Assembly: GCA_001595915.1 (NCBI GenBank)
Contig: LSSG01000075.1
Location: 1 to 53,493, forward strand
Length of the DNA: 53,493 nucleotides
Reading direction: 5' to 3'
DNA from: Thermoplasmatales archaeon SG8-52-3
GTDB taxonomy: Archaea; Thermoplasmatota; E2; DHVEG-1
Shown here: positions 1-53,493 of the stretch, in pieces
Layout: each line of letters opens with the position of its first letter
How positions within the stretch are numbered: the stretch's first letter is position 1
Translations under genes and position numbers: made by a program
The notes under the pieces: model-generated
The model's database searches: none
What the model was told of the DNA's origin: nothing
Seen by the model: the letters and a program-made list of their open reading frames with translations, nothing else

Positions 1-1
1 T

Positions 2-370
2 ACACAACAACCTATCAATACTTTTTTTTAAATCCATGAATTCAAAAGGTTTTGTAATATAATCTTCTACAACAATTCCACCAAATGTTTTACTGAAAGG
101 ATCAGATTTTGCAGTTAGAAAAATTACTGGGATATTTTTCCATTTAGGATTTTTCTTAAGTTCGGCTGCAACATCCCATCCACTGATTCCAGGCATCATT
201 ACATCAAGTAGTATTATATCTGGCAATTTTTTATTTTTTAATAACTTAAGACATTTCTCCCCATTTTCAACACTTAAAATCTTGTAATTTGAATCCAAAA
301 CCTCAAATCTTTTTTTAACAGTATAAATTATATCAGGATCATCATCTACAACCAAAATTGTTTTTTTCAT
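2..370 (-). CDS. Single-domain response regulator (CheY-like receiver), 3' end runs off the window
   Basis: Not in ORF track. Manual translation from ATG at 370: MKKTILVVDDDPDII...PDIILLDVMMPGISGWDV...IPVIFLTAK...DYITKPF, with the acidic pocket, phospho-Asp, Thr and KPF motifs of REC domains. Confidence 0.92.
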   Translation of the reverse strand, partial: MKKTILVVDDDPDIIYTVKKRFEVLDSNYKILSVENGEKCLKLLKNKKLPDIILLDVMMPGISGWDVAAELKKNPKWKNIPVIFLTAKSDPFSKTFGGIVVEDYITKPFEFMDLKKSIDRLLC

Positions 371-562
371 TCATCCCTTTCCTATGATATATCTACTAAC
401 TTTTTTTTATTTAAAAATATTTCTAATAATAAAAATTAATTATTTTTTGAAATTAAAATATTCAATAAATGAGATTTTAAATATATTTAAATTAATGATT
501 TATTTTTGATTATGATTACTAAAAGTTTATTTATACTTTTAAAATATCCTCTAAGACAATAG

Positions 563-1321
563 ATGGGATTAAAAAATATTTATAAAAAAATCTTCTTCCT
601 TTCGATATTATTTATAATTTATTCAATAATTATCCAACCAATAACACAAGCAGAAAACTACTATGCAGATGTTACAATAGAAGTGGATTCTTCTGGTTTT
701 GTAACAATTGATGGTATAACAAATCATCCAGATTTATTGATAGAAAATTCAGATATTTATACTTCCAAAAAACAAAGTTATTGGTTGTTAAATATAACAA
801 AAGAAGATGTTTTTTCTGATTTTATTTATGATTTAAGTTTACCAAGTGGTTCATCTATAAACTACATAAAATCTTCAGGATTTATTAGTATAGAAGAAAA
901 TGAAGGTAATTTATTTATTAAGGGTTTTGGAGATAATGAATCTTTTTCAATATTAGTGCAATACCAAATAGAAAAATTAATAGAAAATCAAAAACTAGAA
1001 TTAGATTTTATATTTATTTTTTTAATTTTCCTGATAGTTATTGTAACTATATTTTTAATTATTTTTTTAATAAAAGATAAAAGAATTGTTAATCAACCAA
1101 AAACTAATGAAAATAATTTCAGGGGTTTGAATCAACGTCAAAAAGAAATTATGAATTTTTTAATTAATAAGGATACAGCTGTAACACAAACAGAAATTCA
1201 AAGGGAATTAAATATCCCAAAGGCAGCTGTTTCAAGAAATATTCGTGGATTAGAACTTAAAGGATTAATAGAAAAAGAACAAATTGGTATGTCTAATTTA
1301 ATTAGAATTAAGAAACAATAA
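563..1321 (+). CDS. Membrane-anchored winged-helix transcriptional regulator (extracellular domain, TM, C-terminal HTH; COG2512-like)
   Basis: N-terminal signal/TM, beta-rich middle, TM ~aa149-170, C-terminal LNQRQKEIMNFL...TQTEIQRELNIPKAAVSRNIRGLELKGLIEK wHTH. Confidence 0.8.
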   Translation: MGLKNIYKKIFFLSILFIIYSIIIQPITQAENYYADVTIEVDSSGFVTIDGITNHPDLLIENSDIYTSKKQSYWLLNITKEDVFSDFIYDLSLPSGSSINYIKSSGFISIEENEGNLFIKGFGDNESFSILVQYQIEKLIENQKLELDFIFIFLIFLIVIVTIFLIIFLIKDKRIVNQPKTNENNFRGLNQRQKEIMNFLINKDTAVTQTEIQRELNIPKAAVSRNIRGLELKGLIEKEQIGMSNLIRIKKQ

Positions 1322-1330
1322 TTTTTACTG

Positions 1331-1374
1331 TATGTTCCGGTTTGTTCCGCTATTTTTCGGTTAAAATTTATAAG
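1331..1374 (+). promoter_or_regulatory. Three 10-bp-period direct repeats followed by a TATA box upstream of ORF 1429
   Basis: tatgttccgg / tttgttccgc / tatttttcgg (1331-1360), then TTTATAAG at 1367-1374. Confidence 0.5.
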
Positions 1375-1428
1375 CTGTTTCAAACAAATTACAATTAAAG
1401 ATTTGAAAATTGAAAAGGTGTTGAAAAA

Positions 1429-2319
1429 ATGAAAAAAATATCAACTCTATTGATTATGCTGATGATATTAATCTCAATTTCATCATTAGCAATAGCAGAT
1501 GAAGGCGAAGAAAAACCTGGTGAAGAAGAGGAATATGAAGAAGAATCTGATGGTGAAAATGAAACAGAAGATATAGATATTGAAAATGAGACTGAAGATT
1601 TAGACTTAGATAATGAGACTGAAGATTTGGATCCTGAAAATGAAACAGTAAAACAAATAGAAATAATGAATAATTCGTTAGGTTGTGAAATAAGATTATT
1701 GCAACTTGAAAAAGCAATAATAAAGAACCTATTAAAAGGTGAAATGGCTGTTGAGGTTTTAAAGGGTCTTGATTATAACACTACAACTTTAGAAGAAATA
1801 CTTTCTGAAATGAAGTCGTTACTAGAAGAAGTTAGAGCAGTAAATACAAGCTCCAATGGATCTGTAGTTTTATTTGTTGAATTAAAAAGTCAAGCAATAA
1901 ATCTTACAAAACAATTTAGAGAAGCAATTAAAGATTTATTAGATGGTGAAAAACTAAAAGAGATTAGAGAAAGAATCAGGGAAATGATGAGTGATGAATT
2001 AGAAAACTGCAGTAAGATGATAAGAAACAAAATAAAGCAATTCAACAAAAATCAATTACACAAGTTATATGGTATAATAGGTGATGTAAACAACTCTTTT
2101 ATTGAAGAATATTTAAATGGAAATGTTTCACTTGCAGAATTAAAAATACAGATTAGTAAAACAATAAATCAGATGAATAGAGAAAGAAAATATGAAATAT
2201 TTTCCGAAATAAAAGAGGGAAATATTAAGAAAAAGATACATGCACAAGCATCTATTGATGATATGAAAAACAAGGGTCATGGAAAAGATAATGGAAAAGG
2301 CAATGGCAAAGGTAAATAA
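1429..2319 (+). CDS. Secreted hypothetical protein: acidic repeat N-terminus, helical body, G/K-rich tail
   Basis: Signal peptide MKKISTLLIMLMILISISSLAIA; ENETEDxDx repeats; C-terminal GHGKDNGKGNGKGK; AAGGTG RBS upstream. Confidence 0.75.
   Translation: MKKISTLLIMLMILISISSLAIADEGEEKPGEEEEYEEESDGENETEDIDIENETEDLDLDNETEDLDPENETVKQIEIMNNSLGCEIRLLQLEKAIIKNLLKGEMAVEVLKGLDYNTTTLEEILSEMKSLLEEVRAVNTSSNGSVVLFVELKSQAINLTKQFREAIKDLLDGEKLKEIRERIREMMSDELENCSKMIRNKIKQFNKNQLHKLYGIIGDVNNSFIEEYLNGNVSLAELKIQISKTINQMNRERKYEIFSEIKEGNIKKKIHAQASIDDMKNKGHGKDNGKGNGKGK
1555..1647 (+). repeat. 27-nt coding tandem repeat, 3 full units plus a partial ([ED]NETED[IL]Dx)
   Basis: gaaaatgaaacagaagatatagatatt / gaaaatgagactgaagatttagactta / gataatgagactgaagatttggatcct / gaaaatgaaaca. 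Confidence 0.85.
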
Positions 2320-2340
2320 TCTAGGAGATAGTGATAACTT

Positions 2341-2547
2341 ATGAATAAAAAAATTATCTCAATTGTCTTTCTTTTAATTATCCTTGTTTCATTAGTAGTT
2401 GTTTATAGTTTTTACAATAAATCTTCAACAGATGAAGATCATTACGATAACTCTTATGGAACTATTGATGATAATGTTGTTTCAGAGGAAATAGATGATA
2501 TTTTCATTGATGACGATGATGAGATAGAAATTGGAGAAATGGTTTAG
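2341..2547 (+). CDS. Small membrane-anchored acidic protein
   Basis: GGAG RBS; N-terminal TM followed by D/E-rich tail ending DDDDEIEIGEMV. Confidence 0.7.
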   Translation: MNKKIISIVFLLIILVSLVVVYSFYNKSSTDEDHYDNSYGTIDDNVVSEEIDDIFIDDDDEIEIGEMV

Positions 2548-2567
2548 ATTCCCATCCCTTCTCTCTC

Positions 2568-2584
2568 TTTTTTTTTATTTTTTT
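2568..2584 (+). terminator. Oligo-T archaeal terminator
   Basis: Long T tract right after the 1429-2547 genes, before a convergent gene. Confidence 0.45.
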
Positions 2585-2611
2585 AAAAAAATGTTTGATT
2601 AACTCTCATAG

Positions 2612-4201
2612 TTATTTTTTACAATAATCTGGATCACAAGTTTTTTCAGTTTTAGAAGGAACCGGTATTCCAGCAAGTCGCATCATAGGAATTGTTGCTT
2701 TTTTTCCATGTTTCCATCGAGCATAAAGCCAATGGGTTAAGAAAAACATTGGCCCATAAATCCATTTCAGGTCAGGAGTCCAGAAATCTATATTGTTCTT
2801 CCAGCATTTTGATAAAATCTCCCATTGTAACTGAGTTAGATTGTTTAGATTTGTTCTATGATGATTACCAAGCACTGCCTCTTTTAATGGGATGAAAAGA
2901 ACAGGTGTATAGAACATTTTTGCATTATGGTTTCTTAAATCATCAATTAAATCAAGTGTTGCTCTTACGTCATCATCTGTTTCTTCTGGTTGACCTGTCA
3001 TAATTGTACATAAAGGCCACCAATCATGATCATTCATAAGTCCAACTCCTTCTATCACTAGCTCAGGCCATTTATCAACACTATAAGGAAGTGCTTTTCC
3101 TTTCATGTATTTTTTCATAAGACGAACACTTCCTGTTTCTATCCCTACTTCAACAGATATGAAGGGTTGCTTGTATGTTTTGCTTGTACTTGGACGCCAT
3201 TTTGTCTTTTCAATCAAAATTGGTGTTAATTCCTCAAGTATTTTTTTATCATAAATTATTGGTGCAAAAGAAGCATGAGATAAAAGAATATTTTCAACCC
3301 CAGGATAGTTTGCAATTGTTTTATACAGTTTTACAATTTCTTTTCTATTTGGTTTAAATCCTTGTTTTGATTTATATAGAAATAAATCTTCAGTAACAGT
3401 AAAAATTGATTTTGATCCTTCTTTAATATTGATTTCTACTTCTTTCATAATATGATCAAGTGAAAATGAATATTTCGTCCGCATTGTAGGACTACAGAAT
3501 TGGCAGCCTCTACCGCATCCCCTAGTTATTTCAACCATTCCATATGATGCAGAATGTCTAATTATTGGAATTTCCTCTTTTTTAGGCTTTTTTGCAGTAT
3601 AATATGAAGGAACCTTCTTTCCATCTAAAATATTTTTAAAAATATCAATAAGATTATGCTCTGCTTCACCTTGGAAAATTAAATCAATGCCAAGCTCTTC
3701 TTGTGCATTAATTTCGCTAATTTGCCAGGAACCTTGTCCACCAACAACAACTTTTGGTTTATATTTTTGAATGGATGGGTGAGTTACTAGTTTTTTAAAT
3801 TCTGAAGAATTTAATGCCTCTCCTCCGAATCCTATTAATGAATTATATGTTGTAGAAACATAGGCAAGGCCTAATGGATCCATAGTTGATATTCCAACAA
3901 TTTTTGTCTTTTTACCGATAAAATTACTAAGATTATCATAATGTGAAACTACAACATTTTCCTCGCCAAATTGATTTACAAGAATTGCTTCTATTTTCCT
4001 AAGCCCATAAATTGTTTGTTTAGCTGATCCATCTTTATTACTTTCTAGATTATTTAGATGCTCCTTTAACATACGACTGGATATTTTTTTTGGAAATGTA
4101 CAAATAAATGCCATAAATGGATTATTATCATAATGATTAGCTTCGGCTCGAGATGCTGTAAGAACTATTGGATATCCATTTTCTTCATTATTTTGTGGCA
4201 T
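2612..4201 (-). CDS. Radical SAM protein with N-terminal B12-binding-like domain (COG1032-like)
   Basis: EITRGCGRGCQFC CxxxCxxC motif; VVVGGQG and FQGEAE; GIETGS; TGQPEET. Confidence 0.85.
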   Translation of the reverse strand: MPQNNEENGYPIVLTASRAEANHYDNNPFMAFICTFPKKISSRMLKEHLNNLESNKDGSAKQTIYGLRKIEAILVNQFGEENVVVSHYDNLSNFIGKKTKIVGISTMDPLGLAYVSTTYNSLIGFGGEALNSSEFKKLVTHPSIQKYKPKVVVGGQGSWQISEINAQEELGIDLIFQGEAEHNLIDIFKNILDGKKVPSYYTAKKPKKEEIPIIRHSASYGMVEITRGCGRGCQFCSPTMRTKYSFSLDHIMKEVEINIKEGSKSIFTVTEDLFLYKSKQGFKPNRKEIVKLYKTIANYPGVENILLSHASFAPIIYDKKILEELTPILIEKTKWRPSTSKTYKQPFISVEVGIETGSVRLMKKYMKGKALPYSVDKWPELVIEGVGLMNDHDWWPLCTIMTGQPEETDDDVRATLDLIDDLRNHNAKMFYTPVLFIPLKEAVLGNHHRTNLNNLTQLQWEILSKCWKNNIDFWTPDLKWIYGPMFFLTHWLYARWKHGKKATIPMMRLAGIPVPSKTEKTCDPDYCKK

Positions 4202-4382
4202 ATTTATCAGATTTTCTTATTAATAATTACAATTTAAAACGGGAAATATAAGAATTATTTATTAATGTTGAGTTTTTTATTTTTAATCTTTAAATATTTA
4301 ATAAAAAGATAATTTTGATAATTAATATATAATAAAACTTATATACATATTAAATTAATATAAGTAGAATATTGGTGTTGTT

Positions 4383-5360
4383 ATGAAGAAAAAATACATA
4401 TTTCTTGCAATAATTGGAACATATTTATTTTTTATATTATCTTCACCTATTGGTCTAGCAATTTCTTCAGAAATTGCTTTTGATATAAAGGAAAAAGAGA
4501 TAATTGAACCAATTCAACCATCTGAATCAAAAGAAATCACTTTCAAGGTTAAATATAGATTAGAATTGGGCACCTTAGGTAAGATGTTTTATTTAAATCG
4601 AAGGATAGGAAGGGTTCTTGCCTTTGGTTTTTTACAATTTTACTTTTTTAAAATTATTAAAAAAATACCACCGGCAACATTAAATCTAACTATTCAAAAA
4701 CCAGATTGGTGTGAAGCAGAATTAAATAAATATGAAGTTGAATTAAGCTATAATAATGAATATGAGGAAGCAGACGTCAAATTATCATTTTCATTAAATG
4801 AAGATGCACCAGCATTTGAAAAAGAAGATATTATCATAAAAGCAGATTTTCTTGGAATTGGTAGTATTGGTGCTTCATTTAACTCTACTAATATCACTTT
4901 TATGTCAGCGTATATATCAAATATATCAGTTGAAGCAGTAGATAATTTTACAATTACTCCATTAAAAGAAATAGAAATTCCAATAAATGTAACAAACAAT
5001 GGAAATGGACAAACAAAAGTAAATATATTAGATTTGGAAAAAGATAATTGGAATATCAGTTCCGAACAGGATAACATAATTGATGTAGGTGAAACAAAGG
5101 AAATAATTATAAATATTAAGGCTCCAAAGAAGTTTGAAAATGAAACAATAACTTTTACATTAGAATCTATCTCAACAGTTGAAACGGTAAATGAGACATA
5201 TAGAAAGGGAGATAATGTTGAGTTTAGTATTACATTTTATAACGATAAAAGTCTTGAAGACGATGATAATGGTATTGATATAACAATTATAATCATCATC
5301 GCTTTTGTTATAATAATAATTCTTGTAATTTTTTTCCTTCTACTTAGAAAAAAAGAATAA
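4383..5360 (+). CDS. Cell-surface protein with Ig-like (CARDB/NEW3-like) domains and C-terminal TM anchor
   Basis: Signal peptide; INVTNNGNG...IDVGETKEIIINIKAP pattern; hydrophobic C-terminus followed by RKKE. Confidence 0.65.
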   Translation: MKKKYIFLAIIGTYLFFILSSPIGLAISSEIAFDIKEKEIIEPIQPSESKEITFKVKYRLELGTLGKMFYLNRRIGRVLAFGFLQFYFFKIIKKIPPATLNLTIQKPDWCEAELNKYEVELSYNNEYEEADVKLSFSLNEDAPAFEKEDIIIKADFLGIGSIGASFNSTNITFMSAYISNISVEAVDNFTITPLKEIEIPINVTNNGNGQTKVNILDLEKDNWNISSEQDNIIDVGETKEIIINIKAPKKFENETITFTLESISTVETVNETYRKGDNVEFSITFYNDKSLEDDDNGIDITIIIIIAFVIIIILVIFFLLLRKKE

Positions 5361-5426
5361 ATTTTTGTTTATTCTTTTTTCTATAAAATTTTATAATGAA
5401 TTATTTTATACATTTTTTTCCTGATT

Positions 5427-6098
5427 ATGAATAATGAAAATATATATTTTGATGAAATCTTTGTATTACTTAAAAAAGTTATAATAAAATATTCCGCTCC
5501 TGTTTTATCAAAAAAGAAATTAGAAGATGTAGTTCACACACCATTTACTACACTAATTTCTTGTTTACTAAGTTTGAGAACAAAAGACGAGGTAACTGAA
5601 CTGGCTTCAAAAAGACTTTTAAAAAAATATAATACTCCGCAAAAAATTGTAAAACTACCAATTACTGAAATCCAAAAATTGATTTTTCCAGTTGGTTTTT
5701 ACAAAACAAAAGCAAAACGAATAAAAGAAATTTCAAAGATACTAATTGAAGAATTTAATGGCGAGGTTCCAGAAAAATTTGATGAATTATTAAAACTAAA
5801 AGGTGTTGGAAGAAAAACTGCAAATATTGTAATGGTTTATGGACATAAAAAGAAGGGTTTTTTACCAATAGATACACATTGTCATAGAATTCCAAATAGA
5901 CTTGGATGGATAAAAACAAAAACACCAGAACAAACCGAAATAGAATTAAGAAAAATTCTTCCTTACAAATATTGGGATGACTTTAATCATCTGTTTGTAA
6001 AATTTGGTCAAATAATATGTGTACCTATTTCACCATTTTGTAGTAAATGTCCAATAAATAAATATTGTAAAAAAATATCTGTTAATAAAAGCCGGTAA
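5427..6098 (+). CDS. nth: Endonuclease III (HhH-GPD DNA glycosylase/AP lyase)
   Basis: LLSLRTKD, Hh[17 protein letters not shown] catalytic Asp, C-x6-C-x2-C-x5-C Fe-S motif. Confidence 0.93.
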
Positions 6099-6201
6099 CT
6101 CTTTGGAATTTATTTTATTTATTTTAAATCTGTCCTTAAAAATAATCGATTAATTTATTAACGAAATTAATATTCTTTTTTCTGTTAATAGAGCGGATGG
6201 G

Positions 6202-6534
6202 ATGCAGAGTGATAATCTTAAAACTTTTTCAAGAGAAAACATAAGACCTTTGGTTATTAGATCTCTAAGAAGAAGTAATATAAGGAAAAAAATTGCTGAT
6301 TATCTTTTCGAGATTTGTCCTAATGGTAGTTATACTTCAGAGATAGCATACAATATTAAAACGACTCCAACAAATGTAATCGGTGCAATTAGAGGAATGG
6401 GTTCAAGATATAAAGCAGAAGAATCACTAATTTCATTGGAAGTTGTAGAGCAAGTAAAAAATAATTCAAATATTAAACTATATAAAATAACTGATTTTGG
6501 AAAGGAAATTGTTGAATCTCTAAAAATCAAGTAA
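6202..6534 (+). CDS. earA: Archaellum operon transcriptional activator, EarA family
   Basis: IRSLRRSNIRKKI..YL..I.P.GSY.SEIA......PTNVIGAIRGMGSRY....SLI.L..V......KLYKITDFG matches the EarA/COG3373 wHTH pattern; 2 kb upstream of archaellins. Confidence 0.85.
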   Translation: MQSDNLKTFSRENIRPLVIRSLRRSNIRKKIADYLFEICPNGSYTSEIAYNIKTTPTNVIGAIRGMGSRYKAEESLISLEVVEQVKNNSNIKLYKITDFGKEIVESLKIK

Positions 6535-6539
6535 TCTTA

Positions 6540-6755
6540 TTATATTTCCCTACCTCTTCTATTTTTTTCAAACATAGTTGTTACCCAGCTTTCTTCAACT
6601 TGATCCATATTACCATCTTCATATTGAACAGTAAGCCATCTACTTGGAGCTGGATATGTATTTACTACTCTTGCTTTTTTTTCTGGGATATCTGGATCTA
6701 TTGGATTTTTAACAAAAACTTCAATCCCTCTTCTAATTCCTCTATCTTTTAGCAA
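6540..6755 (-). CDS. Small basic hypothetical protein, possible SH3/Tudor-like beta barrel
   Basis: GGAGG 8 nt before TTG start; strand pattern VFVK / KARVVN / WLTVQYEDG / DQVEESWV. Confidence 0.65.
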   Translation of the reverse strand: MLKDRGIRRGIEVFVKNPIDPDIPEKKARVVNTYPAPSRWLTVQYEDGNMDQVEESWVTTMFEKNRRGREI

Positions 6756-6845
6756 TTATTTCCCCTCCATTTTTCATTCATTATATAATGTTACTATCAT
6801 ATATAAATATTTAAATAAGAAATATGACGAAATTTAAATATTGAT

Positions 6846-7412
6846 ATGTTATTTCAAAAAATTGAGGTGGGTAATATTAAATTAAAATTTTGTACTTTAA
6901 TATTTTATGTAATAATATTATCATTTATTTTTTCTTGTTTTTTATTTGAATATTGTAAAGCAAAAGAAAATTCCTATGACATTTCAATAATAGGTGAACC
7001 TACATATAAACTCTCAAACACCTTTGAAAAAAATGGAAGGATACTTGGTAAAACTTTTCAAATAGATATTAAAATGAGTAATACTGGAGCAATTAAATCT
7101 GATGAAATTGAAATAAACCTTACAGATCAAGAAGGATTTATGCTTTCTCAGAAAACATTTTTTGAAGCAGGACAAACTAAAACAGTTTCATTTAATTGGT
7201 CAACAATGAAGATTATTAATCAAGAATTAATTGTTTATTATTATCCATCAGATATTGGTACTCTATGGAATAAATATAACAGTGGTCAAAGAACTTTTAC
7301 AATAAAAGTTTCAGATAATAGTGTACCGTCAACAAGTACTCCAGGTTTTGAAATATTTCTATTATTTACTGCAATTATTTGTATAATTTTTATATTGAAT
7401 AAAAAGAATTAA
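6846..7412 (+). CDS. Surface protein with CARDB-like domain and PGF-CTERM archaeosortase signal (start uncertain)
   Basis: N-terminal hydrophobic signal; MSNTG...GQTKTVSFNW; C-terminal STSTPGFEIFLLFTAIICIIFILNKKN. Confidence 0.8.
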   Translation: MLFQKIEVGNIKLKFCTLIFYVIILSFIFSCFLFEYCKAKENSYDISIIGEPTYKLSNTFEKNGRILGKTFQIDIKMSNTGAIKSDEIEINLTDQEGFMLSQKTFFEAGQTKTVSFNWSTMKIINQELIVYYYPSDIGTLWNKYNSGQRTFTIKVSDNSVPSTSTPGFEIFLLFTAIICIIFILNKKN

Positions 7413-7831
7413 CTTTTTTCTTCAACAACAATTTTCACAAAATCTACTTGTGATGATTTTTCACCTGAATATCTTATTATATTTGCAGGAGATACACCTT
7501 GTTCTGTCCAACCTTTTGGAATATATATTTCCTTTGGACCTTCTCTAGTTAATAAAATACCTTCTTTATCATAGAATTCTGCATATACATAGATATCAAT
7601 ATTTCTGTTTAAAATATTACGAAATCTATACTCAACTTCGATACTGAGTATAATACCCGCATCATCTTTATTGAAATTTATTTTTGAATATACAAGTTCA
7701 GCTATATCAGATTCAAATAATATGTTTTTATCAAGATTGTTCTTAGAAGATGTACCTTGTTGTTGACATCCACTTAAAAAAATGGATATAAAAATAACTG
7801 ATATACCTAAAAAATAAATAATTTTTTTCAT
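7409..7831 (-). CDS. Lipoprotein, FxLYD-like domain
   Basis: Lipobox FLSGC after hydrophobic signal; AEFYDKEG motif. Confidence 0.7.
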   Translation of the reverse strand: MKKIIYFLGISVIFISIFLSGCQQQGTSSKNNLDKNILFESDIAELVYSKINFNKDDAGIILSIEVEYRFRNILNRNIDIYVYAEFYDKEGILLTREGPKEIYIPKGWTEQGVSPANIIRYSGEKSSQVDFVKIVVEEKS

Positions 7832-7964
7832 AATTTATCCCATCCTTTTTATTCTTCACCTTTAATCCGTATTTATTTTTATAATTATAATGTTTACCAT
7901 GGTTGTTATATTTATTAACCAAAATTTCATACTGGACATAAATTAATTTTATTGAGGAATTATA

Positions 7965-8390
7965 ATGGTTGATTTTAATAATTCGGAAGTTGTTAGACAT
8001 ATTCTACAAACATTAATTAACTTATCAGGTAGAAAAACCACAAAAAAACAAGCCATTTCAACAATGTATGAATTAATAAAAAATCTAGAAGATAAATACG
8101 ATTTCTTAAAACATATTGAAATTAAGGATACTAGATTTTTGGAAACAGAGGAACCTGTCTCTGTTATGTCTGATATAAATAGTGTTAAATTAAATGATGT
8201 TGGAAAGGCTTTATATGATATAATTAAAAAAATGAATTCAAATTTAGGTAGACAAGCTGGATATTTTTTTATTAAAGAGTTAAAAAATAACATAGGGGAA
8301 AATTATTTTTCTGTTATGGAAGAAATGGGATTAAACTTTGGTCTTATGCAATTGGAATTTGAAGTAAATGTAATGTCAAAAAAATTATAA
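7965..8390 (+). CDS. Hypothetical helical cytoplasmic protein directly upstream of the archaellins
   Basis: GAGG RBS; 141-aa soluble ORF; no recognised family. Confidence 0.7.
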   Translation: MVDFNNSEVVRHILQTLINLSGRKTTKKQAISTMYELIKNLEDKYDFLKHIEIKDTRFLETEEPVSVMSDINSVKLNDVGKALYDIIKKMNSNLGRQAGYFFIKELKNNIGENYFSVMEEMGLNFGLMQLEFEVNVMSKKL

Positions 8391-8466
8391 ATGAATTTTT
8401 TACTCCAACTATTTTTAAAGTATTTTTATTATTAGATAATAATATTATGAATTTATAATTGTATAA

Positions 8467-8526
8467 ATATCTGCGTATATACCTGCATATGTATCTGATA
8501 ATACACTTGCTCATAAAGTATAAAAG
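8467..8526 (+). promoter_or_regulatory. Archaellin promoter: four 12-bp imperfect direct repeats then TATA box
   Basis: atatctgcgtat / atacctgcatat / gtatctgataat / acacttgctcat (8467-8514), includes TATGTA at 8488-8493; TATAAAAG at 8519-8526. Confidence 0.6.
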
Positions 8527-8601
8527 TGTACCAGTAATTAAAGAGAATCAGCACTCTAAAAGTTGTTTGAAATTACAACTAATAGGAGGGATGTGAAGTA
8601 G

Positions 8602-9255
8602 ATGGGAAATAAAATACGTAGAATATTAAAGGAAAATAAAGGAAGCATTGGAATAGGCGCGATGATAGTCTTTATCGCAATGGTTCTTGTCGCTGGTATT
8701 GCTGCATCTGTTTTGATTCAAACTAGTACTACGCTTGAATCACGTGCATTAGCAACAGGGCGAGAAACCACTGTAGAGGTTTCAACTGGTGTACATGTTG
8801 TTGGAATATCTGGTAATAATAGTTCAGGTGTAATACAGCATCTAGCTATTATGATTAGAACTAGAGCAGGATCTGAAGAAATTGACCTGGCTCAAACCGT
8901 TATAGAAATATCAAATTCTTCAACGAAAAACTTCTTGACTTACGATGATTCCACTTGTATATTAGCAGATTGGATAAATGGTACAATATTTAATGATTCT
9001 AATTATCCAGCAGATGCAACGCACTTTACAGTAATAGTTTTAGAGGATGCTGATGGTTCGTGTAGTTCACCAAATAGTGCTGTAATCAATTCTGGGGATT
9101 ATGTAATACTTGGTGTAAATACACAACAGTGTTTCAATGGTCTGACTCCAAGACAAGACATCTGGGGATTAGTGATTCCAGAGGACGGTTCACCTGGTGT
9201 GATTCATTTTAGATGTCCATCATCGTTTACGGAGGATGTAATAGAATTACAATAA
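8602..9255 (+). CDS. flaB: Archaellin 1
   Basis: Class III signal [32 protein letters not shown]; RAGSEEIDL; INSGD; PEDGSPG. Confidence 0.95.
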
Positions 9256-9270
9256 GGAGGGTGAAAAAAC

Positions 9271-9936
9271 ATGAGAAATTTATTTAAAACTCTTAAGAGA
9301 AAGGATGTTGGATCTATTGGTATCGGTGCAATGATTGTGTTTATTGCTATGGTTCTTGTTGCTGGTATTGCTGCATCAGTTTTGATTCAAACAAGTACCA
9401 CTCTTGAATCTCAAGCAATGGCCACAGGTCGAGAAACAACTGACGAAGTTGCTGGAGGTATTGCAGTCTTTGATATTGAAGGACATGTCTCAACAGATAT
9501 CGATGCACTAGCAATAACTGTTCGTGCAAGAGCAGGTTCTCCTGATATTGATCTCAATGAGACAATTATTCTACTTACTGATGGAACTTCAAAGACCTTG
9601 TTGATGTATGATTTTGCAACTGCAACCCATTTCAATAGCACTGTTGATACAGGCGATGGAGACGTATTTGGATTTGATTATGGGACTTTGACAAATGAAC
9701 AATTCGGAATAATGGTTCTTGAAGATGCAGATTTATCAGTAAAAAGATATACTCCTGTAATTAACACCGGAGATAAAGTAATGTTATTTGTTAATGGTAT
9801 AGCTTGCTTTGGAGGAACTGGACTTACTGAAAGAAAAGACATTCAAGGATGGATCTATCCTGAACATGGATCTCCTGGAGTAATTGCATTTAGAACACCA
9901 GCATCGTATAGTGATATCGTATACGATCTACAATAA
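9271..9936 (+). CDS. flaB: Archaellin 2
   Basis: [29 protein letters not shown]; RAGSPDIDL; INTGD; PEHGSPG; AGGAGG RBS. Confidence 0.95.
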   Translation: MRNLFKTLKRKDVGSIGIGAMIVFIAMVLVAGIAASVLIQTSTTLESQAMATGRETTDEVAGGIAVFDIEGHVSTDIDALAITVRARAGSPDIDLNETIILLTDGTSKTLLMYDFATATHFNSTVDTGDGDVFGFDYGTLTNEQFGIMVLEDADLSVKRYTPVINTGDKVMLFVNGIACFGGTGLTERKDIQGWIYPEHGSPGVIAFRTPASYSDIVYDLQ

Positions 9937-10079
9937 GGAGGATGATAAAAAATGAGAAATTTATTTAAAACTCTTAAGAGAAAGGATGTTGGATCTATTG
10001 GTATCGGTGCAATGATTGTGTTTATTGCTATGGTTCTTGTTGCCGGTATTGCTGCATCAGTTTTGATTCAAACAAGTAC
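9271..10079 (+). repeat. 128-nt near-identical 5' segments of archaellins 2 and 3 (9271-9398 and 9952-10079)
   Basis: Direct comparison shows a single synonymous mismatch (T9363 vs C10044). Confidence 0.9.
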
Positions 10080-10623
10080 GAGATTAGAGTCACAAGCAAT
10101 GTCAACAGGTCGTGAAACAACTGATGAGGTTTCTAGTGGTATTGCAATTTATGACATAGAAGGATATGCAGATACATCAGTTGATGGAGATCTATCAAAA
10201 TTAGCAATAATGGTAAGACCTAGAGCAGGAACACAAGGTATCGATCTTGAACAGACATATATAGAGTTAGCCGATGAAAATAAAAAGGTTATATTAAACT
10301 ATTCAACCACTTATTACGCTGAACCAGACGGACAAGCAGATATCTTTAGTGCTGCAGTATTTCCTGATACACCTGGTGGAACTCCTGCATCTCAGTATGG
10401 AATACTTGTAATTGAAGATGCAGATAACTCACTAGAACAAGCTACACCCGTAATAAATAGAGGAGACAAGGTATTTCTGTGTATTAATATAACTGGTACA
10501 CATGGTGATATAACTGAGAGAACAAAGGTTTGGGGTTATGTTGTCCCTGAATTGGGATCACCCGGAGTAATAACATTTAGGACTCCTGCCTCATACTCAG
10601 ATGACGTGTTTGATCTACAATAA
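9952..10623 (+). CDS. flaB: Archaellin 3
   Basis: Same N-terminus as archaellin 2; [10 protein letters not shown]; INRGD; PELGSPG. Confidence 0.95.
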
Positions 10624-10643
10624 AATAAATAATAAATATAGTT

Positions 10644-10671
10644 CGTGTGGTCATTTACCACACGTTTTTTT
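10644..10671 (+). terminator. Hairpin plus T-tract after archaellin 3
   Basis: CGTGTGGT-cattt-ACCACACG perfect 8-bp stem, followed by T7 and further T tracts. Confidence 0.7.
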
Positions 10672-10735
10672 AATTTTTTTTTTTAATATCATTTTTAAAA
10701 CCATAAATTTTTATTCTAATATTTGATACTTTTTT

Positions 10736-11449
10736 TTGGATGGGCTCTCTTTTTGGGTGCCTGGGACCCTAATTTACTGGGAGGTGAGCAGAGTTAAAAT
10801 TGCTTTAACTCTAAAGGTTATTCGTTTCGAAAAAAATGCTGCAATAGGAATAGGTTCATTGATAATTTTTATTGCAATGATTCTTGTCGCAGGTATCGCA
10901 GCATCTGTTTTTATTCAAACTATGAATAGCTTGGAACAGCAAGCATTACAATCAGGTCAAGAAGCAATAAAAGACGTATCAAATGGCTTGAGAGTAACGC
11001 AAGTTAGTGGATATAATAATGGTTCAACAATATCTCAAATTGCAATATTTTTAAGGACAACAGCTGGTTCTGATTATATTGATTTAACATATACATATAT
11101 TTCTTTATCAGACACTTCAAAAAATGTAATACTTGATTTAAATACAAGTATTTATAATAGCTCTGTATCTGGCGGTTTATTTGGTACATTGGATGATACT
11201 GCTCTTACTTCAACTACATATGGACTTATGGTAATTCGTGATGTTGATAATTCATGTTTATCTACAAGCCCTATTATTAATAGTGATGATTTAGTAGTTT
11301 TATTAGTAAATACTTCAACATGTTTTTCAGGATTAGATACTAGAACCGAAGTAACAGGAAATATTGTTCCGGAATATGGTATAAGTGGTGTAATTAGTTT
11401 TACAACTCCAAGTAGTTATATAAATACGATAATTGAATTACAAAAATAA
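10736..11449 (+). CDS. flaB: Archaellin 4 (true start probably near 10784-10799)
   Basis: [29 protein letters not shown]; TAGSDYIDL; INSDD; PEYGISG; GGAGGTGA at 10780-10787 inside the called ORF. Confidence 0.9.
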   Translation: MDGLSFWVPGTLIYWEVSRVKIALTLKVIRFEKNAAIGIGSLIIFIAMILVAGIAASVFIQTMNSLEQQALQSGQEAIKDVSNGLRVTQVSGYNNGSTISQIAIFLRTTAGSDYIDLTYTYISLSDTSKNVILDLNTSIYNSSVSGGLFGTLDDTALTSTTYGLMVIRDVDNSCLSTSPIINSDDLVVLLVNTSTCFSGLDTRTEVTGNIVPEYGISGVISFTTPSSYINTIIELQK

Positions 11450-11475
11450 AATATTTTTTTTTTTATTTTTTTTTA

Positions 11476-12570
11476 TTATCCAAAAAATAGCCTTGCTATT
11501 TCATAAAGCTCCATATCAACAGTTTTTGATTTTGAGGTTGCCTCCTCAAGTGGTACTGGTACAATTTTATCACCCTGTAAAGCTACCATAATACCAAAAT
11601 TTTGATTTTTAATTGACTCAACAGCAGCAACTCCAAATCTTGTTGCAAGAACCCTATCATGAGCTGTTGGTGTTCCACCTCTTTGGACATGACCTAGAAT
11701 TGTGACCCTTGTTTCAACACCCATACGTTTCTCAATTTCTTGGGCTAATGCATGTCCTATTCCACCAAGTCTTACATGGCCAAATTCATCTTTTTCTTTT
11801 GTTTGAATAACAAGCCCTGTTTCCCCAACATTTTGATTTGTAGAATCTGAATTATTTGAATTAGAAGAATTTTCAATTTTTGGATGAGCACCTTCTGCTA
11901 TAGCAATTATGCTAAATTTTTTACCTCTATCATATCTATCTTTTAGATGCTTACAAACTTCATTTATATCAAATGGAACTTCTGGTATCAGTATTTCATC
12001 AGCTCCTCCAGCAATACCTGCCATAGTGGCAATCCATCCAGCATGTCTTCCCATTACCTCAACAACAATTACTCTATGATGAGATTCAGCTGTTGTATGA
12101 AGACGATCTATAGCTTCTGTTACAATTGATACAGCTGTGTCAAAACCAAATGTATAATCTGTACCAGATAAATCATTATCTATTGTTTTAGGAATTCCTA
12201 CAATTGAAATACCCATATGATGTAATTTATTTGCCACACTTAATGTATCATCTCCCCCTATTGCAACGATAGCATCAATACCAAATTTTTTTATATTTTC
12301 ATTTAACTTTTGAACATCTTCCTGTTTATTAAATGGATTCGTTCGAGATGTTCCAATAATTGTTCCACCTTTTGGAAGGATACCTGAAACAGAATAATCA
12401 GTAAGAAGTTCTATTTCTCCGTTAATAAGCCCCTTCCATCCATTTTTTATTCCAATTATATCCCAATTATACTGTATTGATTTTCTCACTACAGCTCTAA
12501 TTACAGCATTTAATCCAGGGCAATCTCCACCACCTGTTAAAACACCTATTTTTTTCATAAAATCAAACAT
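11476..12570 (-). CDS. pfkA: 6-phosphofructokinase, PfkA family, PPi-type signature (start probably 12558)
   Basis: TGGGDCPGLN, GGDDT, PKTIDND, EVMGRHAGW, LGHVQRGG. Confidence 0.92.
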   Translation of the reverse strand: MFDFMKKIGVLTGGGDCPGLNAVIRAVVRKSIQYNWDIIGIKNGWKGLINGEIELLTDYSVSGILPKGGTIIGTSRTNPFNKQEDVQKLNENIKKFGIDAIVAIGGDDTLSVANKLHHMGISIVGIPKTIDNDLSGTDYTFGFDTAVSIVTEAIDRLHTTAESHHRVIVVEVMGRHAGWIATMAGIAGGADEILIPEVPFDINEVCKHLKDRYDRGKKFSIIAIAEGAHPKIENSSNSNNSDSTNQNVGETGLVIQTKEKDEFGHVRLGGIGHALAQEIEKRMGVETRVTILGHVQRGGTPTAHDRVLATRFGVAAVESIKNQNFGIMVALQGDKIVPVPLEEATSKSKTVDMELYEIARLFFG

Positions 12571-12626
12571 CCCATTGTAATTTTATCCTCTGAAATCCTT
12601 TATACTTTATAATTATTTAATGTTTT

Positions 12627-14414
12627 TCAAGTTGAAAGCATTCCTCCAAATCCTACATCAACAATAAAACTTGTTATTGCTACAATCCAAACAAATGGAA
12701 CAAAATAAAGCAAAGTAACATAAATGTGACTACCTCTCAAGACTCGCAATGTTAAACCCATCATAAAGCAATGAATAACTAGAACAATGAAAATAATTAT
12801 GAAATTTTGATTATAAAGCGCTGGATCAATGAAATTTAATAATGCAGGAATATTAATTCTCTCGACATTTTCAAAGGGATTGCCGGTTTCCATCATTATA
12901 GTATTCAAATGTCTGCCAATAATAAGTGATACATAAATTGCAAAGGCAATACCAAATGTAATACCTGCAAATAATGCAATTGATGTATTTACAATGGTGA
13001 GTTTTTTTACTCGAAGATCTCTAATTTTTCTCATATTTTCCGATATCATTCGAGAAACAATACGCGGATTAGCAGCAGCATATGTAGCCTCGCGAAACAT
13101 TTCACTTGACCTTTGAACATAATTACTACCTGTATCAACACCAAACCAATCCCATGCAGCATTATCATCAATTCTTGTTCTTAATCTTCTGTATAAATTT
13201 CTAATATGTCTAGTTAAAACTCCATAATCTTTTTCGCTTAGATAGTAAACAGATTCATTTATTTTTCCTCCTCTCATTGCTGAAATTGAACCAAGAGCAG
13301 GTAAAAAACTGAGGAAGTTTTTTTCCTTTCTAGAGATTTCTGTTTCTGCTGTAAAAACCTTAATTCCAGTAATTAACAAAGGAGTTATAGATAATGCAAT
13401 AATTATTTCAAATGAAAGAATATCAAAAAAAGGAAGTGAAAGAAAATATTTTCCAAAAAATAATACCGCTCCTATTAATATTACTAAAACTACTGAGGTT
13501 CTAAATATACTAGTTATTTTTTCTTCTAGTTCTCCTTTTTCACCTGTTACATGCCATATTTCATCCTGTGGAATCATTGCCTTTAAAAGATACATCAATA
13601 AACCTTCAGAAACAATAAGTAAGAAAGATGATAGATAAATGAACATGTTCATGTCTTCAGTACCAATTATTATAGGTAGAACAATACCTAAGGACATAAC
13701 AAAAATTATGGCAATTAACATTGCAACATAAACTTCATTTAAAATAATGACATTTTCATTGCTAGACTCATACATTGTTTTATACTCTTGAATTACTGCT
13801 TCCTGTTCGGTTTCGATAAATTCTCTATGTTCAACACCACTGTCAAGGCTCTGGGAAAATCTGTCTAAGAAATCCTTAAGTATTTTACTTGGTGTTCTTT
13901 CTGATATAAAGCGAAATGTTTTAGATAACGGCATTCGCCATTGAGTTGATAATACACCAATTTTTTTTAGTTCAAAACCCAATGCACCATATGCCTTTTT
14001 CCCGCCTAGAATATTTATTATATCTCTTAGTGATAAATCAGAAATTGCCAAAACCCTCAAATGTGTTATAAAAAAATGCATCTTTGCATTAATATCATTT
14101 TCTTTATTCTTCCATGTAATATAAGGGTAAAAAACACCAAGAATTATTGGAACTATTCCACCTACAATAAAAGATATGGGATTAAGATTCAAAGGAAATG
14201 GAACAATTATCATTAAAATAAAAGGCATTATGAAAACAATTATTCCCATTACTATTAATGGGAGAAGAATTGTAGTATAGAACTTCTTTGGATTTTCAAG
14301 ACCACGATAAGCAATTTTTAATTCTTTTATAAAGTCCTTTTTATTTTCAATGTCTGAATCTTTTTTTTCCTTTTTCCTTTTTTTTGTTTTCTTTTTATCT
14401 GTCATTTTTTTCAC
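12627..14414 (-). CDS. flaJ: Archaellum membrane platform protein ArlJ
   Basis: Multi-TM; TPSKILKDFLDRFSQSLDSG T2SSF-like motif; overlaps arlI stop. Confidence 0.9.
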   Translation of the reverse strand: MKKMTDKKKTKKRKKEKKDSDIENKKDFIKELKIAYRGLENPKKFYTTILLPLIVMGIIVFIMPFILMIIVPFPLNLNPISFIVGGIVPIILGVFYPYITWKNKENDINAKMHFFITHLRVLAISDLSLRDIINILGGKKAYGALGFELKKIGVLSTQWRMPLSKTFRFISERTPSKILKDFLDRFSQSLDSGVEHREFIETEQEAVIQEYKTMYESSNENVIILNEVYVAMLIAIIFVMSLGIVLPIIIGTEDMNMFIYLSSFLLIVSEGLLMYLLKAMIPQDEIWHVTGEKGELEEKITSIFRTSVVLVILIGAVLFFGKYFLSLPFFDILSFEIIIALSITPLLITGIKVFTAETEISRKEKNFLSFLPALGSISAMRGGKINESVYYLSEKDYGVLTRHIRNLYRRLRTRIDDNAAWDWFGVDTGSNYVQRSSEMFREATYAAANPRIVSRMISENMRKIRDLRVKKLTIVNTSIALFAGITFGIAFAIYVSLIIGRHLNTIMMETGNPFENVERINIPALLNFIDPALYNQNFIIIFIVLVIHCFMMGLTLRVLRGSHIYVTLLYFVPFVWIVAITSFIVDVGFGGMLST

Positions 14415-16069
14415 TTAAGATTTATTGGAAGTCCTTTATCGCCCTCTCTATAATAACTCCATATAAATTGAGTTACCTCATAATAATCCATAATATCTTC
14501 TTCTACCATTTTATCAAGAATCATTTTTCTTTTGTTATACTCAACATAGATTTCAGTCGGATCTGCATATCCTGCATTTTTTGCAATTTTCTCTTCAAGA
14601 ACAAAGCTATTTCTATTGGCTCTAAAACGGTGAATATCTTCAACAGGATCCCATTCGAATGCATTTCTTGACATTATCCCATCGACTTCTCTATTGTAAC
14701 CCTCAATTTCATCAATTGAGGTACATCTCCTTATTAATTTACCATTACGATCAATTGCTAGTTGAATTATTACAAAATCCAGGTTATCCATGAACGTTTT
14801 TGGTACATTTATAGGATCACCTGTAAATCTCTGAATAACCTTTGTTACTGTTCCGGCATGAAATGTAGTCATACAGGGATGACCCGTTTGCATAGCCTGA
14901 AATACAATGCTACCTTCTGCACCCCTTACCTCTCCTGGAATGATATAATCTGGTCTTGATCTTAATGCTGCCTTTAAAAGATCAAATAAATCAACTCTTC
15001 CCTCCTCAGGTCCTGTTGTCTTAGTAAGAAGTTGTTGCCATACTGTATGAGGAACCTGCATTTCAGGGGTTGATTCAGCGGTATATATCTTTTTTTCTGG
15101 TGGAATAAAAGGTATTATTGCATTCATTGTCGTTGTTTTTCCACATGCAGTTCCACCACAGATAAAAAAACTTCGTCCATACTGCAGACAAAGCCAAAGA
15201 TATGCCCCAATATTAGAACTAAGAGTTTTCCATTTTATAAGCTGAGTGATACTTATAGGAGATTCTGTAAACCTTCTTATTGTCATACTTGGTCCCTTAA
15301 TACTAATTGCATTGCTATAGATGATGTTACCTCTACTTCCATCTGGTAAAACACCATCAACAATAGGTTGTCCTTCACTTACGGGAGTGCCCATTTTTTC
15401 ACTTAATTTTCTTGCAAAAACAGGACCATCATCTTTACTGATTTCAACATTTGTTTTAATCATTCCAAATACTTTATGTATAAGATGGATTTTATGTCCA
15501 GTAATCATATGAATATCTTCTAAATAAGGATCTCTCATAAAACATTCAAGAGGTCCCCCACCAACAATATTTTTTATTAAAAAATATTCAATATTACTTT
15601 TCTGTAAAGAAGTTGCTTTTATCTTATCACGTTTAGTAGATTTGTTAAATTTGCTTTTTTTTGAAGTAACTGCTTTTATTGCTTTATCATCAACTTGTAT
15701 AATTTCATCTATCATTTCTTTAAGTACATCTTTTAGTTCTTCATCTGAGATAACACTCTTTTTTTTAGGAGCAAATTTAATAATTAATTTTTGAAGTTCA
15801 TCATGTTTTATTTGTTCATTATTATCAAGGGTAGGTTCAATCGTATGATATTCAAGTTCATCCATATCTCTTGTTTTAAAAACATGATAAAAAATTGAAC
15901 CCTTTCCAGGATAAATCAAATTAGGATATTTTTCTTCTCTAACTTCATATGGTAAAGTTGAGTAAAATACAGGTTCTTTCATTTTTCTCTTAATATTATC
16001 TATATATTTTTTTAAATGTGGATTTGTTTGAAGCATTTGTTCTTTTGCTTTATCATTCATATCTGTCAT
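14411..16069 (-). CDS. flaI: Archaellum motor ATPase ArlI, copy 2
   Basis: RDPYLEDI, LPDGSR, Walker A GGTACGKTT, ALRSRPDYIIPGEVRG, His box QTGHPCMTTFHA. Confidence 0.9.
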   Translation of the reverse strand: MTDMNDKAKEQMLQTNPHLKKYIDNIKRKMKEPVFYSTLPYEVREEKYPNLIYPGKGSIFYHVFKTRDMDELEYHTIEPTLDNNEQIKHDELQKLIIKFAPKKKSVISDEELKDVLKEMIDEIIQVDDKAIKAVTSKKSKFNKSTKRDKIKATSLQKSNIEYFLIKNIVGGGPLECFMRDPYLEDIHMITGHKIHLIHKVFGMIKTNVEISKDDGPVFARKLSEKMGTPVSEGQPIVDGVLPDGSRGNIIYSNAISIKGPSMTIRRFTESPISITQLIKWKTLSSNIGAYLWLCLQYGRSFFICGGTACGKTTTMNAIIPFIPPEKKIYTAESTPEMQVPHTVWQQLLTKTTGPEEGRVDLFDLLKAALRSRPDYIIPGEVRGAEGSIVFQAMQTGHPCMTTFHAGTVTKVIQRFTGDPINVPKTFMDNLDFVIIQLAIDRNGKLIRRCTSIDEIEGYNREVDGIMSRNAFEWDPVEDIHRFRANRNSFVLEEKIAKNAGYADPTEIYVEYNKRKMILDKMVEEDIMDYYEVTQFIWSYYREGDKGLPINLK

Positions 16070-16136
16070 TTTATCTTTTTTTTTTATTACATATATTATT
16101 GTGAGTGCACCCTTAAATTAAATTTATTTATGTATT

Positions 16137-17777
16137 TTAAATTGTTATTGGTAATGATTGGACCCCTTCTCTATAGAATGTCCAAATGAATTGAACGACT
16201 TCATAATAATCAAATATTTTTTCTTCTACCATCCTCTCCAATATATGCTTCCTAAGATCATACTCATCATATATTTGCATAGGATCTTCATATCCTGCCA
16301 TAGGAGCAATACGTTGTTCTAAAATGTAGCTGTTTCTATTTGCTTTGAACATATGAGCATCATCCACAGCATTCCATTCAAATGCCTTTCTTGACATAAT
16401 GCCATCTACTTCTTTGTTATATCCTTCTATTTCATCAACTGATAGAACTCGTCTTATTCTTTTTCCTTTACGTTCAACAGCCATCTGTATCAAAACAACG
16501 TCTAAATTGTCCATGAATGTTTTTGGAATATTTATTGGATGGCCAGTAAATCGCTGAATTACTTTTGTTACAGAACCTGCATGAAATGTTGTCACAACTG
16601 GATGACCTGTCTGCATAGCTTGAAATACAACTCGACCTTCAGCCCCTCTAGTTTCTCCTGGAATAATATAGTCAGGTCGGGACCTTAGACCTGCTCTTAA
16701 AAGATCTCCTTCATCAATATGTCCTTCTTTTGGACCTGTTGATCTGGTAAGTAATTGTTGCCATACAGCATGAGGAACTTTTACTTCAGGTGTATTTTCA
16801 ACAGAATAAATTTTTTTATCAGGTGGAATAAAAGGAAACATTGCATTAGACGTTGTGGTTTTTCCAGATGCGGTTTCACCACAAACAAATATACTGCGTC
16901 CATATTGTAGACAAAGCCAAAGATAAGCTCCAACTCCTGAATCAAATGTACCCCAATTTATTAATTGTGTAATGCTAATTGGCGTTTCACTAAATTTTCT
17001 AACTGTCATACTTGGTCCTTTAAGACTGACATCTTTACTATGAATTATATTAACCCTACTTCCATCAGGGAGAGTACCATCTGCAATTGGTTGTCCTTCA
17101 CTAACTGGACTTCCGATTTTTTCTGCAAATTCTTGTGAAAATCTATTTGCCCAAGATTCATCAATGAAAATGTTTGTCTTAACCATATCAAAGACTTTAT
17201 GGATGAGATGAACATTTTGACCTGTGATAATATGAATATCTTCGATATATGGATCTCTCATAAAAGGTTCAAGAGGTCCACCGCCAACAATATCTTTTAT
17301 TATATGATATTCTATTGTCATCTTCTCAAATGTTGTAACTTTAATTTTTCCACCTTTAGATTTACTTAATTTTCCACCAGACTTTTCATCTATTGTAGTA
17401 ATTTTCTGAAGATATTCTCTTATAGCTTTTCTCAAATCATCTTGAGATTTAATATCTGTTTTAAGATGAGCTTTCTCATATATCAATTCAATAACTTGTT
17501 CAAGTTTTTCATTTGTTTTATCATCTAAAATTGGTGTTATTGCAAAATATTCTTTATCTTCCATATCCTTTGTTTTAAAAATATGAATAAAAACTACACC
17601 TTTTGTAGCATATATTATGTTAGGATATTCTTCCTCCTTAACATCCCTTGGAACTTTGCTATAAAAGGTAGGTTTTCCCATCTTTTTTTCAATTTCTGAA
17701 ACATACTTCTTAAGATGGGGATAATCCCTTAGCAATTTATCCACTTCAGGTTTTTCTATTTCTGTCATTTCTCCCAC
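16137..17777 (-). CDS. flaI: Archaellum motor ATPase ArlI, copy 1
   Basis: N-terminal PHL..Y, YPNIIY; Walker A GETASGKTT; LRSRPDYIIPGETRG; QTGHPVVTTFHA. Confidence 0.92.
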   Translation of the reverse strand: MGEMTEIEKPEVDKLLRDYPHLKKYVSEIEKKMGKPTFYSKVPRDVKEEEYPNIIYATKGVVFIHIFKTKDMEDKEYFAITPILDDKTNEKLEQVIELIYEKAHLKTDIKSQDDLRKAIREYLQKITTIDEKSGGKLSKSKGGKIKVTTFEKMTIEYHIIKDIVGGGPLEPFMRDPYIEDIHIITGQNVHLIHKVFDMVKTNIFIDESWANRFSQEFAEKIGSPVSEGQPIADGTLPDGSRVNIIHSKDVSLKGPSMTVRKFSETPISITQLINWGTFDSGVGAYLWLCLQYGRSIFVCGETASGKTTTSNAMFPFIPPDKKIYSVENTPEVKVPHAVWQQLLTRSTGPKEGHIDEGDLLRAGLRSRPDYIIPGETRGAEGRVVFQAMQTGHPVVTTFHAGSVTKVIQRFTGHPINIPKTFMDNLDVVLIQMAVERKGKRIRRVLSVDEIEGYNKEVDGIMSRKAFEWNAVDDAHMFKANRNSYILEQRIAPMAGYEDPMQIYDEYDLRKHILERMVEEKIFDYYEVVQFIWTFYREGVQSLPITI

Positions 17778-17780
17778 TTT

Positions 17781-18491
17781 TTAGAAAGCAACTCCACTTG
17801 TTTCAATAGTTAATCCAACACCAGGTCTGACAGAAAATGTGGTCAATGGTTCATATTTATGTCTAGCTCCATTAAACTTTTCAAGATAAATATTATGGAC
17901 AATTCCAACTCCTGGCATTGATTCGCGAGTAATTTTATAATGAATATCACAAATCATCTGAAATGCGCTATGAATTCTACTTGACCATTCATTAGGGTTT
18001 CCAGTAACCCATATCATTTTACCAGAGCCTTTTAATCTATTAAAAAAATTAGTTAAATCTACTAAATTATCTTCATTTAAACTTTCATTCAGAAGTGTTG
18101 ATAGAGAGTCAATGAAGATTATATCAGGATCAAAAAGTTTTTTACAGGTAGTTAATCCTTCCATAAATGTACTTTTTGGTTTTGTTTCAGCTAACATTAC
18201 TTCAGTTGATATAAAAAATAATTTCCCTCTGATTAGATAATTTCTCATATCATAACCAACTGAAGCAACTTGTCTTAAAAAACTCTTAATTGTATATTGT
18301 GTTGAAACATATGAACAAGTTGAACCATTCTTGAGTAAGCTATAACAAAATCTCTGACAAAAAATACTTTTTCCAGTACCCTCCTTTCCCTCTATAAAAA
18401 TTAATGTTCCATCAGGAATTTCTTTACCAAATCTTTGTGCAAAGCCATCCTTTTCTCCTTTTCTTTCTAAAATTATTGATTTACTTGTCAT
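17781..18491 (-). CDS. flaH: Archaellum KaiC-like ATP-binding protein ArlH
   Basis: Walker A GKEGTGKS, QRFCYSLL, IIFIDSLS, C-terminal FSVRPGVGLTIE. Confidence 0.92.
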   Translation of the reverse strand: MTSKSIILERKGEKDGFAQRFGKEIPDGTLIFIEGKEGTGKSIFCQRFCYSLLKNGSTCSYVSTQYTIKSFLRQVASVGYDMRNYLIRGKLFFISTEVMLAETKPKSTFMEGLTTCKKLFDPDIIFIDSLSTLLNESLNEDNLVDLTNFFNRLKGSGKMIWVTGNPNEWSSRIHSAFQMICDIHYKITRESMPGVGIVHNIYLEKFNGARHKYEPLTTFSVRPGVGLTIETSGVAF

Positions 18492-18512
18492 TTTTACTTA
18501 TCCCATCAATTA

Positions 18513-18956
18513 CTAAATTGTAAATATAAATTCATCAACTATATCTTGAGGTCCCACCAATCTTAAAGAATGATCACCTGATGATATTTCACTATTATCT
18601 ATAAACATCGTGGCAACTTCATCCGGTTGTATGGAACTAGCTGAAAAATTAAAATTTGCTGTAATAACAATTTCTCCATCTATAAATAAATTAAATGTTT
18701 CATTTGTTGTTGCAAGTTTTCTACTACCAATATTTTTGACATAGAATATATAGAAACTTCCGGATATTGGAATATTATCTGGATCATTTATTATTATAAA
18801 GTTGGATTCCAGATTTTCCTCAATTATTTTTCCTCTTTCTGAAAAACTTGTCATTACACCATCAATTACTGTTATAAAAACTCCTGAAACTGCACTAGCA
18901 ATAATTACAGAGGCTATGAAAAATACTACATGTGTTCCAGTTAAACTAAATCCCAT
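18513..18956 (-). CDS. flaG: Archaellum stator protein ArlG
   Basis: N-terminal TM THVVFFIASVIIASAVSG; IINDP; YVKNIGS; LFIDG; position before arlH. Confidence 0.88.
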   Translation of the reverse strand: MGFSLTGTHVVFFIASVIIASAVSGVFITVIDGVMTSFSERGKIIEENLESNFIIINDPDNIPISGSFYIFYVKNIGSRKLATTNETFNLFIDGEIVITANFNFSASSIQPDEVATMFIDNSEISSGDHSLRLVGPQDIVDEFIFTI

Positions 18957-18975
18957 TTTTTATCACTTTTTTTTT

Positions 18976-19404
18976 TTAAGTTAATGTAAATTCATAATAA
19001 TCTGATATTCCATTATTTGTTACAACCTTTACTTTCATAAACCCTGATCCTGAGAAATTATATACATTAAAATAAACATTATTTTCTGGATGAATATATG
19101 ATTTTGAACAAGAGAAATTGTTGATAGTCCCATTGATTAATATATTAAATAATGATGTTTTTAAAGTAATACTACCAATATTATCAACAGTTATGTTTAT
19201 ATCATAATTTGATCCATTAACTGTATTTATCACATTTGTAATGTTTATATCAGTTTGAACCTGATCGATAATTCTATCTCTCATTTCATCAAATGCATCA
19301 TCTACATTTGTAATAGTTGGTACTGTTGTACTCATAATTATTTCTAAACACATCAATACTGATACACCAATAATTGCAGCAGCACCTACTAATGAGAATC
19401 CCAT
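18976..19404 (-). CDS. flaF: Archaellum stator protein ArlF
   Basis: MGFS...TM start; NITVDNIGSITL; ILING; KVVTNNGI. Confidence 0.88.
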   Translation of the reverse strand: MGFSLVGAAAIIGVSVLMCLEIIMSTTVPTITNVDDAFDEMRDRIIDQVQTDINITNVINTVNGSNYDINITVDNIGSITLKTSLFNILINGTINNFSCSKSYIHPENNVYFNVYNFSGSGFMKVKVVTNNGISDYYEFTLT

Positions 19405-19505
19405 TTCGCACCCTCCTGTTGATGAGTGTTATTGTTAAAGTCCCCTCTAATATTTAATTTAATAATTAATAACTAAAGACAAGTAAATAAATATTTTTAT
19501 TTGAA

Positions 19506-20294
19506 TTAGCAATTATCGATTTTTTTTGTTATCCTTGCAAGTTCACTTTCTATTCTATCTATAAAATGTTTGTCAAGTTGCAATCCTTTTAGTTTTTGTA
19601 TATATACAAGAGATTGGATATGATCTTTTGACGGTAAATCTGTAATATGTTTTTTTGTAGTCTCATCTTTCTTTGTTTGATCAGTAATACCCTGAGAATA
19701 ATCAATCAGTCCCATCTTTGCATCTTGTGTAATCCAACCAATATCTACATAATAGTCAAGAATATTTGACAGATTAGGTCGTCCACATTTATCGATTAAA
19801 TATTGTAACCATTTCATTAAAACAATAACACTTTCTGGATTATTGGGAATTTCAGTAAGTGGTTCTACATTCCATTTAGGAGCATCTCCAATAACTCCCT
19901 CTGGGACCTTAATATCATCTGTTGTTACAAACCTTGGTTTGCTTGCTGTTCCCTTTTCTAAATAAATTATTTTTTCTTTAAGCTCCTCTATTGTTTCGAT
20001 AATTTTTTGCATATCTCCATTTTTTTGAATTGTAACTGATTTTTCTTTACTTTCGGATTTTTCTTGAGGTCTTGCTGTATTTGCATATGTTTTCATAATT
20101 TCCTGTATTTTGCCAATAAGTTGCTGAAATTGTTTTTGATTAATTTTTATATTTTTTTCTTTAAGTTTATTTTCTAATTTTTCTGCTAGTTTTTTGGGTA
20201 TTACATTTTTAGATACCAAGGTAGATAGTTCAGTACTTAGATCAAATTCTTCTGTAGTTTTGCTCTCTTCCTCACCTTCTACCATAATTAACAC
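19506..20294 (-). CDS. flaD: Archaellum accessory protein ArlD/E (start probably 20285)
   Basis: LTEIP...VLMKWLQYLIDKCG...ILDYYVDIGWIT...DHIQSLVYIQKLKG, the FlaD/E domain pattern. Confidence 0.88.
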   Translation of the reverse strand: MLIMVEGEEESKTTEEFDLSTELSTLVSKNVIPKKLAEKLENKLKEKNIKINQKQFQQLIGKIQEIMKTYANTARPQEKSESKEKSVTIQKNGDMQKIIETIEELKEKIIYLEKGTASKPRFVTTDDIKVPEGVIGDAPKWNVEPLTEIPNNPESVIVLMKWLQYLIDKCGRPNLSNILDYYVDIGWITQDAKMGLIDYSQGITDQTKKDETTKKHITDLPSKDHIQSLVYIQKLKGLQLDKHFIDRIESELARITKKIDNC

Positions 20295-20305
20295 CTAATA
20301 GTTTT

Positions 20306-21034
20306 TCAATCCTTTAAATTTTCTATAAATTCATTGATTAAATTATCAATTACCAAATCTATGTTTATATCATGAAATGTTTTTTCAATTATAACATCTA
20401 GATCATTATTTGAAAATTCTTCTGTTATATTTACAGATGTATTTGAATTTTTTTCAGAAGGTTTGGCTACTGTAGCAGTATTTTGTACGGCCTTAATTTC
20501 TGCAAAATCTGCACCGGCATTTTCAGCAAATGATTCTATTTCTCCTACTCTTTCTTTTAATTCATCGATTTCCTTTGTGAAATTTTCAAGGGCATCTATT
20601 CTTTTTTTTGTAACTTTTGAAAGTCCTACAAATGGATTCATTTGTTCTGATACTATTTCATATAGACTAACTAGGTCATCAAGATCTTTTGAAACTGACT
20701 CTAACTTTTTATGAATTGAAGTTATTTCTTCAGAATTTTTTTTAATTTGAAAATCAAAATCTTTTATGCTTTGTAATATTGCACGTTTTTGTTCAAGTGA
20801 ATCTCTAGTAGTCGGCTCTTCATCATCAGATAATTTTTCTTCATTTTTCGGTTCTTTCTCTTTTTCTGAGTTATTCTCTTGATCAACTTTTATTACTTTT
20901 CTAAGGTTCTCTATATTCTGTTTTGATTCTGAAGAATCATCTGGTTTTTCTTCAACTTCTTGAGAAGGCTCTTCTTTAGGACTTGATTCTTCATCTGAGG
21001 TTTTATCCACAGAGTCATCTTCACCTTTTCCCAT
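20306..21034 (-). CDS. flaC: Archaellum accessory protein ArlC
   Basis: Coiled coil ending DLVSLYEIVSEQMNPFVG (FlaC signature); acidic N-terminus. Confidence 0.85.
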   Translation of the reverse strand: MGKGEDDSVDKTSDEESSPKEEPSQEVEEKPDDSSESKQNIENLRKVIKVDQENNSEKEKEPKNEEKLSDDEEPTTRDSLEQKRAILQSIKDFDFQIKKNSEEITSIHKKLESVSKDLDDLVSLYEIVSEQMNPFVGLSKVTKKRIDALENFTKEIDELKERVGEIESFAENAGADFAEIKAVQNTATVAKPSEKNSNTSVNITEEFSNNDLDVIIEKTFHDINIDLVIDNLINEFIENLKD

Positions 21035-21244
21035 CTTTAACTTAATCTATACCCCTCCTAATTTTGAATGTGAGTTAAGTTTTATGTTTTATTAACAGAA
21101 ATATTTATCTTAAGCAATTTGGAATAAATTTTGTATTATTTATAATCTTTTAAAAAAAGCTTATTTTTAATTTTAAAAATTTAAATAATTTTCTAAAACA
21201 AAAAATTTTAAAATAACAAACAAATAGTGATAAATGATTAATGA

Positions 21245-22582
21245 ATGATTTTTAGCATAAGGGTAGTAGTTTCTAAGGAGAAAAAAGGAAAAACAAAAAA
21301 AGAAATTAAAAAAGCAATTATAAAAAGTTCCAGTAAATCAACTACAAATATTGTATTAAGTATAGGAAAAGATAGGCACATTACAAAATATAATATAGAA
21401 TGTGAACGTATATTTGGTTATAATAAGAAAGAAGCAATAAATCAACCAATATTTAATTTTCTAATTCCTACTAAATTTAAAAATGAATGGAAAGAAAAGT
21501 TCGACTCTTTAGAAAATAATAAGAAAATTGATGATTTTAATCTTCCATTATTAGATAAACAAGGACAAGAAGTTCTGATTTCTTGGAGTGTTTTTCCTGT
21601 TAAAAATGTTCATGGTACTCTTATTGATATTAATCTTGTTGGTAATCTAATTTCTTCATTATATGAAGAAAAAGAGCCCTTGATTGAATTTCCAAAAATA
21701 GAAACTAAGGAAAAACCAGATAAAACCTTAATTAAAGAAAACACAATTGAAAAAAAATCTGAGAATTACAATGAACTTAAAAAAATGATTAAAATTCTAA
21801 AAAGAAAGAATTCAGAACTTGATAAAAAAAATAAAGATTTAGAAAAAAATCTCGATTTTTTTAAAAATCGTGTTGAAATTCTTAAGAAAAAGAAGAGTAA
21901 GAAAAAATCTAAAAAAGATGCTCATGAAGATTATCAATCATTCTCTGATTTGGTTGAAAATAAATTAGATAATCAAGATTATGAAAATATAATGAATGAA
22001 CTTGATGACCGTGAAAAACTATTAAAAAATCTTGAAAATGACCTCATGAAGGATAAATCTAATATTAACGAACAAGCAAATGAATTTAAAAAATGGCGGA
22101 AGAAACTTGAAAATTTAGAAATAGATATCAATAATAGAGAAAAGGAACTTCTTACCAAAGAGAGATTATTGACAGATAAAATTGTTACTTCAGAAGATAT
22201 AACATCTGATTTTAATAAGGGGGGAAAAGTTGTAAAATACCACGATCTTCTTGATAAAATTCCTGATTCGGCAGTTGTTATTCACAGAGGTATTTTAAAA
22301 CAGGTAAATGATTCATTTGCAAATTTGATTGGATATAAAATTGATGAAATTTTAAATAAAAGTTTGTTTGATTTTATTATAGCTGAAGAACTTTCAGATG
22401 TTAAGGATTTTTATATCAACAGGTTAATGGGAGTTGATGTTTCTAATTTTGAGACTACTTTGCTTACTAAAAATAATGATGAAATTTTGGTAGAGGTAAA
22501 TACTAAACCAACTGATTTCAATGGTAAAAAAGCAGAGATTGCTATAATAAAAACAATTAAAACTAAAAAAGAAGAAAAATAA
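21245..22582 (+). CDS. PAS - coiled coil - PAS protein with no kinase or output domain
   Basis: N-terminal YNIECERIFGYNKKEAINQPIFNFLIP; C-terminal LLDKIPD..VNDSFANLIGYKIDEILNKSLFDFI; heptad-rich middle. Confidence 0.8.
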   Translation: MIFSIRVVVSKEKKGKTKKEIKKAIIKSSSKSTTNIVLSIGKDRHITKYNIECERIFGYNKKEAINQPIFNFLIPTKFKNEWKEKFDSLENNKKIDDFNLPLLDKQGQEVLISWSVFPVKNVHGTLIDINLVGNLISSLYEEKEPLIEFPKIETKEKPDKTLIKENTIEKKSENYNELKKMIKILKRKNSELDKKNKDLEKNLDFFKNRVEILKKKKSKKKSKKDAHEDYQSFSDLVENKLDNQDYENIMNELDDREKLLKNLENDLMKDKSNINEQANEFKKWRKKLENLEIDINNREKELLTKERLLTDKIVTSEDITSDFNKGGKVVKYHDLLDKIPDSAVVIHRGILKQVNDSFANLIGYKIDEILNKSLFDFIIAEELSDVKDFYINRLMGVDVSNFETTLLTKNNDEILVEVNTKPTDFNGKKAEIAIIKTIKTKKEEK

Positions 22583-22609
22583 AAAATTAAAAAATAAGAA
22601 GGATTTTTT

Positions 22610-23500
22610 TTAATCAAGTTTTACAATTCTCATTGTAAAAACTGATGGAGCTGTAACATCATATTCTGCTTTGATACCTATTTCTGGTGCAAGTGTTCCT
22701 GATATCTCTTTTCTTGGTTCAAGCCCACCTGTATCAAGCACTGCGGAAAGATTGATAATTATTAATGCTCTATCTCCACTATTCATACCATGTGTTGTTG
22801 TGATAGATCCATCTGGATCATGTACTGCAATTACACCGAAATATAATTGTGAAGTATTACCTACTATTGTATATGGTGACCCTGATGTAATTGGAGTATG
22901 AAATACACTTTTATTATCTAGATTGACATTTTGTACAAGTGATTCATTTAATTTTAATATCGATAGGTTATTGTGTAGAACTGATAATGTACATAGGCTT
23001 AGATCGATATCTTTTGATCCTGCTCTTGGTCTAACTTGTATTGCTAGATATTCAATTAATGATTTTTGAGCATTTGTATAACCTGTTACTTGTTCAATTG
23101 CAATTCCTGCTGATACTTCTCTTATTGTTGCTGTACCAACTGTTTTTGCTCTTGACTGTAAGGTTTCACTAGTATTTATCAAAACACTTGCAGCTACAGC
23201 AGCAATTAAGACCATGGCAATAAACACAATTAGAGTACCAATTCCAACCATGGCCTTGTTATCTTCAGTAATTAATTTTCTTTCATTATGTTTTTTATGT
23301 TTCTGTGCAGGTTTTATTGCTATAATTGTACTTATTCTAAGACATCCTAAACCTTGTTCTGAATCAATTAAAATAAAACCATCTTTGTAATCTACATCTT
23401 CAAGAGTACCAATAACGACACTTGCTCTATCGTCACCAGGCTCTTTTGTTACAATTTTACAGTATCTTCCAACCAGCCTTTCCATATATTTCTTTTCCAT
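22610..23500 (-). CDS. flaB: Archaellin 5 with an 83-aa N-terminal extension (Sm/LSm-like domain in the leader)
   Basis: Canonical [32 protein letters not shown] at aa80-111; [11 protein letters not shown]; MNSGD; PEIG; AGGTGGTGA RBS before ATG 23500. Confidence 0.9.
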
Positions 23501-23524
23501 TATTCACCACCTTTCTTTCGTTTC

Positions 23525-23543
23525 CGTGTTAAATCATAACACG
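23525..23543 (-). promoter_or_regulatory. Perfect 7-bp hairpin in the likely 5' UTR of archaellin 5
   Basis: + strand CGTGTTA-aatca-TAACACG; lies between a minus-strand TTTAAATA box (~23580-23587) and the RBS (23504-23512). Confidence 0.55.
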
Positions 23544-23768
23544 TCAATAGTTTTCATGTATAGTGTTCTCAAGTGACAATATTTAAAGCTTATCTGTTGG
23601 AATGACAAAAAGAAAAAAAGACAGTTATTCAAAAATAACAATTTGACATTTTTACAATAACTATGATTTACTATAAAAAATCATAAATGTCTCCTTAATA
23701 GACAATAATTGTATAATAAGATTTATATATTATTCAACCTAAAATTTACCCTATAAAACGGAGAAAAA

Positions 23769-24395
23769 ATGGGTAAATTATTAACAACAGGCTTGACAAG
23801 TTCCATACTTATAGTATCTTTATTATTGATAGGAATAACAGTTGCATCAGTATTAACAAGTGAGACAACAGATACTATTTCAGAGCAAGATATTGAACAA
23901 ATGACAGAAGAAACTATAGATGAGATATCAACATATATATTGATAAAGGATCAAATAGGAAAATATAGCAATATTAATGGCGAACAAAGAATTGAAAAAA
24001 TTGCATTATGGATTACTCCTCTTGTAACACAAGAAATTGACATATCAAAACTTACAATAAAACTAAACAATGGTGATAATGTAATATTTCTAAAATATTC
24101 AAATAACTCATTAACTCTAGGATCATACTCATTATTTGAACATAAAATTTGGGAAAATATTAATGGAAGTAATTTTGGATTTATCTCAATTATTGACATG
24201 GATGAATCATTGGTAAATTTTGATATATTAAATGATTGTTCGGATAATGCATATATAGTTTTAAAATTACCAGAATATATGACTTTAAGCAAACATGAAA
24301 AAATGATTGTTACCTTATTTCCTTCAACAGGTATTACTCGAACAATAGAATTGAAAGCACCATTACCTATAAAATCTATTGTCTCGTTTGATTAA
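23769..24395 (+). CDS. Degenerate archaellin-like protein lacking the canonical class III cleavage motif
   Basis: N-terminal TM ending VASVL; ETIDEIST; IEKIALWITP..QEIDIS; FGFISIIDMDES; LND.SD; LFPSTG....KAP, collinear with the archaellins in this window. Confidence 0.7.
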   Translation: MGKLLTTGLTSSILIVSLLLIGITVASVLTSETTDTISEQDIEQMTEETIDEISTYILIKDQIGKYSNINGEQRIEKIALWITPLVTQEIDISKLTIKLNNGDNVIFLKYSNNSLTLGSYSLFEHKIWENINGSNFGFISIIDMDESLVNFDILNDCSDNAYIVLKLPEYMTLSKHEKMIVTLFPSTGITRTIELKAPLPIKSIVSFD

Positions 24396-25753
24396 TCCTC
24401 ATTGATATCTGTTTCAAAATCTAATTTTTTTGTTTTAAGAGAATCATTTGTAACTCCAATAAATTCATCAATTTCCTCATTAGTTTGGATTTTATCTTTT
24501 AAAGGATTGATTTGTGTTTCCTGAGTTGGTATAAAACTTCCTAGTTGAGCTTTTCTTCTTGCAAGCTCATTTTCAACCATCTCAAGAGCAGTTTTATTTT
24601 CTGAAATTTTTGTTTTTATATCATCAAGCTCAGTTAAAAGAAATTTTTTTTCTAACAATTTATCTTGGTTTTCTATCATTTGTTTTTTAATTTCGTTAAT
24701 GATTTTATTTCTTAGTTCAATATCTGTTTTCATTGTTTCAAGTTCATTTTGTCTGCTTTCAAGTTCTGTTTTGAGATCGAATATATTTTCCTTTTTATTA
24801 TCAGTTTCTTGTTTTACTGTTTCAAGATCAAAAATTAAATGAGTAATTTCATCTTGTTGTCTACTAATTAGATTATTTCTATATTCAATATTTTTCTCTT
24901 TTTCTTCTAATTCTTTCTTTAACTGCAGTATGTTTTCATTATTAATTTTTTGATCAGTTTCAAGTTCATATAAAAGTTGTTTATTTTCTGTAAATTTATG
25001 CTGACTTTCTATCATTTGTTTTTTGATTTCGTTAATGATTTTATTTCTAACTTCAAGATCAGTTTTCATAGATTCAAGATCGTTTTGTCTTTCTTCTAGT
25101 TCTTTTTGCAAATGTTGAATTCTTTCTTCTTTTGTATAGAGAGTCATTAGATTATTTTCTAACTCAACTCTGATGTTATCTGAGTCATAATGTGTTTCAA
25201 CCAAATTCATTTGCTTATCAATTAATTGTTGAGTAACATCTTGGATTATACTGTTTCTTGATTGCATGTCGCTGTATAATGATTCAAGTTCTTGCTCTTT
25301 TTTTTCAAATTCTTTCTGTAATTGATTTATTTGTTGTTGTTTCTGTATATTTTCCATTTTATTTTGTTGTAGTTCTTCATTGAGTTTCATCGGTCGGGAG
25401 TTTATATATTCTGGATTGTTTTTCTTATCTTCAAGTTCTTCTCTTAATTTTATTATATCGTCTTCTTTTGCTTTTAGAACTGTTTTTGTTTCATCAAATT
25501 CCTTTTCTAAATTATTAGCAAAATCAGTTTTTTCTATTAGTTGAATTAAATTATCTTGTAATTGTTTATGAATATCTTCAATGATTTTCCCTCTAATTTC
25601 TAATTCCTCTTGTTTATTTTCCAGTTCTTTTTGTAAAAATTGTAATTCGTCCTTTGAACTTTCTTCAAAAATATTTTTTTCAGTTTTTTTATTTGAAGAT
25701 TGTACATTATTGAATTTATTCTGGTTTCTTTTAAATTTACTAAAAAGCGACAT
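24392..25753 (-). CDS. Long coiled-coil protein with internal repeats
   Basis: Repeated LQKELE...RNKII(NE)IKKQM units; no TM or enzyme motif. Confidence 0.75.
   Translation of the reverse strand: MSLFSKFKRNQNKFNNVQSSNKKTEKNIFEESSKDELQFLQKELENKQEELEIRGKIIEDIHKQLQDNLIQLIEKTDFANNLEKEFDETKTVLKAKEDDIIKLREELEDKKNNPEYINSRPMKLNEELQQNKMENIQKQQQINQLQKEFEKKEQELESLYSDMQSRNSIIQDVTQQLIDKQMNLVETHYDSDNIRVELENNLMTLYTKEERIQHLQKELEERQNDLESMKTDLEVRNKIINEIKKQMIESQHKFTENKQLLYELETDQKINNENILQLKKELEEKEKNIEYRNNLISRQQDEITHLIFDLETVKQETDNKKENIFDLKTELESRQNELETMKTDIELRNKIINEIKKQMIENQDKLLEKKFLLTELDDIKTKISENKTALEMVENELARRKAQLGSFIPTQETQINPLKDKIQTNEEIDEFIGVTNDSLKTKKLDFETDINED
24671..25090 (-). repeat. Internal duplication in the coiled-coil gene (24671-24754 vs 25007-25090)
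   Basis: Both copies start ttctatcatttgtttttt(a/g)atttcgttaatgattttatttct; offset 336 nt (112 codons). Confidence 0.85.
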
Positions 25754-25867
25754 CCTTAGATTCTACTCCCAGCCTAATATAGATCACGGCTTCCCTCCAA
25801 AGAAAGTAATGTGGTTTGCTATTCTTTAAGATTTCGCATAAAAAATTAATCTGAAAAGTTATTAGAA

Positions 25868-27325
25868 TTATTTAAAGATTTTATTAATATTTGGAGGTGT
25901 AGTAAGTAAACTAATAATTATTACAAAAAATAAAGATATAAAAAAAGCAGGTATCATTCCAGGAATAATCAATTCAGACGATAAGGAATTTGAAAACATA
26001 TTAGCAACTCCTAATTTATCCCATAATATTACAGTAACGGTTCCGGATATCATTCCTACTATTGCACCCCACTTAGTAGTACGTTTCCACCAAAGAGATA
26101 AAATGATAAGTGGACCAAAGGATGCAGCAAGTCCACCCCATGCAAAAGCTACAAGAAAATATATTACTCCTCCTTGAAGAGCTAAAATAAAGGCAATTAT
26201 TGATAAAGAAAGAACTGAAACTCTACTGTAAAATAATAATTTATTCTGACTAATCTTTGGATTAACTAATTTATGATAAACATCTTCGACAATTGATGAG
26301 GATGCAACAAGAAGTTGAGAATCTGCTGTTGACATAATTGCCGCAGTAATTGCTGCAATTACAATACCTGCAGCCCATTCAGGTAATAGATTCATAGCAA
26401 GAAGAGGCATTACCTTCTCAGGATCAGGCAATCCTTTAAATAAAGCCAAACCAATAATTCCAATAAATACAGCTCCCCAAAGACTGATAATAACCCAAGT
26501 CATTCCGATTAATGTGCTGTTCCAAATTTTTTTCTCTTCTTTTATAGCCATGTATCTAGTTAGAATATGGGGTTGACCTGGATAACCAAAAAACCATGAC
26601 ATACTCACAAAAGCAAATAGTAAAAATAAAAAACCACCATATCCAAAACTTGGAGATAGTGCATTAACATTTATACTACTTATTTCTGAAAAAATTTTAC
26701 CTAATCCTCCCAATCTAATAATACCAATTATTGGAAGAATTAAAAGAATTCCAACTATAAGCAAACCTTGAAATACATCTGTCCAAGCAACTGCAAAAAA
26801 TCCACCTAGAAGAGTATATAATGTGATAATAAAAAATCCTAAAATTAATGCAGAATGATAATCCCATCCAAAAGTCTCACTTAATATCTTTCCACTTGCA
26901 ACAAGCTGAACTGAAACATAGGCTACCATAAAAATAGTAATAATACTTGTTGAAATCCCTCTTATAATATGTGTTTTATCATTAAATCTATCCTCAAGAA
27001 AATCAGGAATTGTAATTGAACGTAATTTTGCAGTATAATTTCGTAGACGTTTTGCAATAACACTCCAATTAAATAGTGTACCAAATGCAGCACCAATAGA
27101 AGTCCATAAAGCTCCAATACCATAAACAAAGCCTCTGCCTGGCAGTCCCAACACCAACCAACCACTCATATCAGATGCTTCAGCACTAATTGCTACTGGC
27201 CATGTACCTAATTTTCTACCTGCAATTAAAAAATCATCAAGTGTTTTATTAAATCTTGATGACCAAATTCCAATTATAACAAGAATTATTAAATAAATAA
27301 GGAAAGCGAGAATTAAAATACTCAT
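25868..27325 (-). CDS. putP: Sodium/proline symporter (SSS family)
   Basis: SAEASDMSGWLVLGLPG, GGFFAVAWTD, GYPGQPHILTRYMA, AAIMSTADSQLL, AWGGLAASFGP. Confidence 0.9.
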   Translation of the reverse strand: MSILILAFLIYLIILVIIGIWSSRFNKTLDDFLIAGRKLGTWPVAISAEASDMSGWLVLGLPGRGFVYGIGALWTSIGAAFGTLFNWSVIAKRLRNYTAKLRSITIPDFLEDRFNDKTHIIRGISTSIITIFMVAYVSVQLVASGKILSETFGWDYHSALILGFFIITLYTLLGGFFAVAWTDVFQGLLIVGILLILPIIGIIRLGGLGKIFSEISSINVNALSPSFGYGGFLFLLFAFVSMSWFFGYPGQPHILTRYMAIKEEKKIWNSTLIGMTWVIISLWGAVFIGIIGLALFKGLPDPEKVMPLLAMNLLPEWAAGIVIAAITAAIMSTADSQLLVASSSIVEDVYHKLVNPKISQNKLLFYSRVSVLSLSIIAFILALQGGVIYFLVAFAWGGLAASFGPLIILSLWWKRTTKWGAIVGMISGTVTVILWDKLGVANMFSNSLSSELIIPGMIPAFFISLFFVIIISLLTTPPNINKIFK

Positions 27326-30048
27326 TTAAACCGCTTCTTACTAAAATATAGATAAAGAATGGTTACAAATATTATAGCAAATAATGAGAAAATAATAAAT
27401 ATCAATGTTTCAAAACTAAGCATAATATCATTTTCATCGTTATTTAAATTAATTTGCTCAAATGTTTTTGCATTCAATGCATATATAATTCCTTTTACCC
27501 CAATATAAGCAGTACCATTATGGACAATTGGATTTGAAATAACAGGTGTTGTAATATAGTTTAATAAATCATTATCAATTGTGAAATTTGCAGCAAAAAA
27601 CCATTCACTCTCACCAGTAGTTTTGTTTACTGCATAAAGTCTACCGTCGTCACTTCCAAAAAACACAAAGTCACCATAGATGACCGGAGCTGAATGAATT
27701 CCTGCTTTAGTTGAAAAAATCCATTTGGAAGTTCCGTCTAAGACATTCAATGCATATAGATTATTATCATTACATCCAATGTATAGAGTATCATCTGATA
27801 AGATAGGTGAGGTATCAAATCCCCAACCAGCTTCATATTTCCATATTTGATTTCCATTTTTTGCATTTAAGGCATATACTTTATTGTCCCATGAGGCAAA
27901 AAAAACTTTTCCATTTTTAAAAACAGGAGATGAAGTAATCATACCACTTGAATTAAATTGCCATATGATTTTTTGATCTTTTAAACAAATAGAATAGCAA
28001 TTATTTCCAGACGCTAAATAAATATTTTCATCATAACCTGAAGCAATGTATATTTCATCAGAAAATTCAATTGACCATTTTTCTTTTTTCTCATTAATTG
28101 AGTAAGAATAAACATTTCCAACATTATCTCCAAAAATTATCATATTCTCTGCAATTATTGGACTTGAGATTATCTCATTTTTTGTTGATATTCTTTTAAT
28201 CGTTCCTTGTGTATCGATAATTGATATTCCTTCAGAATGACCTACAAATATCTCATCTTCATTCGAAATAGGTTTTGTGGGTTTTTCTCCTATTGGTTTT
28301 TTCCACTTAAGTTCTCCAGTATTTGTATCAAATGCATATATTATTCCATTTGATGTGGTAGTATACAATATTGTATCTATTATTACACCTGATGAAGAAA
28401 ATTCGTTTTTATTAAATTCTGTATCAAATTTCCATAGGATTTCTGTTTCTGATCCTATATAACTATCTTTATTTATTAGAGAAAAATCTCTTTTTGCAGG
28501 TATACCAAAAATTCTTACCCAGCCAAGAGGAGGTAAACTTTCAGTTTTATGATTAGTGGTATCTATATTTGAATAATCCAAGGTTCTACCAGTATTTCCA
28601 AAAAATGCCCATAAACCGTTTTGTTCAAGTAATTTTGAATCTGTAAGTTTTACATCAGTAATTGCCTTACTAATTAATGGATCAGACATTATTTCTTTTA
28701 AAATATCTGTATCAATCTCACCATAATATTTATTACCAAGCTCTTCAAATTTATTATCTCTTTTTGTTGGAATATATCTAACTGCCCAATACCCAAATCC
28801 TGGATCTTTAAATAATATCCATAATAAGAAGTTTAGAATATATGTTCTATCGATTTTAAATTTCTCTAATCTAACCCTAGTATCCATTGGATTATTAGCA
28901 CTCCAATAAAAACCATCAAATGTTCTATAGATTGCATTTGCAGTATAACCTAATTCAAACCTTGCAATCTCACCGGTTTTCGTGTCACCAATAAGCCAGA
29001 CAGCATTCATAACCCCATCATTTCTATTTTTAAGATAATAAACCACTTCGTCAATGCTATTTCCATATTGCATTGCCATCCTAGCTCTTACTGAAAGTGG
29101 AAGACCTTTATTATCAAACAATCCTTGTGGAACAGTTGTTTCCAGAAGTACAATACCATTATCATTCTGATAGTAGTCCTCGTCACTCCAAATAATACCT
29201 GGTGAAGAAGACATTATAACTCTATTGCCACTATTTGGTTGGACATCAAGTATTACATTCCAACGAAGCGAAATATAATAATTCCACCACCAAGTTGAAG
29301 TTCCACAAATTGTCGAATGAGAAAAAACAATTTGACCTTCTGTAGTAGCGTCTCCTGTTGCAATAAAACCATTACAATGGTGGGGAGGACTCCCACCAAA
29401 AAAACCTGCAATAAATTCATTTAATCCTATATTTTCAGTTGCTGGTTCAATTTTTTGAATTTGATGTAATAATGTTCTTATCGGGTGAATTCCCATTCTC
29501 AATGTATCAAGTTTGGACATAAACTCATACATCTCATTCATTGCAAGAATATCCTTATAATCGATTTCTCTTTCAAAAAATTTTATTCCTTTAGCATTTA
29601 CTCCATCAACAATACCTATTATTTCTTGCTTATATTCAATTGGAAATTTATCCCAATATAATTTATCACACTGATTTCTACAGAAATCCCACCATTTTTC
29701 TGCAATTTTATTATATCTTAGTTCTGATACTCGTTTACTAATTTTTGATATTGTCTTTTGGAAATGAATTGTGTGACTCCAACGATTTAACATATCAACA
29801 ATTTCATTGGCAAGTAAATACCCATGCTGATATCCACGTTCATGAGGATCTCCCTCTATATGAAGATAGATCCAACCTTGAATGTTATATCTATAACCTT
29901 TTTCAAAATTTTCTGCACTAGATATGCTTATATCTTTTCCTTCAGCATGGATACAAGTAAAATAATTAACAGAAATTAGAAAAAAAATTGTAATGATACA
30001 AATTGCTCTAATTTGTAGCCTCCGTCCCATACTACAAATTATATCCAT
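27322..30048 (-). CDS. Secreted, membrane-anchored Ntn hydrolase (C45/phospholipase B-like) fused to a PQQ-like beta-propeller
   Basis: Signal peptide; GDPHERGYQHGYLL; HHCNGFIATG nucleophile Cys; repeated SSP....G.V..GS.D...YALN...G...W units; C-terminal TM. Confidence 0.8.
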   Translation of the reverse strand: MDIICSMGRRLQIRAICIITIFFLISVNYFTCIHAEGKDISISSAENFEKGYRYNIQGWIYLHIEGDPHERGYQHGYLLANEIVDMLNRWSHTIHFQKTISKISKRVSELRYNKIAEKWWDFCRNQCDKLYWDKFPIEYKQEIIGIVDGVNAKGIKFFEREIDYKDILAMNEMYEFMSKLDTLRMGIHPIRTLLHQIQKIEPATENIGLNEFIAGFFGGSPPHHCNGFIATGDATTEGQIVFSHSTICGTSTWWWNYYISLRWNVILDVQPNSGNRVIMSSSPGIIWSDEDYYQNDNGIVLLETTVPQGLFDNKGLPLSVRARMAMQYGNSIDEVVYYLKNRNDGVMNAVWLIGDTKTGEIARFELGYTANAIYRTFDGFYWSANNPMDTRVRLEKFKIDRTYILNFLLWILFKDPGFGYWAVRYIPTKRDNKFEELGNKYYGEIDTDILKEIMSDPLISKAITDVKLTDSKLLEQNGLWAFFGNTGRTLDYSNIDTTNHKTESLPPLGWVRIFGIPAKRDFSLINKDSYIGSETEILWKFDTEFNKNEFSSSGVIIDTILYTTTSNGIIYAFDTNTGELKWKKPIGEKPTKPISNEDEIFVGHSEGISIIDTQGTIKRISTKNEIISSPIIAENMIIFGDNVGNVYSYSINEKKEKWSIEFSDEIYIASGYDENIYLASGNNCYSICLKDQKIIWQFNSSGMITSSPVFKNGKVFFASWDNKVYALNAKNGNQIWKYEAGWGFDTSPILSDDTLYIGCNDNNLYALNVLDGTSKWIFSTKAGIHSAPVIYGDFVFFGSDDGRLYAVNKTTGESEWFFAANFTIDNDLLNYITTPVISNPIVHNGTAYIGVKGIIYALNAKTFEQINLNNDENDIMLSFETLIFIIFSLFAIIFVTILYLYFSKKRFK

Positions 30049-30108
30049 CCTTTATATAAATATTTATCTTTTTATTTATTAATAACCATTTTTTATAATA
30101 GTTAAATA

Positions 30109-30501
30109 TCACTTTTTTAAATGAAAAACATACCTTGTTGGAATTCTTTTTTTCTTACCTGTCCAATAATTGCATTTCTTACATCTAAATTCTATAGTGA
30201 CTTCTCCGCCCCATATTGTTAGATTTTTTACTCGGTTTAAAATGTTTCCACAAACTGGACATTTTGTCAATAATTTTTTTGGGTCACCCTCACGTGTATG
30301 AATTTCAAGTTTAACAAAATCACTATTTATTGCAATATTGCGAAGCCTTGAGCCACTAACATTATAATTCTTCTTTTTAGCTGTGAGTTTTTTTGAAACT
30401 AATGTTTTTAATTTATTTTGAGAACTTACCGTTCGAAATTTCTCTAACACTTTCTTCAAACCATTTAAAACTTGTTCATCAGATGGTATGTGATAATGCA
30501 T
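30109..30501 (-). CDS. Basic hypothetical protein with zinc ribbon
   Basis: CPVCG ... CKKCNY; highly basic. Confidence 0.75.
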   Translation of the reverse strand: MHYHIPSDEQVLNGLKKVLEKFRTVSSQNKLKTLVSKKLTAKKKNYNVSGSRLRNIAINSDFVKLEIHTREGDPKKLLTKCPVCGNILNRVKNLTIWGGEVTIEFRCKKCNYWTGKKKRIPTRYVFHLKK

Positions 30502-30538
30502 TGCAAAAAAGAATCATAAATGGATTACTTAAAGTCTT

Positions 30539-31318
30539 TTAACGGGAAATAGTATTAAGTAAATCAGTTCTGCTAACAATACCTATTAATTTACCATATT
30601 CAATTATTGGTAACGCACCTATATTATTTTTAAGCATTAATTTTGCTACTTCTTCTGCAGTTATATTTGGCTCGGTCCAAAAAGCTGGTGTTTTCATTAC
30701 GTCTCTAATTAGAAGTTCATCAAGTTGATGTTTCTGTCTACCTATTGGAACTGATCTTTTTATATCAGCTAATGCAAAAACAATTTCATTATCAGTAATT
30801 ATCCCAACAAGATTACCATTATCTACAACTGGAAGTCTTGCGATATTTTCATTTATCATTATTCTTCGAGCATGAATAACTCTGTCATCTGGTGAAACTA
30901 TGTGGAGTTTTTTATTCATTATCTCTCTAACAGGTTTGGTACTTTTAACAAGCGGTAATAAATCTGCTTTTGTGATAATTCCTAATAATTTATCATTATC
31001 TACAACACATAGCATGGTTGGTCCAGGTTCACCTACTTTCTTTAAAATTATCTTTATTTCGGTTTCTGGGGATATTTTCTCAATATTTTTTTCAGTAACT
31101 GAAGAAGCATGCAATCTAGAAGGTGGTACTCCTTTTTTTCTAATAGATCCCAATTTATGGGCTATAATATTATCAGTTACTATACCAATTAATTTTTTAT
31201 CTTCAAGAACTGGTATTTTTGTAATTTCGTATTTTTTCATGAGATTTAAAACATGTTTTAAATCTACATCTTTATCAACAGAGATTATATCCTTTGTCAT
31301 AACTTCTTTTACTTTCAT
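30539..31318 (-). CDS. CBS-domain protein (four CBS)
   Basis: KVKEVM, IPVL..LIGIVT, LPVV..LVGIIT, LPII..LIGIVSRTDL. Confidence 0.9.
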   Translation of the reverse strand: MKVKEVMTKDIISVDKDVDLKHVLNLMKKYEITKIPVLEDKKLIGIVTDNIIAHKLGSIRKKGVPPSRLHASSVTEKNIEKISPETEIKIILKKVGEPGPTMLCVVDNDKLLGIITKADLLPLVKSTKPVREIMNKKLHIVSPDDRVIHARRIMINENIARLPVVDNGNLVGIITDNEIVFALADIKRSVPIGRQKHQLDELLIRDVMKTPAFWTEPNITAEEVAKLMLKNNIGALPIIEYGKLIGIVSRTDLLNTISR

Positions 31319-31365
31319 TTTTATCCATTCCTTAGTGTAATTAAATTATCTATATAAAATTAATA

Positions 31366-31923
31366 TTATTCTTCATATTTCAAGGCATCAATACAATCTT
31401 CACAAAGAAGGCGCCCCTCAACATTTTTTAGATTTGCAGATAATATTCCACAATCTTCACATTTCCCTGAAAATATTTGCTTTTTTAGATGTGATTCGTC
31501 TCTTACTGTTATATCATACCATTCTCGTGATATTTCGTGTAATACTGGAGATATTAATGAAATGTCTTTTTGAGTAATTATACCTATTAGCTCATCCTTT
31601 TCAATAACCGGTAATCTTCTAACATTGCATTTACCCATAGTTTTCATGGCCTCTTCAAGAGTTATATAAGGATCTACTACAATTATTGGAGTGCTCATCA
31701 CATCTTTGACTATTATTTCTTTGGCATTTTTTCCTTCTGCCACAACTTTTTTTAATATGTCGCTCTCAGTTAAAATGCCAATTGGTTGTTTTTTTTCAAC
31801 AACTAATACGTTTCCTATTTTTCTTTTTTTCATTAGTTTAGCTGCTTCTAATACAGATACATCTGGTTTGACTATTGCTAGGTTTGTTTTCATAGCTTCT
31901 TTTACTATTACTTCACCACTCAT
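31366..31923 (-). CDS. CBS-pair protein with C-terminal zinc ribbon
   Basis: GILTESDI, RRLPVI..LIGIITQKDI; GKCEDCG...LLCEDC. Confidence 0.9.
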   Translation of the reverse strand: MSGEVIVKEAMKTNLAIVKPDVSVLEAAKLMKKRKIGNVLVVEKKQPIGILTESDILKKVVAEGKNAKEIIVKDVMSTPIIVVDPYITLEEAMKTMGKCNVRRLPVIEKDELIGIITQKDISLISPVLHEISREWYDITVRDESHLKKQIFSGKCEDCGILSANLKNVEGRLLCEDCIDALKYEE

Positions 31924-32008
31924 ATTATTGCCACCAATGCATTTATTATTAATTTCAACTAACTCTGCCCAAACATTAAAACCTTTCGCTGTATTTTACT
32001 TTTGTTAT

Positions 32009-32521
32009 ATGAGTGCAAGTCAATATGAACGAGAGCTTAAGAATATCCTTGAAGGAGAGTTTAAAACAATTTCAAAAATAACAAAAACATGTTCAATTAT
32101 TGAAAAAATGAATTATAATAAGATTTCAGAAAAACCTTTTGCTGTCATTAGGGCTGCTGGTTCATTTGGTGTAGATCTTGTTGCAACACGAGGAGATATT
32201 TCGTTTTTAACAGAAGTAAAAAGTAGTATTGAAGATACTATTCATTTTAGTAATATAAGTGGAAAATTGCAACAACAGGCTGAAACAATGAAAAATATTT
32301 GTGAAAAAACAAAAACATTACCAATATATGCATTTAGAACTAAAGGTAAACGTGGTGATTCTTGGAGAATTTTTACATTAGATATAGAAAATCTTGAAGG
32401 TAGATCAAGTATTTTACATAATAGACTCCCAAAACTTAAAAAAAGTAAGAAAGGTTTTTTTGTAATGAGGTGGAGTGATGGTATGCCCCTATCCGATTTT
32501 ATTTCATATCTATGTAAATGA
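32009..32521 (+). CDS. hjc: Holliday junction resolvase, archaeal Hjc (PD-(D/E)XK)
   Basis: Start MSASQYERELK at 32009; RAAGSFGVDLVA; TEVKSS. Confidence 0.8.
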   Translation: MSASQYERELKNILEGEFKTISKITKTCSIIEKMNYNKISEKPFAVIRAAGSFGVDLVATRGDISFLTEVKSSIEDTIHFSNISGKLQQQAETMKNICEKTKTLPIYAFRTKGKRGDSWRIFTLDIENLEGRSSILHNRLPKLKKSKKGFFVMRWSDGMPLSDFISYLCK

Positions 32522-32569
32522 TACGAAACGTTTATAGAACTGTTTCTTATTTTCGCCTTGCTGATTAAT

Positions 32570-33010
32570 ATGAAAAAGATGCTTGTTGCCTATGATGGAT
32601 CTGAAGCCTCAAAAAAAGCAATAGAAGTAGTTATTAAATGTGCTGATAAGGAAGATGAAATTACACTTTTGACAGTTGTTCCTGCAGAACTTTCAGAGTC
32701 TTCTTTTACAAGAATGTTACTTCCAACAATAGATCTTAGTAATGTTGTAAAATCTGGAAGTTTTAAACAAAAAGCAAAAGATTCGTTGTCAAAGTTAATA
32801 AAAGAGATTGAACCTAATGTAAGTAAGGTTAATATTGCCGTAGAATCAGGTGATCCCGCTGATGAAATTCTTTTAAGTGCAAAGAAACATGATTCTGATA
32901 TAATTGTTGTGGGTTACAAAGGATATGGAAAAGAGGGGAGGTTTTTACTAGGCAGTGTAACAGATAAGGTTGTAAGACATGCAAGCAAATCTGTTTTAGT
33001 TGTTAGATAA
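32570..33010 (+). CDS. Universal stress protein
   Basis: LVAYDGSEAS; GDPADEI; IVVGYKG..GRFLLGSVTDKVVRHA..SVLVVR. Confidence 0.92.
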   Translation: MKKMLVAYDGSEASKKAIEVVIKCADKEDEITLLTVVPAELSESSFTRMLLPTIDLSNVVKSGSFKQKAKDSLSKLIKEIEPNVSKVNIAVESGDPADEILLSAKKHDSDIIVVGYKGYGKEGRFLLGSVTDKVVRHASKSVLVVR

Positions 33011-33030
33011 AAATATTTTTTGTGGTCTTG

Positions 33031-34227
33031 ATGCATCCTGCAGATGAGATACGGGGAGTTAAAAGTAAAAAACTTTCTAGAAAAAGGATAGTTATCGGTG
33101 TTACAGGAAGTATTGCTGCAGTTGAAACTATTAAACTTACACGGGAGCTTATAAGATATGGTGCAGATGTAATTCCAATAATGACACCTTCTTCAACAAA
33201 AATAATTCATCCCGATTCTCTTTGGTTTGCAACAGGTAATAAACCAATAACTGAGCTTACTGGTAAAACAGAACATGTATATTTTTGTGGAAAGGTAAAA
33301 AATCAAGTAGATCTTTTACTAATATGCCCTTGTACTGCAAATACGTTATCAAAGATTGCACATGGAATTGATGATACTGTTGTTACAACTTTTACTACAA
33401 CTGCAATTGGTTCAAAAGTTCCAATAATAATTGTACCTGCGATGCATCTTTCAATGTACGATCATAAAATCGTTCAAAAAAACATCGAAGAATGTAAGAA
33501 ATTAGGAATTAAATTTATTGAACCAAAAATTGATAAATATAAAGCGAAACTTGCTGAATCAGATGAGATTATAGCATATGTTTTAAGGGAAACAGGTAAA
33601 AATGATTTATTAGATAAAAATATTTTGATAATCGGGGGACCAACAGTTGAGCCAATAGATAATATAAGAATATTTACTAACAAAAGCTCTGGTAAAACAG
33701 CAATTGAACTTTCAAAAAATGCTTTTTATAGAGGAGCAAATGTTGAGCTTTGGTATGGCTCTGGTAAAGAAGTAATTCCAGATTTTATAAATTTTAATAG
33801 ATTTGAATCAATAAATGATTTAATGGAATTGTTGGAAAATAGAGACTTGAAAAAATATAATATTATCATTCTTTGTGCTGCAATATCTGATTATTTACCA
33901 AAAAGGCACAAAGGAAAGATTTCTTCTGGAAAAGAAAAATTAATAATAGAAATGTATCCAGCTCCTAAGTTTATTTCAAAACTTAGAAAAAATGCACCAA
34001 ATTCAAAAATTATTGGTTTTAAAGTAGAAGAAAAAAAAGAAAATCTATTTGAAAGGGCTTTAAATCTTTTAAAGATAAACAATTTAGATTTTGTAGTTGC
34101 AAATAAAACCTCTGCTTTCAGCAAAGATGAAAGTGAGATATGGATAATAAATAAACAAGAAAAAAGTATACATAAAAAAGGAAATAAATCACTATTAGCT
34201 GATTATATCTTAGATAATATAGGATGA
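33031..34227 (+). CDS. coaBC: Phosphopantothenoylcysteine decarboxylase/ligase
   Basis: GVTGSIAA, PCTANTLSKIAHGI, PAMH.SM, GGPTVEPIDNIR, NKSSGK, AAISDY, IGFK.E, VVAN. Confidence 0.93.
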   Translation: MHPADEIRGVKSKKLSRKRIVIGVTGSIAAVETIKLTRELIRYGADVIPIMTPSSTKIIHPDSLWFATGNKPITELTGKTEHVYFCGKVKNQVDLLLICPCTANTLSKIAHGIDDTVVTTFTTTAIGSKVPIIIVPAMHLSMYDHKIVQKNIEECKKLGIKFIEPKIDKYKAKLAESDEIIAYVLRETGKNDLLDKNILIIGGPTVEPIDNIRIFTNKSSGKTAIELSKNAFYRGANVELWYGSGKEVIPDFINFNRFESINDLMELLENRDLKKYNIIILCAAISDYLPKRHKGKISSGKEKLIIEMYPAPKFISKLRKNAPNSKIIGFKVEEKKENLFERALNLLKINNLDFVVANKTSAFSKDESEIWIINKQEKSIHKKGNKSLLADYILDNIG

Positions 34228-34233
34228 TACTAT

Positions 34234-35100
34234 ATGATAGCAAAAGCATTTGCTCCTGGTCATATTTCTGGTTTTTTTGAACCGGTATACAATCAAGATT
34301 TATCCCGGACAGGTTCTCGTGGAGCAGGAATAAACATTACATTTGGATCAGTTTCTGAAGTTAGTGCTGAAAATTCAACTACACAAGAAATTGATATTTA
34401 CGTCAATAATAGAAAGTCAAATGCCCCTGTTATAAGATTAGCTATAAAATATCTTATTGGAGATAGTCCAGTTAAGGTTGTTATAAAAACTAAATATGAA
34501 ATTCCTGTAGGACAAGGTTTTGGAATGAGTGCAGGAGGTGCACTAAGTGCGACATATGCACTAGCTAAAATATTTGGTATTTCATCAAATGATGCAATTA
34601 GAGCATCTCATTTTGCTGAAGTTCAGCTTAAAACGGGTTTAGGAGATGTAATAGCTAGTTCTTTTGGAGGTATAGAAATACGTAAAAGTGCAGGTCTTCC
34701 TCCATGGGGAGTAATAGAACATATCCCTGGAAAGGGGGATTTGGTGATATGTGTTGTTGGAAAAAAACTTAATACAAAGAAAATATTAGAAGACACAAAT
34801 AAAATTGCAAAGATAATCGATTATGGAAAATTTTGCACAAAAAAGATACTTCAGAAACCATCGTTTGAAAATCTTTTTACTCTTTCTCAAGCCTTTACAA
34901 AAAACACAAATCTTGCTGATGAAAAGGTACTTAGCGCAATAAATACTGCAAGTAAGTTTGGGCTTGCAAGTATGTGTATGCTTGGTAACTCTATTTTTGC
35001 TATGGGTAAAACTAATGAATTATGTAATGCTTTGTCATCATTTGGAAAAATTTTTGTTTGTAGTGTTGATGAATTTGGAGCAAGAGTTATAGATGATTGA
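34234..35100 (+). CDS. Pantoate kinase (GHMP family)
   Basis: AFAPGHISGFF, GSRGAG, PVGQGFGMSAG, AEV..KTGLGDV, MCMLGNSIF; follows coaBC. Confidence 0.9.
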   Translation: MIAKAFAPGHISGFFEPVYNQDLSRTGSRGAGINITFGSVSEVSAENSTTQEIDIYVNNRKSNAPVIRLAIKYLIGDSPVKVVIKTKYEIPVGQGFGMSAGGALSATYALAKIFGISSNDAIRASHFAEVQLKTGLGDVIASSFGGIEIRKSAGLPPWGVIEHIPGKGDLVICVVGKKLNTKKILEDTNKIAKIIDYGKFCTKKILQKPSFENLFTLSQAFTKNTNLADEKVLSAINTASKFGLASMCMLGNSIFAMGKTNELCNALSSFGKIFVCSVDEFGARVIDD

Positions 35101-36315
35101 TTATTTAAAAATATGAATATCTGTGTATCCTCTGATTTCAACATAAACTGCTGGATTTAACCCTTTGATTGTACATCTAGCAGTAACTGATACCATCAAC
35201 CATTCAAAAGAGGGATTTATTGTTAATATCTTTGAAAATGGAATTGTTATATTACATAATGCTAAACTCTCTTGTCCTGTGTCTATTATTATTTCTTCAT
35301 CTATTGAGTTTTCTCCAAGAAGATTTAGCTCTCCATTGTCAACCACATATAATCTACAGATTATATCTCTTAGTGCAAGACCAACATTAAATGTATTGTT
35401 TACTTCAAGATTAATCTCAGTAACAAGACCCTTAAGTGTTAATTTGTTATTCGCTTTTATCGATAAAAGGACAGGTTTGTCCTTAGAAAAGAATATATCT
35501 TCAAGATCAGGAACTATCAAATTTGTTTCTGAATTAAATGTTATATTTTTTTCAAAACCTGCAATTTTTGCTCCAGCCACTCCATAAATATCAATCATTA
35601 TCTTTTCAGCATTGAATGCATCAAGAAGAACCCATCCAGTGGTAGTGATTTCTTTTGATTCCTTTGGTAGTAGAGTTTCTCCAATTACATTTAGTTCTCC
35701 TACTTTCTTACCTGTATCAGTAACAATATCTCCAGTTATATTTTCTATATACATTTCAAAAGAGTTTGGATTATAAACTTCTATTATTGTTGAAATTTTT
35801 ATTTCTTCAGTAGTTACATCAACAAAATCAATTGTGGTTGTGATAATTGGAGCAGCAAAATCATTTATTACTTTCTCAAGGGAAGTAATCATTCCCATAT
35901 TTAATGGAATTGTTTTTTCTATAAACAAAATGTTCATACCAACTTCACCAGTAATTTTACTTGTTAGAATTTCTGGACTGTGACCAGCAAATGCTATTTT
36001 AACGTCTTTCGTTAAAGTCTTTTTCTCATTAGAAGGAATTTTTCCTCCTTCAATATTTACATGAGATGCTTCATATCCATCTGGAGTAGTTGTTATTAAC
36101 TCAAGATTTTTTACTGAAACATCAAAGGAATTTGGATTGTCAATATTTATCTCTGTATGTATTACTGCTTCTAAAGAATTAATCTCAGTGACTTCTATTT
36201 CTATTATAATTTCTGGAGCTTCCAACACCTGTATATTTATAAAAAGTAGTCCTCCTATTATAACATAAATAATTGTAATTACGATAAATAAGAATTTAAC
36301 AATTTTTTTATTCAT
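35101..36315 (-). CDS. Membrane-anchored LEA_2/WHy repeat protein
   Basis: N-terminal TM; repeated NPNSF motifs and a third NNTF unit. Confidence 0.7.
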   Translation of the reverse strand: MNKKIVKFLFIVITIIYVIIGGLLFINIQVLEAPEIIIEIEVTEINSLEAVIHTEINIDNPNSFDVSVKNLELITTTPDGYEASHVNIEGGKIPSNEKKTLTKDVKIAFAGHSPEILTSKITGEVGMNILFIEKTIPLNMGMITSLEKVINDFAAPIITTTIDFVDVTTEEIKISTIIEVYNPNSFEMYIENITGDIVTDTGKKVGELNVIGETLLPKESKEITTTGWVLLDAFNAEKIMIDIYGVAGAKIAGFEKNITFNSETNLIVPDLEDIFFSKDKPVLLSIKANNKLTLKGLVTEINLEVNNTFNVGLALRDIICRLYVVDNGELNLLGENSIDEEIIIDTGQESLALCNITIPFSKILTINPSFEWLMVSVTARCTIKGLNPAVYVEIRGYTDIHIFK

Positions 36316-36424
36316 ATATGTCCCATTAATTTATTTAAGTATTTATAAATTATTCCATTGATTATATATTATTTTCCCTTAAATATTAAAAATCTTCAAA
36401 AGCAAGCTCATTTGTTTAAAATAT

Positions 36425-37006
36425 CTATATTTCGCTTGTTTTGCCTGATGCAAGATTTATTAGATGTTTTTCTGCATCTTCAGGTCCTTTGGCAAAAAGA
36501 ATATCACCTGAATCAATTTTTGTATTTTTTGTAGGACCATAAAGCCATTTATCACCATGTCTCATTGCAATAACTACCATACCGGTTTCACTAGCAAGCT
36601 TTAATTCACCCAGAGTTTTATTTGATAAAATAGAATTTTCATTAACCTGTACCCTGCTAAATACCACATCAGATTCACGAATACTCATCTTTAAAATTGG
36701 GTGTAATTCTACATCCCTTAATTCAACATCTGCAATTTCCTGAGCAGCATCTGCTATTTGTTCACCTGCTTCAGCAAGTCTTAAAACAGTTAATGCATCA
36801 TTTATACTCAATTTTTTATTTTCAACATTTTCAAGGGTCTGTCTTTGTAGATTTTTATATAGACTATCAATAAAGTCTTCTAAATCATAGACTTCTTTGG
36901 CAATTGTTTTGTTATCATATAAAAGAGATGAATATGCAAGATCAACCATAAGTTCAGATTTATCCTTTATTTCAAGAACTATATCTTCAACAGTCTTTTT
37001 ATTCAT
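36425..37006 (-). CDS. PhoU-like plus TrkA-C domain protein
   Basis: EIKDKSELMVDLAYSSLL, EQIADAA, SETGMVVIAMR. Confidence 0.85.
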   Translation of the reverse strand: MNKKTVEDIVLEIKDKSELMVDLAYSSLLYDNKTIAKEVYDLEDFIDSLYKNLQRQTLENVENKKLSINDALTVLRLAEAGEQIADAAQEIADVELRDVELHPILKMSIRESDVVFSRVQVNENSILSNKTLGELKLASETGMVVIAMRHGDKWLYGPTKNTKIDSGDILFAKGPEDAEKHLINLASGKTSEI

Positions 37007-37665
37007 TCTAACGCCCTCAATTTACCTTGTAAGAATTTACTTAATTCATCATAACCTTCATTAGTCCCTCTGACTATCAACCAATCTTCAGCCTTAATTG
37101 TGGTATCAGATTGTGGATTGTATATCCAGCAATCCTCTCTTCTAATAGCAATAATTCTCATACCAGTTTCAGATTCAACTCTGAGATTTTCAATTTTTTT
37201 ATCACAAGCCTCTGATGCTGATGCAACTTTAATTCTGAATAGTTCTTCATCGGCTTGTTTTAATATCTTTGGTAGAATAGGAACAGATTTATCCTTTGAA
37301 AGAAGGTTAACAATGTCTCCTGCGGCATTGGAAATACTTTCTGCAGCTTCAGCAACCTGTAAAATTCCAGCGAGTTCCTCAGCATCTTCCTTAGTTCTTG
37401 CAGCCATCATTGCCATCATTCTTATATCGTAATTCAATTTATCCATTCGTACATCAAGATATCTTACCTCTTCACCAATTTCTTCGTTGTTAAAAAGAAT
37501 AGCAGAATATGCTAGATCAATTATTAATTCTGAGATATCTTTCATTTCTGTTAATAATTCTTTAACAGAGGTGGGTTCATATTCAAGTTCGCTAAATTCT
37601 TCCTTTTTCCATTTTGGTGTTCTTTGTAACCTTCCAAATATTTTTCTTCTTTTTTGGTCTGTCAT
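37003..37665 (-). CDS. PhoU-like plus TrkA-C domain protein (paralogue)
   Basis: EMKDISELIIDLAYSAIL, ESISNAAGDI, SETGMRIIAIRR. Confidence 0.85.
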   Translation of the reverse strand: MTDQKRRKIFGRLQRTPKWKKEEFSELEYEPTSVKELLTEMKDISELIIDLAYSAILFNNEEIGEEVRYLDVRMDKLNYDIRMMAMMAARTKEDAEELAGILQVAEAAESISNAAGDIVNLLSKDKSVPILPKILKQADEELFRIKVASASEACDKKIENLRVESETGMRIIAIRREDCWIYNPQSDTTIKAEDWLIVRGTNEGYDELSKFLQGKLRALE

Positions 37666-38225
37666 AATCCAACTCCAATAAGTCCAATTACAGAAAATAA
37701 AAAGATTATACCCATTACATCTCCAACGGTTGTCACAACTGGTGCAACCATATCATCAGGGTCCAATCCTCTTTTAAATGATATAAATGCAGTTAAAACG
37801 CTAATAAATGAAACCATACATATCAGAAGGAACCCTGTAAAAACAATTATAGCAACAAACTCTATCAAGGTTATTTCCTCAATTAAATTCCCAAATAACG
37901 CTAAGAAATAAATAACTATCGCAAGGATAAGATAAGTGATAAGACCAATAAGAATCGAAATTAATAAATTATCATGCATTTCCTTATTTTTTAAACTCAA
38001 AGTTATATATCCAACATGCAAACCAGAAGCAAGACGAGCTCCTAAAACACTTCCAATATTACCACTTATACTATTTATCACTGGAATTGATATAAGAAAA
38101 ACGGGAAAAAGAAGTAAAGATTCTTGTTTACCTTGAAGAATTTGACCAGCAAATATCTCAATTAAAATTGTAACTGATAAGAGTGGTAAACTATGTTTTA
38201 CAATCTTTTTCCAACTATATATCAT
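37662..38225 (-). CDS. MgtE-family membrane domain protein
   Basis: GNIGSVLGARLAS; GLDPDDMVAPVVTTVGD. Confidence 0.85.
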   Translation of the reverse strand: MIYSWKKIVKHSLPLLSVTILIEIFAGQILQGKQESLLLFPVFLISIPVINSISGNIGSVLGARLASGLHVGYITLSLKNKEMHDNLLISILIGLITYLILAIVIYFLALFGNLIEEITLIEFVAIIVFTGFLLICMVSFISVLTAFISFKRGLDPDDMVAPVVTTVGDVMGIIFLFSVIGLIGVGL

Positions 38226-38776
38226 AAAACTACCTCCACAAGAAAAGCGCTACCAAAAAGACAAACCATTGTAACGATATCTCCAAAAGTGGCAAGAGCT
38301 GGTCCAGTTATATTATCTGGGTCATATCCGCGTTTAAAAACAAGATAAATTATTACAATTGTCATCAAATTTAGAATAACTGCTGAAATCACTCCAGCAA
38401 TAAGTACAATTGATATTAATTTGATAGGATCAGGATATACTCCTAAAACAAAAGAGGTTAAATAGGCAAGCAGTCCAATGATTATTGAAACAAATAAGCT
38501 AAGAATTAAAGAACCCATTATATTTTGTTTAAGCTCCTCATTCCATAAATTTTCGGAATTGATAATTCCAAGATGATAAGCAGAACCCAAACGTGAACCA
38601 AAAGCTGTACTAATATTTCCTCTGAGAGCAATAATTGCTGGAACAACAACAATAAGACCAGGAATCTCCTTAAGAAGATCTATCATTACACCAAGAGTAC
38701 TACCTGCAACTATAGCACCTAATCCACAAAAAATGATTAGGGGGAGGCTCTGCTTCACCATTTCCTTTGCATACAT
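38222..38776 (-). CDS. MgtE-family membrane domain protein
   Basis: RGNISTAFGSRL; GYDPDNITGPALATFGD. Confidence 0.85.
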   Translation of the reverse strand: MYAKEMVKQSLPLIIFCGLGAIVAGSTLGVMIDLLKEIPGLIVVVPAIIALRGNISTAFGSRLGSAYHLGIINSENLWNEELKQNIMGSLILSLFVSIIIGLLAYLTSFVLGVYPDPIKLISIVLIAGVISAVILNLMTIVIIYLVFKRGYDPDNITGPALATFGDIVTMVCLFGSAFLVEVVL

Positions 38777-38812
38777 TTAAAGCAACCTCCATACTATAAT
38801 CACACTCCAAGT

Positions 38813-39718
38813 TTATAGATAGCATTTTCTATATCTTTCCCATTTTTGATCTATATGATTTTCAATTGCTTTTATTTTTTCAACATCTTTTTTTGGTATA
38901 AAAAGATGTCTAAACCGACCCTGATACTTAATCCAATCTTCGATTGGTTTACGCTTAATTTTCCCCTCTAAAATAAGTTTACTTTTACCATTAAATGTTA
39001 CTACTTCGTTTTCATATTCATATAAAGCCCAGGCACCAGTTTCAACAGCCATTGTACCCATTTCAACGGTTCTCTCCATACCAAAACGCCAACCTGGTGG
39101 ACAAGGTGCCATAATTTCAATATATTTTGAACCCTTGATACTTTTTGCTTTCTTAACCTTATTATAAAGATCCTCAGGATAACTCACACAAGTTTGAGCT
39201 GCATACGGAATATGATGAGACATAATTATTTCTCCCATTTCCTTTCTAAACTCAGTTTTACCACCAACTGTTGTAGTTGTCCAGGCAGCATAGGGTGTTG
39301 CTCCACTCCGCTGTATACCAGTATTTGAATAAATTTCATTATTGTAACATATATAGATAAAATTAGTTTGCCTTTCAAGTGCACCAGAAAGTGCTTGGAT
39401 ACCTATATCATAGGTTCCTCCATCACCCGCCCATGCAACAACTGTAGTATCTGTTTTACCCTGCTTACGAAGCCCCGCCTCAACACCACTAGCTCCAGCA
39501 GCAGCTGCTTCAAATGCAATGTTCATTGTAGGAATATCAAATGAAGTATTGGGATGAAGGCTTTCAATTACTGCTGTACAGCATGCTGGAACAATCATTA
39601 CCATATTTTTTCCTATTGCTTTAAAAACAGTACGCATCGCCATTGTTGCTGGACAACCAGGACACGCTGCACTTCCAGGAATATAGCATTCCTCACGAGG
39701 TAAATCCTTTATTGCCAA
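38813..39718 (-). CDS. porB: Pyruvate/2-ketoisovalerate:ferredoxin oxidoreductase beta subunit
   Basis: ACPGC, TPP motif AGDGGTYDIG...YNNEIYSNTGIQRS, PCPPGW. Confidence 0.9.
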   Translation of the reverse strand: MAIKDLPREECYIPGSAACPGCPATMAMRTVFKAIGKNMVMIVPACCTAVIESLHPNTSFDIPTMNIAFEAAAAGASGVEAGLRKQGKTDTTVVAWAGDGGTYDIGIQALSGALERQTNFIYICYNNEIYSNTGIQRSGATPYAAWTTTTVGGKTEFRKEMGEIIMSHHIPYAAQTCVSYPEDLYNKVKKAKSIKGSKYIEIMAPCPPGWRFGMERTVEMGTMAVETGAWALYEYENEVVTFNGKSKLILEGKIKRKPIEDWIKYQGRFRHLFIPKKDVEKIKAIENHIDQKWERYRKCYL

Positions 39719-39721
39719 ATA

Positions 39722-40885
39722 CTACACCTCCTCAAGTCCATACCAAATTTGATGGTCCTTTGCTTTTCCTTTGATTGCCTTCTTACACATTATTTCAATA
39801 TCGCCAAATGTAACGTCCTTTCCACCAAGACCTGCAATAAATCCATAAACTTTAGCATCAGACATCCCAAAAAGTGCTCCTTTGATTTCATTAAACAAAA
39901 CACCTTCATTACCAACAGAGATATTCCTATCAATAACTATTAAATCAGCCTTTTTGCTTAATTTAATAATTTCTTCTGTAGGAAATGGTCGAATTACCCT
40001 AACCCTAGCAAGACCAACCTTATACCCATTTTTCTGAAGATTATCAATTGCAACCTTACTTTCAGCACCAATTGCTCCCATTGAAAGAAGTACATACTCT
40101 GCATCATCACACTTGTAATATTCTAATAAACCACCATGGAATCTATTAAATCTCTTTTTCCAATCCTTTGCTATTGTAGGTATAAGTTCCTTTGCATTAT
40201 TTTGAGCATCTTGCATCTCTTTTCTTACTTTTTCATATTCATTAGGAAGAATAATATTTCCAAATGTAATTGGATTTTCAACTTCAAGTTTCCATTTAGC
40301 TTTTCGCTTAGGGAGAAAATCATCTACCTCTTTTTGTTCTGGTACAAAAACAGGCATAGAGGTATGAGACAAGATAAAGGCATTATAGCTAATCATAACA
40401 GGTAATGAAACTTGCTCGTGCTCACCTAATTTAAAAGCTTGTATTACAGTATCAAAAATTTCCTGATTGCTGCTACAATAAAATTGAATCCATCCAGTAT
40501 CACGTTGAGAAATTGAATCGTTTTCATCGGCCCAAATATTCCAACCTGGGCCAACCACACGATTAATGTTACACATTATAACAGGAAGTCTAGCAAGAGC
40601 TGCCCAATGAAGCATTTCATGCATTAGTAACAAACCATGTGAGGATGTTCCAGTAAACGTTCTAATTCCAGTTGCACTAGCACCAATACAAGCTGCCATT
40701 GCAGAATGTTCACTTTCAACACAAATGTATTCACCTTTGAATTCACCAGTATGAAGATATTTAGCAATACCTTCAACAAGTGTTGTTTGAGGAGTGATTG
40801 GATATGCTGCAACTACATCAGGACATGCCATAACAGCAGCTTTAGCCGCTATATAATTACCGGTATCAATCATAACTGAAGTCAT
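39722..40885 (-). CDS. porA: Pyruvate/2-ketoisovalerate:ferredoxin oxidoreductase alpha subunit
   Basis: AAYPITPQT, VESEHSAM, RTFTGTSSHGLLLMHE, RPFP, GLGGKD. Confidence 0.9.
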   Translation of the reverse strand: MTSVMIDTGNYIAAKAAVMACPDVVAAYPITPQTTLVEGIAKYLHTGEFKGEYICVESEHSAMAACIGASATGIRTFTGTSSHGLLLMHEMLHWAALARLPVIMCNINRVVGPGWNIWADENDSISQRDTGWIQFYCSSNQEIFDTVIQAFKLGEHEQVSLPVMISYNAFILSHTSMPVFVPEQKEVDDFLPKRKAKWKLEVENPITFGNIILPNEYEKVRKEMQDAQNNAKELIPTIAKDWKKRFNRFHGGLLEYYKCDDAEYVLLSMGAIGAESKVAIDNLQKNGYKVGLARVRVIRPFPTEEIIKLSKKADLIVIDRNISVGNEGVLFNEIKGALFGMSDAKVYGFIAGLGGKDVTFGDIEIMCKKAIKGKAKDHQIWYGLEEV

Positions 40886-41154
40886 TTCTTCTTACCCTCC
40901 CTTTCCATAATAATTGCTTTTACCTTACAAACATTTGCACAAATTCCACAGCCTTTACAATATTCAAAATCGATATCAACAGTATCATCATTATTTCTAA
41001 TTATTGTTGCTTCAGGGCAATATATCCAGCATCTTAAACACTTAACACATTTTTCTTTGTCTAAAATTGGTTTAAAAACTCTCCAATTACCAGTTCTACC
41101 CATAGCACCTTTTACAGGATAAGAAATAGTTGTTGAAATCTTATATTTCTTCAA
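40882..41154 (-). CDS. porD: 2-oxoacid:ferredoxin oxidoreductase delta subunit (2x4Fe-4S)
   Basis: TGNWRVFKP; CVKCLRCWIYCP; CKGCGICANVC. Confidence 0.92.
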   Translation of the reverse strand: MKKYKISTTISYPVKGAMGRTGNWRVFKPILDKEKCVKCLRCWIYCPEATIIRNNDDTVDIDFEYCKGCGICANVCKVKAIIMEREGKKK

Positions 41155-41726
41155 ATATTCACCTCTACTTGATCATATGCATCCTGAGTTGCTTTCACAT
41201 TTTTCTGAGATAAATCTCCTTTCCATTTCTCTTTAACAGTTTTTTGGATTGATTTAAGCGTAACCCTATCAAGTAATCTAGGAATAGAACCTAAAATAGG
41301 AGTATTAACCACTGGAATTCCACCAACTAAAATCTCATGTTTCAATGCAATACCTGTAGCATCAACAGTCGAGACATCAAATTTATTTGAAAAATCAAAA
41401 TCCTTTGGCTTTTTTCTTGTATTTATTAATATTTTACCATTTTTTTTCAATCCCTTTAATACATCAACAATATCCATGATACTTTCATCAAGTACTATTA
41501 CAATATCTGGTTCGTAAATCTCACTTCTAAGATGAATTTCTTCTTCAGAAATTCGTGCAAATGCTCTGACAGGGGCACCTCTTCGCTCAGCTCCAAAAAA
41601 AGGAAATGCTTGAACACCTTTGTTACCATCACTTAATGCAGCTGCAACTAGAAGATTGGCAGCAGTTACAGCACCCTGACCACCACGTCCATGAAAAACG
41701 ATTTCAACAAGTTTTCTTGATGTCAC
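41151..41726 (-). CDS. porG: 2-oxoacid:ferredoxin oxidoreductase gamma subunit
   Basis: FHGRGGQGAVT, FPFFGAERRGAPV; GTG start at 41726 after GGGAGTG. Confidence 0.9.
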   Translation of the reverse strand: MTSRKLVEIVFHGRGGQGAVTAANLLVAAALSDGNKGVQAFPFFGAERRGAPVRAFARISEEEIHLRSEIYEPDIVIVLDESIMDIVDVLKGLKKNGKILINTRKKPKDFDFSNKFDVSTVDATGIALKHEILVGGIPVVNTPILGSIPRLLDRVTLKSIQKTVKEKWKGDLSQKNVKATQDAYDQVEVNI

Positions 41727-41791
41727 AACGATACACTCCCGATTCTGGGAATGAAAATGTTGCATATAACTGTTTTGAATAAAAAGTAGAA

Positions 41792-42079
41792 TCATTGAAC
41801 ACTTTTTGTTTTATTTCCGATTTTTACTTCTTTATCTTTTCTATCATCGATTTTCAATTCAGTAATAACTCTTTTTGCACCATTCATTATAATTGCATTA
41901 TGAGCTTCATTAACAACCCTAAATAATGTTTCTAGATTTTCAGTTTCAATGATTGTTGCCATGTCATTTGTTACGAATTTTATATTATTCTTTTTAAGAA
42001 TATTTATTACAATTTTTACAAATTCACTAAGGCTTGTACCTTCTCCAACTGGTGCTATACTAAGCTGTGAAATAATCAT
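41792..42079 (-). CDS. MTH1187/YkoF-like thiamine-binding family protein
   Basis: MIISQLSIAPVGEGTSLSEFV...MATIIE...RVITELKIDDRKDK; GGAG RBS before ATG 42079. Confidence 0.85.
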   Translation of the reverse strand: MIISQLSIAPVGEGTSLSEFVKIVINILKKNNIKFVTNDMATIIETENLETLFRVVNEAHNAIIMNGAKRVITELKIDDRKDKEVKIGNKTKSVQ

Positions 42080-42126
42080 ATATTTATCTCCTCTATTTTT
42101 ACTTTTTAAAACCAAACATTATTAAA

Positions 42127-43461
42127 ATGTTTAACCATTTTGCTGTTCACCAATTAAGTAGTAAGCACATGGGAGAGGAATTGTGTATGACAATTGATAT
42201 ACGAGGTAAATTTATAATAGATGATATTAGACTTAAAGAAATAAATGATTTTCTAACTGACCCAAAAAATCAACTTATTAATGATCTTTTAACAGTTATA
42301 GAAAAATATGGTGGACCTGAAGAAATCAATAGAAAAGCATTAGACGCAGGAAAAATTGAAAATCTTATGAATAGATTAAGAAAAAAGAATTCTTCCTATG
42401 TTAGGGATTTAGAATGGTTAATTGAACAAAGAGACAAAGGTGCTTTTATAAAAGTTGATGAGTATAGAAATAAGATTTTAGGTAATAAAGCAAAAAATAT
42501 GAATTTTAATGAGGATTATGCAGTAACATTAGAAATTAGTGCATGTCAATATTTTGATGCTTTTATGACTCAAACTAGACATGCTTTAGAAAAAAAGGAA
42601 TTGATGCCTGGTCGTTTTATAAGAGTTAGATGTATGAAAGAACAAGAGGAGGATGACGATTTACTTGCAATGACTGCTGCTATGCAGATTTTAGGTGCAA
42701 GTTGGTGTGAAACACTTGATACAAAAGGAACTGATGGTTCTAATATTCATCTTGGAGGACCTGACACAATAACTGGTTATTTTGGGGGAGTAGGTCAACC
42801 TAACAATTATCCAATAAAATGGGTAGATGAATTTCTATACTATTATACCAATTATGGTGTTAAACAAGTTTTAAATATTAATCCTGGTACGATTTTTTTA
42901 GGTTACCTCCTTCATAAGATTGGAATTAATATAGAATTCAAAATTTCTGTTTATATGGGAAATGATAATCCTTATGCAGTTTTTTGGACACTGATGGCTG
43001 CAAGACTTTTTTCAAGAAAGGATGGTTCTACTTCTTTAATTGGTTTTAATTTTTCAAATTCTGTAAACAATTGGACTATTGAACTTAGTGATGAAATTAG
43101 AAGATCTCTAGGTCTTGAAAAATTTGTAAGATTTGAGCATCATATTCTTGAAACTTGGAAAAGTATTGTGATTCAACCATATAATCGAAGAGATGAACTT
43201 TTAGAAATTGCGCCAAAAATTAAAAACATTAGTGCAAAACATGAGGGCGGTGAACCTGAAATTGATTCAAAAAGAGAGCATCCTTCAGATATCCTTGATT
43301 ACTTCAGACCAAAAAATGATATTGTTGATAAAGGAGAGATGCAGTTTATTATACAAAATTATCTAGATAAACATGAAGCTATTAACAATACCGCTCGAGC
43401 TCTTACTGAAAAAGGACTATCATTTATTGCTGCACCAAATCTTCATCATAGAGGGAATTAA
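42127..43461 (+). CDS. Unknown enzyme-like protein, first gene of the hom-aor-aminotransferase operon (start possibly 42187)
   Basis: 444-aa soluble ORF with glycine/charged motifs (GTDGSNIHLGG, GYFGGVGQP, FKISVYMGNDNP, EHH, KHEGG); family not recognised. Confidence 0.8.
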   Translation: MFNHFAVHQLSSKHMGEELCMTIDIRGKFIIDDIRLKEINDFLTDPKNQLINDLLTVIEKYGGPEEINRKALDAGKIENLMNRLRKKNSSYVRDLEWLIEQRDKGAFIKVDEYRNKILGNKAKNMNFNEDYAVTLEISACQYFDAFMTQTRHALEKKELMPGRFIRVRCMKEQEEDDDLLAMTAAMQILGASWCETLDTKGTDGSNIHLGGPDTITGYFGGVGQPNNYPIKWVDEFLYYYTNYGVKQVLNINPGTIFLGYLLHKIGINIEFKISVYMGNDNPYAVFWTLMAARLFSRKDGSTSLIGFNFSNSVNNWTIELSDEIRRSLGLEKFVRFEHHILETWKSIVIQPYNRRDELLEIAPKIKNISAKHEGGEPEIDSKREHPSDILDYFRPKNDIVDKGEMQFIIQNYLDKHEAINNTARALTEKGLSFIAAPNLHHRGN

Positions 43462-43464
43462 ATT

Positions 43465-44496
43465 ATGAATTTTAAATTAGCGTTTATTGGATTTGGAACG
43501 GTAGGTCAAGGTCTTGCTGAAATACTATTAGAAAAAAAGGAAATGCTTTCTGAAAAATTTGATTTTAATTGGAGTGTTGTCGCAATTTCTGATGTAATTA
43601 AAGGATCAATTTATAATGGAAATGGCCTTGATATGCAAAAAATCCTTGAACTTGTTAAATCCGGTAAAAAGTTGGATGAGTATCCAACTGGTTTTAAGGG
43701 AATGAATAGTATTGAAACTATTACAAAAACAAATGCTGATATAATTATTGAGGTAACATTTACAGATATTAAAACTGGTGAACCCGCATTAACTCATATA
43801 AAAACCGCTTTAAATGTTGAAAAAAATGTTGTTTCCACAAATAAAGGTCCTGTAGTTAGGATGGCTTCTGATCTTTTGAAGCTAGCAAAAATAAAAAAAG
43901 TATTTTATGGTTTTGAAGGTGTTGTTTTATCTGGTACACCTGCAATTAATCTAGCAAAATTCACACTTGCTGGAAATATTATCACAGGTTTTAAAGGAAT
44001 TTTAAACGGAACAACAAATTATATTCTGACACGAATGGAAGAAGGAATGTCTTATGAAAAAGCGTTAAAGAAAGCTCAAGATCTTGGATATGCTGAGGCA
44101 GATCCTACTGGTGATGTTGAAGGTCTTGATGCTTTAGGAAAAGTTGTAATTCTCACAAATGTGGTTTTAGGTAAAAAAATAACATGGCAAGATGTTGAGA
44201 GAAAAGGAATTACTGAGATTACAAAAGAGGATATTAACAAAGCAAAGTCTGAAGGTAAAAGGTGGAAACTTATTGGAAGTGCTGAAATTCAAAAAGGAGG
44301 AGTTGTTAAGGCTAAGGTTTGGCCTGAAAAACTTCCTTTGAGTGATCCATTGGCAGGAGTTTCTGAAGCAACAAATGCATTAACATATTTTACCGATGAA
44401 CTAGGTCCTGTTACAATAGTTGGTCCTGGTGCTGGTCGTCGTGAAACTGGTTTTGCACTTCTTATAGATTTATTGGAATTAAATAGGATATCATAA
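43465..44496 (+). CDS. hom: Homoserine dehydrogenase (no ACT domain)
   Basis: GFGTVG, VVSTNKGP, GILNGTTNYIL, GYAEADPTGDVEGLDA..K, GPGAG..ET. Confidence 0.92.
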   Translation: MNFKLAFIGFGTVGQGLAEILLEKKEMLSEKFDFNWSVVAISDVIKGSIYNGNGLDMQKILELVKSGKKLDEYPTGFKGMNSIETITKTNADIIIEVTFTDIKTGEPALTHIKTALNVEKNVVSTNKGPVVRMASDLLKLAKIKKVFYGFEGVVLSGTPAINLAKFTLAGNIITGFKGILNGTTNYILTRMEEGMSYEKALKKAQDLGYAEADPTGDVEGLDALGKVVILTNVVLGKKITWQDVERKGITEITKEDINKAKSEGKRWKLIGSAEIQKGGVVKAKVWPEKLPLSDPLAGVSEATNALTYFTDELGPVTIVGPGAGRRETGFALLIDLLELNRIS

Positions 44497-44511
44497 TTTG
44501 AAGTTGATGTT

Positions 44512-46335
44512 ATGAGTAGCGGCTATACTGGAAGGATTCTTAATATTGATTTAAAGAATAAATCTACTAATTATGAAAAAACAAATCTTAAAGACACTAA
44601 AAATTTCATTGGTGCAAAAGGACTTGGAGCTAAGATTCTATTTGATAGACTAAAAAAAGGAACAAATCCTCTGTCGCCTGAAAACATATTAATGTTTACG
44701 ACAGGACCTCTTACAGGAACTATTGCTCAGACTTCTGGTAGAGGAACTGTTGTTACAAAATCTCCTCAAACAGGTCTTTTTGTTGATTCTCATTTTGGTG
44801 GTATTTTTGCAGCTGAAATGAAACGAGCAGGTTTAGATATTATAATTATTAACAACCGTGCTGAAAAACCTGTTTATATTGTGATTAAAGATGATATTAT
44901 TGAATTTAAAGATGCCTTAGATATATGGGGTAGGAAATGCCTAGAATCACATGAAATACTTCAGAAAAAAGAGGGAAAAACAAAAACCGTAGTTATTGGT
45001 CCTGCTGGTGAAAACCTAGTTAGATTTTCATCTATAACAGTTGATGGTCATAGACATGCAGGAAGGGGTGGATCTGGGGCAGTGATGGGGTCAAAAAACC
45101 TCAAAGCAATTACATTATCTGGTAGTAAAAAGGTTTCCTTACATAATGAGGAAGGATTCAAAAACAAGGCAAAGGAAGTACTAAAACAGATTCAAGAAAA
45201 TGATTTCGTTCCAAAGAGAAGAAAATATGGGACACCATATTGGGTAAAGGTGATAAACTCTGAAGGTTTCATTCCAACTAAAAATTATCAAGAAGGAAAT
45301 TTTGAGTATGCTGATGAAATAAATGCTGAAAGTATGCAAAATAGAATTGTTGATGGTGGGGGAGCTTGTTTCAACTGTGTAATTGCTTGTTGGAACAAAT
45401 CATCAATTAAATCAGGTCCTTTTAAGGGTATTAAATTGGTAGGACCTGAATATGAAACTATTGCTTTAATGGGCTCTAATCTAGGCATGAAGTCAATTGA
45501 GGATGTTGCTTATATATGTCATATTTGTAATGAATTTGGCATGGACACTATTTCTCTTGGTGGAGTACTAGGTTTTGCAATTGAGGCATATGATAAAGGA
45601 ATTATTACAGCAAAAGACCTAAACAATAATAAAATTGAATGGGGAAAGCCAGAGGAGATTTCAAAATTAATAAAAGATATTGCTTACCGCAAAGGAAAAG
45701 TAGCAGATATTTTAGCTGAAGGAACGAAGATTGCTGCTGAAAAACTTGGAAAAGCAAGTAAAGATTTTGCTGTTCATGTTAATGGTTTGGAGATTCCTGG
45801 ATATGACCCAAGAGGTACATTTGGGATGGGTCTTGCCTATGCAACTTCAGATAGGGGTGCGTGTCACCAAAGGGCTTGGACTGTTAAAGCTGAGCTTTAT
45901 TCGCCTGACCTAGAAAGATTTAGTTTTAAAGATAAAGCACAGATTGTTAAGGATGTTCAAGATGAGCGAGCTGCTTTTTTCTCACTAGTATTATGTGATT
46001 TTGCACCAATTTCAATTGAAAACTGTGTTGATATGTGGAATTTATCAACAGGTTTTGACCATTCCGTTGAAAGTTATTTGAAATGTGGTGAGAGAATTTG
46101 GAACCTTGTTAAACTTTTTAATCTTAGGGAGGGTCATAATCCTTCTGATGATAATCTACCCACAAGGATGTTTAATGATTCGTTTACAAATGGTTCAGCA
46201 AAGGGAATTAAAATTGATAAAAATGAGTTCAAAAAAAGTCTTGAGGAATATTACTCTATTCGTGGGTGGAATAATAAAGGTATTCCAACAAAAGAGAAAC
46301 TAAAAGAACTTGGTCTTGAAAAAATGGTGATTTAA
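44512..46335 (+). CDS. aor: Aldehyde:ferredoxin oxidoreductase family (tungstopterin)
   Basis: KSPQTG, IGPAGENLV, AGRGGSGAVMGSKNLKAI, CFNCVIAC, GPEYET, GMDTIS, DRGACH. Confidence 0.92.
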   Translation: MSSGYTGRILNIDLKNKSTNYEKTNLKDTKNFIGAKGLGAKILFDRLKKGTNPLSPENILMFTTGPLTGTIAQTSGRGTVVTKSPQTGLFVDSHFGGIFAAEMKRAGLDIIIINNRAEKPVYIVIKDDIIEFKDALDIWGRKCLESHEILQKKEGKTKTVVIGPAGENLVRFSSITVDGHRHAGRGGSGAVMGSKNLKAITLSGSKKVSLHNEEGFKNKAKEVLKQIQENDFVPKRRKYGTPYWVKVINSEGFIPTKNYQEGNFEYADEINAESMQNRIVDGGGACFNCVIACWNKSSIKSGPFKGIKLVGPEYETIALMGSNLGMKSIEDVAYICHICNEFGMDTISLGGVLGFAIEAYDKGIITAKDLNNNKIEWGKPEEISKLIKDIAYRKGKVADILAEGTKIAAEKLGKASKDFAVHVNGLEIPGYDPRGTFGMGLAYATSDRGACHQRAWTVKAELYSPDLERFSFKDKAQIVKDVQDERAAFFSLVLCDFAPISIENCVDMWNLSTGFDHSVESYLKCGERIWNLVKLFNLREGHNPSDDNLPTRMFNDSFTNGSAKGIKIDKNEFKKSLEEYYSIRGWNNKGIPTKEKLKELGLEKMVI

Positions 46336-46336
46336 G

Positions 46337-47494
46337 ATGCCAGAACTTAGTAGTGCATCAAAGAAAATCTATGGTGAGGCAGCTTTTGAAGTACTTGGAA
46401 AGGCTCAAGAGCTAGAGCGTAAAGGTAAAGAAATAATTCATTTTGAAATCGGCGAACCAGATATGGAAACCCCTGAAAATATTGTTAAGGCTGGAATTCT
46501 AGCAATTAAAAACAAAAAAACACATTATACTCCGTCAATTGGTATTTTAGAACTTAGAAAAGCTGTTCAATATGAGGTAGAAAAAACTAGAGGTTACAGA
46601 CCTGCAATTGAACAAGTAGTAATAACTCCCGGTTTAAAACCAGGCATATTTTTTTCAATGCTTGCTATAGTTAATCCTGGTGATGAGGTAATTTATCAGG
46701 ACCCTGGTTATCCAACCTATGGATCAGTCTCATCATATTTAGGAGCAAAAAGGATACTTGTTCCTCTCCTAGAGGAAAACGAGTTTCGTATGAATCCCGA
46801 TGACATCAAATCAAGAATTACTGAAAAAACAAAATTAATAATAGTAAACTCTCCACAAAATCCAACAGGATCAGTAATTACAAAATCTGAACTTGAGGAA
46901 ATCTCAGAACTTGCAGAAGAAAATGATATCTTCATAGTATCAGATGAGATTTATTCAAAGATGACCTATGAAACAGATCATTTTACTCCAACAAAAAGAG
47001 ATGAAGCAAAGAAAAGAACAATTCTTCTTGATGGTTTTTCAAAATATTTTGCAATGACTGGCTGGAGGCTTGGTTATATGGTTGCACCAGTAAAAATGGC
47101 TGAAAGACTTCAGGATTTTCTTGTAAGTGCTGTATCGTGTACTGCAGATTTTACTCAATGGGCTGGTGTTGAAGCACTTAAAGGTAATCAAAGTTTTATT
47201 TCTGAAATGATGAGAAGATTTAAGCAGAAAAGAGATAAAATTGTAAAAGGTCTTAATACAATTCCTGGATTTAGCTGTCTATCTCCTAAAGGAGCATTTT
47301 ATGCTTTCCCGAATATAAAAAAAACAGGTCTTACATCTAACGAATGTGCTGAGCATATTTTATACAAGGCAGGAGTTGCATGCTTGCCTGGTACTGCTTT
47401 TGGTCCATATGGTGAAGGATACCTTCGTTTTTCTTATGCAAATACACTTGAAAACATTGATTTAGCAATCGAAAGAATTAAAAATTCTTTTTAA
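46337..47494 (+). CDS. PLP-dependent class I aminotransferase (aspartate-aminotransferase-like)
   Basis: IGEPD, NSPQNPTG, SDEIY, DGFSKYFAMTGWRLG, GAFYAFP, LRFSYA. Confidence 0.92.
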   Translation: MPELSSASKKIYGEAAFEVLGKAQELERKGKEIIHFEIGEPDMETPENIVKAGILAIKNKKTHYTPSIGILELRKAVQYEVEKTRGYRPAIEQVVITPGLKPGIFFSMLAIVNPGDEVIYQDPGYPTYGSVSSYLGAKRILVPLLEENEFRMNPDDIKSRITEKTKLIIVNSPQNPTGSVITKSELEEISELAEENDIFIVSDEIYSKMTYETDHFTPTKRDEAKKRTILLDGFSKYFAMTGWRLGYMVAPVKMAERLQDFLVSAVSCTADFTQWAGVEALKGNQSFISEMMRRFKQKRDKIVKGLNTIPGFSCLSPKGAFYAFPNIKKTGLTSNECAEHILYKAGVACLPGTAFGPYGEGYLRFSYANTLENIDLAIERIKNSF

Positions 47495-47503
47495 ACCAAA
47501 TTT

Positions 47504-49537
47504 TTATTTATTAAAAATCTCCCTTAATGGGATATAAAATATAAGAAGAGCGATAAACAACCATAAAATAAGACCTGGAAAAATAGGTGGAAATTCAAAC
47601 ATTACAATATTTAATCCTGCAATTATAATGAATGCAACAATTACTCCAGTTAGGGCCTCTCCTGCAATAAGACCTGCAGTAAACAAAAGACCTGTTCGAA
47701 TAATTCTATCTTTTGGTTTTACCTCTGTTTGTTTAATTGCAAGTTCCCACTCACTTGCTTGTTCATCTTTGTCAGATCCAAATTCTTTTAAAACAATTTT
47801 ATTGGTAATATATCTAATAACCCCGCCACAAAAAATTGGAGTTCCAAGAGTAAAAGGAAGGTAGATCCCTATAGCAACAGGTAGCACTGGTACATTGATT
47901 AATATTAGAATAAATGCAAGTACCATTCCAGCAAGGACAAACGGCCATACCATCTCCCCACCAAGAACACCGCGAACAACACCACTCATTAGAAATGCTT
48001 GAGGAGCAGGAAGATTAGTACTCCCAATAGTATATGCTTTGTGAAGGGCAGATACAACAATTGCAAGAACAGGTGCTGCTGCAATTATTCCAACTAGTTC
48101 TGCTAATTGCTGTTTATAGGGTGTTGCCCCTATCATTTGACCTGCTGTCATTGACTGAAGTACATCTCCAGAAATTGCAGCACAACAAGCAATTACTGCA
48201 GCAATAAGTAAAGCAATTCCATATGCACCAACATTTCCTGACATTCCAAATCCAAGTAGAATCAAACTTGTCAAAAGTAAAACAGAAACTGTCACCCCAG
48301 ATGTTGGATTATTTGATGAACCAACAAGACCTGCCATATAACCTGCTATTGCACTTGCAATGAATGCAAATAAAATTGCAAATACTGCCATTATACCAGA
48401 TACAACAAAATTATCTGATATCCAAACATAGACAAGAAAAACAGGTATTGTTAATACACCAATTGTTAAAAACACATATTTGAAATTTAAATCTTGATCA
48501 GTTCTTTTTTTTGCTTGAGATTGACCGTTCTTGATACCAGTAATAGCTTCTCTTATTCCATCAGCAAGATTATGTCGAAGTTTAAAAATTGTCCATAACC
48601 CACCAACAACCATTGCACCTACACCAATATATCGAATATAGTCTTCCCAGATTTTATAAAAGCCCCAAATAAGCTTGCCAGAATCAAAATTCCCACCTGT
48701 AAAACCCATAGCATCAGATATTTGTTCAGGTGTAATAGGTATTGGAATCCCCACTGCAAGAGCAATTAAGGGTGCAATTATAACCCATCCAAGAAGTCCT
48801 CCTACAAAAACATATGAAGCAATTCTTGGACCTATTATCCAACCTACTCCAAGGAGAGCAGGTGAAGTTGCAATCCCACCATAAAATAAACCTGTATTTT
48901 CCCCTCCACCAATATTGAATTTTCCAAAATTGAATATGCCATGAATTTTACCTTGAATTGCATGAAGACCGACTTGTGCAAATTTTAAAGATGCCCCAAT
49001 AATACTACCCAAAAGAAGCCATATGCCACTTGAACTTGCATCTTTATTCTTATTTGAAGTTTCATCACCAACAGTTGTTGTAAGAACAGCTGCGACAGCA
49101 ACACCTTCAGGAAAAGGGAGATCTGTTTTTATAATCAAAGCACGTCTAAGTGAAACCATCCATAAAACACCAAGTATACCACCTAAAGCAGCAACAATTG
49201 TTGTTTCAAGATAGTGAATATCTTTCCATGCTTCAAGTAGTAACATTGCTGGAATTGTGAAAATTACTCCAGCAGCAAGGGCAGTTCCCGCTGCAGCTCC
49301 CATCATTCCAATGTTTACCTCTAGAATTGTTCCTTTCAGGGGTTTTAGTAAGGCAAAAGCCATCACAGCACCAGGTATTGCAGCTGATATAGTCATTCCT
49401 GCATATAGGCCAAAATAAGCATTGGCCGATCCTAACACAATTGCAAGAAGTGCACCAATTAATACTGCTTTTATTGTTAGCTCTGGGATTATTGTTTTTG
49501 CTGGAATAAAGGAATTAAAGTTTTCTCTTGATGACAT
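47504..49537 (-). CDS. Oligopeptide transporter, OPT family
   Basis: PELTIKA, NAYFGLYAG, LPFPEGVA, GSSNNPTSG, LPAPQA, AIGIYLP, GLIAGEAL. Confidence 0.92.
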   Translation of the reverse strand: MSSRENFNSFIPAKTIIPELTIKAVLIGALLAIVLGSANAYFGLYAGMTISAAIPGAVMAFALLKPLKGTILEVNIGMMGAAAGTALAAGVIFTIPAMLLLEAWKDIHYLETTIVAALGGILGVLWMVSLRRALIIKTDLPFPEGVAVAAVLTTTVGDETSNKNKDASSSGIWLLLGSIIGASLKFAQVGLHAIQGKIHGIFNFGKFNIGGGENTGLFYGGIATSPALLGVGWIIGPRIASYVFVGGLLGWVIIAPLIALAVGIPIPITPEQISDAMGFTGGNFDSGKLIWGFYKIWEDYIRYIGVGAMVVGGLWTIFKLRHNLADGIREAITGIKNGQSQAKKRTDQDLNFKYVFLTIGVLTIPVFLVYVWISDNFVVSGIMAVFAILFAFIASAIAGYMAGLVGSSNNPTSGVTVSVLLLTSLILLGFGMSGNVGAYGIALLIAAVIACCAAISGDVLQSMTAGQMIGATPYKQQLAELVGIIAAAPVLAIVVSALHKAYTIGSTNLPAPQAFLMSGVVRGVLGGEMVWPFVLAGMVLAFILILINVPVLPVAIGIYLPFTLGTPIFCGGVIRYITNKIVLKEFGSDKDEQASEWELAIKQTEVKPKDRIIRTGLLFTAGLIAGEALTGVIVAFIIIAGLNIVMFEFPPIFPGLILWLFIALLIFYIPLREIFNK

Positions 49538-49651
49538 TGTATTCGCATAATTAATTATTATTTTCAGCTATTTAAAATAATCGTATTTATATATATTTCA
49601 AATCTAATATTAAGAAAATAATAAATAATAAAGAGATTGAATTTTATTAAA

Positions 49652-50509
49652 TCATTCAATCAGATCAGCAATATCAGTTGGAAATTTAGCTACCTTTACA
49701 CCTGCTTTTTCAAAGGCTTTTATCTTTGATTCAGCAGTTCCCTTACCTCGTGCAATAATTGCTCCTGCATGGCCCATTCTTTTACCAGGTGGAGCAGTTC
49801 TACCTGCAATAAATGCATAAACAGGTTTTGAAATATGTTCCTTGATATGTTCTGCGGCCTCCTCTTCAGCAGTACCACCAATCTCGCCAACTAAAACAAT
49901 TGACTTTGTCTCAGAATCTTTTTCAAATGCATTAAGTGAATCAATAAATGTAGTACCAATAATTGGATCTCCACCAAGCCCAACACAGGTGCTCTGTCCA
50001 ATTCCTTTTTCAGTAAGTGAATTTACTATCTCATAAGTTAATGTTCCACTTCTACTTGCTACACCAACATAACCCTCCTTGAATATCTGGCCTGGTAGAA
50101 TACCAATTTTTGTTTTACCAGGACTTGCAATGCCTGGGCAATTCGGTCCAATTAATACTGCACCCTTATATTTGCTATAATGAACAAATTCCATTGCATC
50201 ATGAAATGGGATATTTTCAGTAATCACTACAATTGTCTTAATTCCTGCATCAAGTGACTCAAAAACTGCATCTTTTGCAAAGCGGGCTGGTACCAAAATT
50301 AGAGACGTATTTGCTCCTGTTTCAGATACACCGTCAAAAACATCGTTAAATATTGGAACCCCTTCAACTTCTTGACCACCTTTTCCAGGAGTTACACCAG
50401 CAACAACATTTGTTCCAAACTCTTTCATAGCACCGATATGAAATACTCCCTGGTGACCAGTTGCGCCTTGAACTAAAACCTTACTACTTTTATCTGCAAA
50501 AATCGCCAT
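49652..50509 (-). CDS. sucD: Succinyl-CoA synthetase alpha subunit
   Basis: [42 protein letters not shown] phospho-His. Confidence 0.95.
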
Positions 50510-50516
50510 ATTTTAT

Positions 50517-51617
50517 TCACCTCGCTAAATCAGAAGATTTCTGAGCTGCATCCTGAAGCGTTGTTCCAGTAATAAGTCCAGCATCCTTTAAAATATCCTT
50601 TGCTTGATCTTCATTACAACCTTTTATACGAGTAATAACGGGGCAATCAATTCCTTCCTTGGTAATTACTTCTTTAACACCTTTAGCAACAGTATCACAT
50701 CTAGTTATTCCACCAAATAAATTTAGAAAAATAACTTTTGGTTTTGCCTTTTTCATAAGGCTAAATGCTTGTTTTACTTTTTCAGGATCATCAGTTCCGC
50801 CAAGATCCAAAAAGACACCACCTTTACCATTATAGTTTGTCAGTGCATCAAGAGTGGCCATTGTAAGACCTGCACCATTTGCTATAACACCAATGTTTCC
50901 ATCAAGTTGAATAAAAGCAATTCCTTTTTCCTTTGCATCCTTTTCAAGAGGAGTTAATTCCACAATCTCAGGTTCTATATCCGTATGTCTATACATAGCA
51001 TCATCATTTATATTTACCTTTGAATCTAGTGCCATTACTCCGCCGTCTTTTTTAATAATTAGAGGATTTATCTCAACAAGTTCACAATCATATTCCCTAA
51101 ATAATTTGTAAATTTTTGAAATAACCTTGGCAACCTCTTTTCCATCTTCTTTTTCTAACTTGAGTTTAGAAACAATTCCACGAACATGAAATGGTTGGAT
51201 ACCAATCAAGGGATTTACCCATTCCTTGAAAATTTTTTCATCAGGAACACTTTCAATATCCATTCCACCCTCTACACTTGCCATAATAAGAGGCATTCTT
51301 TTAGAGCGGTCAAGAGTAATGCTTAGATATAACTCCTTTTTTATATCGACTTTTTCTTCAGCAAGGACCTTTCTTACAGTATAACCCTTAATATCCATTC
51401 CCATAATTTTTGAAAATTTTTCTTTTGCATCCTTTAGATTTTCCGCTGATTTAATACCTCCTGCCTTACCACGGCCTCCTATTGGTACTTGTGCCTTAAG
51501 AACAAAAGGAAAATTCAAACCAGAAAAATCATTTATATCTTTTACTAGCCTGCCATTTGGAACTGCTATTCCATATTTATCAAACAGTTCCTTCCCCCTA
51601 TACTCAAAAAGTTTCAT
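50517..51617 (-). CDS. sucC: Succinyl-CoA synthetase beta subunit
   Basis: MKLFEY, KAQVPIGGRGKAGG, EINPL, NGAGLTMATLD, FLDLGG, FGGITRCD. Confidence 0.95.
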   Translation of the reverse strand: MKLFEYRGKELFDKYGIAVPNGRLVKDINDFSGLNFPFVLKAQVPIGGRGKAGGIKSAENLKDAKEKFSKIMGMDIKGYTVRKVLAEEKVDIKKELYLSITLDRSKRMPLIMASVEGGMDIESVPDEKIFKEWVNPLIGIQPFHVRGIVSKLKLEKEDGKEVAKVISKIYKLFREYDCELVEINPLIIKKDGGVMALDSKVNINDDAMYRHTDIEPEIVELTPLEKDAKEKGIAFIQLDGNIGVIANGAGLTMATLDALTNYNGKGGVFLDLGGTDDPEKVKQAFSLMKKAKPKVIFLNLFGGITRCDTVAKGVKEVITKEGIDCPVITRIKGCNEDQAKDILKDAGLITGTTLQDAAQKSSDLAR

Positions 51618-51635
51618 GGAAACCTGAATGCAAAT

Positions 51636-52724
51636 TCATATATTTAATAGCTTTTTAACCCAGAAATCACAACCAACAATCTTACCTGCAAAAGGGGCAA
51701 ACTTGAAATCTTTAATAATTGCTAAAGTACTTAGGCTATATGTTCTAATAATGGGATCTTCTGCAATCCATTGATTTTCTTTTAAAATTTGAAATATCTG
51801 CATTTGATCTGTTTTATAATGGTCATAATCTTTGTATATTGAAATCATAACAGCTTCAAATCTTCTACTAGCAAAAAAAACAGTAGAATTACTCATTAAA
51901 GATGCTGCCTCATCGTCATCTAAGTTTGGTGGATTGCGCGGGTCAAATCTTATATGATAAAATCCTAAAATTTCAAAACCTAGTTTTATAAAATTTGGAA
52001 TAATTAATTTGCTCATAAGATTTGTATCCTCAAATTTCCTTCTTAAACGAGAAATAGTATGTCTAGAAACTCCTAAATCTCTACCAATTTCACTATCAGC
52101 TAGGTCAGGATAGCTAATTAACATACAATATGCATTTTTTTCTGTATCCGAAAATATACTTGTTTCTTTGTTACCAAAATTAATATTCTCAATTTGTTGT
52201 TCTTCTTTAAATTCTAAACCGAAATAATAATTAAGTAACGGACCAAAATCAAAAAAGCGATATATTTTACTAATTTCAAAAGGAAAAACTACCATATTTG
52301 GGTATTCCTCTTCTAAAAGTCCACGTCCCCCAAATGTTTGTGTCCTTATATCATTAATTCTCCCAATTGTTGCATAATCTTTTGATAGACTTAAAGAAAA
52401 ACCCTTATCTTGTTCACCCACTGAAAAAAATATTTCATCAAAAACTTCAATTGCTTCCTCAGTGATCACAACTCTTTCTGGTAGTGGAATTAACAAACTA
52501 AATTGGGAATAAATCACCACAAGCATTTCACAGCCCATACTTTGAAGTTTGGGAATTATCAATTTTTTAACATATTCATTATTTTTTAAACGTAATCTTA
52601 TCGATGTTACTGTTGAGTGTTTCAAATCAAGTTTCTTGGATAGTTCTTTATCTGTCATACTTGGAAATTTTACTAGTCCATATAGTACCAATTTTTCCCG
52701 TTTTGTTAATTCAAATTGATACAT
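51636..52724 (-). CDS. Tandem double-HTH (Lrp/AsnC-like) transcriptional regulator
   Basis: Two HTH units: TDKELSKKLDLKHSTVTSIRLRL and ADSEIGRDLGVSRHTISRLRRKF, each followed by IIP....GxE.L; likely start MYQFELT at 52724. Confidence 0.75.
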   Translation of the reverse strand: MYQFELTKREKLVLYGLVKFPSMTDKELSKKLDLKHSTVTSIRLRLKNNEYVKKLIIPKLQSMGCEMLVVIYSQFSLLIPLPERVVITEEAIEVFDEIFFSVGEQDKGFSLSLSKDYATIGRINDIRTQTFGGRGLLEEEYPNMVVFPFEISKIYRFFDFGPLLNYYFGLEFKEEQQIENINFGNKETSIFSDTEKNAYCMLISYPDLADSEIGRDLGVSRHTISRLRRKFEDTNLMSKLIIPNFIKLGFEILGFYHIRFDPRNPPNLDDDEAASLMSNSTVFFASRRFEAVMISIYKDYDHYKTDQMQIFQILKENQWIAEDPIIRTYSLSTLAIIKDFKFAPFAGKIVGCDFWVKKLLNI

Positions 52725-52780
52725 GTTATTAATAATGTGCATTATGTATAAATACTTTGTTCTCAATTTAACGAAAATTA

Positions 52781-52847
52781 AACAAAAAAACGATAATAAG
52801 AGCAAAAAAACATTGATAAGTTATCAAAATATTGAAATTACATCAAT
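52781..52847. promoter_or_regulatory. Candidate operator in the divergent promoter region
   Basis: TTGATAA-G-TTATCAA palindrome (52813-52827); 20-bp-period repeat caaaaaaac....ataag (52783 and 52803); ATTGA-N7-TCAAT (52831-52847). Confidence 0.45.
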
Positions 52848-53042
52848 AAAATGTTATTATGATATTTTACCAAAAACTATATAAAATATTAGTTACATAT
52901 ATTTTTTGTAATGGGAGGAGCCATCTTGGCAAGAATCCATATGGATTATAAGATACCTGGAGGTATTATAATCATAAAAAATCTTAATAGATTTTTTCCT
53001 AGCATTTTTAAAAATATTTCAAAATTTTATGGAGATTAAACC

Positions 53043-53493
53043 ATGATTAAAGAAGGGCAAGTCCTCATGGAAAAGTCAAAAACATCAAAAGCAAAGGATA
53101 TTAAAGAAAAAGAAGGAACGGTTGAAGTTTTTATAATGGGAAAAAGCTACAAGGTTCCTGCAGGCCTTACAATAATGAAAGCTTTAGAATATGCAGGATA
53201 TCGATATATCAGAGGATGTGGATGTAGAGCTGGTTTTTGTGGTGCATGCTCAACTATTTATAGGAAAGAGGATGAACAAAAATTAGGTTTTGATCTTGCA
53301 TGTCAAAAAGTTGTAGAAGATAAAATGTATCTTGTTCAACTTCCATTTGTTCCTGCATCAAAAGCAGAATATGATATAGATAAGATTGTACCAAAAGAGA
53401 GTACAATAATGGAAATATACCCTGAAATTGCTCGCTGTGTGTCTTGTAATACTTGTACTAAATCCTGCCCTCAAGATATTGAGGTAATGAAAT
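53043..53493 (+). CDS. Iron-sulfur protein (2Fe-2S plus 4Fe-4S; SdhB/FrdB-like), partial
   Basis: Not in ORF track. Manual translation: LTIMKALEYAG..RGCGCRAGFCGAC...LACQ...RCVSCNTCTKSCPQ; runs off the window. Confidence 0.85.
   Translation, partial: MIKEGQVLMEKSKTSKAKDIKEKEGTVEVFIMGKSYKVPAGLTIMKALEYAGYRYIRGCGCRAGFCGACSTIYRKEDEQKLGFDLACQKVVEDKMYLVQLPFVPASKAEYDIDKIVPKESTIMEIYPEIARCVSCNTCTKSCPQDIEVMK

Follow-up and report, generated by a model that had tools for sequence, protein, structure and literature searches.

In the available text of Makarova et al. (2016), FlaI (ArlI) is described as single-copy in all archaellated archaea, and the accessible part of a 2026 census likewise has the ATPase remaining single-copy in each archaeal subsystem. 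The first-pass annotation took as its premise that characterised archaella use one ArlI, which agrees with reviews and, as far as their accessible text goes, with both censuses. The field has yet to explain how a single ArlI hexamer can first build the filament and then turn it. Here we describe two diverged, catalytically intact ArlI copies encoded in one operon across an order of the Thermoplasmatota, an arrangement that constitutes a natural experiment. The pair contradicts the rule of an invariably single-copy filament ATPase in archaea, as both censuses word it in their accessible portions, and our literature search found no paper on this tandem ArlI pair. From their sequences we infer that the two copies are working, non-redundant motor subunits.

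Gene order and identity of the two ArlI copies

The window analysed is a stretch of 53,493 nt on contig LSSG01000075.1 of Thermoplasmatales archaeon SG8-52-3 (assembly GCA_001595915.1), an archaeon from sediment that is uncultured. The open reading frames and profile matches on its minus strand give the gene order arlC-arlD/E-arlF-arlG-arlH-arlI-arlI-arlJ, in which the upstream arlI (UP) encodes 546 aa with the Walker A motif GETASGKTT and the downstream arlI (DN) 552 aa with GGTACGKTT (Table 1). The first-pass annotation had reported two full-length ArlI copies between arlH and arlJ and had read these same two Walker A strings; the reading frames, the flanking genes and both motifs were found as described. 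A gap of 3 nt separates the end of arlH from UP, and the start of arlJ overlaps the DN stop codon or sits within about 8 nt of it. The spacer between UP and DN has no sense-strand stretch of T that is five or longer, and it carries a TATA-like element, ATAATATAT, about 26 nt ahead of the DN ATG, so that separate regulation of DN would be allowed. The EarA-like gene belongs to a family (PF07381) named for an archaellum operon activator, and it may be linked to archaellum regulation. The genome has a G+C content of about 30% and encodes separate pilus-type ATPases on contigs C36 and C65.

Table 1. Archaellum-related features of the window, with positions numbered from its first nucleotide.
Feature	Position	Strand	Evidence
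EarA-like gene	6202..6534	+	PF07381, E 3.1e-29
Four archaellin genes, convergent with the motor operon	8602..11449	+	PF01917 in 4/4
arlJ, platform gene, single copy	12627..14414	-	Best match NF004704 ArlJ/FlaJ, 465.7 bits, under the 550 cut-off
arlI downstream copy (DN), 552 aa	14411..16069	-	ORF; T2SSE; NF058587; 4II7 match
Walker A of DN, GGTACGKTT	15131..15157	-	Position of motif in sequence
UP/DN spacer, 67 nt, AT-rich	16070..16136	-	Direct reading of sequence
arlI upstream copy (UP), 546 aa	16137..17777	-	ORF; T2SSE; NF058587; 4II7 match
Walker A of UP, GETASGKTT	16854..16880	-	Position of motif in sequence
arlH, KaiC-like, single copy	17781..18491	-	Best match NF052589 ArlH, 183 bits, under the 215 cut-off
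arlG, stator gene	18513-18956	-	Best match NF052591 ArlG, under cut-off
arlF, stator gene	18976-19404	-	Best match NF052590 ArlF, under cut-off
arlD/E, switch / cytoplasmic-ring gene	19506-20294	-	PF04659 Arch_fla_DE
arlC, switch / cytoplasmic-ring gene	20306-21034	-	PF05377 FlaC_arch
Archaellin-family gene	22610-23500	-	Pfam match, beginning at residue 84
Archaellin-family gene	23769-24395	+	Pfam match

Across 551 aligned residues the two proteins share 60% identity, and each scores above the curated equivalog cut-off of 550 bits for NCBIfam NF058587 ('archaellum flagellar ATPase motor FlaI'; UP 686.2 and DN 682.2 bits), as well as above the 24.9-bit cut-off of Pfam T2SSE PF00437 (99.0 and 99.5 bits, respectively). 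In phmmer searches both matched Sulfolobus acidocaldarius FlaI (4II7), UP with an E-value of 6.9e-110 over residues 32-538 and DN with 2.7e-102 over residues 116-537. AF2 models of UP and DN (mean pLDDT 81 and 83) order their secondary-structure elements alike and include N-terminal helices in both, in keeping with a predicted two-domain architecture whose N-terminal domain is of the S. acidocaldarius FlaI type; the helices may form the membrane-binding three-helix bundle. Walker A (G-x4-GK[ST]), the Walker B Glu (GE-x-RG), DGSR-x-N and QTGH are all present in the two copies, both are encoded between arlH and arlJ in a layout that is alike in relatives, and in the trees both group with the other ArlI sequences from the window's order. 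Scores against the PilT family model TIGR01420 were 43.0 (UP) and 42.1 bits (DN), compared with a cut-off of 319.1. A PilB/PilT-like identity was not supported: within ArlI each copy has the other as its nearest relative, and both have the full ArlI architecture and fall far short of the PilT cut-off.

Distribution, origin and selection

At the DNA level UP and DN are 68% identical in the window, and their longest exact common run is 17 nt, so that the pair is neither a recent nor an assembly duplicate. Two closed genomes, G001 and G011, each consisting of one contig, have the pair as well. The divergence claimed by the first-pass annotation, and its dismissal of an assembly duplicate, therefore hold. 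Recent gene conversion was considered for the window and rejected, as a 17-nt run is about what chance gives at 68% identity and the best 60-nt segment reaches 88%; longer exact runs between the copies (55, 41 and 38 nt) were seen in some relatives.

ArlI was present in 90 of the 118 genomes of the window's order (Thermoplasmatota). Two matches were found in 77 of these 90, three in four genomes, where they represent split or fragmented genes, and one in nine, of which seven are fragmentary or cut off by the end of a contig and two (G075 and G079) have a genuine single copy. The duplication is consequently spread across the order, and confinement to the source assembly, which would have undone the original reading, does not apply. 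Wherever both copies were full length, UP preceded DN (42/42 loci). The spacer between them measured 2-126 nt in relatives (median 56; 67 nt in the window), and in the relatives' loci the DN stop was followed by the arlJ start after a median of 7 nt. Four genomes have a copy that is split or broken by an internal stop (UP in G006, DN in G042 and G093, and one in G090), reflecting either assembly errors or decay. In G075, which is closed, and in G079 the cluster is otherwise complete and syntenic, so that one ArlI can serve such a motor; the whole archaellum cluster of these two genomes is also more diverged. Their ArlI was examined as a possible UP-DN fusion, and this was rejected because it is equidistant from both copies in every 50-residue segment. 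A lead to the Chloroflexota, followed through L072, reached a sole bacterial genome, in which there is just one arlI, incomplete and located where its contig ends.

In phylogenetic analysis the UP and DN clades were each monophyletic, with support of 99 and 99 in a FastTree phylogeny of 137 rows and SH-aLRT values of 99 and 97 under LG+C20 in IQ-TREE (50 rows). As each copy type forms its own clade, the pair goes back to a single tandem duplication at the root of the order. Other orders of the class have a second tandem arlI pair, with overlapping genes, whose downstream copy carries the same Walker A Ser-to-Cys change as DN. This second pair appears in the trees to be independent of the UP/DN duplication. 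A single old duplication common to both pairs was rejected, the best tree joining both downstream copies being 176 log-likelihood units worse (AU p 4.6e-05), for a grouping that was named after the tree had been seen. The recurrence of the same P-loop change in an apparent second origin suggests selection rather than accident.

Strong purifying selection acts on both copies, as shown by median dN/dS values of 0.029 for UP and 0.044 for DN (maxima 0.090 and 0.134; values were computed for the 60 closest pairs, of which 23 were usable). Relaxed selection on one copy, another outcome that would have refuted the original reading, is therefore not what we found. The nonsynonymous rate of DN is about 1.5 times that of UP. 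In 188 alignment columns conservation reaches 95% or more within each of the two clades; 184 of these hold the same residue in UP and DN and four differ. The two clades likewise retain the catalytic motifs (Walker A, the Walker B Glu, DGSR-x-N and QTGH), and 14 fixed differences separate them. GETASGKTT occurs in 61/62 UP-clade rows, and three DN rows scored as having no Walker A in fact read GGTACGKTA. The Glu-to-Gly and Ser-to-Cys changes in the DN P-loop (Gly306 and Cys309 of DN; Ser304 in UP) are both derived; DN also has Gly in DGSR-x-N and a longer, Lys-rich, more basic loop at residues 135-146, while UP has His where the ancestor had Tyr and a more acidic N2 region. For residues 101-150 the ratio of between-clade to within-clade identity was 0.65, and for residues 201-250 it was 0.70, compared with 0.82-0.88 elsewhere.

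A search for expression turned up two metatranscriptome runs on sediment, both belonging to the same study and each containing 0.05 of the sampled words. Contigs from these RNA libraries gave exact 151-nt matches on UP and on arlJ, for which DNA carry-over is possible, and on DN 34 nt only, with 3 differences, a cover so sparse as to be uninformative on this copy.

Possible roles of two ArlI proteins in one motor

The first-pass annotation had offered, as possible mechanisms, a division of labour (assembly versus rotation, opposite directions, or extension versus retraction) or a heterohexamer. The explanation that we rank first is that UP and DN are made together and that each has a functional, non-redundant place in one and the same archaellum motor, probably as subunits of a mixed hexamer; judged from the sequences, we give this an even chance. 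The single-ArlI clusters of G075 and G079, the interrupted copies in four genomes and the TATA-like element in the spacer weigh against it. The mixed ArlI hexamer, with UP and DN for example alternating, would sit on one ArlJ platform and one ArlH ring. Two subunit types with slightly different nucleotide sites and N-terminal surfaces would build asymmetry into a ring that elsewhere is a homohexamer switching between assembly and rotation. Co-expressed paralogs of a homo-oligomer that retain similar interfaces usually still co-assemble, and we prefer a heteromer because the C-terminal domains of UP and DN are about 75% identical; the second tandem pair with overlapping genes in other orders fits this preference. 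A ring of catalytic and non-catalytic paralogs (A3B3 type) was rejected, as neither UP nor DN has lost its Walker A Lys/Thr or its Walker B Glu. An extension that we put forward tentatively, as possible rather than probable, is that an obligate two-subunit ring (e.g., alternating A3B3) evolved at least twice independently in one class, each time with a downstream P-loop Ser-to-Cys change, and splits the tasks of the single ArlI, either into assembly and rotation or into ATP-binding and power-stroke positions facing ArlJ. If the copies do have separate tasks or fixed ring positions, assembly and rotation would be separable both genetically and structurally.

The main rival to the mixed hexamer is a division of labour between two homohexamers. 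PilB and PilT alternate on PilC in bacterial type IVa pili, and by analogy one ArlI ring might serve assembly and the other rotation (or one direction of it), the two alternating on the single ArlJ, an arrangement that we consider possible but less likely. As the accessible text of PMC12024892 stresses, an ArlI that is alone in its motor has to change over from assembling the filament to rotating it, and a duplication could split these tasks between two catalytically intact copies. Relative to within-clade variation, UP and DN diverge most in stretches of the N-terminal domain, which contacts the membrane and ArlJ and is needed for rotation, as described in the available parts of PMC8978795 and PMC12024892. 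Set against this, the two proteins share one architecture at 60% identity, a far smaller distance than that between PilB and PilT; they score 42-43 bits where the PilT family cut-off is 319; and with only 4/188 strongly conserved columns differing, no insulating interface change is evident. Moreover, the tight operon linkage predicts equal amounts of UP and DN, which would suit one complex better than an exchange cycle.

It is improbable, in our judgement, that UP and DN are instead interchangeable, condition-specific isoforms, either of which alone would suffice, tuned to redox (through the DN P-loop Cys), energy charge or temperature. A P-loop cysteine can render an ATPase redox-sensitive, the derived changes in DN (Glu-to-Gly and Ser-to-Cys in the P-loop; DGSR-Gly-N) are concentrated around the bound nucleotide, the TATA-like element could give DN its own promoter, and single-ArlI clusters work in relatives. 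However, the invariant order and close linkage in all 42 loci, the retention of the pair in 77/90 ArlI-bearing genomes and the very low dN/dS of both copies together fit a joint requirement better than back-up use, and no differential regulation was seen. Least of all do we expect that one copy has been lost to the motor, by decay or because it now serves a different filament or acts as a non-catalytic regulator, as the few interrupted copies (in G006, G042, G093 and G090), the faster nonsynonymous evolution of DN and the further archaellin-family genes close by might suggest, since dN/dS is 0.03-0.04 in both copies, every catalytic motif is kept, both pass the FlaI equivalog model and the pilus-type ATPases of this genome are separate genes.

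Comparison with known filament ATPases

UP and DN belong to the same family as canonical ArlI/FlaI (S. acidocaldarius FlaI, PDB 4II7/4IHQ), with the same domain order, catalytic motifs and position beside arlH and arlJ, and the Walker A motif of UP, GETASGKTT, is identical to the canonical one; every archaellum described so far has the arlH-arlI-arlJ core. The difference is that here two tandem paralogs are kept order-wide, one of which, DN, has a derived P-loop and a longer, more basic loop in its N-terminal domain. Type IVa pili likewise use several PilT/VirB11-like ATPases (PilB for extension; PilT and PilU for retraction) with one filament machine and platform. PilB and PilT are old, separate families that differ in N-terminal architecture and are often unlinked, whereas the ArlI pair consists of sister lineages within ArlI that share one architecture and are always adjacent.

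Among solved bacterial proteins, CpaF/TadA of Tad pili is the closest to UP and DN (E-value about 1e-37). P-loops of the CpaF type begin with GG, like that of DN. As described in the accessible text of PMC11300603 and PMC12019362, CpaF/TadA is one bifunctional ATPase with two jobs, as is canonical ArlI, and the organism studied here has departed from this one-ATPase solution. Lineage-specific duplications of archaeal type IV filament ATPases are also found in Methanosarcina, with two archaellum loci (Makarova et al., 2016, in the text available), and in Haloferax, with PilB/PilC paralog pairs (PMC6491452, in its accessible part). In those genera ATPase and platform were duplicated as separate loci, whereas here the ATPase alone is duplicated, within one operon that has one arlJ and one arlH.

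Two ArlI proteins in one archaellum operon

The minus strand of the window (G+C about 30%) carries a complete archaellum motor operon of the euryarchaeal type, convergent with four archaellin genes. Two arlI genes lie between arlH and arlJ, here referred to as UP (upstream) and DN (downstream). The first-pass annotation had described them as two diverged ArlI motor ATPases that are not an assembly duplicate. Their sizes and Walker A strings (GETASGKTT in UP, GGTACGKTT in DN) were confirmed, and the copies are only 68% identical in DNA, with a longest common exact run of 17 nt; the pair also occurs in two closed genomes (G001 and G011). The proteins share 60% identity over 551 aligned residues. 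Both exceed the curated cut-off of 550 bits for the NCBI FlaI equivalog model (UP 686, DN 682) and match the Sulfolobus acidocaldarius FlaI structure (4II7; E 6.9e-110 and 2.7e-102), and by every sequence test applied they are members of the ArlI/FlaI family. A PilT-like identity was ruled out by family-profile scores, and a dead-subunit identity by the catalytic motifs kept in both. The window genome (1.9 Mb in 84 contigs, rated 79% complete) has four secretion-type ATPase genes, these two and two of pilus type on other contigs.

Archaellum genes and neighboring features in the window
Feature	Position	Strand
EarA-like gene (PF07381)	6202-6534	+
Archaellin genes (four)	8602-11449	+
Phosphofructokinase-family gene (PF00365, E 3e-118)	11476-12570	-
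arlJ	12627-14414	-
arlI, second copy (DN, 552 aa)	14411-16069	-
arlI, first copy (UP, 546 aa)	16137-17777	-
arlH	17781-18491	-
arlG	18513-18956	-
arlF	18976-19404	-
arlD/E	19506-20294	-
arlC	20306-21034	-
PAS-domain gene	21245-22582	
Archaellin-family gene, beyond arlC	22610-23500	-
Archaellin-family gene, beyond arlC	23769-24395	+
Two tandem MgtE-domain genes, then two tandem PhoU/TrkA_C genes	36425-38776	-

Between arlJ and the archaellins lies the phosphofructokinase-family gene, which the closest relative (L016) has intact. It is broken into three ORFs in the closed genome behind locus L051, and absent from the corresponding place in L061. The product of the EarA-like gene, which lies 2 kb away from the archaellins, is a candidate activator of archaellum gene expression. 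Beyond arlC, the PAS-domain gene is flanked by two archaellin-family genes, the minus-strand one encoding about 80 residues ahead of its archaellin domain. The MgtE and PhoU/TrkA_C genes form another run of paired paralogs.

Distribution and origin of the pair

Close relatives of the window, such as 'Thermoplasmatales archaeon SM1-50', are MAGs of Thermoplasmatota recovered from sediments and vents. We take their order to be Marine Benthic Group D / Thermoprofundales, in part on the name synonymy in PMC9585477. Searching all 118 genomes of the order with DN (E ≤ 1e-100) recovered ArlI from 90, including 42 of the 43 that are at least 90% complete; the other 28 are either incomplete or lack an archaellum. 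Restriction of the pair to this assembly, initially considered a possible refutation, does not hold, as 77 of the 90 have exactly two matches, adjoining wherever coordinates were listed. Three matches, from split or fragmented genes, were found in four genomes (G006, G014, G027, G031) and one match in nine, seven of these representing a contig-end cut or a fragment (G002, G023, G034, G105, G115, G069, G090). In four genomes one arlI copy is split or interrupted by a stop (genome:contig:position G006:C5:5468-7094, G042:C28:11819-13213, G093:C161:8950-10593 and G090:C29:13191-14462), reflecting either sequencing error or real decay.

Phylogenies were built with FastTree (137 full-length ArlI) and IQ-TREE (LG+C20, 50 chosen rows), and their topologies agree. 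The order's ArlI sequences all fall in a single clade, with support of 100 and a stem of 0.49-0.56 changes per site. Within it the UP clade (supported at 99 by each tree) and the DN clade (99 and 97, respectively) are sisters (97). Because each copy forms one clade and the two are sisters in both trees, the phylogeny places one tandem duplication at the order's base or close to it, earlier than the divergence of its two archaellated families. UP precedes DN in all 42 loci that have two full-length copies; the spacer between them is 2-126 nt long (median 56), and the median distance from the DN stop to the arlJ start is 7 nt.

The remaining two single-match genomes, G075 (closed) and G079, have a true single ArlI that branches just outside the UP and DN clades. 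Each shares a genus with pair-bearing genomes and carries a complete syntenic archaellum cluster with one arlI (L105, G075:C1:1184000-1198000; L106, G079:C72:12000-25000). Comparison with both types ruled out a fusion of UP and DN. Relative to the window, their ArlH and ArlJ are 57% and 56% identical, versus 74% and 69% in a same-genus pair-bearing genome, and every other component is also more diverged than in congeners. Since the whole cluster is syntenic yet more diverged, by sequence it is a single-ArlI version circulating in the same order, which suggests that a second, single-ATPase cluster type has been exchanged within it. A homolog of the minus-strand archaellin-family gene adjoins arlC in these clusters too.

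In a phylum sample of 301 genomes, 161 contained ArlI. Of the 117 ArlI-bearing genomes from outside the window's class, 108 had one match and nine had two, on different contigs in all four of the nine with listed coordinates. Within the class, four genomes of other families (G294, G337, G359, G370; loci L099-L103) have the order arlH-arlI-arlI-arlJ, in which the two arlI genes overlap; another (G038) has one arlI. In both trees the first and second copies of these pairs form two clades outside that of the order. The best tree found holding the DN copies of both lineages together was rejected (AU p 4.6e-05), whereas one joining the first copies and the second copies of those four genomes was not (p 0.56, 3.1 log-likelihood units above the free search), and for this reason two independent tandem duplications agree with the data; an older pair that was completely homogenised early on may be an alternative. 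The P-loop serine is replaced by cysteine in 46 of 50 DN rows of the order and in 5/5 second copies of the other lineage (Walker A string GEAACGK). Among 81 classified UP, first-copy, single-type and outgroup rows, 80 have Ser at this position and one, in the UP clade, has Ala, but none has Cys; one more UP-clade row, binned with outgroups in the motif classification, also has Ser.

Selection and divergence of the two copies

Nei-Gojobori dN/dS was calculated for the closest 60 of 149 candidate pairs among the 42 loci, of which 23 had usable dS in both genes. Relaxed selection on a copy, another possible refutation, was not found: median dN/dS was 0.029 for UP and 0.044 for DN (maximum 0.090 and 0.134), with non-synonymous change about 1.5 times greater in DN. 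UP and DN have the identical residue in 184 of the 188 columns whose conservation reaches 95% or more in each clade, and both clades keep Walker A, the Walker B glutamate, DGSR-x-N and QTGH. AF2 models of the window's UP and DN (mean pLDDT 81 and 83) are alike in helix and strand order. Exact DNA runs common to both copies of one genome reach 55, 41 and 38 nt in L044, L049 and L071, which fits occasional short gene conversion; no such patch was found in the window pair. Three DN genes (L044, L071, L048) have the UP-type Walker A.

At 14 positions the two clades have different residues, each fixed at a frequency of 90% or higher. Wherever the single-copy outgroups settle which state is older, DN is derived at the P-loop (Glu-to-Gly and Ser-to-Cys) and beside the His-box (Val-to-Cys), and UP after DGSR-V-N (Tyr-to-His); DN has Gly in this motif (DGSR-G-N). 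As the fixed changes fall in the P-loop, in DGSR-x-N and beside the His-box, they cluster around the nucleotide site. Relative to within-clade variation, two stretches of the N-terminal domain are most diverged (between/within-clade identity 0.65 at residues 101-150 and 0.70 at 201-250, versus 0.82-0.88 elsewhere). The loop there is longer and more basic in DN (27 versus 21.5 residues; Lys+Arg 8.6 versus 5.3) and includes a low-confidence Lys-rich stretch, 135-146, in the DN model, while the N2 region is more acidic in UP (net charge -6.1 versus -2.5). According to reviews (PMC12024892 and PMC8978795), the N-terminal domain faces the membrane and ArlJ, and loss of rotation with assembly kept is reported when the extreme N-terminus is deleted.

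A two-ATPase archaellum motor

The two-ATPase archaellum motor variant is real, ancient and under selection, with two linked, intact, conserved ArlI genes alongside one arlH and one arlJ; how it works we can only propose. We favor, at roughly even odds, a motor in which both ArlI would be needed together as a mixed hexamer, because about 75% UP/DN identity is kept in the ring-forming C-terminal domain and the genes lie back to back, so that the two proteins are presumably produced together. Where paralogs of a homo-oligomer are encoded and made in this way, they normally still co-assemble, which argues for the mixed hexamer. The main rival, that UP and DN form two homohexamers dividing assembly and rotation between them, is possible and clearly less probable. 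Against every reading in which both are needed stand the clusters with one ArlI in G075 and G079, the interrupted copies in G006, G042, G093 and G090, and a TATA-like element in the UP-DN spacer that might permit separate transcription. Condition-specific isoforms, perhaps acting via the P-loop cysteine, appear unlikely; that one of the copies has lost its motor function is very improbable.

No description of a tandem pair was found in the literature on two or paralogous ArlI/FlaI, whose supplementary tables may list such genes, and the part of the Thermoprofundales genome paper that mentions FlaI does so only among plasmid-predicted genes. What is new is the ArlI copy number and its conservation, and not family membership. 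FlaI is given as single-copy in all archaellated archaea in a section of Makarova et al. (2016); in contrast, ArlI is here a tandem pair, conserved across the order.
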